Positions 1 through 60,875 of a DNA stretch of 60,875 nt are shown one piece after another. Location of the stretch: the IMG/VR virus record IMGVR_UViG_3300043395_000730, positions 1 to 60,875 of that record. One strand, 5' to 3'. Position numbers and translations under genes: made by a program. This DNA comes from a virus. Taxonomy: Duplodnaviria > Caudoviricetes. Positions within the stretch are counted from its first letter, which is position 1. Each line of letters begins with the position of its first letter. The notes beneath the pieces are model-generated. The model saw nothing but the letters and a program-made list of their open reading frames with translations, ran no database searches and was not told where the DNA came from.

Positions 1-15
1 ATCATCGTTTGTCCT
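1..15 (+). repeat. Terminal direct repeat / assembly overlap, copy 1
   Basis: ATCATCGTTTGTCCT at 1-15 is identical to 60861-60875. Confidence 0.95.
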
Positions 16-53
16 ACCTTGTGGACAACACCCTTCATTTTAAAACTACTCAT
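1..53 (-). CDS. 5' part of the DUF3127-like gene spanning the circular junction
   Basis: ATG at 53 gives MSSFKMKGVVHKVGQTM, continuing in frame into MIVSEKFSKRELV at the window end. Confidence 0.85.
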   Translation of the reverse strand, partial: MSSFKMKGVVHKVGQTM

Positions 54-56
54 ACT

Positions 57-296
57 TTATTTGATTTTAATTAATAATTTCAACAGAGCCACTATCTCTG
101 CCCTCGTCCTCACCGTCGTTAGAACCACACTCTGATCGGGCCCTATCCTCTCCATGTCTTGATTTACGAACACAACGACCTCTTTGTCATGTAGGTCGAC
201 AGTTAGGCTTAGTGTTGGCTCGTACTTAAGTTCATATCTGTTACCTGTCAGCTCAACGAAGCCCTGCTCTAGTAACCACTCTTTTGTTATGTCCAT
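57..296 (-). CDS. Hypothetical protein
   Basis: 79-aa ORF tightly packed in the - strand operon. Confidence 0.7.
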   Translation of the reverse strand: MDITKEWLLEQGFVELTGNRYELKYEPTLSLTVDLHDKEVVVFVNQDMERIGPDQSVVLTTVRTRAEIVALLKLLIKIK

Positions 297-1024
297 CTCT
301 CTCTGTATTTGTTAGCGTATTCAATAGCGATGTCTAACCGCTCGTCTATCTTTTTTATGTCATCAACTGTAAGCTCAACTGGAACTATCACTTGTCGTAA
401 TGAGTCTGGAAGATTGTCCATGTAGTGAAGCTCGTCACCCTCACCCTCTGGTATCAACTCCTCTGGAGTGTTTACAAGCATGTACGCTATGCGACCATAA
501 CGCCAGTGATTACCTGTTGATTTTGTAAGCATAAATAGGTATAACTTTACTTGCCACTCGTACTGCGGATTACGTGCCTTCTCTATGGTCTTTGGAAATG
601 TCTTCTTTGACCATGGAGACTTTATGTCAACAACAATACCATCCCCAGTAATGTCTGGATGCCCCGAAAGTAATCCATCTCTATACGTTAGATGCATGTC
701 AGACTTCTCATGGCTCGTAAAGTTTATACGATTGTACAACTCAATCGCCTCACCCTCAACCATTGTACCCTTTGTCGTCTCACGACTACTGAACGATGGC
801 TTATAACCCCATAACTCTTGCTCTACAGCCTCCTCTATGAGCGTCCTTGCGCCAGCAGATAACTCGTATGGAGCATCCCTCTTTTGTATTAACTCATCTC
901 TTGTTATGGCTTGCTTCTCCGTTAACTTTATCTTCTCCATTAACGAGTCAAGTGTCTCTTGCTGTTTTAACGTCAAACCAGCATCACCCAAAAACAATGG
1001 ATACGCAGACGAACACCTAAACAT
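287..1024 (-). CDS. YqaJ/lambda-exonuclease-like PD-(D/E)xK recombination exonuclease
   Basis: Motifs G..E..A, HPDI, VDIKSPW, YEWQVKLY. Confidence 0.75.
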   Translation of the reverse strand: MFRCSSAYPLFLGDAGLTLKQQETLDSLMEKIKLTEKQAITRDELIQKRDAPYELSAGARTLIEEAVEQELWGYKPSFSSRETTKGTMVEGEAIELYNRINFTSHEKSDMHLTYRDGLLSGHPDITGDGIVVDIKSPWSKKTFPKTIEKARNPQYEWQVKLYLFMLTKSTGNHWRYGRIAYMLVNTPEELIPEGEGDELHYMDNLPDSLRQVIVPVELTVDDIKKIDERLDIAIEYANKYRERWT

Positions 1025-1502
1025 CGCTCAATTGTTTTAATTGGTCGTCAGTTAGGCTGTACTGCTTTTGTATCTTCTCAATTGTCGTAGAGCCAGCCTT
1101 TACTGCGTTGACTGCGCTATCAAGCTTATCGTCTGGCAGTTGAGGTAGCTTAGGCAATGGACGTGTGCTGAATCTCAGCGCGTCGACCATGCCTTGAGGA
1201 CTCTTTACCTTCTCGGTTGACAAGACTATCTGCTTGTTTAAGTAGTCGTTAAAGTCGAAAGATCCAAAGAACGTCTCTAGCCTTTTAAAGTTTGATCGGT
1301 TGCAAACCATAGGCTTGTCAAACTCTTTTAACTTTACGAAGACCTTGTCCTCCTTACCCATCTCACCAACAAAGGTGTCTTGGTATATCTTATCGATCGT
1401 TACTAACTTCTGTTCGTACTTCCCATTTACCTCCAAGTCCCATGCTCCGAGGTACTTGTTGTCTTTCATTAAATTTCTCCAGTGTGCCATAATTTTATAC
1501 AA
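1017..1502 (-). CDS. Phage protein, possible single-strand annealing partner of the exonuclease
   Basis: Overlaps the exonuclease start; KYLGAWDL motif; function inferred from synteny only. Confidence 0.5.
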   Translation of the reverse strand: MYKIMAHWRNLMKDNKYLGAWDLEVNGKYEQKLVTIDKIYQDTFVGEMGKEDKVFVKLKEFDKPMVCNRSNFKRLETFFGSFDFNDYLNKQIVLSTEKVKSPQGMVDALRFSTRPLPKLPQLPDDKLDSAVNAVKAGSTTIEKIQKQYSLTDDQLKQLSDV

Positions 1503-1875
1503 ATTTATTTAACTTTTGTTTATAATCCAACAGTTTGTCGGAATATTTTTTTATTCGCTTATCTATTGACTCTTTGTCATCAGTGTACTTTATGCAGTGA
1601 TGTAGCCAGTCAATACGCTCCTCAATGGCGTCTATGTTTACCTTTAGACAGCCTACATACCAACCATACTCAGTGAAGTAGTACTCTTGTATATCGTTAA
1701 TCAGCCTGTACTTCTCGCTGTTTGTCATGGTGTCGTGTATGACGATGCGACCGTCCTTCTCATAACGCTCTATCTTTACACCCATGTCAAGATACCATCT
1801 TGTCGTTGGGTTGTCTTCGTCTCCTGTCCAAAACAATGAGACGGTTCTCTCTAACTCTTCCCAAGCCTTTATCAT
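1495..1875 (-). CDS. Hypothetical protein
   Basis: 126-aa ORF overlapping both neighbours. Confidence 0.7.
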   Translation of the reverse strand: MIKAWEELERTVSLFWTGDEDNPTTRWYLDMGVKIERYEKDGRIVIHDTMTNSEKYRLINDIQEYYFTEYGWYVGCLKVNIDAIEERIDWLHHCIKYTDDKESIDKRIKKYSDKLLDYKQKLNKFV

Positions 1876-2288
1876 GGTAAGTACCCGTAATTTAGTCCGT
1901 CAACTCTAAAGTAGAATGTCTCCTCTTTTCGATGGTGAAACAAGTAGATGTCGTACTTGTTGTTGTCGTTCTCCACAACAGCCATCGTTTTGACGTGGTG
2001 CTTGGTCTCCCAACTATGGAAGAAAGGAACTGGGCTCTTGGAGTTGAATATCATCGTGTCCAAGATGTAGTTGTTGTTAGTTAGAACTATAGTTAAAATT
2101 ACTCGTATGCGTTGTTTTGAGTAGTTACGCATTACACGAGTGTGCTCGTTAACTTTCTTGAAGTTCCTGCTGTCTACCGACCATTGCGCATCGGCAACGA
2201 ACGGTGCGGTCATCAAAGCGACCGTTAGAATAATCGATTTATACATAAGATTGAAATTAAGAGTAAAAAAATCATAGCGATGTACCAC
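1872..2288 (-). CDS. Hypothetical exported protein (true start probably MYKSIILTVALMTAPFVADAQ)
   Basis: Signal-peptide-like segment ending A-D-A/Q, typical of Bacteroidota secreted proteins. Confidence 0.55.
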   Translation of the reverse strand: MVHRYDFFTLNFNLMYKSIILTVALMTAPFVADAQWSVDSRNFKKVNEHTRVMRNYSKQRIRVILTIVLTNNNYILDTMIFNSKSPVPFFHSWETKHHVKTMAVVENDNNKYDIYLFHHRKEETFYFRVDGLNYGYLP

Positions 2289-2510
2289 ACCACTAAGAAT
2301 AGAATTAATTTAAGTCGCATAGATTTATAGGTATTTGGACAACGGACTCCTCGTAACTTATTATTATAACTCCAAGCATAGCTGACAGCATATCTATCGT
2401 CTCGTCTATGTCGCTTGTCGTTACCTTTATAACGTCACCTGTGTCCGTTGTTACGTTATACGTTTTCATTTTTAGCTTTTATAACTCGCATGTATAACTC
2501 CCAATTGAAG

Positions 2511-2741
2511 TTAGTCCACCACTGATAGTTTTTCATCTTTTATTTTTTTTATGGTTGCACATATCTCATAGTACTCAAGGTCAAGAGCGCATTCAGACAG
2601 CTCGTCTAACATCCGCTCGAAGCTCTCTCTTTGTCTTGAGTCATAAGCTGACAATAGGACGTCATGCCTATCGTCGGGAGTCATCTCCCTTAACCTCTCC
2701 ATGGTGTCCATGAAGATGTCTTTAAAAATTTGTTCTAGCAT
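2511..2741 (-). CDS. Hypothetical protein
   Basis: 76-aa ORF in operon. Confidence 0.65.
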   Translation of the reverse strand: MLEQIFKDIFMDTMERLREMTPDDRHDVLLSAYDSRQRESFERMLDELSECALDLEYYEICATIKKIKDEKLSVVD

Positions 2742-2965
2742 AGTATGATTTTTACATTAGTAAATTTAATTATTATTTCGCCAGTTAGGTTGTCTATCTC
2801 AGACCGATGGGCATATCGTTTGACTAATTGGCTGTCGTACTTGGTGCGTAGTATCAAACGTCCTCCAATGACTTTTGAACTGCTGAACTTTATGTGGCTA
2901 AGACCTAAGTTCTCGATGGTAAATTTTATTATCTCGTTCATTTTGTATCGCAAAAAATTCCACAT
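2735..2965 (-). CDS. Hypothetical protein (start probably MNEIIK near 2941)
   Basis: ORF coupled to neighbours. Confidence 0.55.
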   Translation of the reverse strand: MWNFLRYKMNEIIKFTIENLGLSHIKFSSSKVIGGRLILRTKYDSQLVKRYAHRSEIDNLTGEIIIKFTNVKIILC

Positions 2966-3675
2966 TCATAAGACCGCATACCTCTACCCTTAGCATCCTC
3001 GGGTAACTCGTCAAGAAATATACGTTTGCCTTTATATCTAACTAACCGAACACCTAAACGACGGCTCTGCTCTGCCCTCTCTCTAAATTGTTCGGGATGC
3101 ATTCTCCTCACATGATTCCAATACGTTGGAGATGTAGCCTTTACACAGCCTATGCAGTTGGCGTTGGGATATCCCATCATGTATACCCTAGGTAGGGTTA
3201 TACCTGCACTAGTTATGATGTCAAAACACATCTGCTTTGTTATCCCTTCGTCAATCAATACTGGCAAAACATTAGACCTCTCGTACTTGACAAAACGCTC
3301 ATGCCTGTCTACCTCGTCTGCCGTGAATCCTAACACATGGTAGTCTATGTAGTTTGATTTCTCAAACTCGTACCTAGCTCCCTTCTTTAAGACAAGTGTA
3401 CACGGAGCACCATTTATACCGCTCATGTACTTACGCTTGTCCCATATGTCAACAGCTGATGTTGTGTTGGCTGTGCTGTTGACTGCTTGGATGATTGGTT
3501 GACCTATCCATTTTGATACGTCATCAAGAAATCTTCGGTTGTCAGAGTCCTCCTCGTCAACAGGATTGTTTACGATTAGAATGTTGTGAGTGTCTCCATA
3601 TTTCTCTATTGTCCGTTTTGAAGCTACGGCACTAGCGGCTCCACATGAGAACCATACGACAATTGTTTTTTTCAT
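2938..3675 (-). CDS. PAPS-reductase-like adenine nucleotide alpha hydrolase (PP-loop) protein with Cys clusters
   Basis: N-terminal VVWFSCGAASAV PP-loop-like motif; APCTLVLK, NANCIGCVK, C-terminal ECGIFC. Confidence 0.65.
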   Translation of the reverse strand: MKKTIVVWFSCGAASAVASKRTIEKYGDTHNILIVNNPVDEEDSDNRRFLDDVSKWIGQPIIQAVNSTANTTSAVDIWDKRKYMSGINGAPCTLVLKKGARYEFEKSNYIDYHVLGFTADEVDRHERFVKYERSNVLPVLIDEGITKQMCFDIITSAGITLPRVYMMGYPNANCIGCVKATSPTYWNHVRRMHPEQFRERAEQSRRLGVRLVRYKGKRIFLDELPEDAKGRGMRSYECGIFCDTK

Positions 3676-3677
3676 TT

Positions 3678-3962
3678 TGTGTTAAGTTTTGGGGTTTTGT
3701 GTTGACTTTATTACGACTTTGTGTTAACTTTTTCTAGTGTTTATAAGGAAAGTGTTAACTTTACAACTTTTTTCTATTTTTTAAAAAAAAAGTAATATAT
3801 ATATATAGATATAGTAGTAGTAGTAGTGTAGTATTTTTTTTCTACCAGTACGTACTAAAAGTCGTAAAGTTAACACTAAAATGGTTAATTGACTGATAAT
3901 GTGTAAGTTAGGTCGAAAAAAGTCAACACAAACTTAACATAAAGTCAACACAGGTTAACACA
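3678..3962. repeat. Inverted array of 11-bp iteron-like repeats around an AT-rich core; candidate replication origin
   Basis: TGTGTTRACTT-like units at 3678, 3698, 3720, 3751; reverse-complement units at 3867, 3920, 3931, 3942, 3953. Confidence 0.75.
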
Positions 3963-4356
3963 AATTATCTACGTAATAATTTATGTAGCTCATTCTCTGC
4001 GTGTTAGTGCCTGTTAATTGAAGCGTTGGTAGAGAAGTCACAATCATCGTGTTAGTGTCAACGATTGGTTGGCTGTTAACCATGCCGAAGAATAAGGCTG
4101 ACCGTTTGTCTTTGTGACAAGTCAGAACGGAAAGCTTTAATACCTCCCCATCGAACTCACCGAACAACATGTCGGTCGTCATGCCGTGCTGTCGGATGAA
4201 TGCCCGAACACTTGCTTCGATGTCATCGATCGATAGACAGATGTATTGTTTGGTTTGGTCAAGAGTCGTGTATCTTGACGTGTAGTTTAATTCACTTACC
4301 GAACGTCCTGTTTGGTGTAGTGACTGGCTGAATTGTTTTAGCATAATATTTAACAA
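3955..4356 (-). CDS. Hypothetical protein
   Basis: 133-aa ORF overlapping the upstream gene's stop. Confidence 0.65.
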   Translation of the reverse strand: MLNIMLKQFSQSLHQTGRSVSELNYTSRYTTLDQTKQYICLSIDDIEASVRAFIRQHGMTTDMLFGEFDGEVLKLSVLTCHKDKRSALFFGMVNSQPIVDTNTMIVTSLPTLQLTGTNTQRMSYINYYVDNLC

Positions 4357-4841
4357 TATGTTTGACGTTTTGTGTTTTCATGTTGACCGAAATATAGTTC
4401 TTCGTAAATTACGTATCCTTCTCCATATCGGTCTGTACCTATTTCTACTTCATCTTCTTTTAGATTTGTTGCACTTAGTGTGTGATAGTACCAACCTCCC
4501 TCTTCGCTACCTCCGTAGTTTTGTATTTTTAGATAGATTGTTTTTAAGTACTCCTCGGTAGTATTTATTTTGAAGATTCTCTTGATGTCTTCTAAGTCTT
4601 TTTCATTCTTTATGATAATTAAATGTTCAATATCTATTGAAAAGTATTTTGATACATCACCTGTTCCATTCCATTGCTCAATGTCTTCATTGTATAATCT
4701 AAATACTTCTGATGAATCAATTAGGTATGTTTCATTGTTACCTTGTTCAGTTATTATATAAGACTCATTAATTGTTCTCCAACGGTCATACTCATCGTCA
4801 TAATACTTGTATGACACTTTCTTTAAAAAATATTTTTCCAT
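4350..4841 (-). CDS. Hypothetical early protein
   Basis: 163 aa; YGGSEEGGWYY motif. Confidence 0.7.
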   Translation of the reverse strand: MEKYFLKKVSYKYYDDEYDRWRTINESYIITEQGNNETYLIDSSEVFRLYNEDIEQWNGTGDVSKYFSIDIEHLIIIKNEKDLEDIKRIFKINTTEEYLKTIYLKIQNYGGSEEGGWYYHTLSATNLKEDEVEIGTDRYGEGYVIYEELYFGQHENTKRQTYC

Positions 4842-4854
4842 GGCTTAATTATTA

Positions 4855-5070
4855 TTACATTTCTATTCCGTACTCTATTGCTCTCATTTCATCTATGTCA
4901 CCATCCTTGGTTAATATCCCGACCTCTATTAGTCGGGATGCCATCCGTCCGTAATGACCTTGTAGCGACCATGCACTACCATTTTTTACAAGTTCAGCGA
5001 ACATGTATACCATCTCAGCACCATCAAGCATCCCGCTCTCGTATGCAATTATTCTATCTATTGTATCCAT
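4855..5070 (-). CDS. Small phage protein
   Basis: IIAYESG...AWSLQGHYGRMASRLIEVG; 71 aa. Confidence 0.7.
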   Translation of the reverse strand: MDTIDRIIAYESGMLDGAEMVYMFAELVKNGSAWSLQGHYGRMASRLIEVGILTKDGDIDEMRAIEYGIEM

Positions 5071-5074
5071 TTTA

Positions 5075-5356
5075 TTAGTTATTATATTCGTTACCTTCTG
5101 CGTCGTACCACTCGTCCTCGTCTATTTCTTCCCACTCGGTGTAGTAGTAGTACTCCTCGTTGTAGAAGTACTCAAATATGTCCTCGTCTTCCGTTAGGTC
5201 TGCTGAACGATTGCCGTTGCAGTCTACCCAATCAAGTCCTTTTAAGTGTTCTAATAGGTGTTCATTTGTGCTGAAGTATAGTTCTCCATCACCTACCACA
5301 TATCCTTCGTTCATGCCACGTCCTGTAGCATCGCAACGTCTTGCAAATTTTTCCAT
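5075..5356 (-). CDS. Highly acidic small early protein
   Basis: D/E/Y-rich C-terminal half; AGAAACCATG start context. Confidence 0.7.
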   Translation of the reverse strand: MEKFARRCDATGRGMNEGYVVGDGELYFSTNEHLLEHLKGLDWVDCNGNRSADLTEDEDIFEYFYNEEYYYYTEWEEIDEDEWYDAEGNEYNN

Positions 5357-5496
5357 GGTTTCTAAATTATTTCTATTGATAATACGTCATAACCCTCGTA
5401 TGACATTAAACTCATTACCTTTCCTTCGTTCCAAGCTTGTACGTAAAACACGCCTTGCTTGGTTGTTACAATGTATTTATTCATGATTTCTAGTTA

Positions 5497-5844
5497 TTAA
5501 AATGTTGTATCGGGACTTGAATATCCGTAATTCTCTTTATCTTTAATCTCGTATTCTTGGTTTTCTCTTATAAAGAAAACAAATCCATTTTGTAGTTCAA
5601 TCAATCTGCCACGCTCAACTAATATAACATGGTTGGTATTTATAACTAAGTCTCTTTTATTAATTGTTTTGATACTCATAAAATTTGAATCTAAATTTAG
5701 ATTTTGTTTGGTAAAAAAGATATCCGTTTGATTTTGCGAAGTTATCCCCGTTACTGGCATAAATATAGTTATCTTACTAACATTATTGTGCTCATTTACT
5801 TTTAAGTTTTCCATTACTTTTGATTCTACTCTAATTACTCTCAT
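5497..5844 (-). CDS. Hypothetical early protein
   Basis: AGAAATCATG start context shared with neighbours. Confidence 0.65.
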   Translation of the reverse strand: MRVIRVESKVMENLKVNEHNNVSKITIFMPVTGITSQNQTDIFFTKQNLNLDSNFMSIKTINKRDLVINTNHVILVERGRLIELQNGFVFFIRENQEYEIKDKENYGYSSPDTTF

Positions 5845-5856
5845 GATTTCTAGTTG

Positions 5857-6063
5857 TTAAATTGAACATTTGTTTATCTCTCCTAAGTAGAAGTCATACC
5901 AATCGTTAAATCGGTCTTGTATCTCTTCGGTATATGTTAACACTTCAGCGTTTATGTCTTGGTACATATCATCCTCATTGTTGATGATATCTCCCGACTC
6001 TTGAAATGTTCTGATATGAGCTAACTCACTAGCTAACTCAAGCACGTTGATTGTTGTTTCCAT
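5857..6063 (-). CDS. Hypothetical acidic early protein
   Basis: 68 aa; AGAAACCATG start context. Confidence 0.65.
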   Translation of the reverse strand: METTINVLELASELAHIRTFQESGDIINNEDDMYQDINAEVLTYTEEIQDRFNDWYDFYLGEINKCSI

Positions 6064-6068
6064 GGTTT

Positions 6069-6281
6069 CTATTTTTCAGTTAAATTTTCACATGTAGCGT
6101 AGTCATATATCTGCTCAAATATTTTCTCTACTATGTATTCATTTGTTAGCGCATCGTATAAAATACCTTGAGCTGTTTCGTCATTACATTCAAATCTATC
6201 TTGAACGTCTTGAATTGTCCATAAGTTATCTACAAAATAACCTGCATCTCTTAATACTTGTTTTGCTTGTTGTACTGTCAT
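6069..6281 (-). CDS. Hypothetical early protein immediately downstream of hammerhead 1
   Basis: 70 aa; AGAAATCATG start context. Confidence 0.7.
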   Translation of the reverse strand: MTVQQAKQVLRDAGYFVDNLWTIQDVQDRFECNDETAQGILYDALTNEYIVEKIFEQIYDYATCENLTEK

Positions 6282-6299
6282 GATTTCTATTTTTTAAAT

Positions 6300-6356
6300 G
6301 GTTAAGACGGCACTTTGCCAGTGCCGTTTCGGTCAGTTAGACCTCGTCAGTTAACC
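6300..6356 (-). ncRNA. Type I hammerhead ribozyme 1
   Basis: GGTTAA-CTGACGA-GGTC(TAACT)GACC-GAAAC-GGCAC(TGGCAAA)GTGCC-GTC^TTAACC: full catalytic core and three paired stems. Confidence 0.93.
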
Positions 6357-6594
6357 TTGATTTCTTGAACCTAATCAAGTGACCTTCTTGGTAGTTTAAA
6401 AGGTCGTCTATCCTATCTCTTGGTATGGTAATCTTACCATGGATTGGATGGTTGATTTCGTTGATGCCAACGAATTGCTTGTTGCGAATCAATTGCTCTC
6501 GAACTGATAGTCGTCTTGTAGTTCCACTCGTCTCGTTGAAACCTACGTTTATTTTACCTGTTTTCATATGGTTAAAATTAATGTGCGTTACCAA
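6337..6594 (-). CDS. Hypothetical early protein (true start probably MKTGKINV); 3' end overlaps hammerhead 1
   Basis: ORF track; TAA stop lies in ribozyme loop II. Confidence 0.6.
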   Translation of the reverse strand: MVTHINFNHMKTGKINVGFNETSGTTRRLSVREQLIRNKQFVGINEINHPIHGKITIPRDRIDDLLNYQEGHLIRFKKSRLTDEV

Positions 6595-6617
6595 GTCGCA
6601 CCCCTTGTTTTGTTATT

Positions 6618-6893
6618 TTACGCGAAAATCTCGCCTTTCATCTTTTTATACATAAAGCATTTCTCAAATCTTGAAGGAATCAAATTAAATAAATCAATTC
6701 TCTCTTGCTTCATCTCGTTTCCAAATCTCGCCATCAAGCGTTGATGCCAATTTTCTTGAGTTTCTTTTGACCTATTAAACGGATTTCCTTCCTCTGCAAA
6801 CTTAGAGCAATACTTGTAATAAACATCAGAGTAGATGTAACCTTGAATGTCCATCATATTTGATGCGTTTTCGATTTTTTCTATTGTTTTCAT
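6618..6893 (-). CDS. Hypothetical early protein
   Basis: 91 aa; AGAAATCATG start context. Confidence 0.65.
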   Translation of the reverse strand: MKTIEKIENASNMMDIQGYIYSDVYYKYCSKFAEEGNPFNRSKETQENWHQRLMARFGNEMKQERIDLFNLIPSRFEKCFMYKKMKGEIFA

Positions 6894-6898
6894 GATTT

Positions 6899-7039
6899 CT
6901 ATTTATTATATACCTCATCCAATTGGTAGCCGTAACGCTTCTGCATGTAAGCTACATAGTTATTAAAATGTTGTTCGTTCTCAAAGTCCTTCGTAATGAT
7001 TATCTGCTCTCTACGATGGTTAAAAAATACTAGTATCAT
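6899..7039 (-). CDS. Small ORF, 46 aa (MILVFFNHRREQIIITKDF...)
   Basis: Translated by hand; ATGA overlap with the upstream small ORF. Confidence 0.55.
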   Translation of the reverse strand: MILVFFNHRREQIIITKDFENEQHFNNYVAYMQKRYGYQLDEVYNK

Positions 7040-7146
7040 CGCGCTCTGAATGGAATTAATAATCTCTTAGTCTTAACTAATGTTCCGTTTAGAAAGAATC
7101 CCCATACCTCGAAGTTCCCCTCAATTCTTAAAATTTTTGTGCTCAT
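7036..7146 (-). CDS. Small ORF, 36 aa (MSTKILRIEGNFEVWGFF...) downstream of hammerhead 2
   Basis: Translated by hand; TAACCATG start context. Confidence 0.55.
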   Translation of the reverse strand: MSTKILRIEGNFEVWGFFLNGTLVKTKRLLIPFRAR

Positions 7147-7163
7147 GGTTATTAAATTAAATT

Positions 7164-7222
7164 GGTTAAGACGCGTACTGGCAAAGTCCGCGTTTCGTCC
7201 ATTAAGGACTCGTCAGTTAACC
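7164..7222 (-). ncRNA. Type I hammerhead ribozyme 2
   Basis: GGTTAA-CTGACGA-GTCC(TTAAT)GGAC-GAAAC-GCGGAC(TTTGCCA)GTACGC-GTC^TTAACC; one mismatch in stem III. Confidence 0.92.
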
Positions 7223-7548
7223 TAGTAAAAGTATCCTTGATACTCACATCTTGAAGGCTCTTCATTTCTCCATGTCCACTCGTCTGAGTTTTCAACGATA
7301 TTTGGGAATATCCAATCACCATTGCTGAATGATATCTTTATCCCTTCATCTCGTGTTGATTTGCCGTTCATCTCAGCTACTAACTCGTAATAGTCCTTAC
7401 CCCCAAAATCACCATATCCGTTGTACTCATGCTCTACCCAAGTGTTTCCCTTGTTGTCCATTAGTACTACCTTCATAGTGTCCATTGAAGAATGAATGTT
7501 AGCAATTGACTTGTTTGTGTCTTGTGTTTTAAAACTAAAGAATCCCAT
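7222..7548 (-). CDS. Hypothetical phage protein
   Basis: MGFFSFKTQDT...YNGYGDFGGKDYYEL...QGYFY; stop abuts hammerhead 2. Confidence 0.75.
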   Translation of the reverse strand: MGFFSFKTQDTNKSIANIHSSMDTMKVVLMDNKGNTWVEHEYNGYGDFGGKDYYELVAEMNGKSTRDEGIKISFSNGDWIFPNIVENSDEWTWRNEEPSRCEYQGYFY

Positions 7549-7553
7549 GACGT

Positions 7554-7934
7554 TTAAATTTTAAAGATTTTTACCCCGTTAGTTACTATTAAATCGAATG
7601 TTTGTTTATCTACGTTACTTCCGTTCAAAGAGAAGAATGGGTTTACTCTTGGATTGTAAGATATCTCGTCTCCGTTCACATTAGACAACTCAACAATCTC
7701 GTATCTCTCACAAGATATCCAAGCACATCTCTCCTTGTGTATCTCACCCTTGTTAATCTTCTCAGCTCTTGTGCTAGAATTGTGTAAGTAGCATCCGTAC
7801 ATAACAATCATATGAGTAGAAGGGTTAACCAAGATATCTTTGCTACCCGATTTTATTTTAGACTTGCTTTCCAATTCGTGTATCTGCAAAAAGCCTTTGT
7901 TTACTGCTCCTAAATTTCTTCTTACTCCAAACAT
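7554..7934 (-). CDS. Hypothetical early protein downstream of hammerhead 3
   Basis: 126 aa; ISYNPR motif. Confidence 0.7.
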   Translation of the reverse strand: MFGVRRNLGAVNKGFLQIHELESKSKIKSGSKDILVNPSTHMIVMYGCYLHNSSTRAEKINKGEIHKERCAWISCERYEIVELSNVNGDEISYNPRVNPFFSLNGSNVDKQTFDLIVTNGVKIFKI

Positions 7935-7952
7935 GAGTTCTAAATTTTAAAT

Positions 7953-8009
7953 GGTTAAGACGACATCTTTTGAATGTCGTTTCGACTATTGAAGTCTCAT
8001 CAGTTAACC
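7953..8009 (-). ncRNA. Type I hammerhead ribozyme 3
   Basis: GGTTAA-CTGATGA-GAC(TTCAATA)GTC-GAAAC-GACAT(TCAAAAG)ATGTC-GTC^TTAACC. Confidence 0.93.
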
Positions 8010-8122
8010 TAAATGTAAATCGGTGGAACGTGCCCTGTTACGAGTTGATAGATGGCATATGAAATACCGAATATAACTCCAAACGCTAAACTGCTTGTCC
8101 AAACTGCAAATACTACTTTCAT
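8009..8122 (-). CDS. Small membrane peptide, 37 aa (MKVVFAVWTSSLAFGVIFGISYAIYQLVTGHVPPIYI)
   Basis: Translated by hand; single hydrophobic helix; stop abuts hammerhead 3. Confidence 0.6.
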   Translation of the reverse strand: MKVVFAVWTSSLAFGVIFGISYAIYQLVTGHVPPIYI

Positions 8123-8145
8123 GGCTATAAATTTAAATGGTTAGT

Positions 8146-8192
8146 GCCGTGCTGAGTTTCGCTCTCAGTAAATGACTCATAGTCAACACGGC
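8146..8192 (-). ncRNA. Minimal tRNA-like element (acceptor-like stem, one hairpin, T-arm-like hairpin)
   Basis: GCCGTG-T-TGACT(ATG)AGTCA-TTTA-CTGAG(AGCGAAA)CTCAG-CACGGC, followed by the same TAACCATTTAAA leader as the hammerheads. Confidence 0.6.
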
Positions 8193-9145
8193 TAAGTTTT
8201 TTTTCTTGGTGGAAGTATGGTTTAACGCGCTATACCAAAAACGAATACCGAATCACCCTCGGTAGGGGGCACTACCACCCTCAGATTTTTCGCGTCCTTC
8301 CTTTGGTTATGAATTTTCACGGCTTTTTCGACTTCTTGACTTTGAGTATGGCGCATCACTGCGGTTTATCTCTGCTTCAATCTCCTGTAAGCTTCAGTGC
8401 CGATATTAATACCCTCGGAGGGGGAGTGGCTCTTTGCTCAACGGGTCAGCCTATCCCGTGCGGTGTATTTTATAGTGCTATCGCTTTCGCACCTCGCTTT
8501 ATTAGACTCGCGGTCTCAGTCCAACTATGTGACCACGTTTGGTCGTTGATTCTGAAACAAAGTAACGGCAACTGATTGGATTAATAACAAACTTTTTGCT
8601 ATACGTTTTTAAAAATACGTGTTTATACGTATAAGGATCTAAGTGTTTATACGTAGTGATGACACAATGAGAGAGCTAGTTTATGACTGGCAAAACCTTA
8701 TTGGTATTTGGATTGATGTGAATAACATATAAATTGCAATAAATTCATTTGGGGATTTGTTTACATAGGTGTTCCAACCCCTACCCTCCAATCAATCGCT
8801 CTGAAACGTAGAACGGACGGTCGATTGGTCGATTGGTCTGCAGTTCTATTTAACATAATACATGTTATAGTACAAGTTGTGTGGGCAAATTTAAGGGTGG
8901 ATGAATTGGTCTCAGATAATAACCACCACCCCACCCCTACGCACAAGCACACCCACCCCTACACACGTGCGCGTAGCGTACATGCAGGCAGGCAGGCAGG
9001 TCGCTAGGCAAAAAGCCAAAAAGTCCGACCGAACTTTCCAAAATGCATACCCCCATGTCGATTTTCAAGTCGTTTCGGTCGATCGGGCTGGAGCGCCAGA
9101 TGGGGGTATTACCCAAAAATTCAGTATATTTACCAAAAAATATAT

Positions 9146-9391
9146 ATGCCTGGCAAAAGAAAGATAGTTATAAAGGACAACACGTATATCAGTGACGGTA
9201 AGGGTGGTAAGGTAAAGGCTCCTTGGATGGCTGGTGACATTGACGTTACCAAGACGATAACAACACCTAGGAAGACCAAAACAATCAGAGACTACTCATA
9301 CACTGATGCTGGTGTCAAGAAAACATTCCGAGACGTCACGGTAGTAAAAAAGGGTAAAACAGTCAAACAAAAAACAATTAGCCGTGGTTAA
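9146..9391 (+). CDS. Basic hypothetical protein
   Basis: First ORF of the + strand block; K/T-rich. Confidence 0.6.
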   Translation: MPGKRKIVIKDNTYISDGKGGKVKAPWMAGDIDVTKTITTPRKTKTIRDYSYTDAGVKKTFRDVTVVKKGKTVKQKTISRG

Positions 9392-9475
9392 AAAACACAT
9401 CAAACGGAAGAACACGATCAAGAAGAACTTGGATCTAATAAAAAAGAATTCATTATCTTTACAAAAAATAAAGTC

Positions 9476-9727
9476 ATGCCAAACGATAAAAAAATAAAGA
9501 CGAAAACCGTAGAACATTCTACAGCTAATAAGTTTGTAGCGGTTCCTAATCCATTCAGAACTATTAAAAAAACTCCTTCTGGTTTGCCTACAAGGTTTTA
9601 TAATGAGGTTCCAGTTAAAACAACAACAACTGTTTTTAAAGACGGTACTGTAAAAGTAAAAACAAACAAACGCATTGATCCAAATAATCCTAACGTTATA
9701 AATAATAAGAGGTGGATGAAAGGATGA
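9476..9727 (+). CDS. Basic hypothetical protein
   Basis: K/T-rich; AAAGTCATGCC start context shared with 13673. Confidence 0.6.
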   Translation: MPNDKKIKTKTVEHSTANKFVAVPNPFRTIKKTPSGLPTRFYNEVPVKTTTTVFKDGTVKVKTNKRIDPNNPNVINNKRWMKG

Positions 9728-9848
9728 CAGTAATCCTACAGTTTAGTATACCTTACGGCCTTAATGTTGGTTTTGAGTATTACAAGGCTGAGGAAGGTTT
9801 AGACAATGAGCTTCACCTAAATTTGTTAATTTTTAAAATTATGTTATT

Positions 9849-10937
9849 ATGGCATTAAAAAGAGCACCAAAGGACGTAGATCCGATAACTGGAGCTAGGA
9901 TAGCTTCAAAATCACTATATGGCAAGAAGGCTGGAAATGAGACCATATCATCATGGCCAGATGTTAGGAATATGTATAAATCTGGTAAGCTAAAGATAGA
10001 GAATCTAAAGAACTACGACAAGCCAGTAATTGACTACATCACTGGGAAAACAGATAAGATAAGTGACGTTGAGTACGATGAGCCTAGAATGTATACATCT
10101 AAAACAGCGGCAGGTGGTAGTAAAATTGATGTTCGTTTTGACTATAAGCCAGGTGGTAGTTTTTACAAAAAAGCATATGCTGCTGAGGGTAAAAACAGAC
10201 CAAAAGAGTCTGAAGGAATGGAGAGACAGTACTATGCTGGAATGGCTAGTGGTAAGATGGGTAGTTTCGGTAGTGGGGGATCTCGTTATAAAAACCCTAC
10301 TATTGACGTACCTACAGTTAAAAAGTCAGATCCAAGAGAGGACATTGGAAGAATGCCTACACTTAAGGCTAACAAAATAACTCGTAAACCAAACTTGGTA
10401 GAAAGACAGAAAGAAGAAGAGTGGACGGCCCCTTCAAAAAGAACTCCAAGAGGCGGTGAGACTGGAGCAAAATCAATAACATATTTTAAAAATAAAGGTC
10501 AAAGAGGCTACACATATGGCAAGGAGCAAAAGATGGCTGCTGCTTATTATGGTATGGGTCAAGGTGAGGGTACTGACGTTGCTAGGTATAAGAGTCCAGG
10601 AGAGCTATCTGAATACAGAAAAGAACTGAAGGGATATATAAAGGAATCAAGATCAGACAGAAAAGAAAAAACTTTGCCTGCTGAGAAGAGAGAAATTACA
10701 AAAATGATAAAATTGTATAAAGAGGAAGGCAAGCAAGCAAAACTCGGACAGAAATACATAGAGTCTCTTCCTCAAGGCCAAAGATATATGGGTGTTCGTA
10801 CATCAGATGTCAAGAGAGGTGGAAGTTTAGAGGATGTTAAAACGTCAATAAAGCCAAAGAAACCAATAAGGTTTTTCACAACAGAGGCAGTGCAGGGTGC
10901 TACAGCACAAGACTTGAAGAAAAAAACCAAAAAATAG
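9849..10937 (+). CDS. Large K/R/G-rich hypothetical protein
   Basis: 362-aa ORF followed by a terminator. Confidence 0.75.
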   Translation: MALKRAPKDVDPITGARIASKSLYGKKAGNETISSWPDVRNMYKSGKLKIENLKNYDKPVIDYITGKTDKISDVEYDEPRMYTSKTAAGGSKIDVRFDYKPGGSFYKKAYAAEGKNRPKESEGMERQYYAGMASGKMGSFGSGGSRYKNPTIDVPTVKKSDPREDIGRMPTLKANKITRKPNLVERQKEEEWTAPSKRTPRGGETGAKSITYFKNKGQRGYTYGKEQKMAAAYYGMGQGEGTDVARYKSPGELSEYRKELKGYIKESRSDRKEKTLPAEKREITKMIKLYKEEGKQAKLGQKYIESLPQGQRYMGVRTSDVKRGGSLEDVKTSIKPKKPIRFFTTEAVQGATAQDLKKKTKK

Positions 10938-10945
10938 ATAAAACA

Positions 10946-10968
10946 GCCCTCCAATCGGAGGGTTTTTT
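10946..10968 (+). terminator. Rho-independent terminator
   Basis: CCCTCC-AATC-GGAGGG followed by TTTTTT. Confidence 0.8.
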
Positions 10969-10980
10969 GTTATTTATTAT

Positions 10981-10988
10981 TATATTTG
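10981..10988 (+). promoter_or_regulatory. Bacteroidota-type -7 promoter element upstream of groEL
   Basis: TATATTTG matches TAnnTTTG. Confidence 0.7.
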
Positions 10989-11005
10989 TGTCAAAATATA
11001 ATAAA

Positions 11006-12574
11006 ATGGTAGTAAAACATGTTCATTTAGGCCAAGAAGGCCAACAAAAGCTCAAAAAAGGCATCAAGACGATCGCTGGAGCAGTCAAAAGTACATTAGG
11101 TGCGCGAGGGCGCACGGTACTAATAGAGTCAGAGCACCATGTGGGTGGTATAACAGTAACAAAGGACGGTGTAACGGTCGCTAAGTCGATAAACTTGTTT
11201 GATCCGACTGAGAACTTGGCTGTTATTATGATGCGCCAGGCTGCTGAGAAGACAGCAACGGTTGCTGGTGACGGTACAACCACATCTATAGTATTGGCTG
11301 AGGCTCTTATCAACTCTTCTGACGTACACTTATCTGACACAGACAACGTGACTGAGGTTATAAGAGAGATAAACGACCTAACAAAGGACGTTGTGGCGTA
11401 TTTAGACAAGAAAAGTAAAAAGGTAAAGGGTAAAAAGTTGGTTGATGTAGCCACTATAAGCGCAAACAACGACAGAGAGATCGGTAAGATGATCGCTAGT
11501 GCGTTCAACGAGGTTGACGTTGTTACTGTTGAGAACAGTATGACAAGCAACACATATGTCGAGATAATAAAAGGTATGAAGATCGACCGTGGAATGACGT
11601 CACCTTACTTTATCACAGACCAAAAGAAGCAAGAGTGTGTTCTTGACAACCCATACGTGTTGATATGCGATCACGAGATAAATAACTTGATATCTATCGA
11701 GAGTATATTAAAGCACTGCGTTATGAACCAAAAGCCGTTATTGATTATTGGTACGTTAGGCCAGAACGCTATGAACACATTAAACTTAAACGTGGCTAAG
11801 GGGCAGATCAAGGCGTGTAACATTCAGCCACCATCGTTTGGGTACCGCACAAAGGACCTTATGGAGGACATAGCTATCGCTACAGGCGGTACGTTCTTCT
11901 CTGAGTCTACTGGTGACGATTTGTCATTAATAACTGTAGCTGACCTAGGTCGTGCGAACCGTATTGTTGTGAGTAAGGGTATGACGGTATTTATGCCAAA
12001 CGCTGAGAGGGCTGATGCTATCGACACACAAGTTAGTCAGCTAAAGGACTCTAGATCTGAGATGTCATCCGACAAGGAGTTGCTTGACTTTACGAACGAG
12101 CGTATTGCAAACCTATCTGGCGGTGTTGGTGTTATATATGTTGGTGCCTTAAGTGACATTGAGCAGAAGGAGAAGAGAGATCGTATTGACGACGCTGTGT
12201 GTGCTGTAACTGCTGCACTAGAGGAGGGTATACTTCCAGGTGGAGGTATAGCGCTAGTTGACGCTGCATCATTCACACTACGTGGAGACAGTACTGCTTG
12301 TAAGATAATGCGTGACACTGTGATCGCTCCGTTCTATCAGATATTAATTAACGCAGGTAAGGACCCAGAGGAGATAAAGGCTAATATGTTGCCAATAGAG
12401 AACGAGGGGTATGACGTTAAGAACGAGCAGTACGGTGACATGTTAAAGCTTGGCATCATTGATCCAGCGAAAGTTACAAAGAACGCACTGTTAAACGCAG
12501 TGTCTGTAGCTACTACTATAATGAGCACAAATGCAATAATAACAAATGTAAGAGCAGATGAGAGTATTAAATAA
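11006..12574 (+). CDS. groEL: Phage-encoded chaperonin GroEL (Cpn60)
   Basis: AVKSTLG, VTKDGVTVAK, AGDGTTT, GGG and GIIDPAKV motifs; start moved to ATG 11006 after the promoter; no GGM tail. Confidence 0.95.
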   Translation: MVVKHVHLGQEGQQKLKKGIKTIAGAVKSTLGARGRTVLIESEHHVGGITVTKDGVTVAKSINLFDPTENLAVIMMRQAAEKTATVAGDGTTTSIVLAEALINSSDVHLSDTDNVTEVIREINDLTKDVVAYLDKKSKKVKGKKLVDVATISANNDREIGKMIASAFNEVDVVTVENSMTSNTYVEIIKGMKIDRGMTSPYFITDQKKQECVLDNPYVLICDHEINNLISIESILKHCVMNQKPLLIIGTLGQNAMNTLNLNVAKGQIKACNIQPPSFGYRTKDLMEDIAIATGGTFFSESTGDDLSLITVADLGRANRIVVSKGMTVFMPNAERADAIDTQVSQLKDSRSEMSSDKELLDFTNERIANLSGGVGVIYVGALSDIEQKEKRDRIDDAVCAVTAALEEGILPGGGIALVDAASFTLRGDSTACKIMRDTVIAPFYQILINAGKDPEEIKANMLPIENEGYDVKNEQYGDMLKLGIIDPAKVTKNALLNAVSVATTIMSTNAIITNVRADESIK

Positions 12575-12821
12575 ATTCCTACTAGTAAAGAGACAGCAAG
12601 ACAGCAACAACATGTCAACGACTGGTTTCATGTATGGAGCTGACGATATGAGGGAGTTACGGTACCAAAAGGCTACCGTAATCTCTTTCGGTCAAAATGT
12701 AAGCGGTGTTGAAGAGAGCAGTGAGATACTGTTCGACAAGGTAGCTGGACATGACGTATTGATAGACAACGAGAGGTTAACTGTCATTCAAGAAAAGGAC
12801 GTTGTTTGCGTTCTTCGTTAA
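12558..12821 (+). CDS. groES: Co-chaperonin GroES-like protein
   Basis: Overlaps groEL; 87 aa; ATVISFG...ILFDK..G...VIQEKDVVCVL pattern. Confidence 0.75.
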   Translation: MRVLNKFLLVKRQQDSNNMSTTGFMYGADDMRELRYQKATVISFGQNVSGVEESSEILFDKVAGHDVLIDNERLTVIQEKDVVCVLR

Positions 12822-13278
12822 CCTTAGTTATAGCCTTAGCCAGAGTCTTCTGATGGAATGGTGCGTTTTCTCTGAAAACTCTATTTCGTCTAGGTGACTC
12901 TGGTATTGGTTCAAGACCTAACATCTTTTTATATATACCGTTTATCATCTTCTTACTTTTATGTGTAAGGTTGTACACATTACTTTGACCCCAGTCTCTT
13001 TTCATCCATAGCTGTATCATACCATTTTCCTCTAGACGTCTTAACATGTTGGCATCCCAGCTCATATAGTTAAGTTGTTCGTACAGTTCTGCCCTTGTAA
13101 ATAGTTTCTTTGAGTACAGTACTAACAGTACTTCAAGCTCAATACTTGACTTTAGATCGTAGTTCACGACGGCCCATCTTTTGATCACTGGCCAGTACTT
13201 CATAAACTCAAATTCAGAGATTACACCTTGATATCTAATCTTTTTTCTCTTGTGGTGTTTGTAAATCTTTCGTTTCAT
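12784..13278 (-). CDS. Putative winged-helix DNA-binding regulator
   Basis: ELEVLLVLY...LRRLEENGMI...VYNLTHKSK MarR-like pattern; own promoter at 13298-13305. Confidence 0.55.
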   Translation of the reverse strand: MKRKIYKHHKRKKIRYQGVISEFEFMKYWPVIKRWAVVNYDLKSSIELEVLLVLYSKKLFTRAELYEQLNYMSWDANMLRRLEENGMIQLWMKRDWGQSNVYNLTHKSKKMINGIYKKMLGLEPIPESPRRNRVFRENAPFHQKTLAKAITKVNEERKQRPFLE

Positions 13279-13283
13279 TTTAT

Positions 13284-13305
13284 TATATTTGTAAAAACAA
13301 AGTTA
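13284..13305. promoter_or_regulatory. Two opposed TAnnTTTG promoter elements
   Basis: TATATTTG on + at 13284-13291; TAACTTTG on - at 13305-13298. Confidence 0.6.
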
Positions 13306-13448
13306 TGAAAAAGATCGTAGAAAAAAAGACTGGCGAAAAATACGCTAGCAAAGCTGCAAAGATGAAGCACGAGAAGTCTGAGTCTAAAAAAGAGATGATC
13401 AAGGAGTACGGCATGAAGGCCGCTATGAAGAAGATCTCTAAAAAATAA
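13305..13448 (+). CDS. Small Lys-rich protein, 47 aa (MKKIVEKKTGEKYASKAAKMKHEK...)
   Basis: Translated by hand; follows the promoter and ends 1 nt before the next start. Confidence 0.65.
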   Translation: MKKIVEKKTGEKYASKAAKMKHEKSESKKEMIKEYGMKAAMKKISKK

Positions 13449-13449
13449 A

Positions 13450-13668
13450 ATGGCTATAGTAATTGCTGACGGAGAAAAGCACAGGATATACAAAAAGACC
13501 AATAAAATTGGGAAAGGAAATCCTGGTGATATAATGGTAAACCATCCAACCAAAGACAAGGGTAAATGGGATACTATTAATTTAACTAGAATTGCGGATG
13601 TAAAAACCGTAAAACAAGGAATCGCAGCAACAAAAAAATGGCACAAAGAACATCCGTATAAAAAATAA
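13450..13668 (+). CDS. Small basic hypothetical protein
   Basis: 72-aa ORF in operon. Confidence 0.65.
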   Translation: MAIVIADGEKHRIYKKTNKIGKGNPGDIMVNHPTKDKGKWDTINLTRIADVKTVKQGIAATKKWHKEHPYKK

Positions 13669-13672
13669 AGTC

Positions 13673-14428
13673 ATGCCAGGAGATAAAACATGGAAACCAG
13701 GGAAAGTAGTAAGACCTACATTAAGTAAGTCTGATATGGCTACCGTTAAAAAAGAAGTATCTAAAGCAAAACCAGTTGCTGCTAAAAAACCAGTAGCAAA
13801 AAAACAATCAACATCTAGTTTTGCAGATAGAGCTGCTGCTGTTGAAAAATCAAACAAAGCAAAAGGTATTGCAAATATAGCTACCGAAGCTCCAAGCACA
13901 GGAGTTCCATCTTCAGTTAGAGATATGCAAAGAATGGGAAGGACAGCGAAAGAACTAAACATAAAACCAAAAGAAGGTATGGGTGTTATTGAATATATAG
14001 CTCCAACTGGAGTAGGATCTTCAGCCGCTTCTGTTTTTAAAGGATTAGCTTCTGAGCCTGTTGTTAGTGCCACAAAGGCTGCACTAGAAACTCCTCTTCC
14101 TTTAGGTAGAGCTGTGACAAGTGCTACATCTGGAGCTCTTACACCTTCTAATATTATTTCTACATATATAAAGGCTTCTAGTATTAAAAACCTAGCGGAT
14201 CCTAATTCAGATACTAGAAAATCAGTAAATAAAGCTTTAAAAAATCCAACATTAGATAATGTTGTAAAAGCTGGAGTTAACACTGGAATCGACTTAGCTG
14301 GTGCTGGAATTACTCCAAAGTCAAGTAAGTATGTTTTAAAGGGTACTAAATATGGTGCTAAAGCAAGACCTTTACTTACAAAAGCCGCTGTACTTGGGAA
14401 TGATTTTTTTAATAAAATAAATAAATGA
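13673..14428 (+). CDS. A/K-rich hypothetical protein
   Basis: 251 aa; histone-tail-like KPVAAKKPVAKK stretch. Confidence 0.7.
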   Translation: MPGDKTWKPGKVVRPTLSKSDMATVKKEVSKAKPVAAKKPVAKKQSTSSFADRAAAVEKSNKAKGIANIATEAPSTGVPSSVRDMQRMGRTAKELNIKPKEGMGVIEYIAPTGVGSSAASVFKGLASEPVVSATKAALETPLPLGRAVTSATSGALTPSNIISTYIKASSIKNLADPNSDTRKSVNKALKNPTLDNVVKAGVNTGIDLAGAGITPKSSKYVLKGTKYGAKARPLLTKAAVLGNDFFNKINK

Positions 14429-14724
14429 AAGACCCAAGATTAGAAAGAGCTGGAGTTGAGGGGTTTAACAAACCAAAAAGAACCCCCAGCCATCCAACCA
14501 AAAGTCATATCGTTGTAGCCAAAGAAGGCGATCAGATTAAAACGATACGCTTTGGACAGCAAGGAGTAAAGACCAATCAAACAGTCGGTCAACGTGAGGC
14601 TTTTAAGAGCCGTCACGCAAAGAACATCGCTAAGGGCAAGATGTCTGCCGCTTGGTGGGCTGATAAGGTTAAATGGTCTCCAAGTAAAACTAGTAGCCCA
14701 AGTACAAAATGGAAAAAGGGGTAG
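14425..14724 (+). CDS. Basic phage protein
   Basis: KTIRFGQQG...FKSRH...SAAWWADKVKW. Confidence 0.7.
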   Translation: MKDPRLERAGVEGFNKPKRTPSHPTKSHIVVAKEGDQIKTIRFGQQGVKTNQTVGQREAFKSRHAKNIAKGKMSAAWWADKVKWSPSKTSSPSTKWKKG

Positions 14725-15104
14725 CTAAAAAATCCAATCCAGCGTTATGGAGTCGCATTGTGTCAAGCGTTAAGTCGGGCACAAAGGGCGGTGATGCAGG
14801 CCAATGGTCAGCTCGCAAGGCCCAATTGGCTGTTTCTAAGTATAAAGAGGCTGGCGGTAAATATATCGGTAAAAAGTCAGATTCAAACAGCCTGTCAAAA
14901 TGGACAAAGCAAGAGTGGGGAACAAAGAGTGGTAAACCAAGCAAGGATACTGGTGAGCGATACCTACCTAAGAAGGCAATCGCTGCATTAACTAATGCAG
15001 AATACGCAGCCACTACAAGAGCAAAGCGTAAGGGTGGAGGTACTGGATCGGTTGTCAATCAACCTAAAAGTATTGCTAATAAAGTTAAAAAATATAGAGA
15101 TTAA
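14709..15104 (+). CDS. DUF5872-like basic protein
   Basis: GQWSARKAQL...YKEAGGKY...LSKWTKQEW...ERYLP. Confidence 0.65.
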   Translation: MEKGVAKKSNPALWSRIVSSVKSGTKGGDAGQWSARKAQLAVSKYKEAGGKYIGKKSDSNSLSKWTKQEWGTKSGKPSKDTGERYLPKKAIAALTNAEYAATTRAKRKGGGTGSVVNQPKSIANKVKKYRD

Positions 15105-15364
15105 TGGGAACAAGTAAAACATCAAGATACTACGCAGCGAATCCAAAGGCCGCTGAGAAGAGGCGAGAATACCAGCGTGAGCTTAACGCTACTCATGAGC
15201 AAAAGAAATATAGAGCAGAGCACACAAAGGAGAGGAGAAGCAGAGATATTGACGGTAAGGGCGGTATGGATGTTAGTAAGAAAAAAAATGGTAAATTTGT
15301 ACTTGAAAGTCCATCGATCAATAGGGGTCGTAATGGAGCTAACGGTAAAAGCACAAAAAAATAA
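15104..15364 (+). CDS. Small basic protein with a degenerate HNH-like C-terminus
   Basis: GKGGMDVSKKKNG...LESPSINRGRNG. Confidence 0.5.
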   Translation: MGTSKTSRYYAANPKAAEKRREYQRELNATHEQKKYRAEHTKERRSRDIDGKGGMDVSKKKNGKFVLESPSINRGRNGANGKSTKK

Positions 15365-15367
15365 GAA

Positions 15368-15643
15368 ATGGCAAACTTAAAACTACAAACCAGCAGAGCT
15401 GCTGTTGTTACACCAAGTAATACGGTGAATATCCCATACCCAGGTGATGCGACTGCTTCGCCAAACACTGCACAATGGCCTTGTGTTCTATACGTAGGTA
15501 CAGGTGGTATATTGCGTATTATGACAGCAGACGGTGATGACGTTACGTTACAAAATGTTCCAAACGGTTCATTCATTCCGATACAAGTGATCAGAGTGTT
15601 TTCATCTACAACAACAGCTACTAACATTATTGCTCTTTGGTAA
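15368..15643 (+). CDS. Head spike base protein-like (RcGTA Rcc01079-like) structural protein
   Basis: AAVVTPS...LYVGTGG...NVPNGSFIPIQVIRV..TTTATNIIALW. Confidence 0.65.
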   Translation: MANLKLQTSRAAVVTPSNTVNIPYPGDATASPNTAQWPCVLYVGTGGILRIMTADGDDVTLQNVPNGSFIPIQVIRVFSSTTTATNIIALW

Positions 15644-15670
15644 TATGTTAATAGGTATAGCTATAAAAAT

Positions 15671-16108
15671 ATGAGAATAATTGCATGTATATTGCTTTTA
15701 TTGTTCTCTTGTAGTCCAAAACAACGGTTCAATAGGTTGATCAAGAATCATCCTTATCTGTTAACTACTGACACCTTAATAATAAAGGATACCATCAGAG
15801 ATACCATCAGAATAACAATCCCAGAGGTAAGGGTAGACACCGTTGTAAAGGTAGATCAGTTGTATGATACTGTCACCATAATAAAAGATCGTTTAAAGGT
15901 TAAGGTATGGAGGGTTGACGATAAGGTATACATAAACGGAAAGTGTGACACTGTGTTTATCGAAAAGCCATACGAGAAGATCATAGAGAGGAAGATACCA
16001 GTAAAATATTATGAAAAAAACAACAAGATGTGGGTATATAGAGTACTAGGCATCTTGTTTATATTTTTAGTTATTTACATAATATATTCTTCAAGAAATG
16101 AAAATTAA
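15671..16108 (+). CDS. Putative unimolecular spanin-like lipoprotein
   Basis: N-terminal lipoprotein signal (LLLLFSC), beta-rich middle, C-terminal TM helix; next to holin and endolysin. Confidence 0.55.
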   Translation: MRIIACILLLLFSCSPKQRFNRLIKNHPYLLTTDTLIIKDTIRDTIRITIPEVRVDTVVKVDQLYDTVTIIKDRLKVKVWRVDDKVYINGKCDTVFIEKPYEKIIERKIPVKYYEKNNKMWVYRVLGILFIFLVIYIIYSSRNEN

Positions 16109-16520
16109 GATATTACTAGCATCATTACTAGCTGTAATAAGTCCTGTAAAACCTATGATCTACATAGCGATATTTGCGATACTACTGGACACAATGTTTG
16201 GCATCTGGCGAAGCGTTAAAAAGAACGGATGGGTATCCATAAAGAGCAGAAAGTTATCTCATACTATAAGTAAGTCTGTTCTTTACTCTGGAGCGATTGT
16301 TTTTGTGTTCTTGATAGAGAAGTACATAGCGGCTGATTTAGTGGCTGAGTTTATCTCTGTTGAGCTTATAATGACAAAAGTTGTAGCTCTTGGATGTGTG
16401 TTTGTAGAGATATTGTCAATCAATGAAAACTATGAAGCCGTAACAGGCAAGAACATTATAAAGTCTCTTAGAGCATTTGTATTAAGAGCTAAAGAAGAAG
16501 CTAATAAAATCAAAGAATAA
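16098..16520 (+). CDS. Holin
   Basis: Three hydrophobic segments, LDTMFGIW and EILSINEN motifs, charged C-terminus; precedes the amidase. Confidence 0.8.
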   Translation: MKIKILLASLLAVISPVKPMIYIAIFAILLDTMFGIWRSVKKNGWVSIKSRKLSHTISKSVLYSGAIVFVFLIEKYIAADLVAEFISVELIMTKVVALGCVFVEILSINENYEAVTGKNIIKSLRAFVLRAKEEANKIKE

Positions 16521-17161
16521 TGGACACGACTAAAATAGTTCAACAGCGTTTACCCGAATCGCAGTTTATTAACGAAAACACGGATAAAAAACAAATCTAT
16601 TTACATCATACAGCGGGGAATAAAAACCCTATTGCTACAATTAAAGGTTGGGAGGCTAACAAAGAACGTGTAGCTACTGCTTTTGTAATAGGTTACGAGG
16701 GTACGATAGCACAAGCGTTTAGTTCAAGAGAATGGGCGTGGCACTTAGGCGTAAAAGATAGTGTATTTAAAGGTCAAGGACTACCTTATAAGAACTTAGA
16801 TAAATATTCAATAGGAATAGAGTTAACTAACTGGGCGTACTTAGTAGAAAAAGGTGGTAAGTATTATAACTATGTAGGTGGTGTAGTAGACACGTCAGAG
16901 GTTACTTGGTTAGAGAAACCATTTAAGAACCATAAAACGTGGCATAAGTATAGCGACAAACAAATTGAATCGTTACGTGAGTTGTTAGTTTACTTAGGTA
17001 AGACTTACGGAATATCTTTAAAGTATAACGATGACATCTTTTCGTTAAACACACGAGCATTAAAAGGGGAAAACGGTCTATACACCCATAACTCTGTTAG
17101 AGTAGATAAGTCAGATGTATATCCTTGTCCGAGATTAATAAATATGTTAAAGTCGTTATGA
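16520..17161 (+). CDS. Endolysin, N-acetylmuramoyl-L-alanine amidase (Amidase_2)
   Basis: IYLHHTAG, AWHLG, SIGIEL, THNSVR..KSDVYP. Confidence 0.88.
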   Translation: MDTTKIVQQRLPESQFINENTDKKQIYLHHTAGNKNPIATIKGWEANKERVATAFVIGYEGTIAQAFSSREWAWHLGVKDSVFKGQGLPYKNLDKYSIGIELTNWAYLVEKGGKYYNYVGGVVDTSEVTWLEKPFKNHKTWHKYSDKQIESLRELLVYLGKTYGISLKYNDDIFSLNTRALKGENGLYTHNSVRVDKSDVYPCPRLINMLKSL

Positions 17162-17295
17162 AAAAACAAAAAGAAGCATCGTCATTTATAGCAAGACCAA
17201 AGGTAAGTAGACCAGGAGTTCATGCTAAGACAAAGAGCTCTAAGATCAAGACCAGTAGGCTGTATAAGAAGAGATCAAGAGGTCAAGGAAAATAA
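17158..17295 (+). CDS. Small very basic protein, 45 aa (...LYKKRSRGQGK)
   Basis: Translated by hand; ATGA overlap with the endolysin stop. Confidence 0.6.
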   Translation: MKKQKEASSFIARPKVSRPGVHAKTKSSKIKTSRLYKKRSRGQGK

Positions 17296-17296
17296 C

Positions 17297-17304
17297 TATA
17301 TTTG
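17297..17304 (+). promoter_or_regulatory. TAnnTTTG promoter element
   Basis: TATATTTG just before ATG 17309. Confidence 0.55.
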
Positions 17305-17308
17305 TATT

Positions 17309-17710
17309 ATGAAAGTAAATAATTATAACGTAGTAGCACCAAATGTAAATTGTACTGTATTTGGAACTGATGAAAATAACAATCAAGTAAATTTTAATGT
17401 TCAAAATTTATTAGAATTAAACGCTTCACCAGAGATAGTATCAACAAATACTTTGACATCATATACTATCACGGAAACAAATACATATTTTACAGGTACA
17501 ACTGGAGCTTCTTTTGCTATAACATTACCTGCATCTAATTCAAATTTAAATGGAGCTAAATATGTTATAATGTCTACTGATCCTAGAGCTACAGTTACTT
17601 GGATAAGTTCTGGAGCATCAATAGTTGGAGCACCAGCTTCATTATCATCTAACACACCAGTATGTTTGCAGTATAATCACTCTGACGCAACCTGGTACAT
17701 ATCTATGTAA
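17309..17710 (+). CDS. Putative structural (fibre-associated) protein
   Basis: T/S/N-rich beta protein; start moved to MKVNNY. Confidence 0.6.
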   Translation: MKVNNYNVVAPNVNCTVFGTDENNNQVNFNVQNLLELNASPEIVSTNTLTSYTITETNTYFTGTTGASFAITLPASNSNLNGAKYVIMSTDPRATVTWISSGASIVGAPASLSSNTPVCLQYNHSDATWYISM

Positions 17711-17712
17711 TT

Positions 17713-18825
17713 ATGTCGATACCATCTGGAACCAAATTCATAGGGATAGCTCCAGGAGTAGACACTGTTGAAAAGAAGTCTACCCAAGCTAACAGCCCTT
17801 CTAACGTATATACTATTGAGGATATACAAGATGGTAGCGTTCCAGATACACGTACTATTACTATTAATGGTACAACACAAGACCTAAGCGCTAATAGAAG
17901 CTGGACTATATCTACAGGCATCACAGTAGGCACAACAGCAGTAACATCAGGAACAGATGGTAGAGTATTCTTCCAAGCAGGTGGTGTAGTACAGCAAGAT
18001 GCTGCGTTCTTTTGGGATAACACTAATAAAAGACTTGGAGTCGGTGCAACACCTTCAACAAGTGTAAGACTTGATGTAAGAGCACAAGGAGCATTATCTA
18101 CTGATGTAGCATTTAGGGTTAGGAATAGTGCTGATACAGCCAACATAATGACTGTTCTTGGAACATCTGATGTATATATCGGTGCAACAATTACTCAAGC
18201 AGGTCAAGGTCATTTATTTAATATTAGACAAGGTGGAGCAACATCAATTCCATTTGCTTACTTTGATAATAACTCTTATAATTTTGATGTAGATAGATTC
18301 TGTAATATTAAACTTGGTTTTGGTCTAATAGCCAGTAACTCAACACAAAGCCTTGCCTTAGGATTAGGAACAATTCCAAGTTCAAGAAACTATCAACAAA
18401 CAGTAGGATTTTTAACGGCAATTTCTCAAGGTACAAATGACAGTGGATTTGTTATGTCAGGTGCAGATACAGCAGGAAATAACTCACTTTATTATAATTA
18501 CTATGGCAGAAACATCGTATTAGGAGGAACAACACAAGGCACAGGAACAAGAAAAATTGTACTAAATAATGGAACAGCTCCTTCAACAAATTTAACTGAT
18601 GCGTTTCAAGTATATTCAGCCGACATTACAGCTGGAAATGCAGCACCACATTTTAGAACTGAGAATGGTAACATAGTTAAGATATATCAAGAAACAACAG
18701 GCGTAGGTTCTGCAACTTTTGTAAGTGGTGGAGGTGGTACTAATATGAAAACAGATGACACCTTTGATGGATACACTTTACAACAAATAGTTAAGGCATT
18801 AAGGAATTTAGGTATCTTAGCATAA
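17713..18825 (+). CDS. Tail or head fibre protein
   Basis: G/T/S/N-rich; TRTITINGTTQDLSANRSW and FFWDNTNKRLGVG fibre-type motifs. Confidence 0.7.
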   Translation: MSIPSGTKFIGIAPGVDTVEKKSTQANSPSNVYTIEDIQDGSVPDTRTITINGTTQDLSANRSWTISTGITVGTTAVTSGTDGRVFFQAGGVVQQDAAFFWDNTNKRLGVGATPSTSVRLDVRAQGALSTDVAFRVRNSADTANIMTVLGTSDVYIGATITQAGQGHLFNIRQGGATSIPFAYFDNNSYNFDVDRFCNIKLGFGLIASNSTQSLALGLGTIPSSRNYQQTVGFLTAISQGTNDSGFVMSGADTAGNNSLYYNYYGRNIVLGGTTQGTGTRKIVLNNGTAPSTNLTDAFQVYSADITAGNAAPHFRTENGNIVKIYQETTGVGSATFVSGGGGTNMKTDDTFDGYTLQQIVKALRNLGILA

Positions 18826-18836
18826 AAAATAAAATT

Positions 18837-19151
18837 ATGGCATTAATTATCAAAGCAACAGAAGAAAAAAAGATTACAATCTCAGGAACAGGTATTGAGT
18901 TACCAGAGGTTTATGGTAGAATCAGATTCTTAGGAGATTTCTCAGGAACTACTATTCAAGGTGAGGTGGCTACATTTGCAAATTATCAAACATTTACAGA
19001 AGGTAAAATGCTTTATACTGATGTACCTGTAGGAAGTTATCAATCTGAATTAGAACAAGGCGAAGTACAATCTTTGGAAACAGCTCACAAATATGCTAAG
19101 ATAGCTTATGAGCAAATGGGTTATGAAGTGATTATTGATATGACATTATAA
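18837..19151 (+). CDS. Hypothetical protein, possible fibre chaperone
   Basis: Directly after the fibre gene. Confidence 0.55.
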   Translation: MALIIKATEEKKITISGTGIELPEVYGRIRFLGDFSGTTIQGEVATFANYQTFTEGKMLYTDVPVGSYQSELEQGEVQSLETAHKYAKIAYEQMGYEVIIDMTL

Positions 19152-19158
19152 TAATCAT

Positions 19159-19166
19159 TATATTTG
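19159..19166 (+). promoter_or_regulatory. TAnnTTTG promoter element
   Basis: Intergenic TATATTTG. Confidence 0.6.
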
Positions 19167-19186
19167 TACTATAAAATTTAATTAAA

Positions 19187-19423
19187 ATGAAAAAATTAGA
19201 AGAACAAGATCTCAACAGATTGGTTGAGCTGAACAGAAGGTACAGAGACCTTAAGTTCGAAGTGGCTGATATCGAACTAACATTCGAACGTCTAAAAAGC
19301 CAAAAACTAACAGTAATGACAGAGCTTGAAATCGCAGTGCAAGAATTTTCTTCATTCCAGAAGGACGTTCAAGAAAGATATGGCGCAAGCAATATTAATC
19401 TATTAACAGGTGAATATAATTAG
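19187..19423 (+). CDS. Small coiled-coil protein
   Basis: Heptad pattern ending YG...INLLTGE. Confidence 0.7.
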   Translation: MKKLEEQDLNRLVELNRRYRDLKFEVADIELTFERLKSQKLTVMTELEIAVQEFSSFQKDVQERYGASNINLLTGEYN

Positions 19424-19628
19424 AAAAATATCAGTTGGGCCAGACTACATGAAGTGCATGCACTACACGGTAGGTCAAAGGGTCTTAAACAGCGAGTATA
19501 CGATCTATGCTATCAAGCTTGGTACCGAAGGGTACCAGGTTTGGATAGAGAGAGAAGGAGAGATCATATGCTGGAAGCAATTTTCTAATACAATGCCAGT
19601 ATCAGTAGAATACAAAATAGATTTTTAA
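19410..19628 (+). CDS. Hypothetical phage protein
   Basis: IRKISVGPDY...MHYTVGQ...WKQF..MPVSVEY. Confidence 0.7.
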   Translation: MNIIRKISVGPDYMKCMHYTVGQRVLNSEYTIYAIKLGTEGYQVWIEREGEIICWKQFSNTMPVSVEYKIDF

Positions 19629-19629
19629 T

Positions 19630-20190
19630 ATGAAGTCGCCATATTGCTTTATCATCAAAGCTGTTGATGGGAGGCGATATGATAACATCAGAAATTACGA
19701 AGGTAAAGAGTTTATCATAAGTTCATCCCAGGAAGATCATAAGGTAGCAAACAGATTCGCTACCGTTATATCAACACCTATATATTACAACGGTCCAATA
19801 GAACCAGGCGACATTGTTGTCGTCCATCATAACGTGTTTAAATTTTATTACGACATGAAGGGCAGACAAAAAAGCAGTTGGCATCACTTGACTGACGATC
19901 TGTTTATCGTAGAGACCGATCAAGTATATCTGTATTCCAGAGATGGAGGCAGATGGGCTGCTCCGTCACCATTTTGTTTCATTAGGCCAATACCTTCTGA
20001 AGACAAAATATTCAGCTCGACATCTGGGCTTGAAGAACTATGGGGTGAGTTGGTATTTAAGAACGAAGAAATGACAGAAGTCACCGAGGGTGACATCGTA
20101 TCATTTACTCCAGAGAGTGAGTATGAGTTCAGAATAAATGAAGAAGTTCTTTACAGAATGTACAATAGGAATATATGTCTAAAAAAATAG
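19630..20190 (+). CDS. Protein with two tandem GroES-like beta-barrel repeats
   Basis: Repeated IEPGDIVVV and VTEGDIVSF motifs with ATVISTP and LYRM...I. Confidence 0.5.
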   Translation: MKSPYCFIIKAVDGRRYDNIRNYEGKEFIISSSQEDHKVANRFATVISTPIYYNGPIEPGDIVVVHHNVFKFYYDMKGRQKSSWHHLTDDLFIVETDQVYLYSRDGGRWAAPSPFCFIRPIPSEDKIFSSTSGLEELWGELVFKNEEMTEVTEGDIVSFTPESEYEFRINEEVLYRMYNRNICLKK

Positions 20191-20441
20191 AGATACTAGA
20201 GGCCGCTAAGGTGGCTATAGATGAACTAATAAAGGTATTGAGAGAACCCATCATAACGAGATCAGAGGATGACATATCTGCTGACAAATTAAAGAATGCT
20301 GCATCTGCAAAGAGACTTGCATTTGAGGACGCTCTTAGTATGTTACAAAAGATAGAGCAAGAGGAGAACGCTGAGTCACCAAAGGCAGAGGTTACTCTTG
20401 GTAATAAGGGATTCGCTGAAGGTAGGGTTAAGAAGAAATAA
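20175..20441 (+). CDS. Putative terminase small subunit
   Basis: Helical 88-aa ORF immediately upstream of TerL. Confidence 0.5.
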   Translation: MSKKIEILEAAKVAIDELIKVLREPIITRSEDDISADKLKNAASAKRLAFEDALSMLQKIEQEENAESPKAEVTLGNKGFAEGRVKKK

Positions 20442-20443
20442 AA

Positions 20444-22660
20444 ATGGAGCTTTACACACTAGTTACCGATCACATACATAAGACTGCATTCATAACAAAG
20501 AACGCAAAGAAGTCTTGGACATATGGTTATCACCCCGAGTATGACATCGTGGTGATATCAAGAGATGGTACTATAGGTGAGATATATGACATCAATGGAA
20601 TAAAAATAGCTATACCTTCAGAACCAAAATCCCTATCAAAGAAAGATAACAAGTGGGTAGCAGAGGAATATCCATCCGAACTTCAGAAGATAAAGACTGT
20701 ATTTGACTGGAACAGAAAGGACAACACATTTAAATCAAAATATGTAGACTACATAGAGCAAGAGTTTGACAGAAGGGATTACGGTCATTGGTTTATAAAT
20801 AACGGTAAACCAACCTATATAACTGGAACACACTACATGTATTTACAATGGACAAAGATAGATATCGGTCTTCCAGAATTTAGGGAATCAAACAGAATAT
20901 TCTACATATACTGGGAAGCATGCAAGGCTGACAATAGATCTTTTGGTATGTGTTACCTAAAGAACAGACGTTCTGGTTTCTCGTTTATGTCTTCTGCCGA
21001 GGTGTGTAATACCGCAACATTAGCAAAAGATTCAAGGGTTGGTATACTGTCAAAGACTGGTAGTGATGCTAAGAAGATGTTTACCGATAAGGTTGTTCCT
21101 ATTGTTAGGAATTATCCTTTCTTCTTTAAACCAATACAGGACGGTATGGATAACCCGAAGACTGAACTAGCCTTTAGGGTTCCAGCAAGTAAGATCACTA
21201 GGAGAAATATGGATGAAGAAAAGACCGAAGATATTGAAGGTCTTGACACAACTATTGACTGGAAGAATACTGCTGACAACAGCTACGATGGTGAGAAATT
21301 GCTAATGCTTGTGCACGATGAAAGCGGAAAATGGGAAAAGCCTGAGAATATATTAAATAACTGGAGAGTAACAAAAACGTGTCTACGTTTAGGTGCAAGG
21401 GTTGTAGGTAAGTGTATGATGGGGTCAACATCAAACGCTCTACCAAAAGGCGGTCAGAATTTTAAGGATTTATACTATGATAGCAGTACATCCAAACGAT
21501 CAGCCAATAATCAAACAAAGAGTGGCCTGTATTCATTGTTCATTCCTATGGAGTGGAATGTTGAGGGATATATAGATGAATTTGGATGGCCAGTACTAAC
21601 GGATCCTAAAAAGGCAGTGAAAGGTATAGATGGAGAGATGATAACGCAAGGCGTTATTACTTGGTGGGAGAACGAGGTAGCTGCACTCAAGTCTGATGCT
21701 GATGCATTAAATGAGTTCTATAGACAGTACCCAAGAACTGAGTCACATGCATTTAGAGATGAATCTAAGCATTCTTTATTTAACCTAACCAAGATCTACC
21801 AACAGATAGATTACAACGACTCACTTATAAAAGAAAAGTTTTTGACAAGAGGTTATTTTCATTGGAAAAACGGAGAGAAAGACACAGAGGTAATATGGAC
21901 TCCAGATCCGAAGGGAAGGTTCATTGTATCTTGGATACCTAGTCAAGAAATGCGTAACAGAAAAATAATAAGAAATGGTAAATTTTATCCAGGTAATGAG
22001 AGCCTTGGTGCTTTTGGGTGTGACCCTTATGATATCTCTGGTGTTGTTGGTGGGGGTGGCTCTAACGGTGCTCTTCATGGCGTTACTACGTTTCATATGG
22101 AACAAAATGTGCCGTGTAACGAATTCTTTTTGGAGTACATAGCTAGACCTCAGACAGCTGAGATATTTTTCGAGGATGTTCTAATGGCATGTGTGTTTTA
22201 TGGTATGCCTATACTTGCTGAGAACAATAAGGCTAGATTGTTGTATCATTTTAAGAATAGAGGCTACAGAGCATACTCTATGAACAGGCCAGACAAACAG
22301 ATGTCAAAACTATCTAAAACTGAGATAGAGATAGGCGGTATACCTAACTCATCAGAAGATGTTCGTCAAGCACACGCCTCTGTAATCAATACATATATCG
22401 AGGAGCACGTAGGTTTTGATAATGAGGGTACTTATAGAGAGCAAGGTGTTATCGGGTCTATGTATTTCAACAGAACTTTAGAGGATTGGGCTAGGTTCAA
22501 CATAACAGACAGAACAAAACACGATGCCACGATTAGTTCTGGTTTAGCCCTTATGGCTATTAAGAGATATATGTTTATACCAGAGAGAAAAGAATCAAAA
22601 ATAAGTATTAAATTTGTAAAATACGATAATCGTGGAAGCAGAAGCGAAATAATAAAATAA
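20444..22660 (+). CDS. terL: Terminase large subunit
   Basis: Walker A-like KNRRSGFS, Walker B LVHDESGKW, GSTS motif, nuclease GCDP and terminal HDAT. Confidence 0.88.
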   Translation: MELYTLVTDHIHKTAFITKNAKKSWTYGYHPEYDIVVISRDGTIGEIYDINGIKIAIPSEPKSLSKKDNKWVAEEYPSELQKIKTVFDWNRKDNTFKSKYVDYIEQEFDRRDYGHWFINNGKPTYITGTHYMYLQWTKIDIGLPEFRESNRIFYIYWEACKADNRSFGMCYLKNRRSGFSFMSSAEVCNTATLAKDSRVGILSKTGSDAKKMFTDKVVPIVRNYPFFFKPIQDGMDNPKTELAFRVPASKITRRNMDEEKTEDIEGLDTTIDWKNTADNSYDGEKLLMLVHDESGKWEKPENILNNWRVTKTCLRLGARVVGKCMMGSTSNALPKGGQNFKDLYYDSSTSKRSANNQTKSGLYSLFIPMEWNVEGYIDEFGWPVLTDPKKAVKGIDGEMITQGVITWWENEVAALKSDADALNEFYRQYPRTESHAFRDESKHSLFNLTKIYQQIDYNDSLIKEKFLTRGYFHWKNGEKDTEVIWTPDPKGRFIVSWIPSQEMRNRKIIRNGKFYPGNESLGAFGCDPYDISGVVGGGGSNGALHGVTTFHMEQNVPCNEFFLEYIARPQTAEIFFEDVLMACVFYGMPILAENNKARLLYHFKNRGYRAYSMNRPDKQMSKLSKTEIEIGGIPNSSEDVRQAHASVINTYIEEHVGFDNEGTYREQGVIGSMYFNRTLEDWARFNITDRTKHDATISSGLALMAIKRYMFIPERKESKISIKFVKYDNRGSRSEIIK

Positions 22661-25092
22661 TGGAGAAAAAACCATCAGTTATAATTTACCCAGGTCAATT
22701 TCCCAATGCGTTGGTCCCAGATGAGGAGAAACAAACCATTGAATACGGCCTACGGGTCGGAAAGGCTATAGAGGGTGAATGGTTTAAGAGAAAAAACAAC
22801 ACATGTCGATTTTACGATCAATGGGGAGAGTATCATCGGCTGAGGTTATATGCTCGTGGTGAACAGCCAGTACAAAAATATAAAGATGAGTTAGCTATAA
22901 ATGGCGACATGTCTATGCTTAATTTAGACTGGACTCCAATTCCTATTATACCTAAGTTCGTTGATATCGTTGTTAACGGTATGAATGACAGGCTTTTTAA
23001 AATAAAGGCCGAAGCTCAAGACGTTATGTCTGCTGAAAGAAAGAGTTTGTTTCAAGATATGATAGAGGCTGATATGGTCGCTAAAGACTTCCTTGAGTTA
23101 ACAAAAGAAGAGTACGGTATAGATGCCTATAACGTAGACCCAGAAGAACTTCCACAGAACGATGAGGAGTTGTCATTGTACATGCAGATGAAATACAAGC
23201 CGTCAATAGAGATAGCCGAAGAGGTTGCTATTGATACTGTATTAAAAATGAATGACTACCTTGAGTTAAAGAGATTGTTTGACTATGACATGACAACACT
23301 TGGTGTTGGCGTTATGAGGCACACATTCTTGATTAATAATGGTGTTAAGATTGACTACGTAGATCCAGCTAACTGGATCCACAGTTATACAGAGAAGCCA
23401 GACTTCTCGGACTGTTATTATTTCGGAGAGGTTAAACAGGTACACTATACTGAGCTATTAAAAATAAATCCAAACCTAACAAAAGAAGAACTACAAGAGA
23501 TTAAGAACGCTAGTTCTGCTTGGTATGATTATTTCCCTATCATTAGACAGTATCAAGATGACGCATTTTTAAATGAAGTTGTTACACTGTTGTATTTTAA
23601 CTATAAGACTGACATGCGTTTTGTATGGAAGAAAAAATTGTTAGAAAATGGTGGCGAGAGAGTAATAAGAAAAGACGGAAACTTCAATCCTCCTATTGAG
23701 GAAGGAATGATGTTCGAAAGAGTAGAAGCTGTAAGGGACGCATGGTATGAAGGTATATTGGTAGGAGGTACCAATATATTAGTCAAATGGGAACTGATGA
23801 AGAATATGGTGCGCCCTAAGTCTGCTACGCAAAAAGCGTTGCCTAATTATGTTGCCTATGCACCTAGGATGTATAAAGGAAACATAGAATCTCTTGTGAG
23901 AAGAATGATACCTTTTGCTGATCAGATACAGCTAACACATTTAAAGTTACAGCAGGTTATGGCTCGCGTCGTTCCAGACGGTGTGTTCATAGATGCTGAC
24001 GGTATAAACGAAGTCGATCTAGGTACTGGCGCTGCTTACAATCCAGAGGATGCGTTAAAGCTATATTTCCAGACTGGTAGTGTTATCGGTAGAAGCTACA
24101 CACAAGATGGTGAGTTTAATAACGCAAGAGTTCCTATACAAGAACTAAGTTCAAACAGTGGTCAATCTAAAATGGCCGCATTGATAAATGTATATAATTA
24201 CAATCTGAACATGATCAGAGATGTGACAGGTATCAACGAGGCAAGAGATGCCTCTACCCCTAGTCCAGACGCTCTTGTTGGTGTTCAGAAACTAGCTGCA
24301 CTAAACAGCAACACAGCCACTAGACACATACTTACCGCTGGTTTAAACGTAACAAAAAGAATGGCTGAATGTATATCAATAAGAATAGCTGACATACTTG
24401 AATATGCTGACTTCGCTGAAGATTTTGCGATGCAGATAGGAAAGTACAATGTAGCTATACTTGAGGATATAAAAGATTTATATTTACACAACTTCGGTAT
24501 TTTTATTGAGCTAGCTCCAGATGAAGAAGAAAAGCAACGCCTTGAGGCAAATATTCAAATCGCACTTCAGCAACAAACCATTGATCTGGAAGATGCTATT
24601 GATATTAGAATGGTTAGCAATATTAAGTTGGCTAATGAGCTACTTAAGATGAAGAGAAAGAGAAGGATAGAACAGCAACAAAAACAAAAGGAGATGGAGT
24701 TTAGAATGCAAATGCAGTCAAACATTCAGTCTCAACAAGCTGCTGCTGAATCAAAAGCTCAACTTGTTCAGATGGAAGCTCAAGCCAAAATACAGTTACG
24801 TCAAGCAGAGATGCAATTTGCTGTACAACAGTTACAAGCAGAGGCAGATCTTAAGCGTCAGTTGATGGATCAAGAGTTCCAATACAACATGCAATTAAAA
24901 GGCATGGAGGCAGAGCAATTGAAAAAGAGAGAGGAAGATAAGGAGAAGGCTAAAGACAAACGTATTGATATACAAGCTAGCAGACAGTCTGAACTTATTA
25001 ACCAAAGAAAAAATAATTTACCACCTATGGATTTCGAATCAAACGAAGATTCATTAGATGGTTTTGATTTGGATTCATTTGAACCTAGATAA
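22660..25092 (+). CDS. Portal protein
   Basis: 810 aa after TerL; PIIPKFVDIVVNG; Q-rich C-terminal coiled-coil as in P22-type portals. Confidence 0.8.
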   Translation: MEKKPSVIIYPGQFPNALVPDEEKQTIEYGLRVGKAIEGEWFKRKNNTCRFYDQWGEYHRLRLYARGEQPVQKYKDELAINGDMSMLNLDWTPIPIIPKFVDIVVNGMNDRLFKIKAEAQDVMSAERKSLFQDMIEADMVAKDFLELTKEEYGIDAYNVDPEELPQNDEELSLYMQMKYKPSIEIAEEVAIDTVLKMNDYLELKRLFDYDMTTLGVGVMRHTFLINNGVKIDYVDPANWIHSYTEKPDFSDCYYFGEVKQVHYTELLKINPNLTKEELQEIKNASSAWYDYFPIIRQYQDDAFLNEVVTLLYFNYKTDMRFVWKKKLLENGGERVIRKDGNFNPPIEEGMMFERVEAVRDAWYEGILVGGTNILVKWELMKNMVRPKSATQKALPNYVAYAPRMYKGNIESLVRRMIPFADQIQLTHLKLQQVMARVVPDGVFIDADGINEVDLGTGAAYNPEDALKLYFQTGSVIGRSYTQDGEFNNARVPIQELSSNSGQSKMAALINVYNYNLNMIRDVTGINEARDASTPSPDALVGVQKLAALNSNTATRHILTAGLNVTKRMAECISIRIADILEYADFAEDFAMQIGKYNVAILEDIKDLYLHNFGIFIELAPDEEEKQRLEANIQIALQQQTIDLEDAIDIRMVSNIKLANELLKMKRKRRIEQQQKQKEMEFRMQMQSNIQSQQAAAESKAQLVQMEAQAKIQLRQAEMQFAVQQLQAEADLKRQLMDQEFQYNMQLKGMEAEQLKKREEDKEKAKDKRIDIQASRQSELINQRKNNLPPMDFESNEDSLDGFDLDSFEPR

Positions 25093-25093
25093 T

Positions 25094-25309
25094 ATGAGAA
25101 ATAGTAAAATAAAAGTAAAACCTTTTGCTTCTGGTGTATCTTCACCAGGATCTGGTTATGATATTAATGCTGGAGCATCAGCATCAAGAGGACCTTTGTC
25201 TGTATCCACTTCTATGTCTAAAGGATCTGAGTATCCTGCTGAATTTAATATTGAGGCTAGTGTATACGTACCTATAACTAAAAAGGTTAAGCATAAAACT
25301 AAATTATAG
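25094..25309 (+). CDS. Small hypothetical protein (MRNSKIKVKPF...)
   Basis: ATG just after the portal stop. Confidence 0.5.
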   Translation: MRNSKIKVKPFASGVSSPGSGYDINAGASASRGPLSVSTSMSKGSEYPAEFNIEASVYVPITKKVKHKTKL

Positions 25310-25537
25310 CTTTTCCAAAAAATGAATAGCCGCCAAAATTGGAAAAATTCATGCATTTTGGCGAATTATAAAAATATTATATATTTAATCGGATTTTAAT
25401 CGATTATCTATTGTTTGAATAGCAGCCAAAATACCAAAAAATCTTTGGTTTGGCTCCCATTAAAAGATTAATATATTAGTCATTTTGTATGTATTTATAT
25501 GTTTTTGCATAATATATTAGCTATAAAATATAATTAT

Positions 25538-25545
25538 TATCTTTG
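25538..25545 (+). promoter_or_regulatory. TAnnTTTG promoter element upstream of the scaffold/capsid genes
   Basis: TATCTTTG. Confidence 0.65.
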
Positions 25546-25565
25546 TAAAAAATAAATTAAATAAA

Positions 25566-26651
25566 ATGGAAGGAGAATTTAAAGTAAGAGCCGTTGAATT
25601 CGAAGAGAAGTCAAAGGTTGAAATTGAAGAGCAACTATTAAAGGAGCACGAGGATAAGTTAAAAGAAGAGCAAACTGGAACGCCAGAACAAACTTCTACA
25701 GAACCAACTCCTACTCCAGAGATTGATGATAACATCGTTCTTTCACATATTAAGACAAGGTACAACAAAGAGATCAGCTCTTTGGATGATTTATTCGAAC
25801 AGAGAAATCAGAACGAAGAACTTCCAGAAGATGTAGCTGCATTTCTTAAGTACAAAAAAGAGACTGGAAGAAACATCGATGACTTTATTAAATTAAATAA
25901 AGACTATTCGAATGTTGATCCAGACACGCTACTTTTTGAGTTCTATAAAGAACAAAACCCAGACCTAGATCCAGATGATGTTAAATTTGAGATAGGTCTT
26001 AAGTTTGGTTACGATGAGGACCTTGATGACGAAAAAGAAATCAAGCAAAAAAAATTAGCGTTTAAAAAAGAACTTACTAAAGCTAAGAAACATTTCGATG
26101 AGCAGAAGGAGCAATATAAAATGCCGCTTGAGTCAAGGGCTACATTTGTCCCAGATGAAGAAAAGGAATCATACGAAAGCTTTAAGAGTTATAGAGAAAC
26201 CGCTTCTAAACATGAGGAGGAGCAAGCGAAACGGTCGAAGTTTTTTGCTGACAAAACTTCTGAATTGTTTTCTGATAAATTCGAAGGTTTCGGATTCAAT
26301 ATCGATGAAAGCAATAAGATGGTATATAAACCAGCAGATGCTAATACCCTTATTAAGGAACAGTCAAACATTATGGACTTTATATCAAAGTTTTTAAATG
26401 AAGATGGTTACCTTAAGGACGCTGAGGCCTTTCATAAAGCTATAGCAGTGGCAAACAACCCAGACAAATTTGCTAAGTACTTTTATGAAAAAGGAAAAGC
26501 AGAGGCTGTAGGTGATATTGCTAAAGAGTCTAAAAATATTGATATGACTCGAACGGCACCGACACCGACACCAAAACAGGGTACACAGGTCAGAGTTATA
26601 GATGAAGAACGCGGTAATAGATTAATTATTAGAAAACCGTTTAAAAACTAA
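25566..26651 (+). CDS. Putative capsid scaffolding protein
   Basis: Highly acidic, helical, between portal and capsid genes. Confidence 0.65.
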   Translation: MEGEFKVRAVEFEEKSKVEIEEQLLKEHEDKLKEEQTGTPEQTSTEPTPTPEIDDNIVLSHIKTRYNKEISSLDDLFEQRNQNEELPEDVAAFLKYKKETGRNIDDFIKLNKDYSNVDPDTLLFEFYKEQNPDLDPDDVKFEIGLKFGYDEDLDDEKEIKQKKLAFKKELTKAKKHFDEQKEQYKMPLESRATFVPDEEKESYESFKSYRETASKHEEEQAKRSKFFADKTSELFSDKFEGFGFNIDESNKMVYKPADANTLIKEQSNIMDFISKFLNEDGYLKDAEAFHKAIAVANNPDKFAKYFYEKGKAEAVGDIAKESKNIDMTRTAPTPTPKQGTQVRVIDEERGNRLIIRKPFKN

Positions 26652-26656
26652 AAAAA

Positions 26657-28084
26657 ATGGCTGGTACATTACAAGCGAGTCCTGGTGTAGCAATTACACC
26701 TAGCTCAGTGAAGGCTACGTTGCCTTCAAACTACATTACAAACTTTGATTTCTTGAATCAGTATCTTCCTGATACTTACGAGCAAGAATTCGAGCGTTAT
26801 GGAAACCGATCTATCGCATCTTTCTTGCGTATGGTTGGTGCTGAACTTCCTTCAAACTCTGACTTGATTAAGTGGGCAGAGCAAGGACGTTTGCATACTA
26901 AATACACTGGATTAACATTTGGTGCTATTTCTTCTGGAACTCAAGTTTTCACATTGCCTTCTGGTAGCTGTAACTTTAGAGTAAACCAAACAGTATTCCT
27001 ATCTTCACAGCAAGTTTCAGCTGAGTCAGCAAAAGCTATCATTACTAATGTTACAACTTCTACTTTTACTGTAGCTTACTATGATAATGCTTTTAATTCT
27101 ACTTCACCTTTTAGTGGTTCAACAACAGCTGTAACAGCATTTGTTTACGGTTCTGAATTTGCTAAAGGAACAAGTGGAATGGCTGGATCATTGGAAGCTC
27201 AAGATTTATTCTTTGACGTTAAACCAATCATCATCAAAGACAACTACACTGTATCTGGTTCTGATATGGCTCAAGTTGGATGGGTTGAAGTTACTACTGA
27301 GAATGGTGCTACAGGTTATTTGTGGTACATGAAATCAGAGCATGAAACTCGTTTACGTTTCGAAGATTACCTTGAAATGGCAATGGTAGAAGGTGTTCCT
27401 GCTGAGTCTACTTCTGGTGCGGCTTCTTGGACAGGATTAATTCCTACTCCAGTTGTAGCTCCAGCAACTACTGGTTCTGCTGGTACAAAAGGATTGTTCT
27501 ACGAAATCGAAGACAGAGGAAATGTATGGGCTGGTGGTAATCCATCTGCATTGTCTGATTTTGATACTATCGTGCAACGTCTTGACAAGCAAGGAGCTAT
27601 CGCTGAGAACGTATTGTTCTTAAACCGTCAATTCTCTTTCGATATCGACGATATGTTGGCTGCACAAAACTCTTACGGAGTTGGTGGTACATCTTACGGA
27701 TTGTTCGATAACAGCGAAGATATGGCGTTAAACCTTGGATTCACTGGATTCAGAAGAGGTTATGAGTTCTACAAGACTGACTGGAAATACCTTAACGATG
27801 CTACTCTTCGTGGTGGTTTAGTTGGTGGTGCAGTTAACGGAGTTCTTGTTCCTGCTGGTACAATGAGTGTATACGATCAAGTTCTTGGTAAAAATGCTCG
27901 TCGTCCGTTCTTACACGTTCGATACAGAGCTTCTGAAACTGAGAATCGTCGTTACAAGACTTGGATGACTGGTAGTGCAGGTGGTGCAGCTACAAGCGAC
28001 CTAGATGCAATGCAAGTTAACTTCTTGTCTGAAAGAGCACTTTGTACTCTTGGAGCTAACAACTTCTTTATCTTCAAAGGATAA
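26657..28084 (+). CDS. Major capsid protein
   Basis: 475 aa after the scaffold; biased codon usage of a highly expressed gene; followed by a strong terminator. Confidence 0.8.
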   Translation: MAGTLQASPGVAITPSSVKATLPSNYITNFDFLNQYLPDTYEQEFERYGNRSIASFLRMVGAELPSNSDLIKWAEQGRLHTKYTGLTFGAISSGTQVFTLPSGSCNFRVNQTVFLSSQQVSAESAKAIITNVTTSTFTVAYYDNAFNSTSPFSGSTTAVTAFVYGSEFAKGTSGMAGSLEAQDLFFDVKPIIIKDNYTVSGSDMAQVGWVEVTTENGATGYLWYMKSEHETRLRFEDYLEMAMVEGVPAESTSGAASWTGLIPTPVVAPATTGSAGTKGLFYEIEDRGNVWAGGNPSALSDFDTIVQRLDKQGAIAENVLFLNRQFSFDIDDMLAAQNSYGVGGTSYGLFDNSEDMALNLGFTGFRRGYEFYKTDWKYLNDATLRGGLVGGAVNGVLVPAGTMSVYDQVLGKNARRPFLHVRYRASETENRRYKTWMTGSAGGAATSDLDAMQVNFLSERALCTLGANNFFIFKG

Positions 28085-28094
28085 GAATAACTAC

Positions 28095-28129
28095 AGAGAG
28101 GGGTGTTAGTGCCCCTCTCTATTTTTTTT
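28095..28129 (+). terminator. Rho-independent terminator
   Basis: AGAGAGGGG...CCCCTCTCT followed by a T-run. Confidence 0.85.
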
Positions 28130-28151
28130 GAAACAATTTAAATTATATACA

Positions 28152-28916
28152 ATGGAAACAAAAATCAAACTAGCAAAGCTAGAGTCGAAAGACAGAACTT
28201 ATTTATTAAAAAGTAATGGAGCCCCATTAACTTATTTTTTACCATCAAAAGATACTCCACGTAGGAGATTACTTCATTTTGATGAAGAAACCAACACAAA
28301 TCACCCATTAAGATACGCAAGAAACTCAAACACACCATTTCAAGAGGATCAAGATCAAAATGTAATTCTTGAGCCAGTAGTGTTTGAAGATGGTGTTTTA
28401 ATAGTTCCAAAAACAAATCCAGTACTACAATTATTCTTACATTACCATCCAGGTAATGGTACTGAGTTTTATGAATTTGACAATGAGAAAGACGCTCAAC
28501 AAGACGTTAAAGATATTAATATGGAGATCGATGCGTTGTTGCTTGCAAGAGAGCTTGACATTACAAGTTTAGAAGCAATTGCTCGATTAGTATTAGGTAA
28601 GGACGTATCTACTATGACTTCTTCTGAAATCAAAAGAGATATGTTGTTATTTGCTAAAAGATATCCATCCGACTTCTTAGACGCAGCAGACGATCCAATG
28701 TTAAAGATAAATAACATTGCATCAAGAGCTATATCTGACGGATATTTAACATTTAGAGGAGGTAAAGACATTCATTACAACTTAAAAGAAAATAAGAAGA
28801 GATTATTAAGCGTTCCATATGGTGAAAACCATATATACGTATTAGCTTCTTACTTACAATCTGAAGAGGGTATGGAACTGTATAAATTCCTTGAAGATAA
28901 AATGTCAGAAAAATAG
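28152..28916 (+). CDS. Hypothetical protein in the head/tail region
   Basis: Start moved to METKIK; about 254 aa. Confidence 0.7.
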   Translation: METKIKLAKLESKDRTYLLKSNGAPLTYFLPSKDTPRRRLLHFDEETNTNHPLRYARNSNTPFQEDQDQNVILEPVVFEDGVLIVPKTNPVLQLFLHYHPGNGTEFYEFDNEKDAQQDVKDINMEIDALLLARELDITSLEAIARLVLGKDVSTMTSSEIKRDMLLFAKRYPSDFLDAADDPMLKINNIASRAISDGYLTFRGGKDIHYNLKENKKRLLSVPYGENHIYVLASYLQSEEGMELYKFLEDKMSEK

Positions 28917-28924
28917 TATATTTG
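28917..28924 (+). promoter_or_regulatory. TAnnTTTG promoter element
   Basis: TATATTTG right after a stop codon. Confidence 0.6.
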
Positions 28925-28951
28925 TACTGTTAATATTTAAAACGTTTTAAA

Positions 28952-29272
28952 ATGAACAGAAAGTTTTTACAATTTACGATCGGAGCAGCTAACGCACTTC
29001 CAAAGGCTTTGATTTCAGCTAATGCTGAATATCTAATTACTATGCCTTCTACATCAACATTAGTGTTGACTATTTTAGGTGGTGTTGCTACTGCTGATGT
29101 TATCACCATTACATTTACTACTGCTGATGCTACTTATGCATCTCACTATGCAGTTGTTAATGCTTTGGCTAATGCTAATAGTGCATCTTCTAATCCAGAT
29201 GCTATTATTGTTCCAGCATTGCCTTTGGTTGGTGCTACACAGCAACTGATTACGTCTGTAGCTATTGCATAA
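28952..29272 (+). CDS. Small Ala/Thr-rich putative virion (decoration) protein
   Basis: Own promoter and terminator; capsid-like codon bias. Confidence 0.6.
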   Translation: MNRKFLQFTIGAANALPKALISANAEYLITMPSTSTLVLTILGGVATADVITITFTTADATYASHYAVVNALANANSASSNPDAIIVPALPLVGATQQLITSVAIA

Positions 29273-29292
29273 CAAGACGTTACTCCTACTAG

Positions 29293-29321
29293 AAAGGGCA
29301 CTCAAAAGAGTGCCTTTTTTT
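29293..29321 (+). terminator. Rho-independent terminator
   Basis: GGCACTC-AAAA-GAGTGCC followed by TTTTTTT. Confidence 0.85.
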
Positions 29322-29324
29322 ATT

Positions 29325-29332
29325 TATCTTTG
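29325..29332 (+). promoter_or_regulatory. TAnnTTTG promoter element
   Basis: TATCTTTG after the terminator, before the tail genes. Confidence 0.6.
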
Positions 29333-29337
29333 TAAAT

Positions 29338-30033
29338 ATGATAAACGAAGTTAGAAATACCGTTCTGTCTATATTAAGTAAAGACAATCGAGGATACATA
29401 ACGCCATTTGAGTTCAACCTGTATGCAAAGCAAGCACAGCTTGAGATATTTACAAACTACATGGAACAGTATTCAGATGCGTTCTTAAAGAGTATTGCTA
29501 GAGGATACGGTGAAGGATATTCAGATGTTCCTAAAAATATAGCTGAGTCACTTGACATATTTTACACGTCAGCAAACTTAACTGGAACTCTAAATGTCTT
29601 TACTGCTCCATCTGACTATTATTTCTTAGAGAAAATTGTTTACAATAACACAGAAGTAGAGAAAGTGTCACATAGGAAGATATTAAACCTATTGGCTTCT
29701 AATCTAACATCGCCTAGTGTTTCTTACCCAGTATACACATTCTCTGGTTCTGATATCACTGTATACCCTAACACAATAATATCTGGCGTAACAGCTCATT
29801 ATTTAAGACTGCCGTTAGACCCAAAGTGGACATATGTAGCTATGGCTGCTGGAGATTCAGATCCATTGTTTAATCCATCTGCTGGTGACTATCAAGATTT
29901 TGAGTTGCCAGGAGAGGAGTTTCCATTGTTGGTTGTTAAGATATTAGCGTACTGTGGTGTAAGTATAAGAGAGAATGATGTCGTACAGATAGCAAAAGCG
30001 CAAGAAATGCAAGACATTCAACAAAACCAATAA
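29338..30033 (+). CDS. Putative head-tail adaptor / tail ring protein
   Basis: ILSKDNRGYITPFEFN..AKQAQ; position after capsid genes. Confidence 0.6.
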   Translation: MINEVRNTVLSILSKDNRGYITPFEFNLYAKQAQLEIFTNYMEQYSDAFLKSIARGYGEGYSDVPKNIAESLDIFYTSANLTGTLNVFTAPSDYYFLEKIVYNNTEVEKVSHRKILNLLASNLTSPSVSYPVYTFSGSDITVYPNTIISGVTAHYLRLPLDPKWTYVAMAAGDSDPLFNPSAGDYQDFELPGEEFPLLVVKILAYCGVSIRENDVVQIAKAQEMQDIQQNQ

Positions 30034-30036
30034 CAG

Positions 30037-30945
30037 ATGGGATATATTACTAATTACCAATACTACACAAATAACGGAGTCATCCCAACAGACGTAAACT
30101 GGGGGTCTTATCAATATGTAAGCTTGGCTGATGTTGTTAACAACTTCATGCTTATGTACGTAGGTAACGATAAATTAGTCAACAATGTAGACCGATATAA
30201 CGTCTTGTTTCACGCTAAGAGAGCTGTACAAGAGCTTAATTATGACGCATTAAAAAACATAAAGGTTATAGAGCTTGAGATAGGTGATGACTTGAAGATG
30301 GTTATGCCTCCAGACTATGTTAACTATGTAAGGATATCTATGTTAAAGAACGGCATACTGTTCCCACTTGTTGAGAACAGAACGCCTATGTCTGCTACTG
30401 CTTATTTACAGGATAACAACTTAGACATCATATTTGACGTAAACGGTGAGATCGTTACAGGTACATCTAAGCTTGATATATTAAGACAAGACAAACAGTT
30501 GTATACTGGTATGGGGCCGTATCAAGGTCAGTACGGATGGTACTGGGATGGTGATTGGTATTTTGGCTACAACTTTGGTAAAAGGTTTGGCCTTGAGACT
30601 GATGAGGCTAACGTAAACCCGAAATTTTATATAAACAAGGCAGCTGGTGTTATTGATTTTTCTAGCGGTGTAGAGAATCAGTTAATTGTTTTTGAATACA
30701 TATCTGATGGTATGGAAAACGGTGATGACTCTCTTATCACAATCAACAAATTAGCTGAAGAGTATTTGTATGCTTATATCAAATGGGCATTATTAAACAA
30801 TAAGTACGGAATACAAGAGTACATTATAAATAGACTTAGAAAGGAAAAAACATCTGTCCTTAGAAACACTAAGATCAGATTAAGCAACTTACATCCATCA
30901 AGATTATTAATGCCTTTGAGAGGTAGAGATAAACAAATAAAATGA
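30037..30945 (+). CDS. Putative tail ring/tubular protein
   Basis: MPPDYVNYVRIS, FEYISDG motifs; synteny. Confidence 0.6.
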   Translation: MGYITNYQYYTNNGVIPTDVNWGSYQYVSLADVVNNFMLMYVGNDKLVNNVDRYNVLFHAKRAVQELNYDALKNIKVIELEIGDDLKMVMPPDYVNYVRISMLKNGILFPLVENRTPMSATAYLQDNNLDIIFDVNGEIVTGTSKLDILRQDKQLYTGMGPYQGQYGWYWDGDWYFGYNFGKRFGLETDEANVNPKFYINKAAGVIDFSSGVENQLIVFEYISDGMENGDDSLITINKLAEEYLYAYIKWALLNNKYGIQEYIINRLRKEKTSVLRNTKIRLSNLHPSRLLMPLRGRDKQIK

Positions 30946-33900
30946 TAAAACTAGATAAGACTTTTATTGCTGGAAAGATGAACAAGGATATAGACGAACG
31001 TCTTATCCCAGATGGAGAATACTTGGATGCGTTAAACGTAACTATAGATACTTCTCAAGGTTCTACTATTGGAGCCGTTCAGAATTCAAGAGGTAACGAT
31101 AAAATGTCTGATATAGCAGCAGTTACTGGTTTATCTGTTGTTAACGCAAGAGCTATAGGTGCTGTAGCGTATGAGGCTCAAAACCTTATATATTGGCTTG
31201 TTACTAGTGATAACTTTGATGCTATATTTGAGTACAATCAATTGACCGATGTAACAACCAAGGTACTATTAAGTACTACAGGTCAGTTGAACTTTAATAA
31301 GAACTACTGCGTTACTGGTATAAACTACATACCTGCATTTGGCGATCTAGGACCATTTTTATTTTGGTCTGATGGTCTTAATCCACCAAGGAGAATAAAT
31401 ATCGCCAGAGCGAAATCCTGGTCTGATGATGATCCTAGAATTGATCTTGATATACAAGTAATATTACGTCCTCCTTTGAACGCTCCTAAGATATATTTAA
31501 AGACTGACGGAGATCCAGAAACGACAAACAACATAGAAAGAAAGTTTTTATATTTTGCTTATCGTTACAAATATGTAGATAATCAATATAGCTCTTTATC
31601 ACCATTTTCTGGTGTAGCATTCCAAGGGGATACGTTCTTTTTTGATTTTGATACTGGGGATAATACTGGTATGAAAAACGTATTCAATAAGGTTGACTTA
31701 ACATTTGATACTGGTAATCAGTTTGTTAAAGAAATACAGGTTGTGTTTTATGATACATCTGGATTAAATACGTATGTAATAGACAATTATAACAAAGGAG
31801 AGATAGGTTTATCTGATAATGTTGTTTACACCATAGAATTTTCAAACAATAAAATATACGGACCATTAGATGTATCTCAAATAACTAGACTTTTTGATAA
31901 TGTTCCTTTGTTAGCTAAATGTCAAAACGTAATAGGGAATAGATTGGTTTATGGTAACTACACTCAGTTTAGAGACCTAAGAGATGCGTTTAATCAAGAC
32001 ATATTGATTGACTATAGTGTTGAGGTTGTTTCAGATTTAATATCTGGAACATCTGCCACAAGGACATTTAGATCTGATAGAGATTATGAGGTTGGTCTTG
32101 TTTATACAGACGAGTATGGAAGAATGACTACAGTTCTAACAACAGAAAATAATTCTGTATATATCCCATCAACGAAGTCAGATTATCAAAATTCTATTCG
32201 TGTAACATTAAACAATCAAGCACCTAGCTGGGCCACTAATTTTAGGTTTGTATTAAAACAACCTACTGGCGAATATTATAATATATTTCCAAGAACTTTT
32301 TTTATAGATGGTAATTATAGATATTTTTTAATAAACGAATCAGACAGAGATAAGATAATAGTAGGCGAATATATAATATTTAAGACTGCTAGTTTTACAG
32401 CTACTCATGTTAATACTAAGTTTAAGATACTTGAGTTAGAATATAAACAAGCTTCATTCCTTACTTCAGCTCCAGAAGGTTTGTATTTTAAAATTAAGAC
32501 AGATGGATCTTCATTTTTAAATGACGGATCTACATATACAGCATATGACGCATCTACTGGTAGAGGGCCAAAAAATACAATATCTTTCGAAACAGATACT
32601 GTAAGTCCAGTAAAAAATAAATATTCGTATGTTCTGCCTATTCCAGTTTTCTATGATGTAAGTGGAGATAATACTATACAAAGTACTTTTCCTTCATTAT
32701 TAGCAAATACAGTTACCGCAAATACTGATAGTAGAATTGCTGTGAGGATATTAAGTTCAACATCATATGAATGCACTAGAGATATAGATCTATCAACGGC
32801 TACTTGGTTGGGGCCTTTTACAATACCTTCTGCATTGTCAGATACTATACAATTTGGGACAGGAGGTACGTCTGATTATGTAGAATTAGGTATAAGATGG
32901 GATGCAGATACAGGGTATACCACTGGAGATGTTTTTATATTTAATGTTAGAGGGTATAACACTATAGGCGGTGTAAATGGATATACAGGAACAAATCTAG
33001 ATCCAGGATCAATAAAAGGTTTATATAATAATAATAATGTTATTGATATGCCTAAACCAGATTATGGTGGTGCTGCATTAGTAAATTTTGATTCACCTAT
33101 ATATCCATACGCTGAGATAACTATAAAAATAGTAAGAGATGGAGTACCAGCAAGTTCTGACAGACAAATTACAAATACGTTTACTCCTAATGGAAATTAT
33201 TACAAAAATTTAGAGGAATGGTTTTGGGCAAGTGGGGAATATATTAATTTTGATCAACTTGATCAATCAAATACTTTAATAAATAGTGCTGAATACGTTA
33301 CGTTTAGAAACGGATCAGGGTATAGTCAAAATGGATATCCAGGAGATAGTAACTATATTATTTCTGGTGGTGGTACACTTTATATGATAATAAGAGGTTT
33401 TGGAACAGGAAATTTAACAAAAAGAAACGAAATAACAGTAGAATTAACTGTAAAACAATCTCCAGGAAGACCTAAATTATCAGCTGAAACAGTACCAACT
33501 AAAACAGATAATGATATTTATTACGAGTTAAGTAAGACTTACAGAATAGAAAATGGGCTACATAAAGTGTCTTGGGTTTATTCTGATTTTACTGATGGGT
33601 CTACTGTATTTCCATCTATTCCAGAGGTAGCAGGATTAACTGTTTTAGGTCCTTTAGATCCTAACAATCCTTTATCTACTGACGCTATACATTCATTTAA
33701 TGTAGGAGAGAACATATATGTAAAAAGCGACAACCCATCAATAGGCCCAGCAGACGGATACTATAATATAGTGTACGTTACAGATTACGCTATAGTTATA
33801 GATCTACCATTCCCTGGAGCAGGTGGTCCGATTGGCGGTAAGGTATATTATAATGTAGACGAGCAAGACCAAACAACACTTATTCCGTTAGTTATAGACA

Positions 33901-34847
33901 TCAACCATCCAACATCACAGAACTCAGATTTTAATGCATTTGCGTTCGGTAATGGTGTTGAGTCAAATAGAATTTTAGATGCGTTCTTACAACCTCAAAT
34001 GCGGTACAGCCAAAGGGCTTTGACCACCATTGAGGACTACAAGCAACAAAAGAAAGAGACGTCTTTAACATATAGCGGTGTATACGTTGGAGCTACCCAG
34101 TTAAATAAGCTGAACGAGTTTAACTTATCTACAGCTAATTTTAAGAATTTAGATGTTACGTATGGTCCAATACAAAAGCTATACGCTAGAGATACCGATC
34201 TATTGGTATTACATCAAGACAAAATAACAAGCGTCCTATACGGTAAGAACTTATTGGTTGATGCTGTTGGTGGTGGCCAAGTGGCATCTGTTCCAGAAGT
34301 ACTAGGAAATCAAGTAGCCCATCCATCTGAGTATGGTATAAGTAACAACCCAGAGAGTTTTGCAAGACACTCCAACATATTGTTCTTTGCTGATGCTCGT
34401 AGAGGAGCTGTGTTACAGATGATAAATGACGAGGTTATAGAGATATCTGATAGTGGTATGAAGAACTACTTTAGAGATACGATGAAAGACAATCCAAACA
34501 CACAAAAGTTAGGATGTTTTGATCCGTTTAACAATCAGTACGTCATATCATTTAACGATCAATCTGTCAATCCTTGCGATTTATCTATAGCTCCAACGAT
34601 ATCTGTAACTAGTGCAGCTGACAAGACATTGTTTTTGTTTACCATAACATCAAACACGTCATGGACACTTTCGTCAAATCAGTCTTGGTTGACGTTACCC
34701 ATATTATCTGGTTTTGGAAATGAGGATATATACGGATCAGTCGAATTAAACGATGGAGAGATGTTTAGATCAGCTAATATTACCATTACATACTGTGGTA
34801 AACTAGAGAAAGAATTTACATTATTACAATTAGCAATACCGACATAA
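30942..34847 (+). CDS. Tail stabilization/nozzle protein (P22 gp10 or tubular-B-like) with inserted domains
   Basis: N-terminal GKMNKDIDERL..GEYLDALN; EYGISNNPESF, FFADARRGAVL; C-terminal BACON-like WTLSSNQSWLT. Confidence 0.65.
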   Translation: MIKLDKTFIAGKMNKDIDERLIPDGEYLDALNVTIDTSQGSTIGAVQNSRGNDKMSDIAAVTGLSVVNARAIGAVAYEAQNLIYWLVTSDNFDAIFEYNQLTDVTTKVLLSTTGQLNFNKNYCVTGINYIPAFGDLGPFLFWSDGLNPPRRINIARAKSWSDDDPRIDLDIQVILRPPLNAPKIYLKTDGDPETTNNIERKFLYFAYRYKYVDNQYSSLSPFSGVAFQGDTFFFDFDTGDNTGMKNVFNKVDLTFDTGNQFVKEIQVVFYDTSGLNTYVIDNYNKGEIGLSDNVVYTIEFSNNKIYGPLDVSQITRLFDNVPLLAKCQNVIGNRLVYGNYTQFRDLRDAFNQDILIDYSVEVVSDLISGTSATRTFRSDRDYEVGLVYTDEYGRMTTVLTTENNSVYIPSTKSDYQNSIRVTLNNQAPSWATNFRFVLKQPTGEYYNIFPRTFFIDGNYRYFLINESDRDKIIVGEYIIFKTASFTATHVNTKFKILELEYKQASFLTSAPEGLYFKIKTDGSSFLNDGSTYTAYDASTGRGPKNTISFETDTVSPVKNKYSYVLPIPVFYDVSGDNTIQSTFPSLLANTVTANTDSRIAVRILSSTSYECTRDIDLSTATWLGPFTIPSALSDTIQFGTGGTSDYVELGIRWDADTGYTTGDVFIFNVRGYNTIGGVNGYTGTNLDPGSIKGLYNNNNVIDMPKPDYGGAALVNFDSPIYPYAEITIKIVRDGVPASSDRQITNTFTPNGNYYKNLEEWFWASGEYINFDQLDQSNTLINSAEYVTFRNGSGYSQNGYPGDSNYIISGGGTLYMIIRGFGTGNLTKRNEITVELTVKQSPGRPKLSAETVPTKTDNDIYYELSKTYRIENGLHKVSWVYSDFTDGSTVFPSIPEVAGLTVLGPLDPNNPLSTDAIHSFNVGENIYVKSDNPSIGPADGYYNIVYVTDYAIVIDLPFPGAGGPIGGKVYYNVDEQDQTTLIPLVIDINHPTSQNSDFNAFAFGNGVESNRILDAFLQPQMRYSQRALTTIEDYKQQKKETSLTYSGVYVGATQLNKLNEFNLSTANFKNLDVTYGPIQKLYARDTDLLVLHQDKITSVLYGKNLLVDAVGGGQVASVPEVLGNQVAHPSEYGISNNPESFARHSNILFFADARRGAVLQMINDEVIEISDSGMKNYFRDTMKDNPNTQKLGCFDPFNNQYVISFNDQSVNPCDLSIAPTISVTSAADKTLFLFTITSNTSWTLSSNQSWLTLPILSGFGNEDIYGSVELNDGEMFRSANITITYCGKLEKEFTLLQLAIPT

Positions 34848-34848
34848 T

Positions 34849-35865
34849 ATGTGCAACTGCATAAAAATAACATACGTAGACGGAAAAGGAAATGTGGTAA
34901 CATTTGAAACTATTTTAATTGAAGGTGAAACTGGTAATTATTATAATTTCTCTGCACTTGGCGATGATTTCTTTATATATCAACTTAAAGAAGGATGGTC
35001 TCTTGAAAATAAAGATGGTAAGGTAATAGGAGAGATCGGAACTCTTGACTGTCCTTTAGGTCAGTTTGACTTGATTGAGAACGACTACTTTTTAAGTTTT
35101 ATTGTAGAGAAATGTGATAGTAACTACAAGACGATAACATATTCTACTGTAAGTCAAGGATGGAATTCATTCTGGTCGTTTAATCCAGATTGGATGACTG
35201 AGCTTAACAATGTGTTTTATACTATGAAGGACGGTGATCTTTGGAGACATAATACTAATCTAACTAGAAATAATTTCTACGGTGTTCAATACAACTCAAC
35301 TATAAAGACCATATTTAATGCCAGTCCTTTAGACAATAAGGTATTTAAGAATTTATCTATAAACAGTAATGAGCCTTGGACTGCATACATAGACACTAAT
35401 CTACAGACAGCTGAGACTCCATATACTTATTTTGTTGAGAAGGAAGGTTTCTGGTTTGCTTATATAAGACGTCAAGACAATACGATATCTATAAAATCAC
35501 TTTCAACTCAAGGTATTGGTGAGGTTGATACAGCTACTAGCCCTACGCCTACTACTGGAATAGTGACATTTCTAAACAATATAGATAAGACATCTATAAG
35601 TATTGGTGATAAGCTTTACAAAAATTCATCAGGTACTTTATTTTTCTTGGGTGATATAGTGTCATACTCAGATAATAGCATAGATATTGACATAACTTTT
35701 GGTGCGTTGCCATCAATTGGTGACTTTATAATAGCTGTTAAAAACTCACAGGTTGAGTCTTATGGCGTTCGTGGTGTATACATGAATGTTGAGCTTGAGA
35801 ACGATAGTACTGACGAGGTGGAATTATTTTCACTAAGTAGTACATCATTCAAAAGTTTTCAGTAA
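34849..35865 (+). CDS. Tail protein, probably the C-terminal partner of the nozzle
   Basis: GWNSFWSFNPDWM, NNFYGVQY, KVFKNL, EKEGFWF. Confidence 0.6.
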   Translation: MCNCIKITYVDGKGNVVTFETILIEGETGNYYNFSALGDDFFIYQLKEGWSLENKDGKVIGEIGTLDCPLGQFDLIENDYFLSFIVEKCDSNYKTITYSTVSQGWNSFWSFNPDWMTELNNVFYTMKDGDLWRHNTNLTRNNFYGVQYNSTIKTIFNASPLDNKVFKNLSINSNEPWTAYIDTNLQTAETPYTYFVEKEGFWFAYIRRQDNTISIKSLSTQGIGEVDTATSPTPTTGIVTFLNNIDKTSISIGDKLYKNSSGTLFFLGDIVSYSDNSIDIDITFGALPSIGDFIIAVKNSQVESYGVRGVYMNVELENDSTDEVELFSLSSTSFKSFQ

Positions 35866-35870
35866 ATTTG
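35863..35870 (+). promoter_or_regulatory. TAnnTTTG promoter element upstream of the ejection-protein genes
   Basis: TAAATTTG. Confidence 0.55.
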
Positions 35871-35887
35871 TATAAAACGTATTAGTT

Positions 35888-36505
35888 ATGATTCCTCAGT
35901 TAGCATTATACGCTCTGGGTGCTGGAGCTAACGCTGTACAAGCGTTCCAAGCTCAAAAGAATATGAGAAAGGCACAAGAAGCGGCAAACAAAGCCTATCA
36001 AGAAATGAAGGCGATAAAAGAAATAAATCCGTTCAAACAAGTTCAAGTTCCTACATTAGGTAGTCAACTAGCTCAACAATCATTGGATAGAGCCACTATG
36101 GGTGCATTAAGTACATTACAGAGTACTGGGGCTGAAGGCGCTATTGGTGGAGTTGGTAATGTATTACAGGCTGGTAATGAGCAAAGACTTGGTTTAGCAG
36201 CTCAAGCTGATGAGGCTCAATTCAAAAGAGATGCTATGCAAGCTGAGGCTGAGGCTGGTATCCAAGCTAGAGAGGCTGAGAGAAAATTCATGATTGGACA
36301 AAATGAAGCACAAAGCGCTCAGTTTAGAAGAGCTGATGCTGAAGCAAACAGAAATGCTGCTGTAATGGGTATAGCTGGATCATTTAATGATGCATTTGGT
36401 CTTATGGGTAATTATTTTAAAGAGAATCCAGGAGCAGGTTGGATGCAAATGTTTAAATCTAAACCATTTATGCCTACTGTAACGGAAAATAAAGACAAAC
36501 AATAA
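35888..36505 (+). CDS. Putative internal virion / DNA ejection protein
   Basis: A/Q/G-rich helical; first of three genes of increasing size after the tail. Confidence 0.6.
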   Translation: MIPQLALYALGAGANAVQAFQAQKNMRKAQEAANKAYQEMKAIKEINPFKQVQVPTLGSQLAQQSLDRATMGALSTLQSTGAEGAIGGVGNVLQAGNEQRLGLAAQADEAQFKRDAMQAEAEAGIQAREAERKFMIGQNEAQSAQFRRADAEANRNAAVMGIAGSFNDAFGLMGNYFKENPGAGWMQMFKSKPFMPTVTENKDKQ

Positions 36506-38127
36506 TGGCAACTAGAAACGACTACTTTGGATATATACCATCAGAGACTAGGATCGACTGGGGTAAAATGACAGGTAATATTGCCAAAACACTAACTGAT
36601 AATTATACTGGAAGACAAAAAGTTTTAGATGAACTAGATCAACTCAAAACAACCAATGATGCTCTTGTAACAAACACAGAGAGAGGTAAAACTCAAGCTC
36701 TAAATGAGCTTATTCATTATGGTTCTGATGATGCCAAGATGAAAATGCTTGAGTGGAATAAAGCTCTAAAGAGAGGTGAGATAAATGCAAGAGAATACAG
36801 GAACAGAATGAACAATCTGACTGAAAATTGGAAGGCTTTTGCTAACAATATGAAAACATTCGATACAAGAATGCAAGACATTATGGCAAGACAACAGCCA
36901 GATGACAAGGGCAATATTGCTGGTTCTGGTTTTGAAGCTGCGGTCAATCAAAAAATAGCTTCGTTAGGTGACTTAAGAAATAAAAAAATAACGATAGACA
37001 AAGAAAGCGGAAAGGTATACTTGGGTTCATTAGACCCTAATACTGGCCAATACGATCCAAATACATTGATTGACGCTATGTCTATTGGAAATGTGTCAAA
37101 TATGTTAGATAATAGAGTAAATCTTTTAGATCTTACAAGCAATATAGCTAAATCATTTGCTGATTACTCAAGAGCTGACGCCAGGGGAAATGTAAGCGAT
37201 CCTAGAAATAATAAAGATATGATGGCAGCAAAGAATAACTTTATTAATGGTGTCTTATCAAACAATAGAATGGTTACAAGTATATTAGTTGATAATACAG
37301 ATGATGATTATGATATTTATTTTACAGGTGATGAAAAAAAAGATAAAATAAATAGTATGATTTCTGCTGAAAACCAAGCGAGATTACAGACAAGATTATA
37401 TACAAATGAACAAATAGATAAAAAAATAGCTGACTACAAAAAGAAAAATCCTAAAGCTAAAGCTGATAAAATAGAAGCTGAAAGAGAAAGGTTAAGTGAT
37501 ATGACGAAGCCTGCAATGACTGAAGCTGAGATTCAAATATTTTTAAAAGAAGCAGAGGCTAAATTAATCAAAGCAGAGCTTGATGAAAATGGTGTATATC
37601 AGCCAGTACCTACTCAAGAACAAATTGATGCCGCTAGAAAAACTATTGATTCTAGTATAATGTCTCAAGTATCTAGTAGTAAGACAGTAAACGCCCCAGT
37701 CACTAGATCATCTGGTGGTAGTATAGGTGGCTCATCTAAAGGAGAAGGAGCACCTAAGACTGAATTATATAAACATGTAATTACTTCATTTAATGATTTT
37801 TCTAATGAAGGTGCTACTGCATTAGCTGCTTTAACTGAAACTCCAGAAAAATATATATTCCAAGTAAATAAAACTAGAGATGGATGGGATATTTATCAAC
37901 GAGGTAAGGTTGACGAGTTTGGTAATGTATCAGGAAATACTCTTATTTTATCAACTAAAGACCCTAAAAAATTAGCCCCTCTTCTTGGATTTGCTACTGG
38001 TACGGGTACAAAATCATCTACAGCATTTGATGAATGGGAAGAAGCTAGGATAGCTTTAATGGGAGGAGGATCTACAAATAATAAGAACGCAAATTCAGCA
38101 GGTGATGACATATTTAAACCAAAATAA
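36505..38127 (+). CDS. Putative internal virion / DNA ejection protein
   Basis: 540-aa helical protein; synteny. Confidence 0.55.
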   Translation: MATRNDYFGYIPSETRIDWGKMTGNIAKTLTDNYTGRQKVLDELDQLKTTNDALVTNTERGKTQALNELIHYGSDDAKMKMLEWNKALKRGEINAREYRNRMNNLTENWKAFANNMKTFDTRMQDIMARQQPDDKGNIAGSGFEAAVNQKIASLGDLRNKKITIDKESGKVYLGSLDPNTGQYDPNTLIDAMSIGNVSNMLDNRVNLLDLTSNIAKSFADYSRADARGNVSDPRNNKDMMAAKNNFINGVLSNNRMVTSILVDNTDDDYDIYFTGDEKKDKINSMISAENQARLQTRLYTNEQIDKKIADYKKKNPKAKADKIEAERERLSDMTKPAMTEAEIQIFLKEAEAKLIKAELDENGVYQPVPTQEQIDAARKTIDSSIMSQVSSSKTVNAPVTRSSGGSIGGSSKGEGAPKTELYKHVITSFNDFSNEGATALAALTETPEKYIFQVNKTRDGWDIYQRGKVDEFGNVSGNTLILSTKDPKKLAPLLGFATGTGTKSSTAFDEWEEARIALMGGGSTNNKNANSAGDDIFKPK

Positions 38128-41100
38128 ATGAACGATAAATTACAACAACTTTATAATCTATACAAGAGTAAAGGTTTAATTAATACTACAGATTTTAATA
38201 CATTCGCTTCTGCAAACAGTCAGCAAATCCAACAACTATATAATCTTGGAAAGAAAAATGGCCTGTTTAATACTACAGATCTTAATACATTTAGTTCTGC
38301 ATTTAGTCCTCAACAAAAATGGAGACAAGTAACTGAGAAGGAAAGTGCAGGTAGATTGAATTACAGAAAAGATGATTTCAGAACTTGGGACATAGTAGAA
38401 GAGACTCAGAAGGGAATGACCAAGGAGGAGAGAAAGAAAACTGGGTTTGATTATACGCCAGAACAAATAGCTGCTGGTAAAAAAGCTGTTGCTATGGAAG
38501 AGGCTCCAGTTATTGAATACTCTGACCTTAAACTGAGAAGAGGTAAGGATGGCGTTTTCTACAAGGTAGAAGGTAATAATTGGTACGAGGTGGCATTTCC
38601 TAGAGATATGTCAAAAAATATTATAAACGAAAGTGTAGTAAGTCTTGAGGGCTCTGATCTTTATAAAATAAATGATCCTAAAAAAGTAGAGAGCTTAAAC
38701 ATTGAGTTTGGCGAAAAAGTAAAATTACCTAATGCTGGTTTTGATACCGATCAAAAATTAATCAAGTCTGGCATAGATACAAAAATACCATCTGTTCTAA
38801 ACAAAGCAGTCAAACCAGAGGATGATCCGTATGATGTTTTTGGAGGATGGGACGATAATACTAGAGGTCTTAGATTTAGAAAGGACGATTATTCTAATGT
38901 TTGGCTGCAAATCAAACCAGGTGTTGATTCAGGATGGTCTGTAGTTACAGAAACCATGGCTAAAGAATTAAACAAGCGTTATGGTGGTAAGTATGGTTCT
39001 GTGCCTAAACAAGCTGAGAACTTGACTGATTACCAGATATTAAACAAGACGTACGGACAAGAAGGTGGTTCTGGAGTCTTAAAAAGAGAACTACTTCCAG
39101 ATGGAGAGCCTACTTTTGGACTTCCGAAATCAGTAGAGAATGCAGGTTGGTTTCAAACACTTTACCCTCAGACAATGATGGGTCAAGTTGTAAATGCTCA
39201 AGAGGCGAGAAGAAGAGGTATGACATCTTTTGATGACAAGGTACATAGATTCGTATCGAATAATAATATAGCTAGACTTGAAGAAGAAGAGGCTGTAAAA
39301 ATGCTTACAAATGAGTTCGGTAGATATGGTTTTGAGTTTATAGAATCTGGAGTTAATGACGAGATGATCGTAAGAACAAAAGATGGCTTACGTGAAGTAG
39401 TAATAAATCTTGATACTGATGATCTAGGAGAAAATATAAGACTTCAAGATTTCTTAATAGTTAATATGGACCCATCTGCTTACGAGGCAGGTGATCAAAA
39501 ATACGCAGAGCTTATAAATAGAGACAGACGTCTCATTTATTCTAATAATGGTAGCAACAGTGCATCTCTTTATAAAGACCTAAAAGAGTTATTTAACGAT
39601 GAGGACTATAAAATATGGGCTCAAAATTTACCTTACGGTGAACTAGAACAAGAGGTAAACTATAGGATAGGTGAGTATAGAAGCTTAATGAATAAACCTG
39701 GAGTTAATAGCTCTGAAGTATTTAAAGATATGGAGACGTTTAAAAAATCTCCTATGTATCAACAATATCAAAAAAATAAGAAAGAGGCATTTGAGCTCGA
39801 AAGAATGAAAATGCAGTCACTGTATGATGAAGTTAGATTAGATCCAGGACAAAATTCAAGAGCTAGACAAAAGGTTAGAATGTTCTTGTCTGATAAATAT
39901 TTAGACAAAGCAAAAACTGAGTACAATGCAATGCTAAATGATATCAATCAGTCTGCTAAATTTTTAAAGACTAGATATGATGAATATCATAATGAACTTC
40001 AGAAATTAAACACGTCAAACTTAACGCCAGAACAAATAAGAGTTAAGAAAGAACAACTTGACAAAATGGCGTTACAGCTGGATGTAGATCGATCTAACTT
40101 AATTAGAAGACAAAAGGCCGTTACAACTGAAGCCAAGCAGCTTGAGTATTTAACAGGTAAGTATGTTGTTGACGTGGCTAAAGAAGGTGGATTTATTGGT
40201 GGGTTGATGAATAGCTTCTCAGACGGTATATCAAAAATGATAAAGACAGGAGATGTTGTTGGAAGGTTGCAAGCAGAGACAAAGGGTTCTCAGATTGCAG
40301 ACAACATGACAGAAGAGGAAAAGAGATACTATAAAACAAAAGGATATTCATTAGAAGAGATTAAAATAGCAGAGGCTAATAAAGCTTGGAAGGAATCAAA
40401 AGAAGATCTTTCTAACAGGATGAAGTCCGCTATTGGTGATCTAGCTACAACTAAACAGTACCAACAGTCTGAAGATAGAGGTATTGTTAGTAAAGCATTG
40501 TTTGGTCTTGCAGAATCTCTTCCAGCAATGGCTACATCATTTATTAATCCATACGTTGGTTTTGGATCATTGTCAGCTCAAGCATATTCATCTTTAGAGG
40601 ATGAGATGTTAAATGATCCAGATTTTGAAACAACGTCACTTACAGAGATGAACTTAATAGCATTACCATATGCTATGGCTATGGGAGCCTTGGAAAAGAT
40701 TGGTCTTAGTTCAGCTATGTCTAAAAACCCTCTTGCTAAGTCTCTTATAATGAAGTCTATACAAGGGGCTGTTAAAAAGACAACAGGTAAAGGATCAGCA
40801 GAACTTTTACAAAATGTACTAGACAAAGAGATCAAGTCGAATATGGCTAAGTTTGGAATAAGGATAGTCGGTGGTGCACTAACCGAGGCTGAAACTGGGG
40901 CTACTCAGTCATTGGTACTTGATATTGGATATAAGAGCTTGATCAACGAAATAAAAAAAGACGATAGACTAGCAAGCGAACTAACTGGAGGTGAGTTTTT
41001 TGATACCCCAGATAGCTTTATGGATGGTCTAAAGATGGTTATAGAGGATGGTATAGCTGAAGGTATTGGCGGTATGGTTATGAGTGGATTTGGATCTATG

Positions 41101-44100
41101 TCTCAAAAGGTTATAAATGGAAATATATCTCTTTATGATAATGAAGATGTTGATTTTTTAAAAACTGTTTCAACTGACAACGAGCTAAGAAAGATGATTG
41201 TGATAAAACTTAAGAGCGATATGCTTACTGGTAAAATTACAAAGTCTGAAGCTGAGAAACAATTGAACGCTCTTGATAAGGTTGGTGCTATATTTAATGC
41301 TATGCCTGACAACCTAAGTGTTGAGGACCAAGTTAAGTCTGTAAACCTTATGTCTGAAAAGCAAAGACTTGAAAAAGAAATTGACGGCAAGGATCAATCT
41401 CTTGTTGCCGCTCAAAAGGAAAGAATAACAGAGATTGATAACGAACTACAAAAAATTAGTAAAGATGCCTTTCAAAAGCAAGCAACAGGTGAAGTTCCTG
41501 TACAGCCAGAAGCCAGAGTTGGCGAAGAAGTGGAGGGAAGAAAACCCGAAACAAAACTTGAAGAAGTTACCAAAAAAGGTCAAGAAGGTGTAGTACAAAC
41601 ACAAGTTCCTAGAAAAAAAGGTTGGCAAAATAGTGTTGTTAAAAAAGAAGAATCAACTACTCCATCTGGAGATAAAGTAACTACATATAAGGCTTATGCT
41701 GTAAATGAAAATGGCAAAGAGACTAATATGGGAACAGGTATCTTAACTACTATAGGAGAAATTGCACCTTTAGTAAAAGGAACTGAAGGTGAATTAATGT
41801 TTTATGATGAAGATGGTAATTTAAAAGAAGATCCTAATGCTGAACTTTATATAACAAAAACAATAGAGGGAACCAATCAAGATGGAAGCTATCAACAGAG
41901 GGTTACAGTAGTTGCTAAAGGAGATTTAGAATTTAATGGAAGGATACAAGCTGATTTTACTACAAATAAAAATGTTGTAGTAGGCGAATCATCTTATAAA
42001 TCTAATTTAACAACTAAACAACAACAAGAAGTAACAATAGATAAACCTGTTATTGCTACAAATACAACGGCCGAACTTGATAGAGTTAAGTCTGTTGATA
42101 TGGAGACTGAAGATGGTGCTACGTTTAATATAGACGGAACTAAGTACGAAGGTGGTGGTTTGGTTGTTCCTATTGTTAGTGAGAACACTACTGTTGAGGA
42201 GATCACTCCAGAGATGATATCTGACTTTGTTGAAAAACATTCAAGCAAAATTGGAGATCAAAATACAGTTAAGGTTGGTATATATAAATTCCCTAACAGT
42301 AACAAGGTATCGATAGACCTAAATATCGTTGCTCCAGAGTCATCAAGACAGCAAGCCATTGAGTTTGCAAAAGCTGCTGATCAAGAGTCTCTGTTTGATT
42401 TATCTACATTTGAGAATGTAAAGACTGGCGGTACTGGAGTTAATCCTACACAATTTACTGACGAACAATTTAAAGAGATAGCTAAAGCTCTTAACGAAGG
42501 AAGAACTCCTAGTTTTGCAGCACCTACGCAACAAAACCTAGTAACACTTGAGAATGTAGAAGAGGTTGCAGACAAAAGAACAGCCACTGCCATTAAGTTG
42601 GTATTGAACGCTCTTCCTGACGTTAAGATATATATTCACAAGACAAACGAAGAGTACTCTGCCGCAATAGGTGAAGAGGCTGAAGCTGGAGACAGAGGAG
42701 CATACGATACACAAGAAGGAGCTATACACATTAATTTAGCAGCTGGAGGTAACGCTCAAACTGTTTTCCATGAGGCTATCCACCATGCATTACTAAAGAA
42801 AGGTATGGACAGTGGAGCTATACTTGATTTGGCTAATGGTCTTAATAGAATAATTACTGACAAGAAGTTAAAGAAAAGGTTAAGTGATTTCATATCTCAA
42901 TATGAAACATCTGACCAAGCTGAAGAGTATTTGTCAGAACTAGGGGCCATAATGGCTGAAGCTGAGATCGAACTAACTACAACAAAGTTCAATCAGTTTA
43001 AAGCGCTTATCGCTAGAATATTCCAAAAGTTAGGACTACCTAAATCTATGGTTCCTTTCTTGAATGCTATGAATTCAGAGAACGCTGTTGACTTTATTAA
43101 TAGTTTGACTAAATCTTTGAGGACTGGTGAAAACATAATGACTGACGGTTTTCAATCAACTATTAATCCAACTAACAAAATAAAGAAACAGGTTGAAGTT
43201 AAAGAAGGATATAAGCTTTCTTATGTTAAACAGTCTGATATAATAGATATACAATCATTAATATCTGACATTGCTTCAAATGATCAAAATGTTTGGTTCT
43301 GGGTTGCTGATCAACTTGGTAGAGGATTTGTTGAGGATGATGTTATAGATGGAAAACACTATTTAGATGCTGGGCCTTCATTTGCTCTTGATCCTAAAAA
43401 TAGAGAGAGAGGTATAATATGGGCGTCTGGAGCTAATCCAAGGACACTTCAAAATAATATAAATAAAAGTGATTATATATTCATTATAAGTGGATCGCCT
43501 CAAAAATCAAAGTTATTTAATAAGACCGTATCAAATCTAGTAAGATCTAGAATAGAAAAAAGTGTTGATTTCGATACATTTAAAAAATCACTTATAGAGG
43601 CTAATGCTCCAAAAGATATAACGTCAATACTTGAAAAATATAACAGTTATGATGATTTATTTAATGGTCCAGATAGAAAAGCATTTTTAATAGCTATAGG
43701 CAATCAAGCAAATAAGAAGGCTACTAAATCTAAACAATTACTTGAATCATATAATGCTTTTGTTGATTATGATTCATTGAGAGATGATTTCTATAGAGAG
43801 AATGGATTTGAAATGGGTGATATAATGCTTGTATTGAAGCCTACAGGTGTTGGTGAAAAATCAGATCATTCGACATATGAGAATAATATTTTAGGTGAAG
43901 TTGTAGGTGTTCCAGATTCTATAATAAATTCTTATGATATCCTTCCAGAAGAAACTAGAAATAAATACAAAGAAGATATAAGCAGAGTTCAACAACAACA
44001 AGTTGTGGCTCCTTATGGTATGGGTGTTAGTAAAGTTAAAAAACACAAAGGTGAAAAAATAACTGCACCAGTAGCTGGAAACAAGTTGTTCAATGAGCCT

Positions 44101-47100
44101 TTAAAGGATGCTGAAAATATAGCTAGATCTTACATGCAATCTATCGGTATGGAATACGTGCCAGTAGAAAAGATAACAAAACTAGATGAAGATCTTTCAA
44201 AAAGAATATCTGACGCTTACGATCAGATGGAAAATAATCCAAACGATCCGAAGGTAAAGGCTGCTTATGAGGCTATGGCTAAGGAAACATTAGATCAGTA
44301 TGACGCTATAGTTAAAGAAGGCTACAATGTTGAGATAAATAATAACGAGCCTTACTCCAACTCTGAGGCTATGATAAAAGACCTTAAGGATAATAAGAGG
44401 ATGAAAATATTCTCTACAGAATCTGGTTTTGGAGATGAGCCTATAACTGAAGAGCAGAGATCTGAAAATTTATTATTAAAAGACTCTGGAAGAAAGGATG
44501 TAAATGGTGAGACTTTATTGATCAATGACGTGTTTAGATTTGTGCATGACTTCTTTGGTCACGCCAAACTAGGCAACAGTTTTGGTCCAGTAGGAGAAGA
44601 GAATGCTTGGAGAGTTCACTCTGAGATGTATTCTCCAGAAGCTAGAAAGGCTATGACATCTGAGACAAGAGGTCAAAATAGCTGGGTTAATTTTAGTGGT
44701 GTAAATGACGCTGCATTCAAGAAGAGAGATAAGGCTAGAGAACTTCGTAAAGAAGGTAAGACAGAAGAGGCTGATAGATTGGTAGGTGAGGTATATGAGG
44801 AGATGAAATTTGCCGATCAAAAGGTTGGCATATTGCCAGATTTTGCTATTGAAGAGGGGACTAGGTTTAAAAAACAGAAAGATAATACTGGATATAGATC
44901 TGGGGATTTAATAAAAAAAGCAGAAACTAAAGATAAATTCGAAGGAAGTGATAGAAGCACTGGTCATTTTGGCACTGGATTTTATTTTTTTGGAACTAAA
45001 AACCAAGCAGATCAATATGGTGAACGAGCTACAAGTACTATTGATTTAGATGGATATAATTTAGCAAAAGGAACTATTGAACTTCATGATTTATTAAAAG
45101 ATATCAATAACAATTCTATAGGTAAAAATAAAAATATAGATAAATTAAAATCTAGAATTGAAAATTTATTAAATTACCTAGGTAAATCAGAAGTTACCAA
45201 ATTAAGTCGCGATTATTCTGAACTAGAATTTAAATCTTATGTTCAAAGTGAAATAAATCAAAAAAATAAAATAGAATCAATAATAAATGAAATAAATAAT
45301 AATAATGTTGATTCTCCATCAACAGTAGTTATGAAATCGTTGGGATTTGATGGTGTAGATTCAAGAGGTACAGATTTAGATAATGCTCAATATGGAAGTG
45401 TAGTATATTCAATAAAACAATTCAAAAAACAAAAACCAACATCCAAACAAGAGGCCATCCAAAAGGCCAAGGATAAGTACGAACTGTCTGTAGAGAAGAG
45501 AGGTAATTCTCACGAGCAAGGCGTAGCCGCTGCTCTTGGTGACTTGCAAAAGTCTAATTGGTTTGCAAACGCTGACGATACAGCTAGAGAAGATGCAGTT
45601 AGAGAGATCAAGGCTTTCTTTGGTGAGAAGATTAAGAAGGCTCCATCTGTTGCTAAGATTTTAGGTAAACCAAAACCAGAGACGCAAACAAAAACCGTTG
45701 ATGCCTTACGAAAAGAATTCTTTACTGCTTGGAACAAAGCGTCAAGAGAAGCAAAGGCCGATCTAAATTCCAAAAGAAAAGCCATCGGAGCTATCATCAA
45801 GTCAATGGTCCGATCTGGCAAAATAACTACCAAACAAGCAGCCGTTATAACAGACAGGGCTAGCAGTATAAATCTTGAGAACCCAGTAATTGTACAAAGA
45901 TTCTTGGACTACGTTAGTAAGGTATTTGCTGACGCTAACTATCAAGAGAAGTTAAGCAACGCTTTCTCTACTAGAAAAGCGATAAGAAGATTAACTAAGT
46001 CAAACAACCAAGCAGAGGTTATAGGGATGGCTAAGGCATTCCTAAATATAGACCCATCAATGGTTGAAGACATAGACACATACAACGAGATAGCTGAGTC
46101 AATCAAAAATGCTATGGCTCCATCTGTTGTAAGAGGAGAGCAAGTTAAGTTCAAGCAACCAGCCAATATAGCTGACGTGAATGAATACACGATGGAAGAG
46201 CTGTCAAAACAAGAGGAAATTAAAAAGGACCAATTGTTGGCTGAGTATGACTACCTTAAGGATGCTGGTTTGATATCTAAAGACATGACTCTAAATGAGA
46301 TAAGAAAGATCATAGAGGATATGAAGTCTACAGATACTGATATCAACGATGACGTTAAAGACTTTGTTGAGAGAAGACTAGATATGATGCTTGGTATTGT
46401 AGAGTCTATTATTAGAACTGGAGTCAATCCAATCACTGGAGAACCTATGGAGATATCTGATAAAAACAAAGATATCCTAAAAGCTATAATGAAGATGGAT
46501 CTAAAAGAACTTGATACAAGAAGCTTGATCTATCTATCTGAATCTGTAGATAACTTCCTAAATAACGGAATAACAAGCGGTCTTGAGGCTAATGTACAGT
46601 CATATGTTGGAGCTATGAAAGTTAAGGCTCTTGTAAATGCTGGCGTTAAATCTGTTGGTATAAAAACAAAAGCTTCTAAGATAGCATCTACTGAAATACT
46701 TAGCATACCTTTATTATTTGAAAAATTATTTAGAGGTACTACTATTGGTACTAGAATAATGAGTGATATGGGATTGTTGGATATGGTTAACGGCAAAAAT
46801 AAAGCTGAACTTATATACAACAAAATACTTGAATCGTACACAAAGCAAGATTTCTACGGAAAGGACTTTATGACTCAACAGAACATCATAGAAAGAGGTA
46901 TGCTTGCATATCTTATGAGAAATGTTAATGGTGATAACGCTCAAGTTAAAGCAGAACTAAACAGGAGAATTGACGCTATATCTGAGAGTATTAAACAACT
47001 AAAAGAAGGAAATAGCGATGAGCAGAAACTAGCTGAAATGTATGAGAATGCATTCTCTAAGTTAAAAGTAAATTCTAGAGACATTGATATCATAAGAGCT

Positions 47101-49236
47101 AACTCATCTAAGTCAAACAGAGAAGCTGTTGACTGGTGGGTAGATCAATGGAAACAACACTATACAGATTTATATGATGTCAGTTTGTCTGTTTACAACA
47201 CTATGTTAAGTAGTGATATAAACTATACTCCAGATAAAATGAAGCTTATGTCTTCTAAGTCACAAGATGATGACATAACTAGCTCGGATAGCGGATTTGT
47301 ATCATCTCTTGGGTACACAGATACAAAAAAAGCTGGTGTGTTGATGGAAAATGTTAGAAAGAAACCAAAGAATAGATACGTTGATCTAAACTTTGATATG
47401 AATAACGCTAACTCATTAAGAAATGCACTTGTTGACATAAATACAGCTGCCGCTATTAGACAAGTAAAAGGCTTCATGGACTCTAATAACTTTGATAAAT
47501 TAGCTGGAGATGAGTCTTCATTGATAAAGTCAAGAGTGAACTCTTACGTGAAAAGAATGAAGGGTAAGAGGATGATACCTAGAAGTAGCGCTGATGACAT
47601 TATGAAGTATTTTAATGCAATAGCTAAGGCTGGTACCATTAGAGCTCTAGGTGGAGTTGGTTCTGCGATTAAGCAGTTCTCTCCTGTAATAAATACATTG
47701 CTAAATGCAGGTAGATTTACAAGTTTAACTCCTAACAGTAATGCTTGGATCGACAGACTTGGCATGCCTATATCTAACCGTGGTATAAAATCAGAAGCTA
47801 ATATTGATACTATAGACAAGAGGGTTAACGTTTTGGCTGATTCAGCTGTGGGTAAAGTTTATGATGGTGTGGGTAAGATAGGTGACATGTGGTTGAAGGC
47901 ATTAATACAATCGCCAGATGCTTATGTAGCAAGGTCTTCATTTATTACTTACTACTTAAAGAGTTTAAGGGACCAAGGTCTTAGCACTAAGATAGATTGG
48001 AACAACCACGAGGTAAATAAAAAGGCAGCTGAATACGCTCAAATGCAAGTTGACAGACAACAGAACGTGTCTGATCCTTTACTAACTGGAGAATTATTTG
48101 CAACTGAAGATGCTACTAAAAAAATGATCACGAAGCTTTTCATGCCATTTACATCATTTGTTTGGAACCAGAGAGCTAGGATGATAAATGATATGCAAAT
48201 ATTAGGATCTAAAGTATCATCAAAGGAAGATAAGATAATAGCTATGAGATCACTAGCTGCTCTTCCAGCAGAGATTGTAGTATTTAACTTATTAGGTGCA
48301 GCAATAAGAAAAACAATAGACGCTATAACAAATTACTTCTACGGAGAAGATGATGATGAAGAGGAAGAAGTATTGTTCTATGTGTTTGGAATGAAAGTCA
48401 CTGAAGATGATGTTAAGGAATTTAAGATGCCTATCAAAAACTTATTGGTGGATTTATTCTCACCTCTTCCTGGCCTAACAGATGAATTCTTAGTTACTGG
48501 ATTTAATAATCTATTTGAAATGTACCCACTAGTTGGTGACGATGAGATAGCAGAGTTGGTTAAGGCTGAAAATGATATGAGAATAGCCAATGGAGATAAA
48601 GTAATGACAGAAAAACAAGAGGCAGAATTTATTGAAGAGGAGAAGAAAAAGAGAACATTCCAACTGTATGAAAATATGGAATCTACTGGATGGGAAAGAT
48701 ATATACCTGGTGCTCCAGGAGTTGCATTAAAAACATATAGCGAATTAAAAGACGCTATAGACTTAGCAATGACTGGCAAATATGAAGATGAGTATCAAGG
48801 AAGAAAATCAACAAAATATATATCAGAGGAAGATAGGAAAAAAGTTGCTTACGGATTATTCTTCCAAATACCACAAGCTTTAGGATTGTTGCCTCGTGAG
48901 GCTGGTCAGATTCCAAATAAAGGTATACGTAACATTAAAAAGAGATCGTATACAGAGAATCAGAAAACAAAGATGGAAGAGGTTGAAAAATTGACTAATC
49001 GTCCTATCGGTAAAATTGAGAAAGTATTAATTAGTAAAAACTCAGATCCTAAGAAGATTGCTATGGAAATGAAAATGATAGATAAGCTTGGAGGATTTGA
49101 TGAAAAACAGGAAGCTGAGTACGCAAAGCTTAGAAGATCAATTAGTAAACCTAATATAAGATTTGCTCAAATGATTAAGGGAGGAATGACGGCAGAGGAT
49201 ATAATAAGAAGAATTGCCGAGATAAGAAAAAGATAA
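38128..49236 (+). CDS. Giant multidomain (polyvalent-type) putative ejected virion protein
   Basis: 3702-aa uninterrupted ORF; HEAIH zincin motif, HDFFGH motif, ART-like module. Confidence 0.75.
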   Translation: MNDKLQQLYNLYKSKGLINTTDFNTFASANSQQIQQLYNLGKKNGLFNTTDLNTFSSAFSPQQKWRQVTEKESAGRLNYRKDDFRTWDIVEETQKGMTKEERKKTGFDYTPEQIAAGKKAVAMEEAPVIEYSDLKLRRGKDGVFYKVEGNNWYEVAFPRDMSKNIINESVVSLEGSDLYKINDPKKVESLNIEFGEKVKLPNAGFDTDQKLIKSGIDTKIPSVLNKAVKPEDDPYDVFGGWDDNTRGLRFRKDDYSNVWLQIKPGVDSGWSVVTETMAKELNKRYGGKYGSVPKQAENLTDYQILNKTYGQEGGSGVLKRELLPDGEPTFGLPKSVENAGWFQTLYPQTMMGQVVNAQEARRRGMTSFDDKVHRFVSNNNIARLEEEEAVKMLTNEFGRYGFEFIESGVNDEMIVRTKDGLREVVINLDTDDLGENIRLQDFLIVNMDPSAYEAGDQKYAELINRDRRLIYSNNGSNSASLYKDLKELFNDEDYKIWAQNLPYGELEQEVNYRIGEYRSLMNKPGVNSSEVFKDMETFKKSPMYQQYQKNKKEAFELERMKMQSLYDEVRLDPGQNSRARQKVRMFLSDKYLDKAKTEYNAMLNDINQSAKFLKTRYDEYHNELQKLNTSNLTPEQIRVKKEQLDKMALQLDVDRSNLIRRQKAVTTEAKQLEYLTGKYVVDVAKEGGFIGGLMNSFSDGISKMIKTGDVVGRLQAETKGSQIADNMTEEEKRYYKTKGYSLEEIKIAEANKAWKESKEDLSNRMKSAIGDLATTKQYQQSEDRGIVSKALFGLAESLPAMATSFINPYVGFGSLSAQAYSSLEDEMLNDPDFETTSLTEMNLIALPYAMAMGALEKIGLSSAMSKNPLAKSLIMKSIQGAVKKTTGKGSAELLQNVLDKEIKSNMAKFGIRIVGGALTEAETGATQSLVLDIGYKSLINEIKKDDRLASELTGGEFFDTPDSFMDGLKMVIEDGIAEGIGGMVMSGFGSMSQKVINGNISLYDNEDVDFLKTVSTDNELRKMIVIKLKSDMLTGKITKSEAEKQLNALDKVGAIFNAMPDNLSVEDQVKSVNLMSEKQRLEKEIDGKDQSLVAAQKERITEIDNELQKISKDAFQKQATGEVPVQPEARVGEEVEGRKPETKLEEVTKKGQEGVVQTQVPRKKGWQNSVVKKEESTTPSGDKVTTYKAYAVNENGKETNMGTGILTTIGEIAPLVKGTEGELMFYDEDGNLKEDPNAELYITKTIEGTNQDGSYQQRVTVVAKGDLEFNGRIQADFTTNKNVVVGESSYKSNLTTKQQQEVTIDKPVIATNTTAELDRVKSVDMETEDGATFNIDGTKYEGGGLVVPIVSENTTVEEITPEMISDFVEKHSSKIGDQNTVKVGIYKFPNSNKVSIDLNIVAPESSRQQAIEFAKAADQESLFDLSTFENVKTGGTGVNPTQFTDEQFKEIAKALNEGRTPSFAAPTQQNLVTLENVEEVADKRTATAIKLVLNALPDVKIYIHKTNEEYSAAIGEEAEAGDRGAYDTQEGAIHINLAAGGNAQTVFHEAIHHALLKKGMDSGAILDLANGLNRIITDKKLKKRLSDFISQYETSDQAEEYLSELGAIMAEAEIELTTTKFNQFKALIARIFQKLGLPKSMVPFLNAMNSENAVDFINSLTKSLRTGENIMTDGFQSTINPTNKIKKQVEVKEGYKLSYVKQSDIIDIQSLISDIASNDQNVWFWVADQLGRGFVEDDVIDGKHYLDAGPSFALDPKNRERGIIWASGANPRTLQNNINKSDYIFIISGSPQKSKLFNKTVSNLVRSRIEKSVDFDTFKKSLIEANAPKDITSILEKYNSYDDLFNGPDRKAFLIAIGNQANKKATKSKQLLESYNAFVDYDSLRDDFYRENGFEMGDIMLVLKPTGVGEKSDHSTYENNILGEVVGVPDSIINSYDILPEETRNKYKEDISRVQQQQVVAPYGMGVSKVKKHKGEKITAPVAGNKLFNEPLKDAENIARSYMQSIGMEYVPVEKITKLDEDLSKRISDAYDQMENNPNDPKVKAAYEAMAKETLDQYDAIVKEGYNVEINNNEPYSNSEAMIKDLKDNKRMKIFSTESGFGDEPITEEQRSENLLLKDSGRKDVNGETLLINDVFRFVHDFFGHAKLGNSFGPVGEENAWRVHSEMYSPEARKAMTSETRGQNSWVNFSGVNDAAFKKRDKARELRKEGKTEEADRLVGEVYEEMKFADQKVGILPDFAIEEGTRFKKQKDNTGYRSGDLIKKAETKDKFEGSDRSTGHFGTGFYFFGTKNQADQYGERATSTIDLDGYNLAKGTIELHDLLKDINNNSIGKNKNIDKLKSRIENLLNYLGKSEVTKLSRDYSELEFKSYVQSEINQKNKIESIINEINNNNVDSPSTVVMKSLGFDGVDSRGTDLDNAQYGSVVYSIKQFKKQKPTSKQEAIQKAKDKYELSVEKRGNSHEQGVAAALGDLQKSNWFANADDTAREDAVREIKAFFGEKIKKAPSVAKILGKPKPETQTKTVDALRKEFFTAWNKASREAKADLNSKRKAIGAIIKSMVRSGKITTKQAAVITDRASSINLENPVIVQRFLDYVSKVFADANYQEKLSNAFSTRKAIRRLTKSNNQAEVIGMAKAFLNIDPSMVEDIDTYNEIAESIKNAMAPSVVRGEQVKFKQPANIADVNEYTMEELSKQEEIKKDQLLAEYDYLKDAGLISKDMTLNEIRKIIEDMKSTDTDINDDVKDFVERRLDMMLGIVESIIRTGVNPITGEPMEISDKNKDILKAIMKMDLKELDTRSLIYLSESVDNFLNNGITSGLEANVQSYVGAMKVKALVNAGVKSVGIKTKASKIASTEILSIPLLFEKLFRGTTIGTRIMSDMGLLDMVNGKNKAELIYNKILESYTKQDFYGKDFMTQQNIIERGMLAYLMRNVNGDNAQVKAELNRRIDAISESIKQLKEGNSDEQKLAEMYENAFSKLKVNSRDIDIIRANSSKSNREAVDWWVDQWKQHYTDLYDVSLSVYNTMLSSDINYTPDKMKLMSSKSQDDDITSSDSGFVSSLGYTDTKKAGVLMENVRKKPKNRYVDLNFDMNNANSLRNALVDINTAAAIRQVKGFMDSNNFDKLAGDESSLIKSRVNSYVKRMKGKRMIPRSSADDIMKYFNAIAKAGTIRALGGVGSAIKQFSPVINTLLNAGRFTSLTPNSNAWIDRLGMPISNRGIKSEANIDTIDKRVNVLADSAVGKVYDGVGKIGDMWLKALIQSPDAYVARSSFITYYLKSLRDQGLSTKIDWNNHEVNKKAAEYAQMQVDRQQNVSDPLLTGELFATEDATKKMITKLFMPFTSFVWNQRARMINDMQILGSKVSSKEDKIIAMRSLAALPAEIVVFNLLGAAIRKTIDAITNYFYGEDDDEEEEVLFYVFGMKVTEDDVKEFKMPIKNLLVDLFSPLPGLTDEFLVTGFNNLFEMYPLVGDDEIAELVKAENDMRIANGDKVMTEKQEAEFIEEEKKKRTFQLYENMESTGWERYIPGAPGVALKTYSELKDAIDLAMTGKYEDEYQGRKSTKYISEEDRKKVAYGLFFQIPQALGLLPREAGQIPNKGIRNIKKRSYTENQKTKMEEVEKLTNRPIGKIEKVLISKNSDPKKIAMEMKMIDKLGGFDEKQEAEYAKLRRSISKPNIRFAQMIKGGMTAEDIIRRIAEIRKR

Positions 49237-49308
49237 TTATTATTTTTTAAAATAATCAAGAGCTACTCCGTAACAATAGTTTAGCTTATCTAAATCTGAC
49301 TGAATAAG

Positions 49309-49352
49309 AAAAGGGTGGTATCGTAATTCGATATGCACCCTTACTCTTTTTT
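49309..49352. terminator. Probable bidirectional terminator between convergent operons
   Basis: AAGGGTG-G-TATCG(TAATT)CGATA-TG-CACCCTT flanked by A- and T-runs. Confidence 0.65.
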
Positions 49353-49403
49353 TCTCGTAGATATAATTCTCTACAACAGCTATCATTTCTTCAACTCTTA
49401 TCA

Positions 49404-50519
49404 TTAAAATAAATGTGTTAACCTAGCAACTTGGCCATATTTAGGATGATGTATAAATGCCTCTACTGCTTTCGGGGCGTGTTGATAAGCATTACGGTGG
49501 TGCCAAGAATCAGTGCCAGAAGGACTCCTTAAGGTTTCCACACATACAGACATGTAATCTTTAGCTGTTTTATGGTGAACATGATGACCATATATATACC
49601 TATGTTTACAATTAGCCCAATCTGTAGGTGCTTCATGAGCCATTAATAATGGCAAATCTTGTGCTTTAGCACCGTCCATATGTGTGGAACCTATTAAATT
49701 ATCCCCATACACTGTGTATTTGCGATGGGACATATCGTTGTTAAATGTAACCTGTTTGCATTTAGAGAACCATGCCTCAATGCACTGTAACAACATAAAA
49801 CCAGACATGTAGTCATGATTGCTTGGATTATAAACAACCTCAACGTCAGCAACAGACATAAGTCTTTCTATTATATCGATCAATAGTTTTTTAGCCATAA
49901 CGAAGTTATCGTACCACATACCGTCAGTATCTTGAAGTGTTCCGCTTGTAGTTGTCTTTTTTGGGTTGTCTACATGTAGAATGTCATTGCCAGCTATGAA
50001 TATTATTTTATCAATATTAAATGGCTTCGACTTAGATAGTATGCCCTCAAGTCCAGTCAACACTCTTTGAACTGCTATCTGGCTGTTGTAATCTTCTCCA
50101 GTTTCAAACTTTGAGCATATCTTGCCTATGTGTATGTCAGCTGGATCGAACACTAGGCAGTGAGGCTCAGATATTGAGTTGTTACGAGCGATCTTAGCGT
50201 ACTTTGGACTCCATGTCTTTATCTCGTTAACCAGATCAGATATAAACTCCTTAGGATCAAAATCTGACCCTCCATTTACGTTTATACTGTAGTGCTTACC
50301 CTTGTACCAATAGTGTTTAACTTTTGACTCATCTATCCCTACTCTTTCACACTCATCAATAAGCCCTCTGTTTTTAATGTGGTAAGATACAGCCTTTCTT
50401 AATGTTTCTAAATTATCAAAGGCATCTGGTTCTTCTTCAAAGATTATTTTAGCTATCTCTGTTCTGTTTTGAGTTACGTTGTCGTAAAGATCAAAAATTC
50501 TATTCCGATTGTATTTCAT
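49404..50519 (-). CDS. Calcineurin-like metallophosphoesterase with an N-terminal putative DNA-binding region
   Basis: DIHIG, GNDILHVD, SNHD, THMD, HVHH metal-binding motifs. Confidence 0.8.
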   Translation of the reverse strand: MKYNRNRIFDLYDNVTQNRTEIAKIIFEEEPDAFDNLETLRKAVSYHIKNRGLIDECERVGIDESKVKHYWYKGKHYSINVNGGSDFDPKEFISDLVNEIKTWSPKYAKIARNNSISEPHCLVFDPADIHIGKICSKFETGEDYNSQIAVQRVLTGLEGILSKSKPFNIDKIIFIAGNDILHVDNPKKTTTSGTLQDTDGMWYDNFVMAKKLLIDIIERLMSVADVEVVYNPSNHDYMSGFMLLQCIEAWFSKCKQVTFNNDMSHRKYTVYGDNLIGSTHMDGAKAQDLPLLMAHEAPTDWANCKHRYIYGHHVHHKTAKDYMSVCVETLRSPSGTDSWHHRNAYQHAPKAVEAFIHHPKYGQVARLTHLF

Positions 50520-50670
50520 GTGTTTTAAGAAGGTCTTTAAGTACTTTAATTAGATTTTCTATATTTGATTTCATTGACTTATAGTCAGCATCTGTAAGAT
50601 CTTCATATATGGAGTCAGTAAGATCGTTTATCTCTCTCATGACTCCGTTTATATAGTTAATGTGTTCCAT
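50500..50670 (-). CDS. Small ORF, 56 aa (MEHINYINGVMREINDLTDSIYE...)
   Basis: Translated by hand; follows the promoter at 50686-50679. Confidence 0.55.
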   Translation of the reverse strand: MEHINYINGVMREINDLTDSIYEDLTDADYKSMKSNIENLIKVLKDLLKTHEIQSE

Positions 50671-50678
50671 TGACGCAT

Positions 50679-50686
50679 CAAATATA
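50679..50686 (-). promoter_or_regulatory. TAnnTTTG promoter element
   Basis: TATATTTG on the - strand. Confidence 0.6.
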
Positions 50687-50715
50687 ATTCATTCTAATCA
50701 AAGAAATGTAAATTG

Positions 50716-50949
50716 TTAATAATTAATGTTTGACATATATTTAAGAACGTCCATACTGTAGGTCACTCTATATTTACTTGGGTCCTTTACCTTTAGATAT
50801 TTTTTAGTAAAATTTTCATCTAAGGGTTTTAGGTTTTCGTCAAGAGCTACTGGTATTTTTGTCTCTTCTTTTATTATGATACCCAGTCTACTTGTGTTAG
50901 ATAAGGGCACCGCCTTTATGATAACATTTACACAATAAACTCCTCTCAT
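50716..50949 (-). CDS. Hypothetical protein
   Basis: ATGA-coupled ORF. Confidence 0.6.
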   Translation of the reverse strand: MRGVYCVNVIIKAVPLSNTSRLGIIIKEETKIPVALDENLKPLDENFTKKYLKVKDPSKYRVTYSMDVLKYMSNINY

Positions 50950-51368
50950 CTCGATACCCCAACTATTGATTCTGGATTTTCTTCACAAGCGTCTAAATAA
51001 TTTTGTGTAAAATTTAAAAGACCTTCATATGATCCCCATCCGTTTTCTGGGTTGTACTTCTTGAACTTTTTTGGATTATCACGAAGTTTAGATAACCCTT
51101 CTTTTATATACGGTATGATATCTTTAGCTCGTATTTCTTGCTTATCTTCAAACTCGTGTTCCGCATTATGGTCTTCCTCTGGAATATTGTAACCATCAAT
51201 AAGCCTATGAGGTCTCCATAAAGCCTCATACAATCCAGCCTTATCAGCCATCTCATTTAAGTTGTGAGTTATGTTTGCGGAATATAATGTCTCATATTCT
51301 ATTTCATGAGTCTTGAACTCATCATAACTTACCCATTTTTTTCTTGTTAAATATACATCTAAGCTCAT
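50946..51368 (-). CDS. Hypothetical phage protein
   Basis: MSLDVYL...NITHNL...NPENGWGSY. Confidence 0.75.
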   Translation of the reverse strand: MSLDVYLTRKKWVSYDEFKTHEIEYETLYSANITHNLNEMADKAGLYEALWRPHRLIDGYNIPEEDHNAEHEFEDKQEIRAKDIIPYIKEGLSKLRDNPKKFKKYNPENGWGSYEGLLNFTQNYLDACEENPESIVGVSR

Positions 51369-51622
51369 CTATTAAATTTTAATCCCCACATTAAACCTAT
51401 CATTGACATTTGACGTTCTGCCAGTTTAGAATTCATTCTAAATTTTTTTCTTAAATACTTTTCGCCCCAAGATTTCCACTCATCATATTGAGCTTCAGTC
51501 ATGGTCCAATTTGTATACCAATCGTCCTTTCTGTCTTTTATGTCATCGTATGTTACGTCATGACCTGCTATTTTAAACATCTCATTGATCATGTCGATAA
51601 CCATTTGATCTTTTTTATCCAT
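51365..51622 (-). CDS. Hypothetical protein; distant paralog of 58489-58770
   Basis: DDWY...QYDEWKSW...LMWGLK versus ENWY...YVEFKEW...LSYGLK. Confidence 0.65.
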   Translation of the reverse strand: MDKKDQMVIDMINEMFKIAGHDVTYDDIKDRKDDWYTNWTMTEAQYDEWKSWGEKYLRKKFRMNSKLAERQMSMIGLMWGLKFNR

Positions 51623-52176
51623 TTTTCTCTAAGTATTAATTCGTAATAGTTTATTCTTTCACCTTGTCCGTTTTTATATGACGTCCATATCTGTGGAAAG
51701 TCTTTTATACATTCTTCAATTCTTTCTCTCTTTGACTTGGTCTTATCTGTGTAGTATTCATAATATATCCAAGATCCCCAGTAATGATATTGCTCACAAG
51801 CACTTACAGACACAACGATCTGCCATTTAAAAAAAACAAAAGACAGTCCTGGCGCATATTCAAAACGTATGTCAGTACTTCTCCATTTGGTTTTCCATCC
51901 AAGATTCCAGAAGTTAAATCCGAACTTCTTTGGAACAGCTACTCTTGATTTCAAGTTCCTTTGATATAAAGCTTCGTATGTAGGCTTGTACTTGCTTGGC
52001 GCCTTCCATTCATCAAGTTCTCTAACAGCCTCTTCATGGGCCATTTTCTTTGACATCTTTACCCACTTACGAGGGTAAAAATATGGAGTACCCATAGCAA
52101 TTTTACCACAATACCAATTCAACTTGAACGGCTTAAATGGAGACCATAAGGACTTTATAAATCTCAAGTCTATCAT
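51589..52176 (-). CDS. Aromatic-rich hypothetical protein
   Basis: 195 aa; GTPYFYPR, LGWKTKW. Confidence 0.7.
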   Translation of the reverse strand: MIDLRFIKSLWSPFKPFKLNWYCGKIAMGTPYFYPRKWVKMSKKMAHEEAVRELDEWKAPSKYKPTYEALYQRNLKSRVAVPKKFGFNFWNLGWKTKWRSTDIRFEYAPGLSFVFFKWQIVVSVSACEQYHYWGSWIYYEYYTDKTKSKRERIEECIKDFPQIWTSYKNGQGERINYYELILREKWIKKIKWLST

Positions 52177-52454
52177 AAGTTCCTAAGCCAATCGTTAAAC
52201 GCAACACCAAGATCATTGATCTGTTGATAGAATGCCATCAACTCTTTGTCGTCCTCTCCAGCGATCTGTCTGTATAGATTGTCGCTGTTTCTTTCGACCT
52301 CTTTGATGAAGTCATTACCAAACATCTTTACTCTCTTGCTATATACCTTCGGGTATATCTCCTTGATGTCCTCCATATAGTCCATCATTACTGGTAAAAT
52401 ACTTACCAAGGCTGCCATCTTTTTCTCGTTCGTGATAGATTTCTTTTTCTCCAT
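52173..52454 (-). CDS. Hypothetical protein
   Basis: 93-aa coupled ORF. Confidence 0.65.
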   Translation of the reverse strand: MEKKKSITNEKKMAALVSILPVMMDYMEDIKEIYPKVYSKRVKMFGNDFIKEVERNSDNLYRQIAGEDDKELMAFYQQINDLGVAFNDWLRNL

Positions 52455-52728
52455 AACTTAAATTTTCGTAATTATATTCTATTGTATTTAACATCTCTTC
52501 CTCTGACAGGAAGTCATCTGCTTTCTTGTAGCCAAACTCACCCTTCGTATCGTGAGATGGGCCTATTGCTCGAGTTACGTTGTGTATAAAAAAATGCCAT
52601 GATATGTTGTACTTGTTTGGCAGGTTTTCAATTAGTTCGCCATTTATTATGTCTCTCTTTATTTGGTGTCTAAGATCAATCAACCTCGATAAATCCTTCA
52701 CCGCTGTAATACGTCGCCTTAATGCCAT
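52339..52728 (-). CDS. Hypothetical protein
   Basis: 129 aa; long overlap with neighbours makes the ends uncertain. Confidence 0.45.
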   Translation of the reverse strand: MALRRRITAVKDLSRLIDLRHQIKRDIINGELIENLPNKYNISWHFFIHNVTRAIGPSHDTKGEFGYKKADDFLSEEEMLNTIEYNYENLSYGEKEIYHEREKDGSLGKYFTSNDGLYGGHQGDIPEGI

Positions 52729-52939
52729 GTGATTTTAGTTCTTTTATCCTATAAACTTGTAGAGGCCTAGGCTTATGTCCAGGCCTCTTTACCTCAACAA
52801 AGAAAGCACTACAGTCCTTTGGCAATGCCAATAGGTCTGGTATACCATTCTTATTTGTCATAATTAATTTTATGACATAATACCCCTCACTCTCAAGTTG
52901 CTTGATTAGTTTTGTTTGTATCTGCTGTTCTGTTGCCAA
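52676..52939 (-). CDS. VRR-NUC domain nuclease (Holliday junction resolvase-like)
   Basis: TEQQIQ...GIPDLL...FVEVKRPG.KPRPLQ. Confidence 0.85.
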   Translation of the reverse strand: MATEQQIQTKLIKQLESEGYYVIKLIMTNKNGIPDLLALPKDCSAFFVEVKRPGHKPRPLQVYRIKELKSHGIKATYYSGEGFIEVD

Positions 52940-53153
52940 ATGTCGTATAGTATTTGTTAAGATGCGGTGTTACCTTTTGAAGATCAGCAAACTTAATGAA
53001 TTTTAAATTACTATCCAAGACTTCAATTGAATTTATTATTATTTTTCCATCAATAAATTCATAGTCGCTTACATTTAACACTAGTTGTTCTGGCGTTTCA
53101 AGATCGAAAGTCTCTACCAACTTTGCGATCATTGGATCATTTAATATTTTCAT
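52893..53153 (-). CDS. Hypothetical protein
   Basis: 86-aa ORF. Confidence 0.55.
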   Translation of the reverse strand: MKILNDPMIAKLVETFDLETPEQLVLNVSDYEFIDGKIIINSIEVLDSNLKFIKFADLQKVTPHLNKYYTTFGNRTADTNKTNQAT

Positions 53154-53337
53154 TGTCTTATAAGGGAAAAATATATGTTGTTTTGTTCTTTTTATTACAA
53201 GTTATTCAGAAAAATCAATTTTTAATTGCTTCATGTTTTCAAGTAACATTCGCTCTAACTCTCGCTCTGCTTCAAGTTTAAATCTTTTTAACTTCTTCAT
53301 ATCCAGTTCGATATCCTTGATCAATTGGATTTGGGCT

Positions 53338-54588
53338 TTAATTTTTGTTTACATAGTCTTTCTTAAAAATGTTTACTGTAAACTTCTTTTTTGCTTTTAC
53401 TGTCTCATATATCTTGTCTTCTATACCTCCTTCAGAAAATATCCAATACACCTTATTGAATTTTCTTGACATTGTAGTCATGCGATCTCTGGCCTGCCAA
53501 TAACTTGTAGCGCTGAAGTCAATGTTATAAAACACAACATAGTCAGCATTTTTTAAGGATATACCCTCACGTCCAGACACTATTTGTAAGGCTATTACCT
53601 TAAAGTCTCCATTGTCAAAATCATTAAGTTCAGTGGTCAATTCATCGCCAAATACTTGTTTAAGTGCATTAAGCTCCTCTTTAAACTTATAGAATACTCC
53701 GATCTTTAATGTCGCAAATTGCGACTTTATAAACTCAGCTTTTGTGGTGTCAATAACCATACTGTTACCGCTCTCAAATTTCACGGTACCACTACATAAC
53801 TGATGTATTTTTTGCATAAGTTTTACTGGCGTGTCGGCCAATATGACTTCGTCCTTACCTTCAACAACTAGATCACGCTCTAATTTTTTTATTATGTTTT
53901 TTATGGTATCGCTCATCGCGATATGCAATATCTCTTCCTCTATCTCAGTAGAGAATCCAGCCTGCTTTTGTTGGAAGGTTATCATATACTCAGAAACGGC
54001 AGACATTATCTTCTGCTCTATACCCTTGTCGTACTCATTTATAAGTATGCCGTTTATATTCCGTTGATACTTATTGACATAGTCATCGGCCCATCTATAA
54101 AAATTAACGTAGTGTTTGAAAGGACTGTATGCACTCACCCAAAACTGATGATATATCTGACTGTATGACTCTGGGCTTGGTGTTCCAGATAGGAAGATCA
54201 TTGGCTTGAATGCAAACATCTGCTTATACATCTTTGTGTGTATCCCTGGCTTTGGAAATGCCCCAAACCTATGATGCTCATCGTGTATGATTAGATCGTA
54301 GTTATTATCCTCTAGCTTATGCATAGACTCGTCATTTATCACAGTAATATCAAAGTGTTCCGAGAAACCGAAATCTCTATAGTCGTTCTCTATTGACTTT
54401 ATAGCCTTCTTCTTTGTTAGGAATAAAACTCTTTTAGATCCGTATAACCTAGCTATCTCAAGTGATGTTGCTGTCTTGCCAGTCCTTACTTCCATAGCAA
54501 GATATACTATGTTTTTATTCGAGAGTATCTGATTCGCTCTCTGTGCTATCTCTGACTGATAGTCTCTTAAGTTCATTGTAGATTTCAT
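53338..54588 (-). CDS. SF2 (SNF2-like) helicase
   Basis: LRDYQ, RTGKT, IHDEHH, LSGTP, SGREGISL, QARDR. Confidence 0.88.
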   Translation of the reverse strand: MKSTMNLRDYQSEIAQRANQILSNKNIVYLAMEVRTGKTATSLEIARLYGSKRVLFLTKKKAIKSIENDYRDFGFSEHFDITVINDESMHKLEDNNYDLIIHDEHHRFGAFPKPGIHTKMYKQMFAFKPMIFLSGTPSPESYSQIYHQFWVSAYSPFKHYVNFYRWADDYVNKYQRNINGILINEYDKGIEQKIMSAVSEYMITFQQKQAGFSTEIEEEILHIAMSDTIKNIIKKLERDLVVEGKDEVILADTPVKLMQKIHQLCSGTVKFESGNSMVIDTTKAEFIKSQFATLKIGVFYKFKEELNALKQVFGDELTTELNDFDNGDFKVIALQIVSGREGISLKNADYVVFYNIDFSATSYWQARDRMTTMSRKFNKVYWIFSEGGIEDKIYETVKAKKKFTVNIFKKDYVNKN

Positions 54589-54805
54589 TTAATTCGTTTT
54601 GATGTTTAGAACGTAATAGCTCCTTGATAGAATAATATGGCCTATAGTTAAGTCTGTCTACGCTACCAGACAAGAAGTCATGCGTCATTGTATAGTCTTC
54701 GTACATCTCTGTAAGCTCTGCATGTCTCCTTGTGCTGTTAGCTGTAACGCTCAATAGCTTGCCTATTGCACCTATTTTTTCTTTAAGTTTTGCTATTGCG
54801 CTCAT
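54515..54805 (-). CDS. Hypothetical protein
   Basis: 96-aa ORF between primase and helicase. Confidence 0.5.
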   Translation of the reverse strand: MSAIAKLKEKIGAIGKLLSVTANSTRRHAELTEMYEDYTMTHDFLSGSVDRLNYRPYYSIKELLRSKHQNELNEIYNELKRLSVRDSTESESDTLE

Positions 54806-54808
54806 AAT

Positions 54809-57157
54809 TTAAAAGTTTAACCTACTTTGCTCATTCTGCTTTATCTTAAATTCTACATTCTTACCATTTGCTCCACGAGTAATCTCTGGCTTCATTCCGT
54901 ACTGATATTCACCGAATGAATCTAACCATCTGTAGAACTTTATCTGCGATATCTTGTACCTACCATAGTTACCAAAGTCTGGATACTCGGAAACAAATGA
55001 GTTATATAGAGTATTCCCAAGTGTCGGCATGTTAGCTTTTGTACCCATGTTATCCTTGGATGTACACCACTCCCAAAAGTCAGCACTTGTTTCAGCAATA
55101 AATTTACGAGTTTTTAAATTCTTGAACTCACTTTGCATCAAACCTTTATTTAGATACAACTGTAGGTTTGATATCATGTAGTTGTCAAAGCGTATCCACT
55201 CGTCATCATTCCAGTCTGTAAATAACATATGGCCGAACTCACTCTCTGGCGTGTAGTTCTTTGAGTAGTGCTGTTTGAACTCTAGGTCCCACTTACGTCT
55301 CTCAAATGAATTACCAGCTCCTCTGATGGCATAGTTTGTAGTTATGACAATCTTTGGAGAGTCCTCGAACTCTAGCTTAATCTCATCCTTGTTTTTCTTC
55401 TCAAGTGTTATACCCTCAGTAATTACTGAGAACAATCTCTCAAAGTCAAAGTGACGAGCGACATCATCAAACACCAACACCTGCGTGTCAACCTGTACAC
55501 GTTGATATGGGAATGACTTCTGAAAGCTGAATCCCTTTCCGTCTATTATCACCATCTTCTTCATGTGGCTGATAGACTTTACGAATATACCCTTACCAGT
55601 ACCTCCCTCTGGGTTGTCACTGATCACCTCGTCATTAAGTATTATCGCAGGAGCATAGCTTGCAGGCTTATGCGAATGCATCAAATAACCAATTGTCGAC
55701 TCAACAGAACGCTGTCTATCTGGCGTGTCACCAGCTATGTTGTTGATGAATCTCTTGTACTCACAATCATCAAATGATGATATGTTAAAGTTACGCTGTA
55801 TCTTCTGCTTCTCCCACACATAACCAGATAGGTCTTTGTAGTCTATCATGTCAATTCTTGACTTCGACACCCTAACAGCGCAGTTTAGGTAATATAGGTA
55901 TGCTACATCTGGGGTGTCTTTAATGAAGTCAGCATCGATCTTAGAGACATAGTTTAGGAATGTCTCTTGGAAGAACTTAGTGTTGATCGCAAAGAAGTTG
56001 TACACCGACATGTCATTACGATCGTATAAGTACTTGAGAACGAAGTCTTTAATTACATCTTCGTTTACATCACTGATCGTATTGTCAACCACTCTAACAA
56101 ATACAAAATTCATAGACGTTGGTGGATAGTATTTATAGAAACCGCTCCTCTCTAAAAAACGTCTGAAGAGGTGTGGCACTAGGTCTATCTTACCCTTACT
56201 GCTCTTGGTCCAAAAGTCTTCATCACTGTCTGGAACTTGGTCGGTACTTATGGCGTACTTGTCCACAACTTGTTCTACAGGAATACCCATCTTTATGTCA
56301 TTCTTTATAGACGTCTCCTTCTCTTTGTCCTCAAAGTATTTTGTATTGAACTGCTGTACGTTCTTATAAGCGCTGTATATGATGGTTGGTATCTCTCTAG
56401 ACATTGATCCATCTACGTCGTGCTCATGAAGTACTGCCATAGCGTCCTCTTTATTTATGCCATACTCATTTAGTGCTGATGCTAGTATGAATAAGTTATT
56501 GTTACGCTGTCCTGGCACCATGCCGTGATTTTTGTTCCACCATAAGTTAAGTCTACGAACTATCTCTTGGTGATCCTCAACAACAAACATAACAGACTTA
56601 CGTTCTACTGGAACCTCAACATCACCCTCTATCTGAGTCCATATTGAAGACAGCTCGTTTACGTATATGTCTGGATCGTATGACTCATAACAAACCCTTG
56701 ATATGTTGCGCGACGTGGTGTCAAACTGTGGGATGTTATAGTACGTCTTTAGTGCGTTAAAGTAGTGCTTATGATGCATTGGATTTTTTGGTATCCTCAC
56801 AAGAACCTTTAACCCATCGCCAGAAGGTGACAAGAAACACGCATATGTGTAGTCATCGCTCTCTACTTTTTTCCGAAAGTTAGATAGATGTACATCATCG
56901 TCAAACCCATCGAAGTCTATACATATTAGACCGCTATGATTTATGCAAGCAGTGTCTGCACGTTTTGAGAACTGACCAGAGAAACATATCGCTGGAAGTA
57001 ATTTCTTCTTCTCGTTGCGTTTGTTTTTGTCTGTCTCAAATCTAACGTCAGTAACCAACTGCATAGATTTACCATCGCGTATCCTTGAGATAGCTACGGA
57101 TACATCTACGTGGTAAGGTGATGATGTGTCGTTGATTGATTTAAAGTATGTTATCAT
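54809..57157 (-). CDS. Primase-helicase (VirE-N/BT4734-like primase, PriCT-like domain, SF3-type NTPase)
   Basis: KKLLPAICFSG, CIDFD, SPSGDGLK, GQRNNNLF, GGTGKG, VFDD, ITTNY. Confidence 0.85.
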   Translation of the reverse strand: MITYFKSINDTSSPYHVDVSVAISRIRDGKSMQLVTDVRFETDKNKRNEKKKLLPAICFSGQFSKRADTACINHSGLICIDFDGFDDDVHLSNFRKKVESDDYTYACFLSPSGDGLKVLVRIPKNPMHHKHYFNALKTYYNIPQFDTTSRNISRVCYESYDPDIYVNELSSIWTQIEGDVEVPVERKSVMFVVEDHQEIVRRLNLWWNKNHGMVPGQRNNNLFILASALNEYGINKEDAMAVLHEHDVDGSMSREIPTIIYSAYKNVQQFNTKYFEDKEKETSIKNDIKMGIPVEQVVDKYAISTDQVPDSDEDFWTKSSKGKIDLVPHLFRRFLERSGFYKYYPPTSMNFVFVRVVDNTISDVNEDVIKDFVLKYLYDRNDMSVYNFFAINTKFFQETFLNYVSKIDADFIKDTPDVAYLYYLNCAVRVSKSRIDMIDYKDLSGYVWEKQKIQRNFNISSFDDCEYKRFINNIAGDTPDRQRSVESTIGYLMHSHKPASYAPAIILNDEVISDNPEGGTGKGIFVKSISHMKKMVIIDGKGFSFQKSFPYQRVQVDTQVLVFDDVARHFDFERLFSVITEGITLEKKNKDEIKLEFEDSPKIVITTNYAIRGAGNSFERRKWDLEFKQHYSKNYTPESEFGHMLFTDWNDDEWIRFDNYMISNLQLYLNKGLMQSEFKNLKTRKFIAETSADFWEWCTSKDNMGTKANMPTLGNTLYNSFVSEYPDFGNYGRYKISQIKFYRWLDSFGEYQYGMKPEITRGANGKNVEFKIKQNEQSRLNF

Positions 57158-57395
57158 ATTCCTTTATGTCGTTTAAAAGTATTTTGTCATTAACTGATAA
57201 TAGGTATTCATATTTGTTGATCCAATAGTGGACCGCACTGTGGTCCCGATTGAACAACTGGCCTATCTCCTTTAATGTAAAACCTGCCCTTCTCAACTGA
57301 ACATAAAGGTGTGCTCTCTTGTGAACGAGATGCTGTTTTCTTGATGGTGAACTTAGGTCGTCCCTATCAATGATCGATTGGATTGTTGATTTCAT
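57141..57395 (-). CDS. DnaA C-terminal-like helix-turn-helix protein
   Basis: GFTLKEIGQLFNRDHSAVHY matches the DnaA domain IV signature. Confidence 0.75.
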   Translation of the reverse strand: MKSTIQSIIDRDDLSSPSRKQHLVHKRAHLYVQLRRAGFTLKEIGQLFNRDHSAVHYWINKYEYLLSVNDKILLNDIKEYDNIL

Positions 57396-57756
57396 GTCTG
57401 TATTTAATTTCTTTTTTTAATAATTCAAGGTGCCATTCTGCACCACCATATTCAAGTATTGCTTGGATGTGATCGTCTGTTAGCTGTGCGATCGGTATCC
57501 ATGTAAGAGGTTGTTTGCCATCAATTCCACGGCTACCCCGTGTGGCAAACTGACGTACAAGCTCAAAGTCATCGTCATCATTTATAGCATACGCATGTAT
57601 CTTTTTCATGTCTTTTGCTCCGTATTTTTGGTAGTACGAACCACCATCCACTGAAGCATCGTTAGGACATCCGCATCTTTTGAAGTCATGTACGTGTCGG
57701 CTTACTAGTGTTTTCAAACACTGTAGGCATGTCACTGAGTTATATACTATCGCCAT
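57367..57756 (-). CDS. Zn-ribbon phage protein
   Basis: CLQC...HDFKRCGCPNDASVDGG. Confidence 0.7.
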   Translation of the reverse strand: MAIVYNSVTCLQCLKTLVSRHVHDFKRCGCPNDASVDGGSYYQKYGAKDMKKIHAYAINDDDDFELVRQFATRGSRGIDGKQPLTWIPIAQLTDDHIQAILEYGGAEWHLELLKKEIKYRHEINNPIDH

Positions 57757-57925
57757 TTAGTTCTTCTAATACATCAAGATGATAATCTAAATACAATGGG
57801 TTAACTACTTTACACATAAGCTCTACTGCTTTGATGGCTGATCTTCTGGCATGTTCTGGACTCATGTCGTGACTGATGCTTAAAAAATCTTCATATATTT
57901 CTGTTGCCTTTTCTTTTGGTGTCAT
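57740..57925 (-). CDS. Small hypothetical protein (MTPKEKA...)
   Basis: 61-aa ORF. Confidence 0.6.
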   Translation of the reverse strand: MTPKEKATEIYEDFLSISHDMSPEHARRSAIKAVELMCKVVNPLYLDYHLDVLEELNGDSI

Positions 57926-58000
57926 GATAGTAAGTATTTAATTAATTCAAATGCTCCGATACCTGCCAACGGAAGCAGTATTCTTTCTAAGTTTTTCATC

Positions 58001-58210
58001 TTATTCTGATTTAAAGGTTTCATTGTAGTATTTTTCAAATTCAAATAATTCTCCATTAAAACCATCTTGAAAAGCTGCTTTATAAATTAAAATCATCTGC
58101 TCCTTTTCCATTTCTTTGGCTTGTTCAAACCATTCTTGTATTTTATCATAACTACATAAGTCAGGATAATTTAACCAAGTATCTTGTAACCATTCTACTG
58201 CTGTTTTCAT
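58001..58210 (-). CDS. Small hypothetical protein (MKTAVEWL type)
   Basis: TAVEWL...QAKEMEKEQ...YYNETF. Confidence 0.7.
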   Translation of the reverse strand: MKTAVEWLQDTWLNYPDLCSYDKIQEWFEQAKEMEKEQMILIYKAAFQDGFNGELFEFEKYYNETFKSE

Positions 58211-58307
58211 AATTATTTTTATTTTATGTTTATTATATTATACTGTTGTATTTAAATTATACTTTAATGTCTATTTTATTGTGCGAAAAACTTGACAAAT
58301 ATCAGTT

Positions 58308-58363
58308 TATAACCTTAAATACTTTTTACAAAGTAAGCCTATAACCTTAAATACTTTTTACAA
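58308..58363 (+). repeat. Perfect 24-bp direct repeat, two copies
   Basis: TATAACCTTAAATACTTTTTACAA at 58308-58331 and 58340-58363. Confidence 0.9.
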
Positions 58364-58502
58364 GTTCTACTTTATGTATAATCTTTTCCCACACATCAGC
58401 TTTCTTTTTAGCATCTTCAGGTGAGTTAGCTTGTACTATTTTGTAACTTAGTTCCTTCTTACTTCCGTAAGTGAACCAAATCCATACTTTATAAGTCTTC
58501 AT
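58347..58502 (-). CDS. Small ORF, 51 aa (MKTYKVWIWFTYGSKK...)
   Basis: Translated by hand; overlaps the upstream gene end. Confidence 0.55.
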   Translation of the reverse strand: MKTYKVWIWFTYGSKKELSYKIVQANSPEDAKKKADVWEKIIHKVELVKSI

Positions 58503-58770
58503 TGCCTTGTTGAATAGGAACTTTTAAACCATAAGATAAATCAAACCACCCCCACGCTTTTATCGTATGCGCTTTCGTGTATCTAAATTGCTCTTGTGCT
58601 TCTTTTAACCACCACTCTTTGAATTCTACGTACTTTTCGTAGCTTATTTCATTCGAATACCAATTTTCCTCTTTTTCGTACAGGTCGGTTGGTAGGTTAG
58701 CCATTTGTAACTGCTTTTTAATAGCAGCCAAAACGAAGGCGTCATTTGTTGGATATTTTCTTTTTCTCAT
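58489..58770 (-). CDS. Hypothetical protein
   Basis: 93-aa ORF; resembles 51365-51622. Confidence 0.65.
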   Translation of the reverse strand: MRKRKYPTNDAFVLAAIKKQLQMANLPTDLYEKEENWYSNEISYEKYVEFKEWWLKEAQEQFRYTKAHTIKAWGWFDLSYGLKVPIQQGNEDL

Positions 58771-58896
58771 ATCTAAAAACTTTTTGTTTAGTGTCTATAT
58801 TTATCGTGTATTCTTTAGCCTTACATACTGCTAAATACAATTCAAAGTTGAAATTCCCGTTTCTTTTCCAGTATTCAATTTGTTTAAGTAGTGTCA

Positions 58897-59208
58897 TCAT
58901 ATCCAATAGTTTAAATAGTCGTTGTCATAATCCTCTAAAAACACGGATGGATTCGTCTTTTGGTAGCTAATTAACTCCTCTTCTAAGTAGTCTAACATAG
59001 CATCCGAAATAACGAATTTAGTAATAGGTTCTACTTCACTCCAACACTCCGACTGCACTATTCTTTCAAGTACGACTTCATTACTATACGCGTCAAGTCC
59101 GTATTCAGCTACTACGTAAAATGTCAATCCGTCGTCTTCCCAATTAAAGGTAACTTGCTGTTCATTATGTAAAAAGCTGTGTTCTATATAAAAATTTTCT
59201 AAGTTCAT
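58897..59208 (-). CDS. Acidic hypothetical protein
   Basis: 103-aa ORF. Confidence 0.65.
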   Translation of the reverse strand: MNLENFYIEHSFLHNEQQVTFNWEDDGLTFYVVAEYGLDAYSNEVVLERIVQSECWSEVEPITKFVISDAMLDYLEEELISYQKTNPSVFLEDYDNDYLNYWI

Positions 59209-59426
59209 TTTCTTATTGTTATTCCGTTAAACTTCTCGTTATAATAATCTTCACCTGTATAAGTATATTCGTAATTAGTTACACCACTTGAATTTCGCTT
59301 CTTGTTTCCGTGCGCTTCAATTATTTGCTCTTTCTCCATTTGTTTTGCTTTATCAATATCTCCTTTTGTAAACTTCCCTAAATTATTGAAAAGTTGTTGC
59401 TCTAACCATTCTACTGCTGTTTTTAT
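59205..59426 (-). pseudogene. TAVEWL-type paralog with ATA in place of the start codon (ATA-initiated gene or pseudogene)
   Basis: ATA AAA ACA GCA GTA GAA TGG TTA matches ATG AAA ACA GCA GTA GAA TGG TTA at 58210; 73 open codons. Confidence 0.6.
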
Positions 59427-59818
59427 AACATTTGTTTTATTTTTTCTAGATATAAACTTAAATCCATAGCCTCCTGCTTGGCATGCTCAACCCATTCCTT
59501 TATCGTTAAGTCATTACGATCTAAATTCGTATTGTACTTAGCCATCCCAACAGCCGATCGATCTCTCAATTGATTGACCAGTGACTCGACAATACTATCT
59601 GACTTTATAAATTCAGAATTGTTGTACCATCTGGTTGTCTGATTGCCAAGCTGATTGATACCTGTTAACCAACAGCCGTGCTCCTTAGCGTCCTCAACGC
59701 TCACCACCTCATACCTATCGAAGTAGCGCTTGTCATCAACTAACTTGATGACGTAAACTTTTTCTCCTTGTTTGTACATATCTTTTGATTTAAAAAAAGA
59801 CAGACTGACCACACCCAT
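59423..59818 (-). CDS. Protein with a C-terminal all-alpha NTP-pyrophosphatase-like domain (start probably MYKQGEK)
   Basis: RSAVGMAKYNTNLDR.DL..WVEHAKQEAMDLSLYLEK. Confidence 0.5.
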   Translation of the reverse strand: MGVVSLSFFKSKDMYKQGEKVYVIKLVDDKRYFDRYEVVSVEDAKEHGCWLTGINQLGNQTTRWYNNSEFIKSDSIVESLVNQLRDRSAVGMAKYNTNLDRNDLTIKEWVEHAKQEAMDLSLYLEKIKQML

Positions 59819-59890
59819 CTGCCTAGAGTTTTTACCTATGTGGAGGCTAACCTCAGAACCCTAACTGCTGTCCACCATGAACAAATTTGT

Positions 59891-60016
59891 TGTCAGGACA
59901 GGATTCGAACCTGTATCTATGATGGGATTTCTCCTAAGTATGAGGTGTGCTTACGATTATATTTTCAAATCTTTATCACTCCATCCTATAGCGTCTACCA
60001 ATTCCGCCACCTGACT
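59891..60016 (-). ncRNA. tRNA-like RNA with Leu/Ser-type D and T arms but no canonical anticodon arm
   Basis: GTCAGG/CCTGAC acceptor, TGGCGGAATTGGTAGACGC D arm, ACAGGTTCGAATCCTGT T arm, about 75-nt interior. Confidence 0.7.
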
Positions 60017-60236
60017 ATAAAATAACCCCTAGCAGTGGCTATTGATCAGATAGTCTTACTAGGGGGTTGTATCAGTTATAAGGACACGTCCAATTTCCCG
60101 ATACAGAGAAGGCCATACAAGTGAGCTGATCTAACGGTAAGCTCGATGGCACTGGGCCTGTGGCTATCTCACCACAGGGGGGCGTGTAGCAGGCTCCGCT
60201 CCCTGCTCGGTGCTTGTACTTTGCACTATTAAGCGT

Positions 60237-60578
60237 TTAGGTTAATGTTAACAAGTATAATGTCTCGTTAACTAGACCTATCATCTCATCCATTATGTTC
60301 TGCAAGTCAGATGGATAGTTAGGTCTCTCTTCCTCAAGAGTTTTTTGCATCATCTTTAAATGACTGATCGAATCTTCGTTCTTTGATTCTGGTATAACTA
60401 TCGGAAGTCTTTTGTTTCTACCGAAATATTTCTCAGTAAATGAGTCTGTAAGATCAAGTATCCCATCATAGTAAGACGCTAAAGCCTTGTGCTCTGCGTA
60501 AGATGTTGTCTGTAAGTGTGCGATGTGCATTATGTCTCTACTCTGAAACAACATGCCTATTAGTTTATTTGCTGTCAT
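60237..60578 (-). CDS. DUF5856-like ferritin/Dps-fold protein
   Basis: HIAHLQTTSYAEHKAL..YYD...LQNIMDEM...TLYLLTL. Confidence 0.7.
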   Translation of the reverse strand: MTANKLIGMLFQSRDIMHIAHLQTTSYAEHKALASYYDGILDLTDSFTEKYFGRNKRLPIVIPESKNEDSISHLKMMQKTLEEERPNYPSDLQNIMDEMIGLVNETLYLLTLT

Positions 60579-60580
60579 AA

Positions 60581-60875
60581 TTAAAAAGGTAATGCGTCAT
60601 CTTGTTTAATCTCTGCTTGCTTTGGAGCCTCTCCCTCAATCTTCCAACCTTGTAAGGTGTTGAAGTACTTAACGTCACCTGCTGGCGATGTCCACTCTCT
60701 ACCTCTCAGATTGAACGACAGCTCGATCTCTTGGCCTTCCATCACGTTGTCAAGTAAACTCGTCTTGTCTTGAGTGAACTCAAAGCTTACGTACTGAGGA
60801 TACTTGTCGTCGCTGTTGTCAACCATGACAAGCTCACGTTTTGAGAACTTCTCGCTCACAATCATCGTTTGTCCT
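60581..60875 (-). CDS. DUF3127-like OB-fold (SSB-like) protein, 3' part
   Basis: KYPQYVSFEF.QDK, FNLRGREW, YFNTLQGWKI, acidic DDALPF tail. Confidence 0.8.
   Translation of the reverse strand, partial: GQTMIVSEKFSKRELVMVDNSDDKYPQYVSFEFTQDKTSLLDNVMEGQEIELSFNLRGREWTSPAGDVKYFNTLQGWKIEGEAPKQAEIKQDDALPF
60861..60875 (+). repeat. Terminal direct repeat / assembly overlap, copy 2
   Basis: Identical to 1-15; a - strand ORF reads in frame across the join. Confidence 0.95.

What the first reader, a model, noticed from the sequence alone, without database searches (positions are those of the whole stretch)
6300..8192. Hammerhead ribozyme array punctuating the early operon at a fixed distance from start codons
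Seen in sequence: three complete type I hammerheads on the coding (-) strand at 6300-6356, 7164-7222 and 7953-8009. They share stem I (GGTTAA/TTAACC) and the core (CTGAYGA, GAAAC, GTC) but have different, covarying stems II and III. Each begins at or over the upstream stop codon. Predicted cuts (6306/6305, 7170/7169, 7959/7958) fall 24, 23 and 24 nt before the next ATG and leave nearly identical TTAACCA(A)TTTAA leaders. Established: hammerheads leave 5'-OH and 2',3'-cyclic phosphate ends and are reported from phage and metagenomic DNA, mostly without known function. Inference: the phage cuts its early transcript, without protein help, into standard mRNA units (about 789 and 864 nt between sites). 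This would parallel RNase III processing of T7 early RNA, and cleavage may expose the ribosome-loading region held in stem I.
Basis: partly seen in the sequence, partly recalled or inferred. Interest (0 to 1): 0.92.

Follow-up and report, generated by a model that had tools for sequence, protein, structure and literature searches.

The report
Hammerhead ribozymes punctuating a phage operon
Three self-cutting hammerhead RNAs sit between small genes at the head of a Flavobacterium-type phage's non-structural operon, each about 24 bases before the next start codon; the layout has been known in phages since 2011, but these copies belong to a widespread, uncatalogued subfamily tied to a shared mRNA leader.

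Summary
Three canonical type I hammerheads lie on the - strand at 6300-6356, 7164-7222 and 7953-8009. A covariance model built only from other contigs finds exactly these three (64-68 bits; next best 12 bits). A close relative (L077) keeps all three, with compensatory changes in stems II and III.

The window is a complete 60.9-kb crAss-muzzle-bearing podophage. Its nearest cultured relatives infect Flavobacteriia, and its genes lack Shine-Dalgarno sites.

The same stem I variant occurs in at least 119 other viral contigs. In those loci the cut lies 16-30 nt before the next ORF start in 134 of 153 copies, and the upstream stop codon usually lies inside the ribozyme.

A new point is that the leader motif YUAACCAW also occurs at that distance without a hammerhead. 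In 12 cases, including window 8145-8192, a covarying tRNA-like element fills the slot instead. This supports processing that creates a defined 5' end.

Cleavage itself was not shown; the RNA runs were uninformative. Clustered phage hammerheads were described by Perreault et al. 2011, and this scan has found such arrays before on other DNA. Verdict: a genuine new member of a known kind, of moderate interest.

The parts
7953..8009 (-). Hammerhead HH3 (type I). Stem I is 8009-8004/7958-7953, the core is CUGAUGA, stem II is 4 bp with loop UCAAU, and stem III is 8 bp. The cut is 7959/7958. The TAG stop of the 37-aa ORF (8011-8009) overlaps the first G.
   Evidence: model R1 67.7 bits, E 6e-14; ortholog in L077 with compensatory changes
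7164..7222 (-). Hammerhead HH2 (type I). The core is CUGACGA and the cut is 7170/7169. The TAG stop of the 108-aa ORF (7224-7222) overlaps the first G.
   Evidence: R1 63.6 bits, E 6e-13; the ortholog in L077 has a wholly different but paired stem III
6300..6356 (-). Hammerhead HH1 (type I). The core is CUGACGA and the cut is 6306/6305. The upstream ORF 6337-6567 ends at a TAA in loop II.
   Evidence: R1 66.7 bits, E 1e-13; compensatory changes in L077 and in a relative's contig in run X23 (table 3)
7935..7958 (-). 24-nt leader left by HH3 (UUAACCAUUUAAA...), followed by the ATG at 7934 of the 126-aa ORF
   Evidence: little predicted structure, -2.8 kcal/mol
7147..7169 (-). 23-nt leader left by HH2, followed by the ATG at 7146 of the 36-aa ORF
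   Evidence: -0.8 kcal/mol. Of 8 homologues of this 36-aa gene in other loci, L077, L079, L054 and L069 have a hammerhead directly upstream by position; L012 and its duplicate L005 carry it over the called ORF start; L036's hammerhead lies downstream; L034's upstream region was not seen.
6282..6305 (-). 24-nt leader left by HH1, followed by the ATG at 6281 of the 70-aa ORF
   Evidence: 0 kcal/mol
8145..8192 (-). Element in the fourth slot, which is not a hammerhead. It has a 6-bp closing stem (8192-8187/8151-8146), a hairpin at 8185-8173, a 5-bp hairpin with the 7-nt loop AGCGAAA (8168-8152), and one unpaired A (8145).
   Evidence: fold; not matched by R1; one change against L077 while homology breaks just upstream; 8-member family with compensatory changes at 10 of 15 pairs
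8123..8144 (-). 22-nt leader CUAACCAUUUAAA... after the tRNA-like element, followed by the ATG at 8122 of the 37-aa ORF. It is in the same register as the hammerhead-made leaders.
7222..7934 (-). Unit between HH3 and HH2: ORFs of 126 aa (7934-7554) and 108 aa (7548-7222), function unknown. A relative (L077) has about 147 unrelated bases here.
6337..7146 (-). Unit between HH2 and HH1: ORFs of 36, 46, 91 and 76 aa, function unknown. The 91-aa gene and its 50-nt spacer are absent from L077.

Best explanation
These are three functional type I hammerhead self-cleaving ribozymes in the leftward, non-structural (probably early) transcript of a 60.9-kb podophage of a Flavobacteriia-like host that does not use Shine-Dalgarno sites. 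As the RNA is made, each folds and cuts after C17 without protein help. The upstream RNA then ends in the stem II and stem III hairpins with a 2',3'-cyclic phosphate. The downstream RNA begins 5'-OH-UUAACCA(U/A)... with an unstructured, A/U-rich 23-24-nt leader before the start codon. The transcript is thereby split into separately translated and separately stable units: the 37-aa gene | 126+108 aa | 36+46+91+76 aa | 70 aa and onward. The cassette is very compact. The stop codon of the upstream gene lies inside or against the ribozyme, and stem I's 3' strand is the first six bases of a leader motif (YUAACCAW, about 22 nt before the ATG). Related phages also use this motif without a ribozyme, or behind a tRNA-like element. 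Shown here: the motif, the fold, covariation, orthology, spacing, and the alternative tRNA-like occupant of the slot. Inferred: cleavage in vivo, the end chemistry (established for hammerheads in general), early timing, and the benefit (a defined 5' end for fresh initiation, and unit-specific stability).
For: Core and helices are intact. A model built from 25 hammerheads of other contigs finds exactly these three at 63.6-67.7 bits, with the next match at 12.3 bits. Covariation in that set is 0.58 against 0.12 for shuffles, with 0 of 500 shuffles as high and 11 of 16 pairs changed on both sides. The close relative L077 keeps three orthologous copies with compensatory changes in stems II and III, and one stem III is replaced by a different hairpin. 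The cut lies 16-30 nt before an ORF ATG in 134 of 153 distinct copies, against 292 of 3060 random positions (Fisher p 3e-104). The upstream stop codon starts at +3, +7, -2 or +17 relative to stem I in 98 of 153. The catalytic bases are invariant while the stems vary. Twelve distinct leaders without a hammerhead are preceded by an acceptor-like stem plus a T-loop-like hairpin, and all 12 begin C-UAACCA one base after the stem. The window's element belongs to a family with compensatory changes at 10 of 15 pairs. Only 2 of 50 ORFs of 100 aa or more have an SD-like core. All named hosts among 89 terminase relatives are Flavobacteriia. Perreault 2011 showed cleavage for three other tandem arrangements (PMC3088659, passages).
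Against: There is no RNA evidence. The three RNA-labelled runs gave only contigs and did not cover the hammerhead units of this phage. No copy reaches any Rfam gathering score; the best are 27 and 25 bits against 56.3 for RF03152, and HH1 was not listed at E up to 10. Stem I is only 6 A/U-rich base pairs, and no known loop-loop contact was identified. Minimal hammerheads are slow at cellular Mg2+ (established knowledge). The elements are dispensable: a relative with a 67% identical terminase (MW202828.1) had no match at E up to 0.01, although the fast first look found no candidates at all, so this is weak, and clade members carry 1-3 copies. The leader motif stands at the same distance from the ATG without any hammerhead in 140 of 525 occurrences, so the leader does not need the ribozyme. 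Ribosomes terminating inside stem I or the core would unfold the ribozyme. The sequences were picked by a finder that demands pairing, so '100% paired' is partly by construction. Of 159 matches to a pattern that imposes no pairing, 122 form both stems, 21 more do so with one extra base after A9, and 16 do not by my rule.
Confidence: 0.7

Rival explanations
1. The cut matters mainly for the upstream RNA. The hammerhead body (the stable stem III hairpin plus a cyclic phosphate) acts as a 3'-end protector and insulator, and the spacing to the next ATG reflects only a compact genome.
For: Stem III is 5-14 bp, often capped by UUCG or GNRA-type loops (18 UUCG and 11 GUGA of 150). The upstream stop lies inside the ribozyme in most copies. 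In an unbiased sample of other type I phage hammerheads the spacing is loose, 16-30 nt in only 28 of 79.
Against: In this subfamily the spacing is tight (134 of 153). tRNA-like elements, whose processing also defines the downstream 5' end in the same register, occupy the same slot.
Confidence: 0.15
2. The units between two hammerheads are religated into circular RNAs. All copies share the same stem I, so the 5' end made by one cut can pair with the body of the next ribozyme on the same molecule.
For: Stem I is identical in all three copies. The reverse (ligation) reaction of hammerheads is established knowledge.
Against: Perreault et al. looked for circular or spliced products in other tandem arrays and found none (PMC3088659, passage). 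No back-joints appear, though cover there was almost nil. Some neighbouring copies in other loci carry variant stem I sequences (21 of 165).
Confidence: 0.07
3. The hammerhead plus leader serves chiefly as a conserved linker at which small accessory gene cassettes are exchanged between phages by recombination.
For: Against L077, homology breaks at 7931 (the ATG after the HH3 leader), at 7226 (4 nt before HH2) and at 6273 (just after the ATG behind HH1). A relative in run X23 lacks exactly 6061-6278. Flanks of hammerhead junctions are discordant between loci in 167 of 210 pairs, against 536 of 815 for other gene junctions on the same strands (odds ratio 2.0).
Against: The baseline is already 66% discordant, and two of the five variable segments against L077 do not touch a hammerhead. 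The pairs are not independent. Shared sequence is only about 20 scattered bases because stems II and III differ. This does not explain the invariant catalytic core.
Confidence: 0.15
4. Cleavage is gated by translation. Because the upstream stop codon lies in stem I or the core, ribosomes on the upstream gene keep the ribozyme unfolded, so the cut reports upstream translation.
For: The stop codon overlaps the ribozyme in 100 of 153 copies (positions -2 to +17).
Against: This is purely positional, and overlap is also expected from genome compaction. It was not tested.
Confidence: 0.1
5. These are inactive relics or chance motifs.
For: No Rfam gathering-score match.
Against: 3 matches against 0.04 expected. 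E is about 1e-13 with an independent model. Compensatory changes occur in a close relative. The core is invariant across about 150 copies.
Confidence: 0.03

Closest known systems
Clustered hammerhead ribozymes flanking genes in prophage and phage transcripts (Perreault et al. 2011, PMC3088659; passages read)
   Same: Several hammerheads on the coding strand flank single genes or short gene blocks. Processing of long phage RNAs into gene-length mRNAs was proposed, and three tandem arrangements cleaved in vitro.
   Different: Here all copies are type I, with one stem I variant, a conserved loop II (U-N-A-R-U), a stop codon inside the ribozyme and a tight spacing of about 22 nt to the ATG. The host group is Bacteroidota, which lacks SD sites. 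I could not see their supplementary alignments, which may already hold such sequences.
HHphage of haloviruses HF1/HF2 (discussed in PMC3088659, passage)
   Same: A hammerhead lies a few nt (13) before the start codon of the first gene of an early polycistronic transcript, and the mapped 5' end is within 3 nt of the cut.
   Different: That is a core-variant hammerhead of an archaeal virus, present as a single copy.
RAGATH-1 hammerhead, Rfam RF03152
   Same: It is the best-scoring Rfam family. It is type I, with a short stem I ending ...UUA before CUGAUGA and a short stem II.
   Different: Scores are 27 and 25 bits against a gathering score of 56.3, and HH1 is not listed. The model's 5' hairpin aligns only at HH2 and lies outside the region conserved in L077.
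RNase III processing of phage T7 early RNA (recalled, no call)
   Same: One early transcript is cut between genes into defined mRNAs.
   Different: T7 uses a host protein enzyme and hairpin sites. Here the RNA cuts itself and leaves 5'-OH and cyclic-phosphate ends.
RiboJ-type synthetic ribozyme insulators (recalled, no call)
   Same: A self-cleaving hammerhead placed before the translation start gives every gene the same short 5' leader, whatever lies upstream.
   Different: RiboJ is an engineered part in E. coli with an SD site. This is a natural element in SD-less hosts.
t-elements (tRNA-like structures that set mRNA ends) in plant mitochondria (PMC1920247; search listing only)
   Same: For the fourth slot (8145-8192), a tRNA-like fold stands directly before an mRNA leader, which would let tRNA-processing enzymes define the mRNA end.
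   Different: The phage element is a 48-nt mini fold that ARAGORN does not call as a tRNA, and Rfam lists no tRNA match there at E up to 10. Processing was not tested.
[quoted passage not shown]
   Same: A type I hammerhead with a long helix III lies a few nt before an ORF, and the cut was proposed to serve translation.
   Different: Those are eukaryotic RNA viruses lacking the usual loop-loop contacts. Here the virus is a DNA phage with a conserved loop II.

Membership tests
Hammerhead ribozyme, type I | Conserved core C3 U4 G5 A6 N7 G8 A9 ... G12 A13 A14 ... H17 | tested here: met
   All three copies have it. This matches the criteria Perreault 2011 used (passage).
Hammerhead ribozyme, type I | Pairs next to the core: G10.1-C11.1, A15.1-U16.1, N1.1-N2.1 | tested here: met
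   G-C, A-U and U-A are present in all three copies.
Hammerhead ribozyme, type I | Three helices supported by covariation; stem I open, stems II and III capped | tested here: met
   (11 of 16 pairs changed on both sides, 0 of 500 shuffles as high; the sequences were preselected for pairing). One search shows compensatory changes in orthologs.
Hammerhead ribozyme, type I | Self-cleavage after position 17 | not testable with these tools
   The RNA runs were contigs without cover of these units.
Hammerhead ribozyme, type I | Tertiary contact between stems I and II for speed at low Mg2+ | tested here: inconclusive
   Loop II is conserved (U 134 of 134, A 121 of 134, U 124 of 134). An unpaired A stands 5' of stem I (147 of 147) and 3' of it (149 of 152). 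These features are also frequent in the unbiased sample. No known contact type was matched.
Rfam hammerhead families (RF00163, RF00008, RF02276, RF03152 and others) | Score at or above the curated gathering score | tested here: not met
   No hammerhead match in the whole window at gathering scores. The best sub-threshold scores are 27, 25 and 20 bits.
RAGATH-1 hammerhead (RF03152) | Extra 5' hairpin plus a type I core, as in the model | tested here: not met
   The hairpin aligns only at HH2 and lies upstream of the homology break with L077 at 7226.
Clustered phage hammerheads (Perreault 2011) | Two or more hammerheads on the coding strand flanking genes in a phage transcript | tested here: met
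   There are three copies within 1.7 kb on the strand of the ORFs. The window is a phage genome.
tRNA or tRNA-like element (for 8145-8192) | Recognised by tRNA models; acceptor stem stacked on a T arm with a 7-nt loop | tested here: inconclusive
   ARAGORN finds 0 genes, and Rfam lists no tRNA match in 5800-8700 at E up to 10. The shape (a 6-bp stem abutting a 5-bp hairpin with a 7-nt loop, then one free base) is present and covaries.

The most novel reading that the evidence does not exclude
In this group of Bacteroidota phages the functional unit is a standard 5'-terminal leader, YUAACCAW, about 22 nt before the ATG. Interchangeable RNA 'cutters' placed directly in front of it produce this end: a self-cleaving hammerhead, a mini tRNA-like fold cut by host tRNA-processing enzymes, and possibly half-hammerhead sites cut in trans. 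The defined 5' end would serve end-dependent ribosome loading in hosts that lack Shine-Dalgarno pairing. The conserved cutter-plus-leader joints would also act as exchange points for small early-gene cassettes.
Probability: 0.3. Interest if true: 0.8.

Novelty: new member of a known kind. Interest (0 to 1): 0.5.

Why it matters
The biological role of bacterial and phage hammerheads is still called unresolved in a 2019 review (PMC6765202, passage). This case adds several things:

- A large, sharply defined subfamily, present in at least 119 viral contigs, that current Rfam thresholds miss. In a cultured Flavobacterium phage record, a related hammerhead lies under a 'hypothetical protein' called on the opposite strand.
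- A quantitative link between the cut site and the start codon.
- A natural 'swap experiment', in which a tRNA-like element replaces the ribozyme before the same leader.
- A cultured system in which this could be tested: Flavobacterium sp. BAL314 with Elemovirus phages, which carry one hammerhead of the wider family (46 bits).

Together these make the 'defined 5' end' hypothesis directly testable. They also suggest a natural counterpart of synthetic ribozyme insulators for organisms without Shine-Dalgarno sites.

Tried and rejected
- **RNA evidence.** One search for runs and one laying were used. All four runs were contigs. Their only matches at 6326-6363 (X24) and 7977-8010 (X22, X24) are 30-38-nt hammerhead cores that run on into unlike sequence, so they come from other phages. 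There was no cover of the units at high identity, no ends and no joints that bear on cleavage, so nothing can be said either way.
- **Fourth element as a decayed hammerhead.** Rejected, because model R1 does not match it at E up to 10.
- **GTGTTGACT at 8182-8190 as a promoter.** The octamer occurs 6 times against 1.6 expected, but here it is part of the conserved fold. An RNA-library contig covers 8204-8533, upstream of it. The idea was dropped.
- **Hairpin in the 50-nt spacer 6568-6617.** No better than shuffles (z 0.56).
Not kept in the L077 orthologs, so probably chance.
- **'Stem I is conserved in sequence across phages'.** This was largely an effect of my first search pattern. In a sample taken without constraining stem I, only 4 of 86 well-formed type I copies have it.
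- **Function of the flanked genes.** Among 10 small ORFs, PHROGs gave one weak holin match (E 0.0067) and Pfam one sub-threshold match.
- **Host from genome contigs.** Only 6 loci matched. Three lie in short MAG contigs labelled Proteobacteria or Actinobacteria that may be misbinned.
- **My own misreading.** I first took hit H1 to lie near HH1, but its coordinates are relative to the query, and it is the GroEL gene. No conclusion used it.
- **Earlier notes by sequence.** Nothing found.
- **Literature.** Searches listed no paper whose title or abstract names this subfamily, its leader motif or the hammerhead/tRNA-like swap; I did not open the full texts of most.
Full report
**Observation.** Reading the - strand shows three complete type I hammerheads at the stated coordinates. 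Each has stem I GGUUAA/UUAACC, the core CUGAYGA, a 4-bp stem II with a 5-nt loop, GAA, a stem III that opens with A15.1-U16.1, then C17. The core pattern occurs 3 times, all on the - strand, against 0.04 expected; 0 of 100 shuffles reached 3. The same three are the only matches in the whole record, which is the window itself (60,875 bp, CheckV 100%). Each is the minimum-energy fold alone (-23.1, -17.5 and -15.4 kcal/mol; z -4.6, -1.9 and -2.6) and in 146-147 nt of native context. The cuts at 6306/6305, 7170/7169 and 7959/7958 lie 24, 23 and 24 nt before ATGs at 6281, 7146 and 7934. One detail needs correcting: HH1 does not begin at the stop codon, because the 76-aa ORF reads into it and stops in loop II.

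**Are they real hammerheads?** Rfam gives no hammerhead match at gathering scores. With loose thresholds only HH2 and HH3 appear, as RAGATH-1-hammerhead at 27 and 25 bits against 56.3. I therefore built an independent test.
- From these I took 25 equal-length copies, none from the window, aligned them without gaps and built model R1.
- With filters off, R1 finds exactly three matches in the window at 67.7, 66.7 and 63.6 bits (E about 1e-13). The other 14 matches at E up to 10 score 12.3 bits or less.
- On the 25 sequences, 11 of 16 pairs change on both sides, and covariation is 0.58 against 0.12 for shuffles (0 of 500 as high).
- Those sequences were preselected by a finder that demands pairing. 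The fairer figure comes from 159 matches to a pattern that imposes no pairing: 122 form both stems, 21 more do so with one extra base after A9 (18 of them U), and 16 do not by my rule.
- The strongest single piece is orthology. L077 is 87-92% identical in shared DNA and has three copies at the corresponding junctions. They show C-G to A-U and A-U to G-C changes in HH3, two compensatory pairs in stem II of each of HH2 and HH1, a G-C to A-U change in stem III of HH1, and a completely different but paired stem III in HH2.
- A relative's contig in run X23 shows four further compensatory pairs in HH1 (table 3).

**Context.** The + arm carries the terminase, portal, virion proteins, two crAss-muzzle domains and a 3702-aa ORF. 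The - arm carries small unknown ORFs, a PAPS-reductase-like gene and an exonuclease, and, past the record's start, the primase and helicase. The hammerheads lie in the first 2 kb of the - arm, so 'early' is an inference from layout. Terminase relatives in cultured phages number 89 records. All named hosts are Flavobacteriia: Flavobacterium 68, Cellulophaga 15, Tenacibaculum 2 and Maribacter 1; the best cultured match is 41.8% identical. Only 2 of 50 ORFs of 100 aa or more have an SD-like core, and the upstream regions are A-rich. The solid genome-contig hits are Bacteroidota. The flanked genes have no known function.

**Spacing and stops.** In the loci fetched with the GGUUAA pattern, a finder free in stem I found 165 copies in 1.19 Mb and none in shuffled sequence; 153 of them are non-identical.
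- The cut lies 16-30 nt before an ORF-opening ATG in 134 of 153, against 292 of 3060 random positions.
- The upstream stop starts at +3 (TAA inside stem I) in 46, at +7 (the TGA of CUGA) in 22, at -2 (TAG sharing the first G) in 21 and at +17 (loop II) in 9.
- An A precedes stem I in 147 of 147 and follows it in 149 of 152.
- Loop II reads U-N-A-R-U.
- After the cut the leaders are essentially unstructured (0 to -2.8 kcal/mol).

**Stem I and the leader.** A second scan that left stem I free gave 86 well-formed type I copies from 127 pattern starts. Only 4 have GGUUAA/UUAACC, and stem I otherwise varies freely. The apparent sequence conservation was therefore partly my pattern. In that sample the 16-30-nt spacing holds for only 28 of 79 (p 7.5e-16 against the subfamily), so tight spacing is a subfamily trait. 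The likely reason is that the motif NTAACCA[AT] also stands 16-30 nt before ORF ATGs where there is no hammerhead core within 85 nt. This is true of 140 of 525 such occurrences, with a peak at 20-24 nt, against 24 of 464 for the reverse-complement motif. Stem I's 3' strand thus doubles as the start of a leader with a role of its own.

**The tRNA-like occupant of the slot.** Twelve distinct hammerhead-less leaders follow an acceptor-like stem plus a T-loop-like hairpin, and all 12 start with C one base after the stem. One family includes window 8145-8192 and seven other loci; its loop is AGCGAWA, and 10 of 15 pairs show compensatory changes. Another family has a GGTTCGAG-type T arm (L090, L092, L106, L121). 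ARAGORN calls no tRNA in the 10 loci scanned, and Rfam gathering scores give no tRNA at any of these elements in 12 loci. If tRNA 3'-processing cuts after the free base, the product starts CUAACCA..., in the same register as the hammerhead product UUAACCA.... That step is inference.

**Mechanism.** I commit to co-transcriptional self-cleavage that splits the - arm transcript into units. Each unit has a protected 3' end and a standard, unstructured, SD-less leader. I put identity as hammerheads at about 0.95, cleavage in vivo at about 0.8, and this role at about 0.55-0.6.

**Against and limits.**
- No RNA ends were seen.
- No Rfam threshold is met.
- Stem I is short and no tertiary contact was identified.
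- The copies are dispensable. Five complete genomes of the clade (terminase 68-82% identical) carry 1, 3, 3, 1 and 3 copies, and MW202828.1 (67% identical) gave no match, though the first look found no candidates at all.
- Five larger contigs that carry the subfamily have terminases only 26-33% identical, so the element crosses phage groups.

**Cassette turnover.** Against L077, three of the ten homology breakpoints abut a hammerhead or its leader, and one abuts the tRNA-like element. Across loci, hammerhead junctions are discordant in 167 of 210 pairs, against 536 of 815 for control junctions. The pairs are not independent and the region as a whole is highly variable. I treat this as suggestive only.

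**Known or new.** Perreault et al. 2011 described clustered hammerheads flanking genes in prophages, proposed processing into gene-length mRNAs and showed cleavage for three arrays. A 2019 review repeats the idea and calls the purpose open. This scan has reported such arrays on other DNA. The finding is therefore a new member of a known kind. The subfamily definition, the embedded stops, the spacing statistics, the ribozyme-independent leader and the tRNA-like alternative are, as far as my searches show, not in the papers I could search.

Noticed in passing
window 8145-8192 (-), leader 8123-8144: A mini tRNA-like three-way fold stands before the first gene. It has one change against L077, while the sequence upstream of 8194 is unrelated. 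Seven further loci hold family members with compensatory changes (10 of 15 pairs), always followed by one free base and then CUAACCA.
   Followed up: partly
window 8204-8533: Contigs of a metatranscriptomic run (X22) match this non-coding stretch at 100% identity. One 143-nt piece (8204-8346) is flanked by what look like sequencing-adapter letters (my recall). DNA carry-over cannot be excluded. The stretch is not homologous in L077 (win 8195-8557 against L077 5732-6063).
   Followed up: partly
L109, L117, L060, L022, L025, L088 (positions listed): 21 of 147 hammerhead-less leaders are preceded by GUH. About 17 of these (my count by eye) read hairpin + GGUC or GGUGUC + UUAACCA, with no CUGANGA core within 85 nt.
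   Followed up: no
L031, L034, L054, L059, L073, L084, L095, L098 and others: 21 of 159 copies have one extra base (18 of them U) between A9 and G10.1. I recall a similar extra base in a viroid hammerhead, but I did not check this.
   Followed up: no
MT497017.1 17284-17350 (L251 about 5999-6060): The cultured Flavobacterium phage elemoA_7-9A carries one type I hammerhead of the wider family (46 bits), with its cut 28 nt before an ATG. The record annotates a 'hypothetical protein' on the opposite strand over it. An unannotated 21-codon ORF ends in a TAG that shares the first G of stem I.
   Followed up: partly
window 6309-6325 and 7181-7189: Loops III of HH1 and HH2 are complementary (GGCAA/UUGCC, with the same two closing pairs). 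This is not conserved in the L077 orthologs.
   Followed up: yes
window 3676-3954: An intergenic stretch with repeated GTGTTGAC/GTGTTAAC units in both orientations and A/T runs, possibly an origin or a binding array.
   Followed up: no
window 59890-60016 (-): Rfam matches tRNA at 34.3 bits with a 67-nt insert in place of the anticodon arm, while ARAGORN finds nothing. It is not followed by the TAACCA leader.
   Followed up: partly
window 6550-6886: The 91-aa gene and its 50-nt spacer are absent from L077 and from a contig in run X24. The spacer ends ...UUUUAACCAU directly before the next ATG.
   Followed up: partly
window 10967-12574 and 38128-49236: The phage encodes a GroEL-type chaperonin (Pfam 178 bits) and a 3702-aa ORF with no Pfam match.
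   Followed up: no

What the first reader, a model, noticed from the sequence alone, without database searches (positions are those of the whole stretch)
6309..7191. Loop III of hammerheads 1 and 2 are exact reverse complements
Seen in sequence: hammerhead 1 has ACTGGCAAAGT (loop UGGCAAA) and hammerhead 2 has ACTTTGCCAGT (loop UUUGCCA) on the same transcript. Inference: a 7-bp kissing-loop could link the ribozymes before cleavage, or link the 3' ends of two product mRNAs after it, since loop III stays with the upstream fragment. The neutral alternative is a hairpin-loop inversion after duplication.
Basis: partly seen in the sequence, partly recalled or inferred. Interest (0 to 1): 0.7.

Follow-up and report, generated by a model that had tools for sequence, protein, structure and literature searches.

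The report
Mirror-image hairpin tips on two hammerheads
Two self-cutting RNA motifs in a freshwater phage really do carry hairpin tips that are exact reverse complements, but more distant relatives do not keep the match, so it looks more like a by-product of DNA reshuffling than a working contact.

Summary
The window is a whole 60.9-kb phage record with three type I hammerheads on the minus strand. I call them HH-A (8009..7953), HH-B (7222..7164) and HH-C (6356..6300). The stem III tip of HH-C reads ACUGGCAAAGU and that of HH-B reads ACUUUGCCAGU. This 11-mer occurs nowhere else in the window. None of 14,518 hammerhead pairs from different phage records reaches 11.

The kissing-loop reading gains no support from relatives.
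- L144 (86-93% identical) keeps the HH-C loop but has no partner.
- The L108 type, found in five records, has neither loop.
- None of 10 HH-C-slot orthologues has a complementary neighbour.
- Closer variants in other samples keep the HH-B tip unchanged, so they give no covariation.

The match includes three identical closing base pairs and stops where the stems diverge. Relatives also carry mosaic hammerheads that recombined inside the conserved core. I therefore favour a copied and inverted hairpin tip, a neutral origin (about 0.55). A clade-specific kissing contact remains possible (about 0.2).

Mirror-image tips are enriched within genomes: 6 of 188 pairs against 50 of 14,518. Direct sharing between paralogues is enriched too. 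Of 36 earlier scan notes on hammerheads or kissing loops, the 8 shown did not describe this pairing.

The parts
6300..6356 (-). HH-C, a type I hammerhead. Stem I is GGUUAA/UUAACC and stem II is GUC-UAACU-GAC. Stem III is GGCACU-GGCAA-AGUGCC. Predicted cleavage is after C6306, 24 nt before the ATG of the 70-aa ORF (6281..6069).
   Evidence: 65.8 bits with model R1; leader length.
6312..6322 (-). Stem III tip of HH-C, ACUGGCAAAGU. It folds as a 5-nt loop GGCAA closed by ACU/AGU, or as the 7-nt loop UGGCAAA.
   Evidence: The same loop occurs in the L144 orthologue.
7164..7222 (-). HH-B, a type I hammerhead. Stem II is UCC-UUAAU-GGA. Stem III is GCG-G-ACU-UUGCC-AGU-A-CGC, with one G.A mismatch. 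Predicted cleavage is after C7170, 23 nt before the ATG of the 36-aa ORF (7146..7036).
   Evidence: 65.6 bits with R1; leader length.
7177..7187 (-). Stem III tip of HH-B, ACUUUGCCAGU, the exact reverse complement of the HH-C tip.
   Evidence: No difference inside it in the X5 and X6 rows shown, while the flanking stem positions 7174 and 7176 vary.
7953..8009 (-). HH-A, the third hammerhead of the array. Stem III is GACAU-UCAAAAG-AUGUC and is complementary to neither other tip. Predicted cleavage is 24 nt before the ATG of the 126-aa ORF.
   Evidence: 68.9 bits. Loop duplex energies with HH-B and HH-C are -0.6 and +0.2 kcal/mol.
6337..7146 (-). Four small ORFs (36, 46, 91 and 85/76 aa) between HH-B and HH-C. 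They form the mRNA fragment that would end in the HH-C body after cleavage.
   Evidence: No minus-strand terminator-like or promoter-like site between 7222 and 6298.

Best explanation
The two tips are related by descent, not by a working contact. Three type I hammerheads cut an early polycistronic transcript 23-24 nt ahead of successive start codons. Copies in one genome share an invariant stem I and core, and they exchange parts by recombination inside those conserved segments.

The apical 11 nt of one stem III hairpin was copied to the other slot and inverted. The inversion was either a flip of the loop across the hairpin's own palindromic stem, or a template switch onto the complementary strand. 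The RNA hairpin still forms after such a flip, so the ribozyme is unharmed, and the complementarity of the two loops is a by-product.

Shown here: the hammerheads, the 11-nt match and its limits, mosaic hammerheads in relatives, and the lack of the partner in relatives. Inferred: the copy-and-flip event itself and its neutrality.
For: 1. The identity covers the three closing pairs (A-U, C-G, U-A) as well as the loop, and it stops where the two stems differ. Selection for kissing needs only the loop. Common descent explains both.

2. Hammerhead parts are exchanged in close relatives.
- L144 has a hybrid with an HH-A-like body and the HH-B downstream flank. The two genes between them are missing.
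- An X5 contig has HH-A-type stem II and N7=U joined to the HH-B stem III.
- An X6 contig joins an HH-C-type 5' half to the HH-B stem III (joint 7190 to 6325, only 7 shared letters).

3. One partner survives without the other. L144 keeps UGGCAAA but has no UUUGCCA on its transcribed strand.

4. In 10 of 22 loci that carry the upstream 76-aa gene, an HH-C-slot hammerhead is present (loop types UCCAAAG, UCACAAG and UCACGAG). None has a complementary neighbour.

5. The HH-C loop belongs to a recurrent hairpin family, NGCAY-U-C-NNAA-G-RUGCN, seen in HH-A and in relatives. HH-B's tip is therefore the odd, derived one. No other hammerhead with HH-B's stem or tip exists in the viral collection (0 hits).

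6. Reverse-complement versions of stable loops are rare: 5 anti-GNRA against 38 GNRA, and 0 anti-UNCG against 31 UNCG. That is what sporadic, short-lived flips would give.

7. In a second lineage the match is not compensated. G046 has GCGA and UCGC. Its relative G064 has GCGA and ACGC. G062 has UCGC with no GCGA hammerhead found.

8. Hairpin-bounded minute inversions with loops as short as 5 bp are documented in plastid DNA (PMC6824564, passages read).
Against: - No intermediate was found, meaning an HH-B-slot hammerhead with the tip in direct orientation.
- The outer stems and stem II of HH-B and HH-C differ, so this is not a simple duplicate. Either two events or an unusual inverted copy is needed.
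- Mirror-image tips are enriched within genomes: 6 of 188 pairs against 50 of 14,518 (p = 8e-5). Without the window, and counting L055 once, it is 4 of 184 (p = 0.005). Selection could also produce this.
- Direct sharing is enriched less: 9 of 188 against 281 of 14,518 (p = 0.012).
- The HH-B tip shows no change in the X5 and X6 rows listed, while the stem beside it changed. This could reflect constraint, or just short divergence time.
- Hairpin flips are documented for plastid DNA. I did not look for them in the phage literature.
Confidence: 0.55

Rival explanations
1. A functional loop-loop (kissing) contact. UGGCAAA of HH-C pairs with UUUGCCA of HH-B. This would happen on the uncut transcript, or between the 3' ends of the two adjacent cleavage products. 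It could couple folding or cleavage, or tether and stabilise the fragments.
For: - The complementarity is perfect over 5-7 loop nucleotides, at -5.2 to -7.7 kcal/mol.
- It is far beyond chance.
- Both loops stay on upstream products, which follows from the anatomy.
- The HH-B tip shows no change in the rows listed for X5 and X6, while its stem varies.
- Co-resident mirror-image tips also occur in L009 (GAGA/UCUC), L050 (GCGA/UCGC) and L055. Within-genome enrichment is p = 0.005 without the window.
- There is a precedent for kissing between hairpins of consecutive units on one transcript, in viroids (PMC3185496, passages read).
Against: - It is not maintained outside a narrow clade. L144 has one loop only, the L108 type (5 records) has neither, and none of 10 HH-C-slot orthologues has a partner.
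- No compensating change was seen anywhere. The G046/G064 pair changes on one side only.
- The identical closing pairs are not needed for kissing.
- Loop III has no known role in hammerhead catalysis (established knowledge, recalled).
- Most other cases are tetraloops, which are poor kissing partners (recalled).
- The excess of inverted over direct sharing is not significant once the window is left out (OR 2.5, p = 0.13).
Confidence: 0.2
2. Pure coincidence between two unrelated hairpin tips.
For: A scan that reads many windows will meet rare matches. The loop counts only 5 free positions once the stem is taken as given. The heptamer TGGCAAA is not rare in the window: 14 sites against 8.6 expected.
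Against: None of 14,518 between-record pairs reaches 11, and 1 reaches 10. Loop complementarity of 5 nt or more occurs in 9 of 12,313 pairs. The exact 11-mer has no third copy in 60,875 bases.
Confidence: 0.07
3. A DNA-level signal. The 11-bp inverted repeat, 866 bp apart, would mark the borders of a four-gene cassette, or would be a binding site for a protein that reads double-stranded DNA in either orientation.
For: - The repeats bracket a block of small genes whose content varies between relatives. An X4 contig lacks 358 nt, about 6550-6907.
- Only one weak relative of the 91-aa gene was found in the viral collection: 54% identity over 23 residues.
Against: - The motif is not enriched elsewhere in the genome.
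- The observed recombination joints lie in the hammerhead cores, not in the tips.
- 11 bp is short for a recombination site.
- No recombinase was linked to the repeat, and I did not search for one.
Confidence: 0.05

Closest known systems
Type I hammerhead ribozymes that flank genes in phage and prophage transcripts (Perreault et al. 2011, PMC3088659; passages read)
   Same: Several hammerheads in close proximity flank single genes or short gene blocks on a polycistronic RNA. They have the canonical core and three stems.
   Different: This set has a nearly invariant palindromic stem I (GGUUAA/UUAACC) and a conserved loop II (U-N-A-N-U). It recurs in at least 119 viral contigs. In the passages I read, nothing is said about complementary stem III loops. 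The paper's supplements were not seen.
RAGATH-1 / pseudoknot hammerhead (Rfam RF03152)
   Same: It is the best Rfam match to HH-B, including an upstream hairpin (27 bits).
   Different: The score is far below the gathering score of 56.3. The elements here have an ordinary 4-bp stem II. HH-C gets no Rfam hit at all, even at E up to 10.
Kissing complexes between complementary hairpin loops: viroid hairpin I on oligomeric transcripts (PMC3185496, passages read); ColE1 RNA I/RNA II and HIV-1 DIS (recalled, no call)
   Same: Two hairpins whose loops are complementary over up to 5-7 nt could dock. In the viroid model, the hairpins lie on consecutive units of one transcript.
   Different: In those systems the complementarity is conserved or built in (antisense or palindromic), and it has been shown by experiment. 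Here it is confined to a narrow clade and is untested.
Hairpin-bounded minute inversions ('flip-flop') in plastid DNA (PMC6824564, passages read; Kelchner and Wendel 1996 seen only in its reference list)
   Same: A loop of about 5 bp is inverted between the arms of a DNA hairpin. The stem is left intact, and the change looks like several substitutions at once.
   Different: This is documented in plastids, not in phages. Here the comparison is between two paralogous hairpins rather than orthologues, so a copying step is also needed.
Double-hammerhead structures of avocado sunblotch viroid and newt satellite RNA (recalled, no call)
   Same: Two hammerhead copies on one transcript interact through helix III.
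   Different: There, weak palindromic stems III pair to form one long helix that is needed for activity. Here both stems III fold on their own (-3.3 and -8.9 kcal/mol). An 11-bp inter-hairpin duplex would pull the arms of each stem III apart.

Membership tests
Hammerhead ribozyme (type I) | Conserved core: CUGANGA, GAAA, the A15.1-U16.1 pair, and a non-G residue at the cleavage site. | tested here: met
   All three elements carry CUGA(C/U)GAG ... CGAAAC ... GUC followed by UUAACC. These columns are invariant in 102 aligned copies.
Hammerhead ribozyme (type I) | Three helices around the core, supported by covariation, with stem I open and stems II and III capped. | tested here: met
   15 pairs were scored. 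10 show changes on both sides, and the covariation score is 0.566 against 0.119 when shuffled. Caveat: the sequences were picked with a filter that required pairing, so the 100% paired figure is by construction. Orthologue comparisons with L108 show compensated changes in stems II and III.
Hammerhead ribozyme (type I) | Match to an Rfam hammerhead model at its gathering score. | tested here: not met
   No hammerhead hit at gathering scores in the window. HH-B scores 27 bits with RF03152 (gathering score 56.3) and 20.3 bits with RF00008 (48.5). HH-C gets no hit at E up to 10. I read this as a gap in the models, not as evidence against the fold.
Hammerhead ribozyme (type I) | Self-cleavage at the predicted site. 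| not testable with these tools
   No RNA run that holds the stretch was listed.
Functional kissing-loop pair | Watson-Crick complementarity between two hairpin loops. | tested here: met
   GGCAA/UUGCC, or 7 nt if the U-A pair opens.
Functional kissing-loop pair | Complementarity maintained or co-varying in relatives. | tested here: not met
   L144 has one loop only. The L108 type (5 records) has neither. 0 of 10 HH-C-slot orthologues has a partner. The closest variants (X4-X6) give no informative changes in the rows shown.
Functional kissing-loop pair | Physical complex, and an effect of loop mutations. | not testable with these tools
   This needs gel shift, structure probing and kinetics.
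Hairpin loop inversion (flip) | Reverse-complement identity confined to the loop plus the palindromic arms, with flanks unrelated. | tested here: met
   The identity is 11 nt, made of 3 closing pairs and the loop, and mismatches follow immediately outside.
Hairpin loop inversion (flip) | Both orientations found at one orthologous site in close relatives. | tested here: not met
   No HH-B-slot copy with the direct tip was found. Two between-record mirror pairs that I checked have unrelated flanks.

The most novel reading that the evidence does not exclude
Co-resident phage hammerheads recurrently evolve complementary stem III loops. These loops dock the structured 3' ends of neighbouring cleavage products to each other, or couple their folding before cleavage. 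This would give a phage a way to keep processed mRNA fragments together. The window clade would be the clearest case, with 7-nt loops. The within-genome excess of mirror-image tips (6 of 188 against 50 of 14,518 pairs) would be its footprint.
Probability: 0.15. Interest if true: 0.65.

Novelty: new member of a known kind. Interest (0 to 1): 0.3.

Why it matters
A real contact would be the first case of separate self-cleaving ribozymes on one phage transcript communicating through a helix that plays no part in catalysis. It would also give loop III a role.

On the evidence here, the more useful result is different. These hammerheads behave as recombination joints. Close relatives carry mosaic ribozymes and different gene cassettes between them, and hairpin tips can be copied and turned over. 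That cautions against reading loop complementarity between paralogous RNA elements as function unless relatives show covariation.

Tried and rejected
- **Phage GenBank collection.** blastn of 6000-8200 gave no match.
- **Homologues of the 108-aa gene upstream of HH-B.** 21 loci were found, and none has a hammerhead by model R1. They gave no HH-B orthologues.
- **Relatives of the 91-aa gene.** One weak hit only.
- **A genome-wide motif behind the 11-mer.** None found.
- **A smoking-gun flip between orthologues.** The two between-record mirror pairs I checked (L117/L022 and L045/L062) have unrelated flanks. A list of 44 loop-complement pairs showed no same-slot flip.
- **Expression.** No RNA holder was listed, so cleavage in vivo could not be examined.
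- **Relatives of a virus record.** The genome search does not draw them.
- **Limits of the data.** Pairs within a record and related records are not independent, so the Fisher p values are rough. Supplements of PMC3088659 were not seen and may list these hammerheads.

Full report
**What is there.** The window is a complete viral record of 60,875 bases. Its left arm (about 1-8,200) is read on the minus strand and holds many small ORFs. The rest carries a GroEL-like chaperonin, terminase, portal, a 3,702-aa ORF and replication genes.

On the minus strand the pattern CTGANGAG..CGAAAC occurs three times, against 0.01 expected. Read out, each site is a textbook type I hammerhead:
- stem I GGUUAA/UUAACC, open;
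- the core CUGA(C/U)GAG;
- a 4-bp stem II with a 5-nt loop;
- CGAAAC;
- a capped stem III;
- GUC, then the cleavage site.

I call them HH-A (8009..7953), HH-B (7222..7164) and HH-C (6356..6300). Cleavage would leave leaders of 24, 23 and 24 nt before the next ATG.

Rfam does not report them at gathering scores. At a loose threshold over 6200-7300, which does not include HH-A, only HH-B gets weak hits. These are RAGATH-1 hammerhead at 27 bits and type III hammerhead at 20.3 bits. HH-C gets none.

The same architecture, with the same stem I, occurs in at least 119 viral contigs. An alignment of 102 copies shows invariant core columns and freely co-varying stems II and III. Those copies had been selected by a filter that requires pairing. 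A covariance model built from that alignment finds exactly three copies in the window, at 65.6-68.9 bits, with the next hit at 15.8.

**The observation.** HH-C stem III is GGCACU-GGCAA-AGUGCC. HH-B stem III is GCG-G-ACU-UUGCC-AGU-A-CGC. The 11-mers ACUGGCAAAGU and ACUUUGCCAGU are exact reverse complements, and the 11-mer has no third copy in the window.

Outside the 11 nt the two hairpins would mismatch at once, which I read. HH-A's loop (UCAAAAG) matches neither.

Among hammerheads from different records, a reverse-complement match that spans both loops reaches 11 nt in 0 of 14,518 pairs and 10 nt in 1. The match is therefore real and not chance.

**Relatives.** Two close relatives were found.

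L108 is 84-92% identical over 857-13,333 of the window. It stands for five records with the same three hammerheads. Its three slots carry:
- HH-A slot: GGCAU-UCACAAG-AUGCC;
- HH-B slot: GUGAC-UACGU-GUCAC;
- HH-C slot: AGCAC-UCCAAAG-GUGCU.

Stems II and III differ from the window by compensated changes. No two loops are complementary.

L144 is a 6,288-base metagenome contig, 86-93% identical.
- It keeps the HH-C loop (GGUAC-UGGCAAA-GUGCC).
- The slot before the 36-aa gene holds a hybrid: an HH-A-like body with the HH-B downstream flank. The two genes between HH-A and HH-B are absent.
- UUUGCCA occurs nowhere on its transcribed strand.

Of 22 loci that carry a homologue of the 76-aa gene upstream of HH-C, 10 have a hammerhead in the HH-C slot. 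None has a neighbour with a complementary loop.

A pattern for either tip in hammerhead context found nothing in the viral collection and only L144 in the metagenome collection. No other hammerhead shares HH-B's outer stem.

**Closest variants.** Contigs from four other runs were laid on 6200-8100. The rows shown list no change inside the HH-B tip for X5 or X6. The stem beside it changes at 7174 and 7176. One change repairs the G.A mismatch and the other breaks a pair.

- The X5 contig has an HH-A-type stem II and a U at the variable core position, joined to the HH-B stem III.
- An X6 contig joins an HH-C-type 5' half to the HH-B stem III. Only 7 letters are shared at the joint, which is too few for an assembly artefact of 31-letter words (my inference).
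- An X4 contig lacks 358 nt between the two hammerheads.

These variants show that hammerheads in this clade are mosaics that recombine in their conserved cores. They give no covariation data for the loops. Thirty-four difference rows were not shown, so small changes in HH-C cannot be excluded.

**Is it a general phenomenon?** I collected 172 hammerheads from 92 non-identical records, using whole-record searches for the multi-copy ones.

| Tip sharing of 6 nt or more | Within a record | Between records | Fisher p |
|---|---|---|---|
| Reverse-complement, all pairs | 6 of 188 | 50 of 14,518 | 8e-5 |
| Reverse-complement, window left out, L055 counted once | 4 of 184 | 50 of 14,518 | 0.005 |
| Direct (same orientation) | 9 of 188 | 281 of 14,518 | 0.012 |

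The six within-record cases are the window (11 nt), L055 (10 and 10), L009 (6), L023 (6) and L050 (6).

The excess of inverted over direct sharing is not significant without the window (OR 2.5, p = 0.13).

Loops that are reverse complements of stable tetraloops are rare: 5 anti-GNRA against 38 GNRA, and 0 anti-UNCG against 31 UNCG. Two of the four anti-GNRA loops that lie in multi-copy records have the matching GNRA loop in the same record.

In the one lineage where this can be followed, the match is not compensated. G046 has GCGA and UCGC, G064 has GCGA and ACGC, and G062 has UCGC without a GCGA copy.

**Reading.** Three facts point to a common origin of the two tips followed by inversion, rather than to selection for pairing:
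- the closing pairs are identical;
- the identity has a sharp boundary;
- parts are exchanged between co-resident hammerheads.

HH-C's loop belongs to a hairpin family that recurs in this phage group: a U, a C-G pair and an NNAA tetraloop. HH-B's tip is the derived form.

Hairpin-bounded minute inversions are well documented in plastid DNA. I did not look for phage examples in print.

The kissing reading remains physically plausible, and it has a precedent on viroid oligomers. It fails the comparative test, and only experiment can rescue it.

**Known or new.** Arrays of hammerheads that flank genes in phage and prophage transcripts were described in 2011. Searches for hammerhead with bacteriophage and kissing and for hammerhead, phage and metagenome terms listed no paper on complementary stem III loops. 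I saw listings only, apart from PMC3088659.

The earlier notes of this scan that were shown to me (8 of 36) concern pseudoknot hammerheads and other kissing-loop RNAs, not this pairing. Notes on the same window cover the array and the slot upstream of it. I checked the three hammerheads and their leader lengths myself.

Noticed in passing
L144:599-834 and 1311-1368; window 7164-8009; runs X5 and X6: Hammerheads act as recombination joints. L144 has a hybrid HH-A/HH-B ribozyme with two genes deleted. X5 and X6 variants carry the HH-B stem III behind HH-A-type or HH-C-type 5' halves. An X4 contig lacks 358 nt between HH-B and HH-C. Gene cassettes seem to be swapped at the conserved ribozyme cores.
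   Followed up: partly
window 6300-6305/6351-6356, 7164-7169/7217-7222, 7953-7958/8004-8009: Stem I is the palindrome GGUUAA/UUAACC in all three copies and is nearly invariant in 102 aligned copies from other phage contigs, while stems II and III vary freely. After cleavage, the 5' UUAACC of any fragment could pair with the GGUUAA at its own 3'-terminal hammerhead. That would place its 5'-OH next to its cyclic phosphate. Whether this allows religation or circularisation is untested speculation.
   Followed up: no
window 8140-8190 (minus strand): Before the first small gene (MKVV..., ATG at 8122) lies a hammerhead-like remnant followed by CTAACC and the usual leader. Model R1 does not score it. 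L144 has an intact hammerhead (stem III GCU-GUGA-AGC) in the same slot. The window's copy looks decayed or replaced.
   Followed up: partly
window 6281-6308, 7146-7172, 7934-7961 (minus strand): The distance from the predicted cleavage site to the next ATG is fixed at 23-24 nt. The leader is A/U-rich, and I see no obvious Shine-Dalgarno motif in it.
   Followed up: partly
window 8619-8654 (minus strand): Two direct copies of ACGTATAAACAC lie 24 nt apart, with a third partial copy. They sit in the ORF-poor region upstream of the early genes. A 9-nt copy of the HH-B tip (UUUGCCAGU) lies at 8694..8686 and is expected by chance about once in two genomes of this size.
   Followed up: no
window 59890-60016 (minus strand): There is a tRNA match (34.3 bits) with 67 nt where the model has 13, so it is either an interrupted tRNA or one with an unusually long arm.
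   Followed up: no
L145 (G006:C1:3000-10000) and L152 (G090:C1:1-6000): Some phage contigs carry 8-9 hammerheads of this family within about 5 kb. G006 has two GAGA loops and also UCUC and CUCUG-type loops.
   Followed up: partly

Follow-up and report, generated by a model that had tools for sequence, protein, structure and literature searches.

A covarying, tRNA-like three-way junction in the ribozyme slot of a podophage early operon

Directly upstream of the first early gene of a Flavobacteriaceae-type podophage lies a 47-nt three-way junction, E4, that is a real RNA structure, supported by conservation and covariation beyond chance. Here, from the window (the whole 60,875-nt stretch of DNA that was analysed, a complete genome) and related phage sequences, we describe the fold, its strand, and the slot, spacing and tail that it has in common with ribozymes and tRNAs in this phage group. 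We propose, with a probability of roughly 0.55, that E4 is a minimal acceptor/T-arm mimic that would be cut by RNase P and a tRNA 3′-end nuclease, like the t-elements of plant mitochondria. Of the readings considered, a cut signal for host tRNA enzymes is the most likely, because E4 is tRNA-like and sits where relatives put self-cutting ribozymes or real tRNAs. The literature searched yielded no description of an E4-type element, which suggests that it is undescribed.

The first-pass annotation had placed a minimal tRNA-like element at 8123-8195. This interval comprises the element plus a leader, because the core takes up 47 nt at 8192..8146 and the leader 8145-8123. All of the sequence features that had been listed for the element are present, read on the minus strand, in the following arrangement.

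8146..8192, minus strand: E4 core three-way junction, 47 nt
8192-8187 and 8151-8146, minus strand: stem A, GCCGUG paired with CACGGC, 6 bp
8186, minus strand: U, junction between A and B
8185-8173, minus strand: hairpin B, UGACU-AUG-AGUCA
8172-8169, minus strand: UUUA, junction between B and C
8168-8152, minus strand: hairpin C, CUGAG-AGCGAAA-CUCAG, with the 7-nt loop AGCGAAA at 8163-8157, abutting stem A with a 0-nt spacer
8145-8123, minus strand: tail and leader, AC UAACCAUUUAAAUUUAUAGCC, 23 nt, then AUG at 8122-8120
8141..8145, minus strand: single-stranded tail A-C-U-A-A, equivalent to the discriminator, C74 and A/U trailer
8123..8143, minus strand: generic A/U-rich early-gene leader (UAACCAUUUAAAUUUAUAGCC) lacking a Shine-Dalgarno sequence
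8009..8122, minus strand: first early ORF, 37 codons plus stop, encoding a small hydrophobic protein, AUG at 8122-8120

The minimum-free-energy fold of 8138-8205 on the minus strand is exactly this junction (−17.5 kcal/mol; z = −3.15; 1 of 200 shuffles as stable). Related uncultured phage contigs retain E4, and each of its three stems shows compensatory changes; the covariation check that had been proposed for the element thus leaves the structure standing. Across eight distinct homologues of the close family, to which the covariation statistics are confined (a MAFFT alignment of distant members misaligned their 5′ halves), 126 of 126 cells pair (100%) and double changes occur at 11 of the 16 pairs. 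None of 500 shuffles matched E4 in percentage paired, in pairs or cells with double changes, or in covariation score, and 13 of 500 matched its count of further pair types; sliding the 3′ partners by 1–3 columns as an alignment control gave only 25–48% pairing. Stem A and hairpin C, coaxial across the 0-nt junction, form 11 stacked base pairs (6 + 5), all supported and eight by double changes. The first pair is G-C in all eight sequences and the loop-closing pair G-C in seven. Within the close family, no unpaired block other than AGCGAAA is strictly conserved. The 5′ and 3′ strands covary and selection therefore acts on the fold as a whole, which also excludes an attP site or a tRNA-gene fragment.

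E4 is a structure of the sense (minus)-strand RNA, because its G·U pairs would be C·A mismatches on the other strand. That asymmetry counts against an intrinsic terminator on the plus strand, an explanation that we disfavour and, together with that of a functionless decayed hammerhead relic, regard as very improbable. On the plus strand the stem is followed by TAAG-T8 and the fold has a z score of −2.50, and the corresponding A-run precedes E4 in four lineages; however, the run is missing in the L004/L010 lineage, both loops and the three-way junction are conserved with no need for them in a terminator, and such a signal could be reached only by antisense transcription of the early genes. A relic might be read into the CU-AUGAG- and CGAAAC-like fragments of E4, yet these hammerhead-like letters are not kept, hairpin B varies (GAUACGAUC, UAGUAAGACUA) and the core G5, G8 and A9 are missing. 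E4 is moreover found in four related contigs with no hammerhead-pattern match, which makes it independent of hammerheads.

A covariance model of E4 (R1) scores the element at 84.9 bits and the next match in the window at 17.5 bits; the latter (29224-29265) was rejected as an extra copy, being a plain hairpin antisense to a late gene. E4 occurs as one copy per genome, and in the close family it always stands at the first gene, whichever gene that is, after an ORF-free leader of 300–450 nt that is present in all homologues. A metagenome scan returned 12 loci, eight of them strong E4 copies that included only one new variant, and a search for neighbouring proteins in viral contigs gave one weak locus. 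Comparison of window positions 7500-9000 with 50,697 phage records (blastn) gave no match; R1 found nothing in MW202828.1, elemoA_7-9A, phi46:3 or phi40:1 with the quick filter, and nothing above 13.7 bits in MW202828.1 (60,000 of 60,850 nt) with filters off. An origin as a host-derived motif was also rejected: a pattern scan of 185,579 species genomes produced 13 loci with R1 scores of at most 17.1 bits and mispaired stems, none of them real.

In this phage group, early genes have an A/U-rich leader of about 24 nt, and the position directly 5′ of it (the slot) has four types of occupant: a hammerhead, a Pistol ribozyme, a solitary tRNA, or E4 or its looser relatives. The window phage uses hammerhead ribozymes as well as E4, Tenacibaculum phage Gundel_1 and Cellulophaga phage phi46:3 use Pistol ribozymes, and the sister contig G005, which also carries E4, and Cellulophaga phage phi40:1 use genuine solitary tRNAs. 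The three other slots that the first-pass annotation had assigned to hammerheads hold genuine hammerheads of type I, encoded on the minus strand (GGUUAA-CUGAYGAG..CGAAAC..stem III..GUC^UUAACC).

7953..8009, minus strand: hammerhead 3 (type I), core 8003-7979, cleavage C7959/U7958, 24 nt before the AUG at 7934
7164..7245, minus strand: hammerhead 2 (type I, with a RAGATH-1-like upstream hairpin), core 7216-7192, cleavage before U7169, 23 nt before the AUG
6300..6356, minus strand: hammerhead 1 (type I), core 6350-6326, cleavage before U6305, 24 nt before the AUG at 6281

These hammerheads receive low Rfam scores (27.0 and 25.4 bits with the RAGATH-1 hammerhead model, the gathering score of which is 56.3); the Pistol ribozymes of Gundel_1 and phi46:3 score 65.6 and 46.5 bits (gathering score 34.5). 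The first base of hammerhead 3 is overlapped by the stop codon of the first early ORF, the protein of which is kept in L004-type relatives. Spacing to the start codon is shared: the end of the E4 stem lies 23–24 nt from the AUG in all seven lineages, the hammerhead cut 23–24 nt in six of six cases, and the Pistol cut 24 nt in Gundel_1 and 23 nt in phi46:3. The earlier observation that the 3′ edge of E4 stands 23 nt from its ATG, at hammerhead spacing, is therefore borne out. A leader with TAACCATTTAAA does follow E4 as had been described; it is not confined to ribozyme slots but is the generic early-gene leader of the phage group, with leaders resembling UAACCAUUUAAAUUUAUAGCC upstream of many early genes in the window and four related contigs. 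The 12-mer TAACCATTTAAA itself has three copies in the window, a count that alone is non-significant (15 of 100 shuffles give at least three at no more than one mismatch).

The slot tRNAs provide a direct counterpart to the E4 tail. In G005, a tRNA-Arg (71.9 bits) is followed by A-C-UAACC-UUAAUUUAUACAAC-AUG, and in phi40:1 two solitary tRNA-Glu genes each precede ACUAAU... and an ORF. A distance of 21 nt separates the acceptor end from the AUG in each of the three. Among 30 tRNA genes found by ARAGORN in these phages, 29 encode N73-C74, and the base after C74 is U in 15, A in 10, G in 4 and C in none, so CCA is never encoded. Tails in the E4 family read A-C-U, or A-C-A in one, and the A-C-U-A-A of E4 is the trailer found after the G005 tRNA-Arg and both phi40:1 tRNA-Glu genes. 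The idea of an interchangeable module in a ribozyme slot thus has strong comparative support: related phages place Pistol ribozymes, hammerheads, tRNAs or E4 relatives there, and the tail is a tRNA trailer.

E4 belongs to none of the classes searched. ARAGORN finds no tRNA gene in the window, and the Rfam tRNA model (RF00005) gives no match at E4 at the gathering score and none at E ≤ 10 in 5000-12000. The Pistol, twister, twister-sister, hatchet, HDV-like, hairpin and glmS models (Rfam 15) have no match at E ≤ 10 in the same interval and none in the relatives L004 and L010; this search is able to detect Pistol, because it finds the Pistol ribozyme of Gundel_1. The Infernal comparison suggested by the first-pass annotation thus returns no fitting Rfam family, and the RAGATH motifs within Rfam 15 do not match. 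E4 has no CUGANGA, its junctions are of 1, 4 and 0 nt, and the Rfam hammerhead models match the three true hammerheads and not E4.

Measured against plant t-elements, E4 has an acceptor-like stem coaxial with a 5-bp/7-nt T-arm-like hairpin with no 3′ spacer, and a 3′ junction like that of genome tRNAs (A-C-U-A-A). It lacks GGTTCRANYCC, with AGCGAAA as the loop in all close homologues. The proposed likeness to a T arm is therefore upheld for the hairpin, which has 5 bp and a 7-nt loop and abuts the closing stem, but not for the loop, which is not a canonical T-loop. GGTTCRANYCC is present in other nearby elements, namely at Gundel_1 786-844 and, within the L004 lineage, in an insertion immediately 5′ of E4. 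The Gundel_1 element, spotted by eye and through a weak Rfam match and not by our scan, has the fully canonical loop UUCGAUU.

Looser relatives of E4 were collected with custom descriptor scripts, which have a high background (80 loci against 40–57 in shuffles); the tail filter then applied (5 against 0, 2 and 0 in shuffles) was picked after the matches had been seen.

phi46:3, 19138-19095: E4-like junction, one gene after a Pistol ribozyme
phi18:3 and phi13:2, after ardA: E4-like module, the same as in phi46:3
Gundel_1, 1286-1332 and 3285-3328: E4-like junctions
MW202828.1, 44485-44531: E4-like junction with the tail ACUAACC, found by the descriptor script only

From near-canonical T-loop to the E4 type, the hairpin C loops of E4 and these relatives read UUCGUUA, UUCGCUA, CUCGCGA, AGCGAUA and AGCGAAA. 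Distant members lie 25–40 nt from the AUG, as against 23–24 nt. Among unpaired bases, conservation across the wide family is limited to the loop CG and the tail, and the junctions differ between members (U, A or none; UUAA, UUUA, CUA, AU or C). With so few conserved unpaired bases, recognition by shape fits better than a catalytic core.

This pattern also bears on whether E4 and its relatives could be a new class of small self-cleaving ribozyme, a three-way junction of 45–50 nt with cleavage at the 3′ border, inside A-C-U-A, that would leave a 5′-OH leader as hammerheads do. The slots are otherwise held by two self-cleaving classes, hammerhead and Pistol, at equal spacing; the junction is compact and conserved, as is the tail; and no known family matches E4. 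Known ribozyme classes, however, retain an invariant core of about ten bases or more. The cleavage site proposed for E4 is not part of the folded core, no supported pairing that would bring it in was found, and real tRNAs with the same tail offer a simpler account. Genomic association with ribozymes is the route by which Pistol, hatchet and twister-sister were discovered (PMC4604425). Given how few unpaired nucleotides the wider family conserves, self-cleavage is the less likely option, and we judge it distinctly unlikely.

Upstream of E4, the early region has the following features.

8193..8552, minus strand: ORF-free leader from the predicted early promoter to E4, with no convincing ORF
8204-8197, minus strand: A8 run just upstream of E4
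8558..8654, minus strand: predicted early control region with two ACGTATAAACAC repeats (8654-8643, 8630-8619), TTTG (8591-8588) and TTACTTTG (8565-8558), kept in relatives

The TTTG and TTACTTTG of the control region are, we assume, counterparts of the Bacteroidetes promoter consensus TTTG/TAnnTTTG, which they resemble. The leader was rejected as a highly structured RNA: it has no Rfam match, and it is not unusually stable, because its fold z score is 0.10. RNA-library contigs match 8204-8346 and 8340-8533 at an identity of at least 99%. In run X23, contigs cover the leader and none covers E4 or the downstream genes, a gap that is uninformative; assembled contigs do not resolve RNA ends. In run X24, from a relative, separate contigs run across E4 and across a hammerhead, and such bridging is thus uninformative on cutting.

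The contig across E4 would nevertheless fit an E4 that is left uncut, as a structural or regulatory element: an insulator or 5′ stabiliser against pairing of the leader with the translation start, or a protein site (antitermination nut/boxB-like, or a translational operator) with the GCGA/GNRA-like part of the loop as contact. We consider this possible but doubtful. The strict conservation of AGCGAAA in the close family is typical of a protein or RNA contact, and E4 is a single copy that always follows the early promoter and leader and precedes the first gene, a placement that lambda nutL presumably has in common with it. However, E4 relatives also lie between ordinary genes in phi46:3, phi18:3, phi13:2 and Gundel_1, where the loop is not kept, no candidate binding protein was identified, and the tRNA-type tail and the slot common to ribozymes and real tRNAs would be left unexplained.

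The reading that we prefer, a tRNA mimic, would account for these features as follows. Transcription from the early promoter would give a non-coding leader of about 350 nt with E4 as its 3′ end. In E4, the 6-bp acceptor-like stem would stack on the 5-bp/7-nt-loop T-arm mimic, the side hairpin taking the place of the D and anticodon arms, and a tRNA-style 3′ trailer, A73-C74-U-A-A, would follow the stem. The endonucleases of host tRNA maturation may recognise E4 by shape: RNase P would cut at the 5′ edge, A8193|G8192, releasing the leader RNA, and the tRNA 3′-end nuclease (RNase Z where the host has one) would cut at or beside the discriminator, after A8145 or C8144. These enzymes and bonds are predicted from sequence. 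The first early mRNA would then start about 21–22 nt before its AUG, and hammerheads, Pistol ribozymes and genuine tRNAs would yield the same short, unstructured, Shine-Dalgarno-less leader at other early genes. An RNase Z homologue (TIGR02651) is present in 77 of 151 sampled Bacteroidota genomes, a sample that carries no family labels, and its possession by the host is putative.

Compared with tRNA (RF00005), E4 has a G1-C72-type first pair, a stacked 5-bp/7-nt arm, C-G-A at loop positions 3–5, and a discriminator A, C and A/U trailer; unlike tRNA, it has no D arm or anticodon arm. Several points speak against mimicry: the loop AGCGAAA lacks U54-U55 and matches only at C56-G57-A58, the acceptor/T stack has 11 bp and not the 12 bp of tRNA, and there is no RCCA for the P15 loop of RNase P. 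With type-I hammerhead and Pistol ribozymes, E4 shares slot, strand, a distance of 23–24 nt to the start codon and the phage group, but it has neither the CUGANGA...GAAA core nor the Pistol pseudoknot.

Two known systems are comparable. In MALAT1/mascRNA, which is eukaryotic and nuclear and keeps the cloverleaf, a tRNA-like fold follows a long non-coding RNA with an encoded A-rich tract just upstream, and RNase P generates the 3′ terminus of that RNA. E4 likewise follows a non-coding leader of about 350 nt with an A8 run; in its case, by contrast, the downstream product is an mRNA and the A-run is absent in one lineage. A precedent is found in plant mitochondria, where mRNA ends arise from RNase Z and RNase P cuts directed by t-elements and tRNAs (PMC1920247). 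There, tRNA-like folds or real tRNAs are embedded in long transcripts and their borders become mRNA 5′ or 3′ ends (PMC1920247); as in this phage group, real tRNAs and reduced mimics occur side by side. The t-elements were defined by a canonical GGTTCRANYCC T-arm and a cloverleaf-like fold of about 74 nt (PMC1920247), whereas E4 has 47 nt, one extra hairpin and AGCGAAA, stands in a phage early operon, and its cutting is predicted.

The role of hammerhead, twister and Pistol ribozymes in bacteria and phages is described in a review as an open question (PMC6765202). This phage group amounts to a natural experiment on it, with a hammerhead, a Pistol ribozyme, a real tRNA or a mini tRNA mimic about 23 nt before early start codons that lack a Shine-Dalgarno sequence. 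Were E4 a ribozyme, hammerhead and Pistol would be joined by a third catalytic means of providing Shine-Dalgarno-less phage genes with a fixed 5′-OH leader of about 23 nt. Cultured phages carry relevant elements (Gundel_1 of Tenacibaculum; phi46:3, phi18:3, phi13:2 and phi40:1 of Cellulophaga), making the idea directly testable, and E4 would give synthetic operons in Bacteroidota a natural cut-here tag of very small size. Because all four occupants make, or are expected to make, a cut in the slot, the arrangement suggests that the ribozymes serve to equip every gene on a long early transcript with a short, unstructured leader of its own, and that a phage may obtain this cut either by RNA catalysis or by borrowing the tRNA-processing enzymes of its host.

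E4, a 47-nt three-way-junction RNA ahead of the first early gene, occupies 8192-8146 of the minus strand and reads, 5' to 3':

8192-8187, minus: stem A, 5' strand, GCCGUG
minus: junction after the stem A 5' strand, U
minus: hairpin B, UGACU-AUG-AGUCA
minus: junction between hairpins B and C, UUUA
minus: hairpin C, CUGAG-AGCGAAA-CUCAG
8151-8146, minus: stem A, 3' strand, CACGGC
minus: tail and leader, AC-UAACCAUUUAAAUUUAUAGCC, 23 nt
8122-8120, minus: start codon AUG of a hydrophobic 37-codon ORF

The minimum-free-energy fold (ViennaRNA) is exactly this three-way junction (z = -3.15; 1 of 200 shuffles equally stable), and the first-pass annotation, which had described the closing stem, both hairpins and a 3' edge 23 nt before the ATG as in the hammerheads, was right in all these details, hammerhead cuts lying 23-24 nt from the ATG. 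The window is a complete virus record (60,875 nt), and its terminase shares 67% identity with the enzyme of the uncultured podophage MW202828.1 and 37-42% with those of Flavobacterium 'elemo' and Cellulophaga phages. From about 8120 the early and replication genes extend leftwards along the minus strand and around the record end; the late genes begin at about 8900 on the plus strand. PHROGs assignments on the plus strand include a phage-encoded GroEL with two GroES-like genes (10967-12818 and 19630-20187) and a single 3,702-codon ORF amid structural genes (38128-49233).

Scanning viral contigs for an exact 17-mer returned 14 loci, six with E4, one of which (L010) has a different downstream gene. 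A second scan, fixing solely loop and tail (AGCGAAA-N11-ACTAACC), returned at least 114 stretches, and each one listed was scored for stem A and stem C pairing. Among the matches listed, at least eight pair at 6/6 positions of stem A and at least 4/5 of stem C; the remainder of E4 is common to all eight and to no other listed match. This selection makes pairing in stems A and C partly circular, with stem B, the junctions and the leader independent of it. In the resulting alignment of eight distinct sequences 126/126 cells pair, and the covariation in related phages that had been proposed as a check is present, with two-sided changes in 11 of the 16 pairs (five in stem A, three each in stems B and C). 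None of 500 shuffles matches the alignment in percentage paired, in numbers of double-change pairs or cells, or in covariation score; the count of further pair types was equalled by 13. Sliding partners by 1-3 columns lowers pairing to 25-48%, and the G.U and U.G pairs are compatible with the gene-sense strand alone.

The covariance model built from this alignment (R1) scores E4 at 84.9 bits in the window, where the next match reaches 17.5 bits, and finds one copy per genome, including one strong match (67-86 bits) in each of five related records. At E ≤ 0.01 it matches 9 of 28 viral stretches; among metagenome stretches 9 of 12 match, 8 strongly. Further scans added two variants (L175 and L181); of the 13 loci returned from 185,579 species genomes, none is a genuine E4. 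Because of these viral, metagenome and species-genome outcomes, E4 is, within reach of the scans, restricted to a small phage clade.

The Rfam covariance search called for in the first-pass annotation places no known family at E4, either with Rfam 15 at gathering score or at E ≤ 10 over 5000-12000, and the relatives gave no match either. Ribozymes are within reach of this search, which did find Pistol ribozymes elsewhere in these phages. ARAGORN calls no tRNA in the window. E4 was rejected as a hammerhead, the hammerhead core being absent. A full-text literature search found no account of E4, for which overlap with an uncharacterised RAGATH candidate motif is possible, nor of tRNAs, tRNA mimics and ribozymes as interchangeable elements before phage genes.

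In all close homologues E4 is preceded by operator-like repeats, a promoter-like TTTG...TTACTTTG, which we take to match the Bacteroidetes promoter consensus, and an ORF-free leader of 300-450 nt, poorly conserved between lineages; it stands before the first early gene, whose identity varies by lineage. The short leader reported to follow both E4 and the hammerheads is indeed present but not special, since a generic UAACCAAUUAAA-type cassette of 23-24 nt, A/U-rich and without a Shine-Dalgarno sequence, stands before many early genes in every one of these phages. The window's upstream leader (8193-8552, minus; about 350 nt, ORF-free, behind the early promoter) may form a small RNA of its own, freed through processing at E4. 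It folds with unexceptional stability (z = 0.10) and matches no Rfam family. Contigs from one metatranscriptome, at ≥99% identity on 8204-8346 (adapter sequence at both ends) and 8340-8533, cover the leader as far as the A-run that precedes E4. This weak evidence places the leader in an RNA library and no more; contigs do not resolve RNA ends, and the library may contain carried-over DNA. The leader also holds two similar G+C-rich hairpins (plus-strand CCCTCGGTAGGGGG, 8256-8269, and CCCTCGGAGGGGG, 8412-8424). Five related loci (L004, L005, L006, L012 and L015) carry an insertion about 40-10 nt directly upstream of E4 (L004 546-577), in which a CCTTG/CAAGG stem encloses a canonical T-arm sequence, GGTGG-TTCGATT-CCACC; the insertion yields no ARAGORN tRNA call, and in L010 its place is taken by a plain hairpin.

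The operon behind E4 also has three type-I hammerheads ahead of later genes, each of the form GGUUAA-CUGAYGAG-stem II-CGAAAC-stem III-GUC^UUAACC, with sub-threshold Rfam scores (27.0 and 25.4 bits versus 56.3). A hammerhead pattern scan gave no match in four related records that carry E4; among the E4 records compared, hammerheads are limited to the window's lineage and G006, the record of L010. At L140, a locus of G006, hammerhead-core sequences lie upstream of four consecutive early genes (sense, about 2260-3620), three of the four fitting the strict cut-site pattern, and the first gene has E4. The slots are modular: their contents change from one close relative to another.

Related phages carry comparable elements, some recovered with our own descriptor (a stem A of 6 bp, then a small hairpin and, abutting stem A, a second hairpin of 4-5 bp whose loop has 7 nt):

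2564-2642, plus, Tenacibaculum phage Gundel_1 (L179, MT732474.1): Pistol ribozyme (Rfam 65.6 bits; gathering score 34.5)
19528-19461, minus, Cellulophaga phage phi46:3 (L194, NC_021792.1): Pistol ribozyme (Rfam 46.5 bits)
786-844, plus, Gundel_1: tRNA-like fold (Rfam tRNA-Sec model, weak: 17.5 bits, E = 7.6)
1286-1332, Gundel_1: E4-like junction, loop UUCGUUA (descriptor)
3285-3328, Gundel_1: E4-like junction, loop AGCGAUA (descriptor)
19138-19095, phi46:3: E4-like junction, loop UUCGCUA (descriptor)
44485-44531, MW202828.1: E4-like junction, loop CUCGCGA, tail ACUAACC (descriptor)
701-775, loci of phi18:3 (L224) and phi13:2 (L225): E4-like module directly after the anti-restriction gene ardA
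733-807, minus, G005 (L138): solitary tRNA-Arg (71.9 bits)
8604-8676 and 10574-10646, minus, phi40:1 (L199, KC821612.1): two solitary tRNA-Glu between protein genes

Both Pistols, each in a cultured phage, lie in early-gene gaps, score above the gathering threshold and are unannotated in their records; that of Gundel_1 is two genes upstream of the gp7-gp8 gap, where R1 matches weakly (18 bits), and the phi46:3 junction is one gene beyond its Pistol. The descriptor recovers E4 in every genome, with relatives in gene-sense intergenic slots. By itself it is unspecific (80 loci versus 40-57 in shuffles); adding the tail A?AC[AT]AA, a filter picked post hoc from the hits, leaves 5 loci versus 0, 2 and 0. 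The phi46:3 module recurs 3' of ardA in phi18:3 and phi13:2 at 92-95% identity between different flanking genes. In phi18:3 an in-frame ATG lies about 25 nt past the module, upstream of the annotated gp044 start, which may be wrong. In Gundel_1 the tRNA-like fold combines a canonical T-arm (GAGG-UUCGAUU-CCUU) and a small hairpin with an acceptor-like stem of 8-9 bp, and it lies upstream of the first small ORF (unannotated, hydrophobic, 43 codons, start 888).

Spacing to the AUG is similar across modules: 24, 23 and 24 nt from hammerhead cuts in the window and 23, 24 and 23 nt in G006, 24 nt (Gundel_1) and 23 nt (phi46:3) from predicted Pistol cuts, and 23 or 24 nt from the E4 stem end in 7/7 lineages, loosening to 25-40 nt in distant E4 relatives. 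With low probability E4 may be a new self-cleaving ribozyme class, given its association with ribozyme slots, although its junctions are variable and the putative cut site would lie outside the fold.

Real tRNAs also occupy such positions. Three of 21 tRNAs examined stand alone before a gene, all with 21 nt from acceptor end to AUG. That of G005, a contig with E4 at its first gene, begins 2 nt past the preceding stop codon and is followed by A-C-UAACC-UUAAUUUAUACAAC-AUG; those of phi40:1 are followed by ACUAAU... and an ORF. These look like tRNA punctuation of phage operons. Two array tRNAs have ATG frames of 50 and 40 codons 46 and 39 nt downstream, probably spurious. N73-C74 is encoded in 29 of 30 ARAGORN-called tRNA genes of these phages, followed by U (15), A (10) or G (4) and never C; with no second C encoded, the 3' ends must arise through a cut and CCA completion. 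The E4 tail, A-C-U-A-A, has the form of these trailers. Elsewhere in the window, a tRNA-like gene not called by ARAGORN (59890-60016, minus; RF00005, 34.3 bits) carries a canonical T-arm (GGTTCGAATCC), 67 nt inserted within its anticodon/variable region and a tail A-ACAAAUUUGUUC-AUG, with an ORF-free G+C-rich stretch of about 220 nt upstream (60020-60240).

We read E4 as a minimal tRNA mimic that would recruit two processing enzymes, because it has those tRNA parts that such enzymes recognise (an acceptor-like stem, a stacked arm with a 7-nt loop and a phage-tRNA-type trailer) and no others. The stem's first pair is G-C in 8/8 sequences, and hairpin C, a 5-bp arm stacked on that stem, has a G-C closing pair in 7/8 and C-G-A at loop positions 3-5. 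Minihelices can be sufficient substrates of both RNase P and RNase Z, although a stack of 11 bp may displace the cut by one base. The 5' edge would be the site of RNase P, whose cut would free the leader RNA, and the tRNA 3'-end nuclease would cut at the discriminator or C74, leaving an mRNA with a leader of about 21-22 nt; these predicted cuts would match in function the hammerhead and Pistol cuts and real-tRNA excision in sister slots. Against the tRNA-mimic reading, the stack is 11 bp without RCCA, RNase Z turned up in only 77 of 151 sampled Bacteroidota genomes (counted without family labels), and the wide E4 family is defined by our own scripts. Unlike a tRNA, E4 lacks a T-loop, and tRNA models give it no score. 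The loop, strictly conserved among close homologues, might just as well contact a protein in an uncut regulatory element. Plant mitochondrial t-elements, as portrayed in PMC1920247, would be a functional parallel to a tRNA mimic, although their motif GGTTCRANYCC is missing from E4.

We classify E4 among tRNA-like processing signals, as a new form. Its main interest lies in what the interchangeable module set says about why phages carry small ribozymes.

Follow-up and report, generated by a model that had tools for sequence, protein, structure and literature searches.

The DNA ahead of the first early gene of the virus analysed here carries a conserved structured RNA family, and not a chance fold. 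The motif is new, its general kind is known, and there is a real chance that the element represents a new class of ribozyme. Its fold and its location suggest that the transcript is probably severed at or beside it. The reading towards which we incline, tentatively, is that of a minimal mimic of the tRNA elbow, which could be cut by the host RNase P and/or RNase Z and would in this way part a structured leader RNA from the early mRNA.

The window, that is the whole stretch of DNA analysed, is a complete IMG/VR virus record of 60,875 bp, and a blastn search with its positions 5800-9800 gave no match in the GenBank phage collection. A region of 1.65 kb devoid of long ORFs (8196-9848) is followed by a cluster of small ORFs running leftward on the minus strand. 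The first minus-strand ORF past this region (8122-8009, with its ATG at 8122-8120) encodes a small hydrophobic protein of 37 aa without PHROG match. The neighbouring 362-aa ORF (9849-10937) has no relatives among viral contigs and no PHROG or Pfam match, and the GroEL-like gene (PHROG 5725) is located at 10967-12574. Twenty early and other proteins were searched with Pfam for an RNA-processing enzyme and none was recognised. Elsewhere the window presents an ORF of 3702 aa (38128-49236), the sole PHROG match of which is to one of unknown function, as well as iteron-like repeats 650 nt upstream of the element.

The structured core is a 47-nt three-way junction on the minus strand, at 8192-8146. 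The closing stem P1 pairs 8192-8187 with 8151-8146 (6 bp, the first G being paired with C8146) and encloses the hairpin P2 (8185-8181 with 8177-8173, with a 3-nt loop at 8180-8178 in the window fold), a 4-nt junction J2/3 (8172-8169, UUUA in the window) and the hairpin P3 (8168-8164 with 8156-8152), which bears a 7-nt loop, AGCGAAA, at 8163-8157 and abuts the 3' strand of P1 with zero bases between them. The tail and leader follow at 8145-8123, starting with the conserved R-C-N-A-A-C-C (8145-8139) and continuing as A/U-rich sequence to the start codon. The 12-nt leader TAACCATTTAAA has exactly three occurrences in the window, each of them on the minus strand (6293-6304, 7946-7957 and 8132-8143), the last of which follows the element. 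An earlier reading made from the letters of this DNA only, hereafter the sequence-only reading, had described these stems and loops and the abutment of P3 on P1, all of which were found on the minus strand, and had rightly proposed a common leader and a distance of 23 nt to the ATG, which is obtained when counting from the 3' end of P1 (8146). The extent that it gave, 8123-8195, has to be narrowed to 8192-8146 as far as the structured core is concerned, the remainder of the span taking in the leader. Considered singly, the window fold is only moderately unusual (minimum free energy of -17.5 kcal/mol, z = -2.84, with 1 of 200 shuffles equally good), and the case against chance rests on comparative evidence.

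For this comparison, 80 related loci, picked from 275 confirmed relatives, were fetched via the GroEL-like gene and make up, with the window, 81 sources. Five close relatives hold near-identical copies of the element, in which the sequence 5' of P1 is unrelated to that of the window. A covariance model built from three near-identical sequences (R1) gave 49 matches at E <= 0.01 among the 81 sources, and a second model built from these matches (R2) recovered the element in 51 of the 81 sources, with exactly one copy in each. All copies are on the early-gene strand, 1.7-3.4 kb upstream of GroEL and always upstream of the first early ORF. Of the 30 sources without R2 match, 22 extend no further than 2.6 kb upstream of GroEL and may thus not reach the slot, and the remaining 8 contain the region in full. 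Scanning all viral contigs with a pattern brought a dozen further members, located on other contigs, and one more divergent copy was found in locus L126. An exact pattern combining the window P2 with loop 3 returned 14 stretches, six from known close relatives and eight without visible P3 helix. Among the matches listed for a looser, tail-free pattern most were due to chance, R2 matching 4 of 110 loci (L280, L282, L298 and L316 in the series L280-L389) and none of the other 106. The consensus pattern retrieved 0 stretches from 185,579 prokaryotic genomes, and no prophage copy was found in them.

The family appears to be new to the collections searched. No Rfam 15 model matches the element, including in searches with 121 and 131 nt at E <= 10, and the element and leader modules of the window and four relatives were unmatched at both gathering and permissive thresholds, the exception being a 17-nt resemblance of a T arm in a leader module to tmRNA. 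The fold is not described in the literature consulted on ribozyme-associated motifs, on tRNA-like elements and hammerheads and on RNase P, the supplementary motif lists of which may include it. Two comparisons had been suggested along with the sequence-only reading: the Infernal search of Rfam matched no known family, and the covariance model from related phages gave the membership of 51 in 81 sources reported above, with the strong covariation detailed below.

The first alignment (A3) included 49 sequences, 40 of them distinct, and the larger one 63 sequences, 53 of them distinct; the measurements on the element plus its tail refer to 42 distinct sequences. Standard pairs occupy 94.3% of the cells in A3, versus 21-38% after sliding the partners by 1-3 columns, compensatory changes affecting both sides occur in 14 of its 16 pairs, and the observed covariation was reached by 0 of 500 shuffles. 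RNAalifold independently predicted the same junction from the 63-sequence alignment, with 14 of 15 pairs compensated. Compensatory changes concern all 6 modelled pairs of P1. The usual form of the family combines 7 bp in P1, 4 bp and a 5-nt loop in P2, 4 nt in the junction, and 4 bp and a 7-nt loop in P3, the window being of a subtype with 6 bp in P1 and 5 bp in P3. P1 is 7 bp long in 32 of the 42 distinct sequences (31 in the 7+4 class and 1 in the 7+5 class); the window and six others have 6 bp, and the last 3 have 8 bp. P1 and P3 sum to 11 bp in 38 and to 12 bp in 4 of these 42 sequences, and this near-constant sum fits a continuous P1/P3 stack. The linker from P3 to the 3' strand of P1 has zero bases in all members and the P3 loop is of 7 nt throughout.

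Only 4 bp of P2 are supported family-wide, most members having a 4-bp stem and a 5-nt loop, and U8181, which forms a fifth P2 pair in the window, varies in concert with position 6 of loop 3, A8158 in the window, rather than with its local partner. This long-range pair (22-49) is AU in 35, UA in 10, GC in 3, GU in 3 and otherwise composed in 2 of the 53 distinct sequences, with 13 double changes spread across several different P1 backgrounds. A second loop-loop pair is U-G in 42, C-G in 5, U-A in 2 and other in 3 among the 53 distinct sequences. The third would associate a loop-2 G, G8178 in the window, with the C at loop-3 position 3, C8161 (GC in 51 and AU in 1 of 53); the evidence for this putative pair is thin, consisting of one double change, in L044, where the adjacent pair is altered too. 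The covariation between the loops indicates that those of P2 and P3 kiss and that the fold is compact. G-U pairs are present in P1 (UG 6, GU 1) and in the tertiary pair that is UG in 42 of 53 sequences, and would be A-C mismatches on the opposite strand, which makes the fold specific to the sense strand and implies that it forms in RNA.

Bases outside the pairing are conserved as well. All 53 distinct sequences agree at positions 1, 2, 5 and 7 of loop 3, while 52 have C at position 3 and 51 have G at position 4; J2/3 reads UUNA in 52 of 53 and the U-A pair at the base of P3 is present in all 53. The tail has R, C and A in 53 of 53 at its first, second and fourth positions, with a third base that is U in 45, A in 7, G in 1 and never C, and an A at its fifth position that is invariant or nearly so. 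About 20 positions outside the helices are invariant or nearly invariant (loop 3, J2/3, the U-A pair at the base of P3 and the C, A and A of the tail), and the junction has only 4-5 unpaired bases. One phage (L055/L138) has the element reduced to a 10-bp hairpin followed by the same tail. The idea that the tail might base-pair with P2 or J2/3 to form a switch or a pseudoknot was considered by eye and rejected, as such pairing is not conserved across subtypes and tail variants occur without change of the partner.

Three type-I hammerheads with the canonical core pattern are encoded on the minus strand of the window (6356-6300, 7222-7164 and 8009-7953), where 3 matches to this pattern were found versus 0.03 expected; they give weak matches to Rfam RF03152 and RF00008. 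Each ends with UUAACC, followed by an A/U-rich leader and an ATG. Their cuts lie at 6306/6305, 7170/7169 and 7959/7958, respectively, and the third has its downstream leader in common with the element. The element is not itself a hammerhead, in agreement with the sequence-only reading: it has neither the core motifs nor an NUH site closing a stem III with an A15.1-U16.1 pair (CAC stands in place of GUC, and there is no stem III), its covarying helices are different ones, and the hammerhead models of Rfam do not match it at E <= 10. It resembles the hammerheads of the same phage by its use of the first slot, its strand, its downstream leader, its size of about 50 nt, its three-way junction and a tertiary contact between helices, and differs from them by the absence of the CUGANGA/GAAA core and NUH site, by 4-5 instead of 11 nt in the junction and by its restriction to the first slot.

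Both RNAs are found at this slot. A canonical type-I hammerhead comes directly after the hairpin module that elsewhere precedes the element in L019 and L020, and directly after a leader homologous to that of the window in L015; moreover the ORF past the hammerhead of L019 is homologous to the ORF past the element in L022. Such hammerheads also lie at a similar distance from GroEL in L079 and L084, where their placement in the first slot is presumptive, and in the three most distant of the 8 element-less loci containing the full region neither a canonical type-I hammerhead nor the element was recognised. Hammerheads occur downstream of the element in 32 of the 51 sources and upstream of it in 0 of 51, and the element is confined to the first slot, never being found at an internal gene junction nor twice in a source. 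Since a hammerhead fills the first slot of three loci and the element is never internal, the exchange is one-way. The earlier idea of an interchangeable module thus applies to L015 and L019/L020, where a hammerhead replaces the element, but the element, never internal, is not freely interchangeable. This restriction suggests that the element may need an untranslated upstream context, or that it may be a functional part of the leader RNA, such as its 3' end.

Downstream of the element there is always an A/U-rich leader and an ATG. The distance from the end of P1 to the ATG is 23-25 nt in 33 of 42 distinct element-plus-tail sequences, and that from the hammerhead cut to the ATG is 22-24 nt in 33 of 36 distinct hammerheads, the register of the hammerhead cut being, on the element, between 8145 and 8144, one base past P1. 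The hammerhead-like spacing noticed from the sequence alone is real, but it does not constitute independent evidence because the leaders are homologous cassettes. Upstream of the element the sequence is always untranslated and structured, and of several interchangeable kinds. Among 41 distinct upstream contexts, 18 contain a leader module that includes a canonical T arm (GGUUCGAUUCC and a covarying stem), 18 contain a module made of a covarying hairpin of 6 bp whose loop of 11 nt is conserved, and the 5 others, the window included, have other upstream sequence. The untranslated leader region of the window (8196-8560, minus strand) has parts homologous to the leaders of relatives, at about 8300-8440. 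A terminator-like hairpin is present at 8264-8237, 55 nt upstream of the element.

Contigs from three RNA libraries cover 8204-8536 within this region, in two runs, although assembled contigs cannot prove transcription, its strand or its ends and may stem from DNA carry-over. One of them, of 143 nt (8204-8346), has adapter letters at both ends, and in the RNA run X22 the element and the first ORF are uncovered. One RNA-library contig, belonging to a relative, runs across the element as far as the first ORF and represents either uncut RNA or contaminating DNA.

A conserved and compact fold that is specific to the sense strand, located at the boundary of the leader and the first ORF and replaceable by a self-cleaving ribozyme, leads us to infer the probable severing of the RNA proposed above. 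The element would mark the boundary between the structured untranslated leader RNA and the first early mRNA, and would do there the job that hammerheads do at other junctions. In the three-way junction P1 is stacked on P3 (11-12 bp in total), with P2 alongside P3 and the P2 loop paired to the P3 loop. If the element mimics a tRNA, this stack and these kissing loops would imitate the acceptor/T-arm stack of tRNA and the elbow formed by its D-loop and T-loop, so that the tRNA-processing endonucleases of the host would cut the element. RNase P is predicted to cut between 8193 and 8192, immediately before the G that opens P1, and an RNase Z-type cut is predicted after the unpaired purine past P1, between 8145 and 8144; the latter would give an mRNA beginning with the 6-nt YUAACC, in the same register as the hammerhead products.

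Several features are consistent with such a mimic. The first pair of P1 is G-C, an acceptor-type feature, in 51 of 53 distinct sequences, P1 has the 7 bp of an acceptor stem in 32 of 42, and positions 3-5 of loop 3 are C, R and A, as C56-R57-A58 in tRNA. The putative pair between the loop-2 G and the loop-3 C is situated like G19-C56, its neighbour 22-49 having no tRNA counterpart, and the 4-nt J2/3 resembles a variable loop. The R-C-N-A of the tail agrees with the R-C-C-A of tRNA at the discriminator and C74, and departs from it at the third base. The likeness to a T arm put forward in the sequence-only reading is accordingly partial: the 7-nt loop and its helix joined directly to P1 are confirmed, but P3 is of 4 bp in most relatives and the loop, A-G-C-G-A-N-A, deviates from the T-loop consensus U-U-C-R-A-N-N, agreeing with it at positions 3-5 only. 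Against mimicry, positions 1-2 are A-G and not U-U though the same leaders carry the canonical GGUUCGAUUCC T arm, the phage making use of a true T loop wherever such a loop is selected; most members have a stack of 11 bp rather than 12, and there is no anticodon arm. ARAGORN found 0 genes and, like the Rfam tRNA model, does not detect the element.

Known tRNA-like substrates of RNase P and RNase Z, such as the mascRNA of MALAT1, provide a close parallel to the proposed elbow mimic. The element shares with these substrates a stem of 6-8 bp that starts with G-C and is set on a helix closed by a loop of 7 nt, a putative G-C pair of the elbow kind, a tail reading R-C-N-A and a placement where a long transcript must be divided; it lacks their anticodon arm, T-loop consensus and match to the tRNA model, and has the mostly 11-bp stack. 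According to PMC11143913, RNase P recognises the tRNA elbow by stacking and cuts phage RNA and mRNA substrates, it accepts hairpin substrates such as pre-4.5S RNA, and its tRNA-like substrates include the C4 RNA precursor of phages P1/P7 and the tRNA-like structure of TYMV besides pre-4.5S RNA. The hairpin with tail retained in L055/L138 fits RNase P better than a ribozyme.

It is also possible, if rather doubtful, that the RNA stays uncut and that the element is a stable autonomous structure of the 5'-UTR or a protein-binding site. It may then keep the structured leader from interfering where translation of the first ORF starts, protect the 5' end of the mRNA after decay of the upstream RNA, or bind a phage or host protein, for example in antitermination at the start of the early operon. 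Elements of the nut/put type are single-copy and located at the start of an operon, as is the element, which is always single and always at this place. The plain hairpin of L055 would suit a purely structural role, and the contig of a relative spanning the element and the terminator-like hairpin (8264-8237) 55 nt upstream in the window point in the same direction, but a terminator-like site was not seen upstream of the element in leader types other than that of the window. A role of intact RNA is furthermore hard to square with the replacement of the element by a catalytically intact hammerhead in three loci, and the invariant bases of the loop and tail and the kissing contact exceed the needs of a stabilising hairpin. 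Purine-riboswitch-type junctions are likewise closed by a P1 and have two parallel hairpins with kissing loops L2 and L3. The element has this P1-closed junction, the paired parallel hairpins and the loop-loop pairs, whereas its junction leaves much too little room for the known ligand pocket, and it has neither a covarying expression platform nor an Rfam match.

Unlikely, in our estimation, is that this three-way junction of 47 nt with its kissing loops is a small self-cleaving ribozyme of a new class, which would cut the early transcript in cis. The exchange with a canonical hammerhead at the first slot (L015, L019/L020), the approximately 20 invariant or near-invariant positions outside the helices and a compact tertiary fold with a loop-loop contact, as in natural hammerheads, would all agree with self-cleavage, and no known family accounts for the element. 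A general self-cleaver would however be expected to spread, whereas the element is never internal, although hammerheads are at internal gene junctions in 32 of 51 sources; the junction, with its 4-5 unpaired bases, and the retention of a plain hairpin and tail only in L055/L138 also argue against catalysis. To our knowledge, the majority of the ribozyme-associated motifs assayed to date did not cleave. Twister-sister, pistol, hatchet and the RAGATH motifs were found via their association with hammerhead and twister loci. Like them, the element is a conserved structured RNA near hammerheads in phage-like DNA, and unlike them it has one closing stem that encloses two kissing hairpins; the Rfam models of the RAGATH motifs and of twister, twister-sister, pistol, hatchet, HDV-like and hairpin ribozymes gave no match at E <= 10 with 121 and 131 nt.

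Two phage systems associate small ribozymes with the same type of task. Theta ribozymes, which are minimal HDV-like ribozymes, adjoin phage tRNAs (bioRxiv 10.1101/2023.06.13.544163), so that small ribozymes and tRNA processing share a task of end formation in phages; they have the HDV double pseudoknot and lie 3' of real tRNAs, and the element has neither. In the halovirus HF2, a hammerhead variant is located at the 5' end of an early transcript, with an RNA 5' end mapped near the cut (PMC3088659). It is comparable to the element as a processing element ahead of the first ORF of an early polycistronic transcript, and differs in being a variant of the hammerhead.

Action of the element at the level of DNA, as a hairpin promoter of a virion RNA polymerase, an origin or a packaging signal, is very improbable. 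N4-like phages have a hairpin promoter for their virion RNA polymerase, and the window offers for comparison the 3702-aa ORF (38128-49236), a P2 that can form a 5-bp stem with a 3-nt loop, and the iteron-like repeats. The G-U pairs nevertheless tie the fold to the sense strand, P1, which would be situated ahead of a start of this sort, covaries in full, most members have a P2 with 4 bp in its stem and 5 nt in its loop, and the 3702-aa protein matches a single PHROG, of unknown function; the N4-type promoter is unsupported on account of this match and of the sense-strand G-U pairs. A decayed and inactive hammerhead, in a slot no longer needing cleavage, is scarcely credible: the CU-AUGAG and CGAAAC stretches and the C-UAACC end of the window copy do align with the neighbouring hammerheads, but this copy lacks the G5 of CUGANGA...GAAA and bears an insertion ahead of CGAAAC, both motifs and these resemblances are absent from the family consensus, the hammerhead models are silent on the element, its loop conservation is far above the expectation for a relic, and covarying helices that differ from those of hammerheads contradict this origin.

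Hammerheads dividing polycistronic RNAs of phages and bacteria are already known (PMC3088659, PMC6765202), and their purpose is presented as an open question in PMC6765202. The viruses studied here provide a natural experiment in this respect, in which a second and unrelated RNA fold occupies the leader position of the hammerhead, before a leader of the same kind. Should the element be cut by the tRNA-processing enzymes of the host, it would be a case of tRNA-type punctuation substituting for a ribozyme in a bacterial virus, and a very small mimic of the elbow; if the element cuts itself, it would be a new ribozyme class, used by freshwater phages instead of the type-I hammerhead. Either of these cutting outcomes, if true, would mean that the local hammerheads serve RNA end formation, and would supply RNA engineering with a part of 47 nt. 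The family, for which there are 53 distinct sequences with strong covariation, is defined well enough for direct bench work.

Two distinct modules were recognised in the leaders that precede the three-way-junction element in the related viral loci, each of them present in 18 of the 41 distinct upstream contexts. The first lies 10-15 nt upstream of the element in L005, L024, L038, L063 and other loci (e.g. L024:4265-4310, minus strand) and contains a canonical tRNA T arm, with a GGUUCGAUUCC loop on a covarying 5-bp stem. This T arm is surrounded by a covarying CUUG/CAAG stem together with an invariant UAUAUAA stretch. No tRNA was called in it by ARAGORN and it was not attributed to any Rfam family, the sole resemblance being to 17 nt of the tmRNA T arm. 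The second module is located immediately 5' of the element in L041, L013, L029 and others (e.g. L041:4895-4925, minus strand), and consists of a covarying 6-bp hairpin bearing a conserved 11-nt loop (AGUUUCACGUG), itself preceded on the 5' side by a conserved purine-rich stretch; an Rfam search with this module gave no match.

The window's own untranslated leader (8204-8536, minus strand) is spanned by contigs from three RNA libraries, and stretches of it are homologous to the leaders of L015 and other loci. One of the RNA-library contigs, 143 nt long, corresponds to positions 8204-8346. It carries adapter letters at each end, a hint that it may represent a discrete small RNA. The same leader harbors a terminator-like hairpin of 7 bp followed by a U-rich tail (8237-8264, minus strand), approximately 55 nt upstream of the element, of which no equivalent was seen in the other leader types. 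In one phage (L055:4107-4158, the same contig being represented by L138), all that is left of the element is a 10-bp hairpin carrying a 14-nt loop, after which the tail and leader follow as usual.

Further upstream, two copies and a third partial copy of ACGTATAAACAC, spaced by about 24 nt, are found at positions 8599-8654 on the minus strand; these look like operators, and are close to the expected position of the leftward promoter. Iteron-like repeats of GACCAATCGACC occur at 8819-8838 and at about 9050-9110, and the segment 8970-9150, which includes a 7-bp inverted repeat (CCCCCAT/ATGGGGG), is conserved and common to 36 loci beyond the close relatives. Located between the divergent gene clusters, these repeats and the conserved segment may constitute an origin or a regulatory region.

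Elsewhere in the window, a tRNA-like gene (59890-60016, minus strand; Rfam tRNA, 34.3 bits) displays a D arm of the Leu type, and its anticodon region contains a 67-nt insertion; ARAGORN found no tRNA over the whole window. The only family match of a 3702-aa ORF (38128-49236) covers residues 1991-2191 and is to a PHROG of unknown function.

Stem I (GGUUAA/UUAACC) is identical in the type-I hammerheads of at least 119 viral-contig stretches (L085-L203), with, among the matches listed, a maximum of five such ribozymes in a single locus (L105, 3.8 kb). The invariance of this stem sequence suggests a separate function for the released 5' end, UUAACC.
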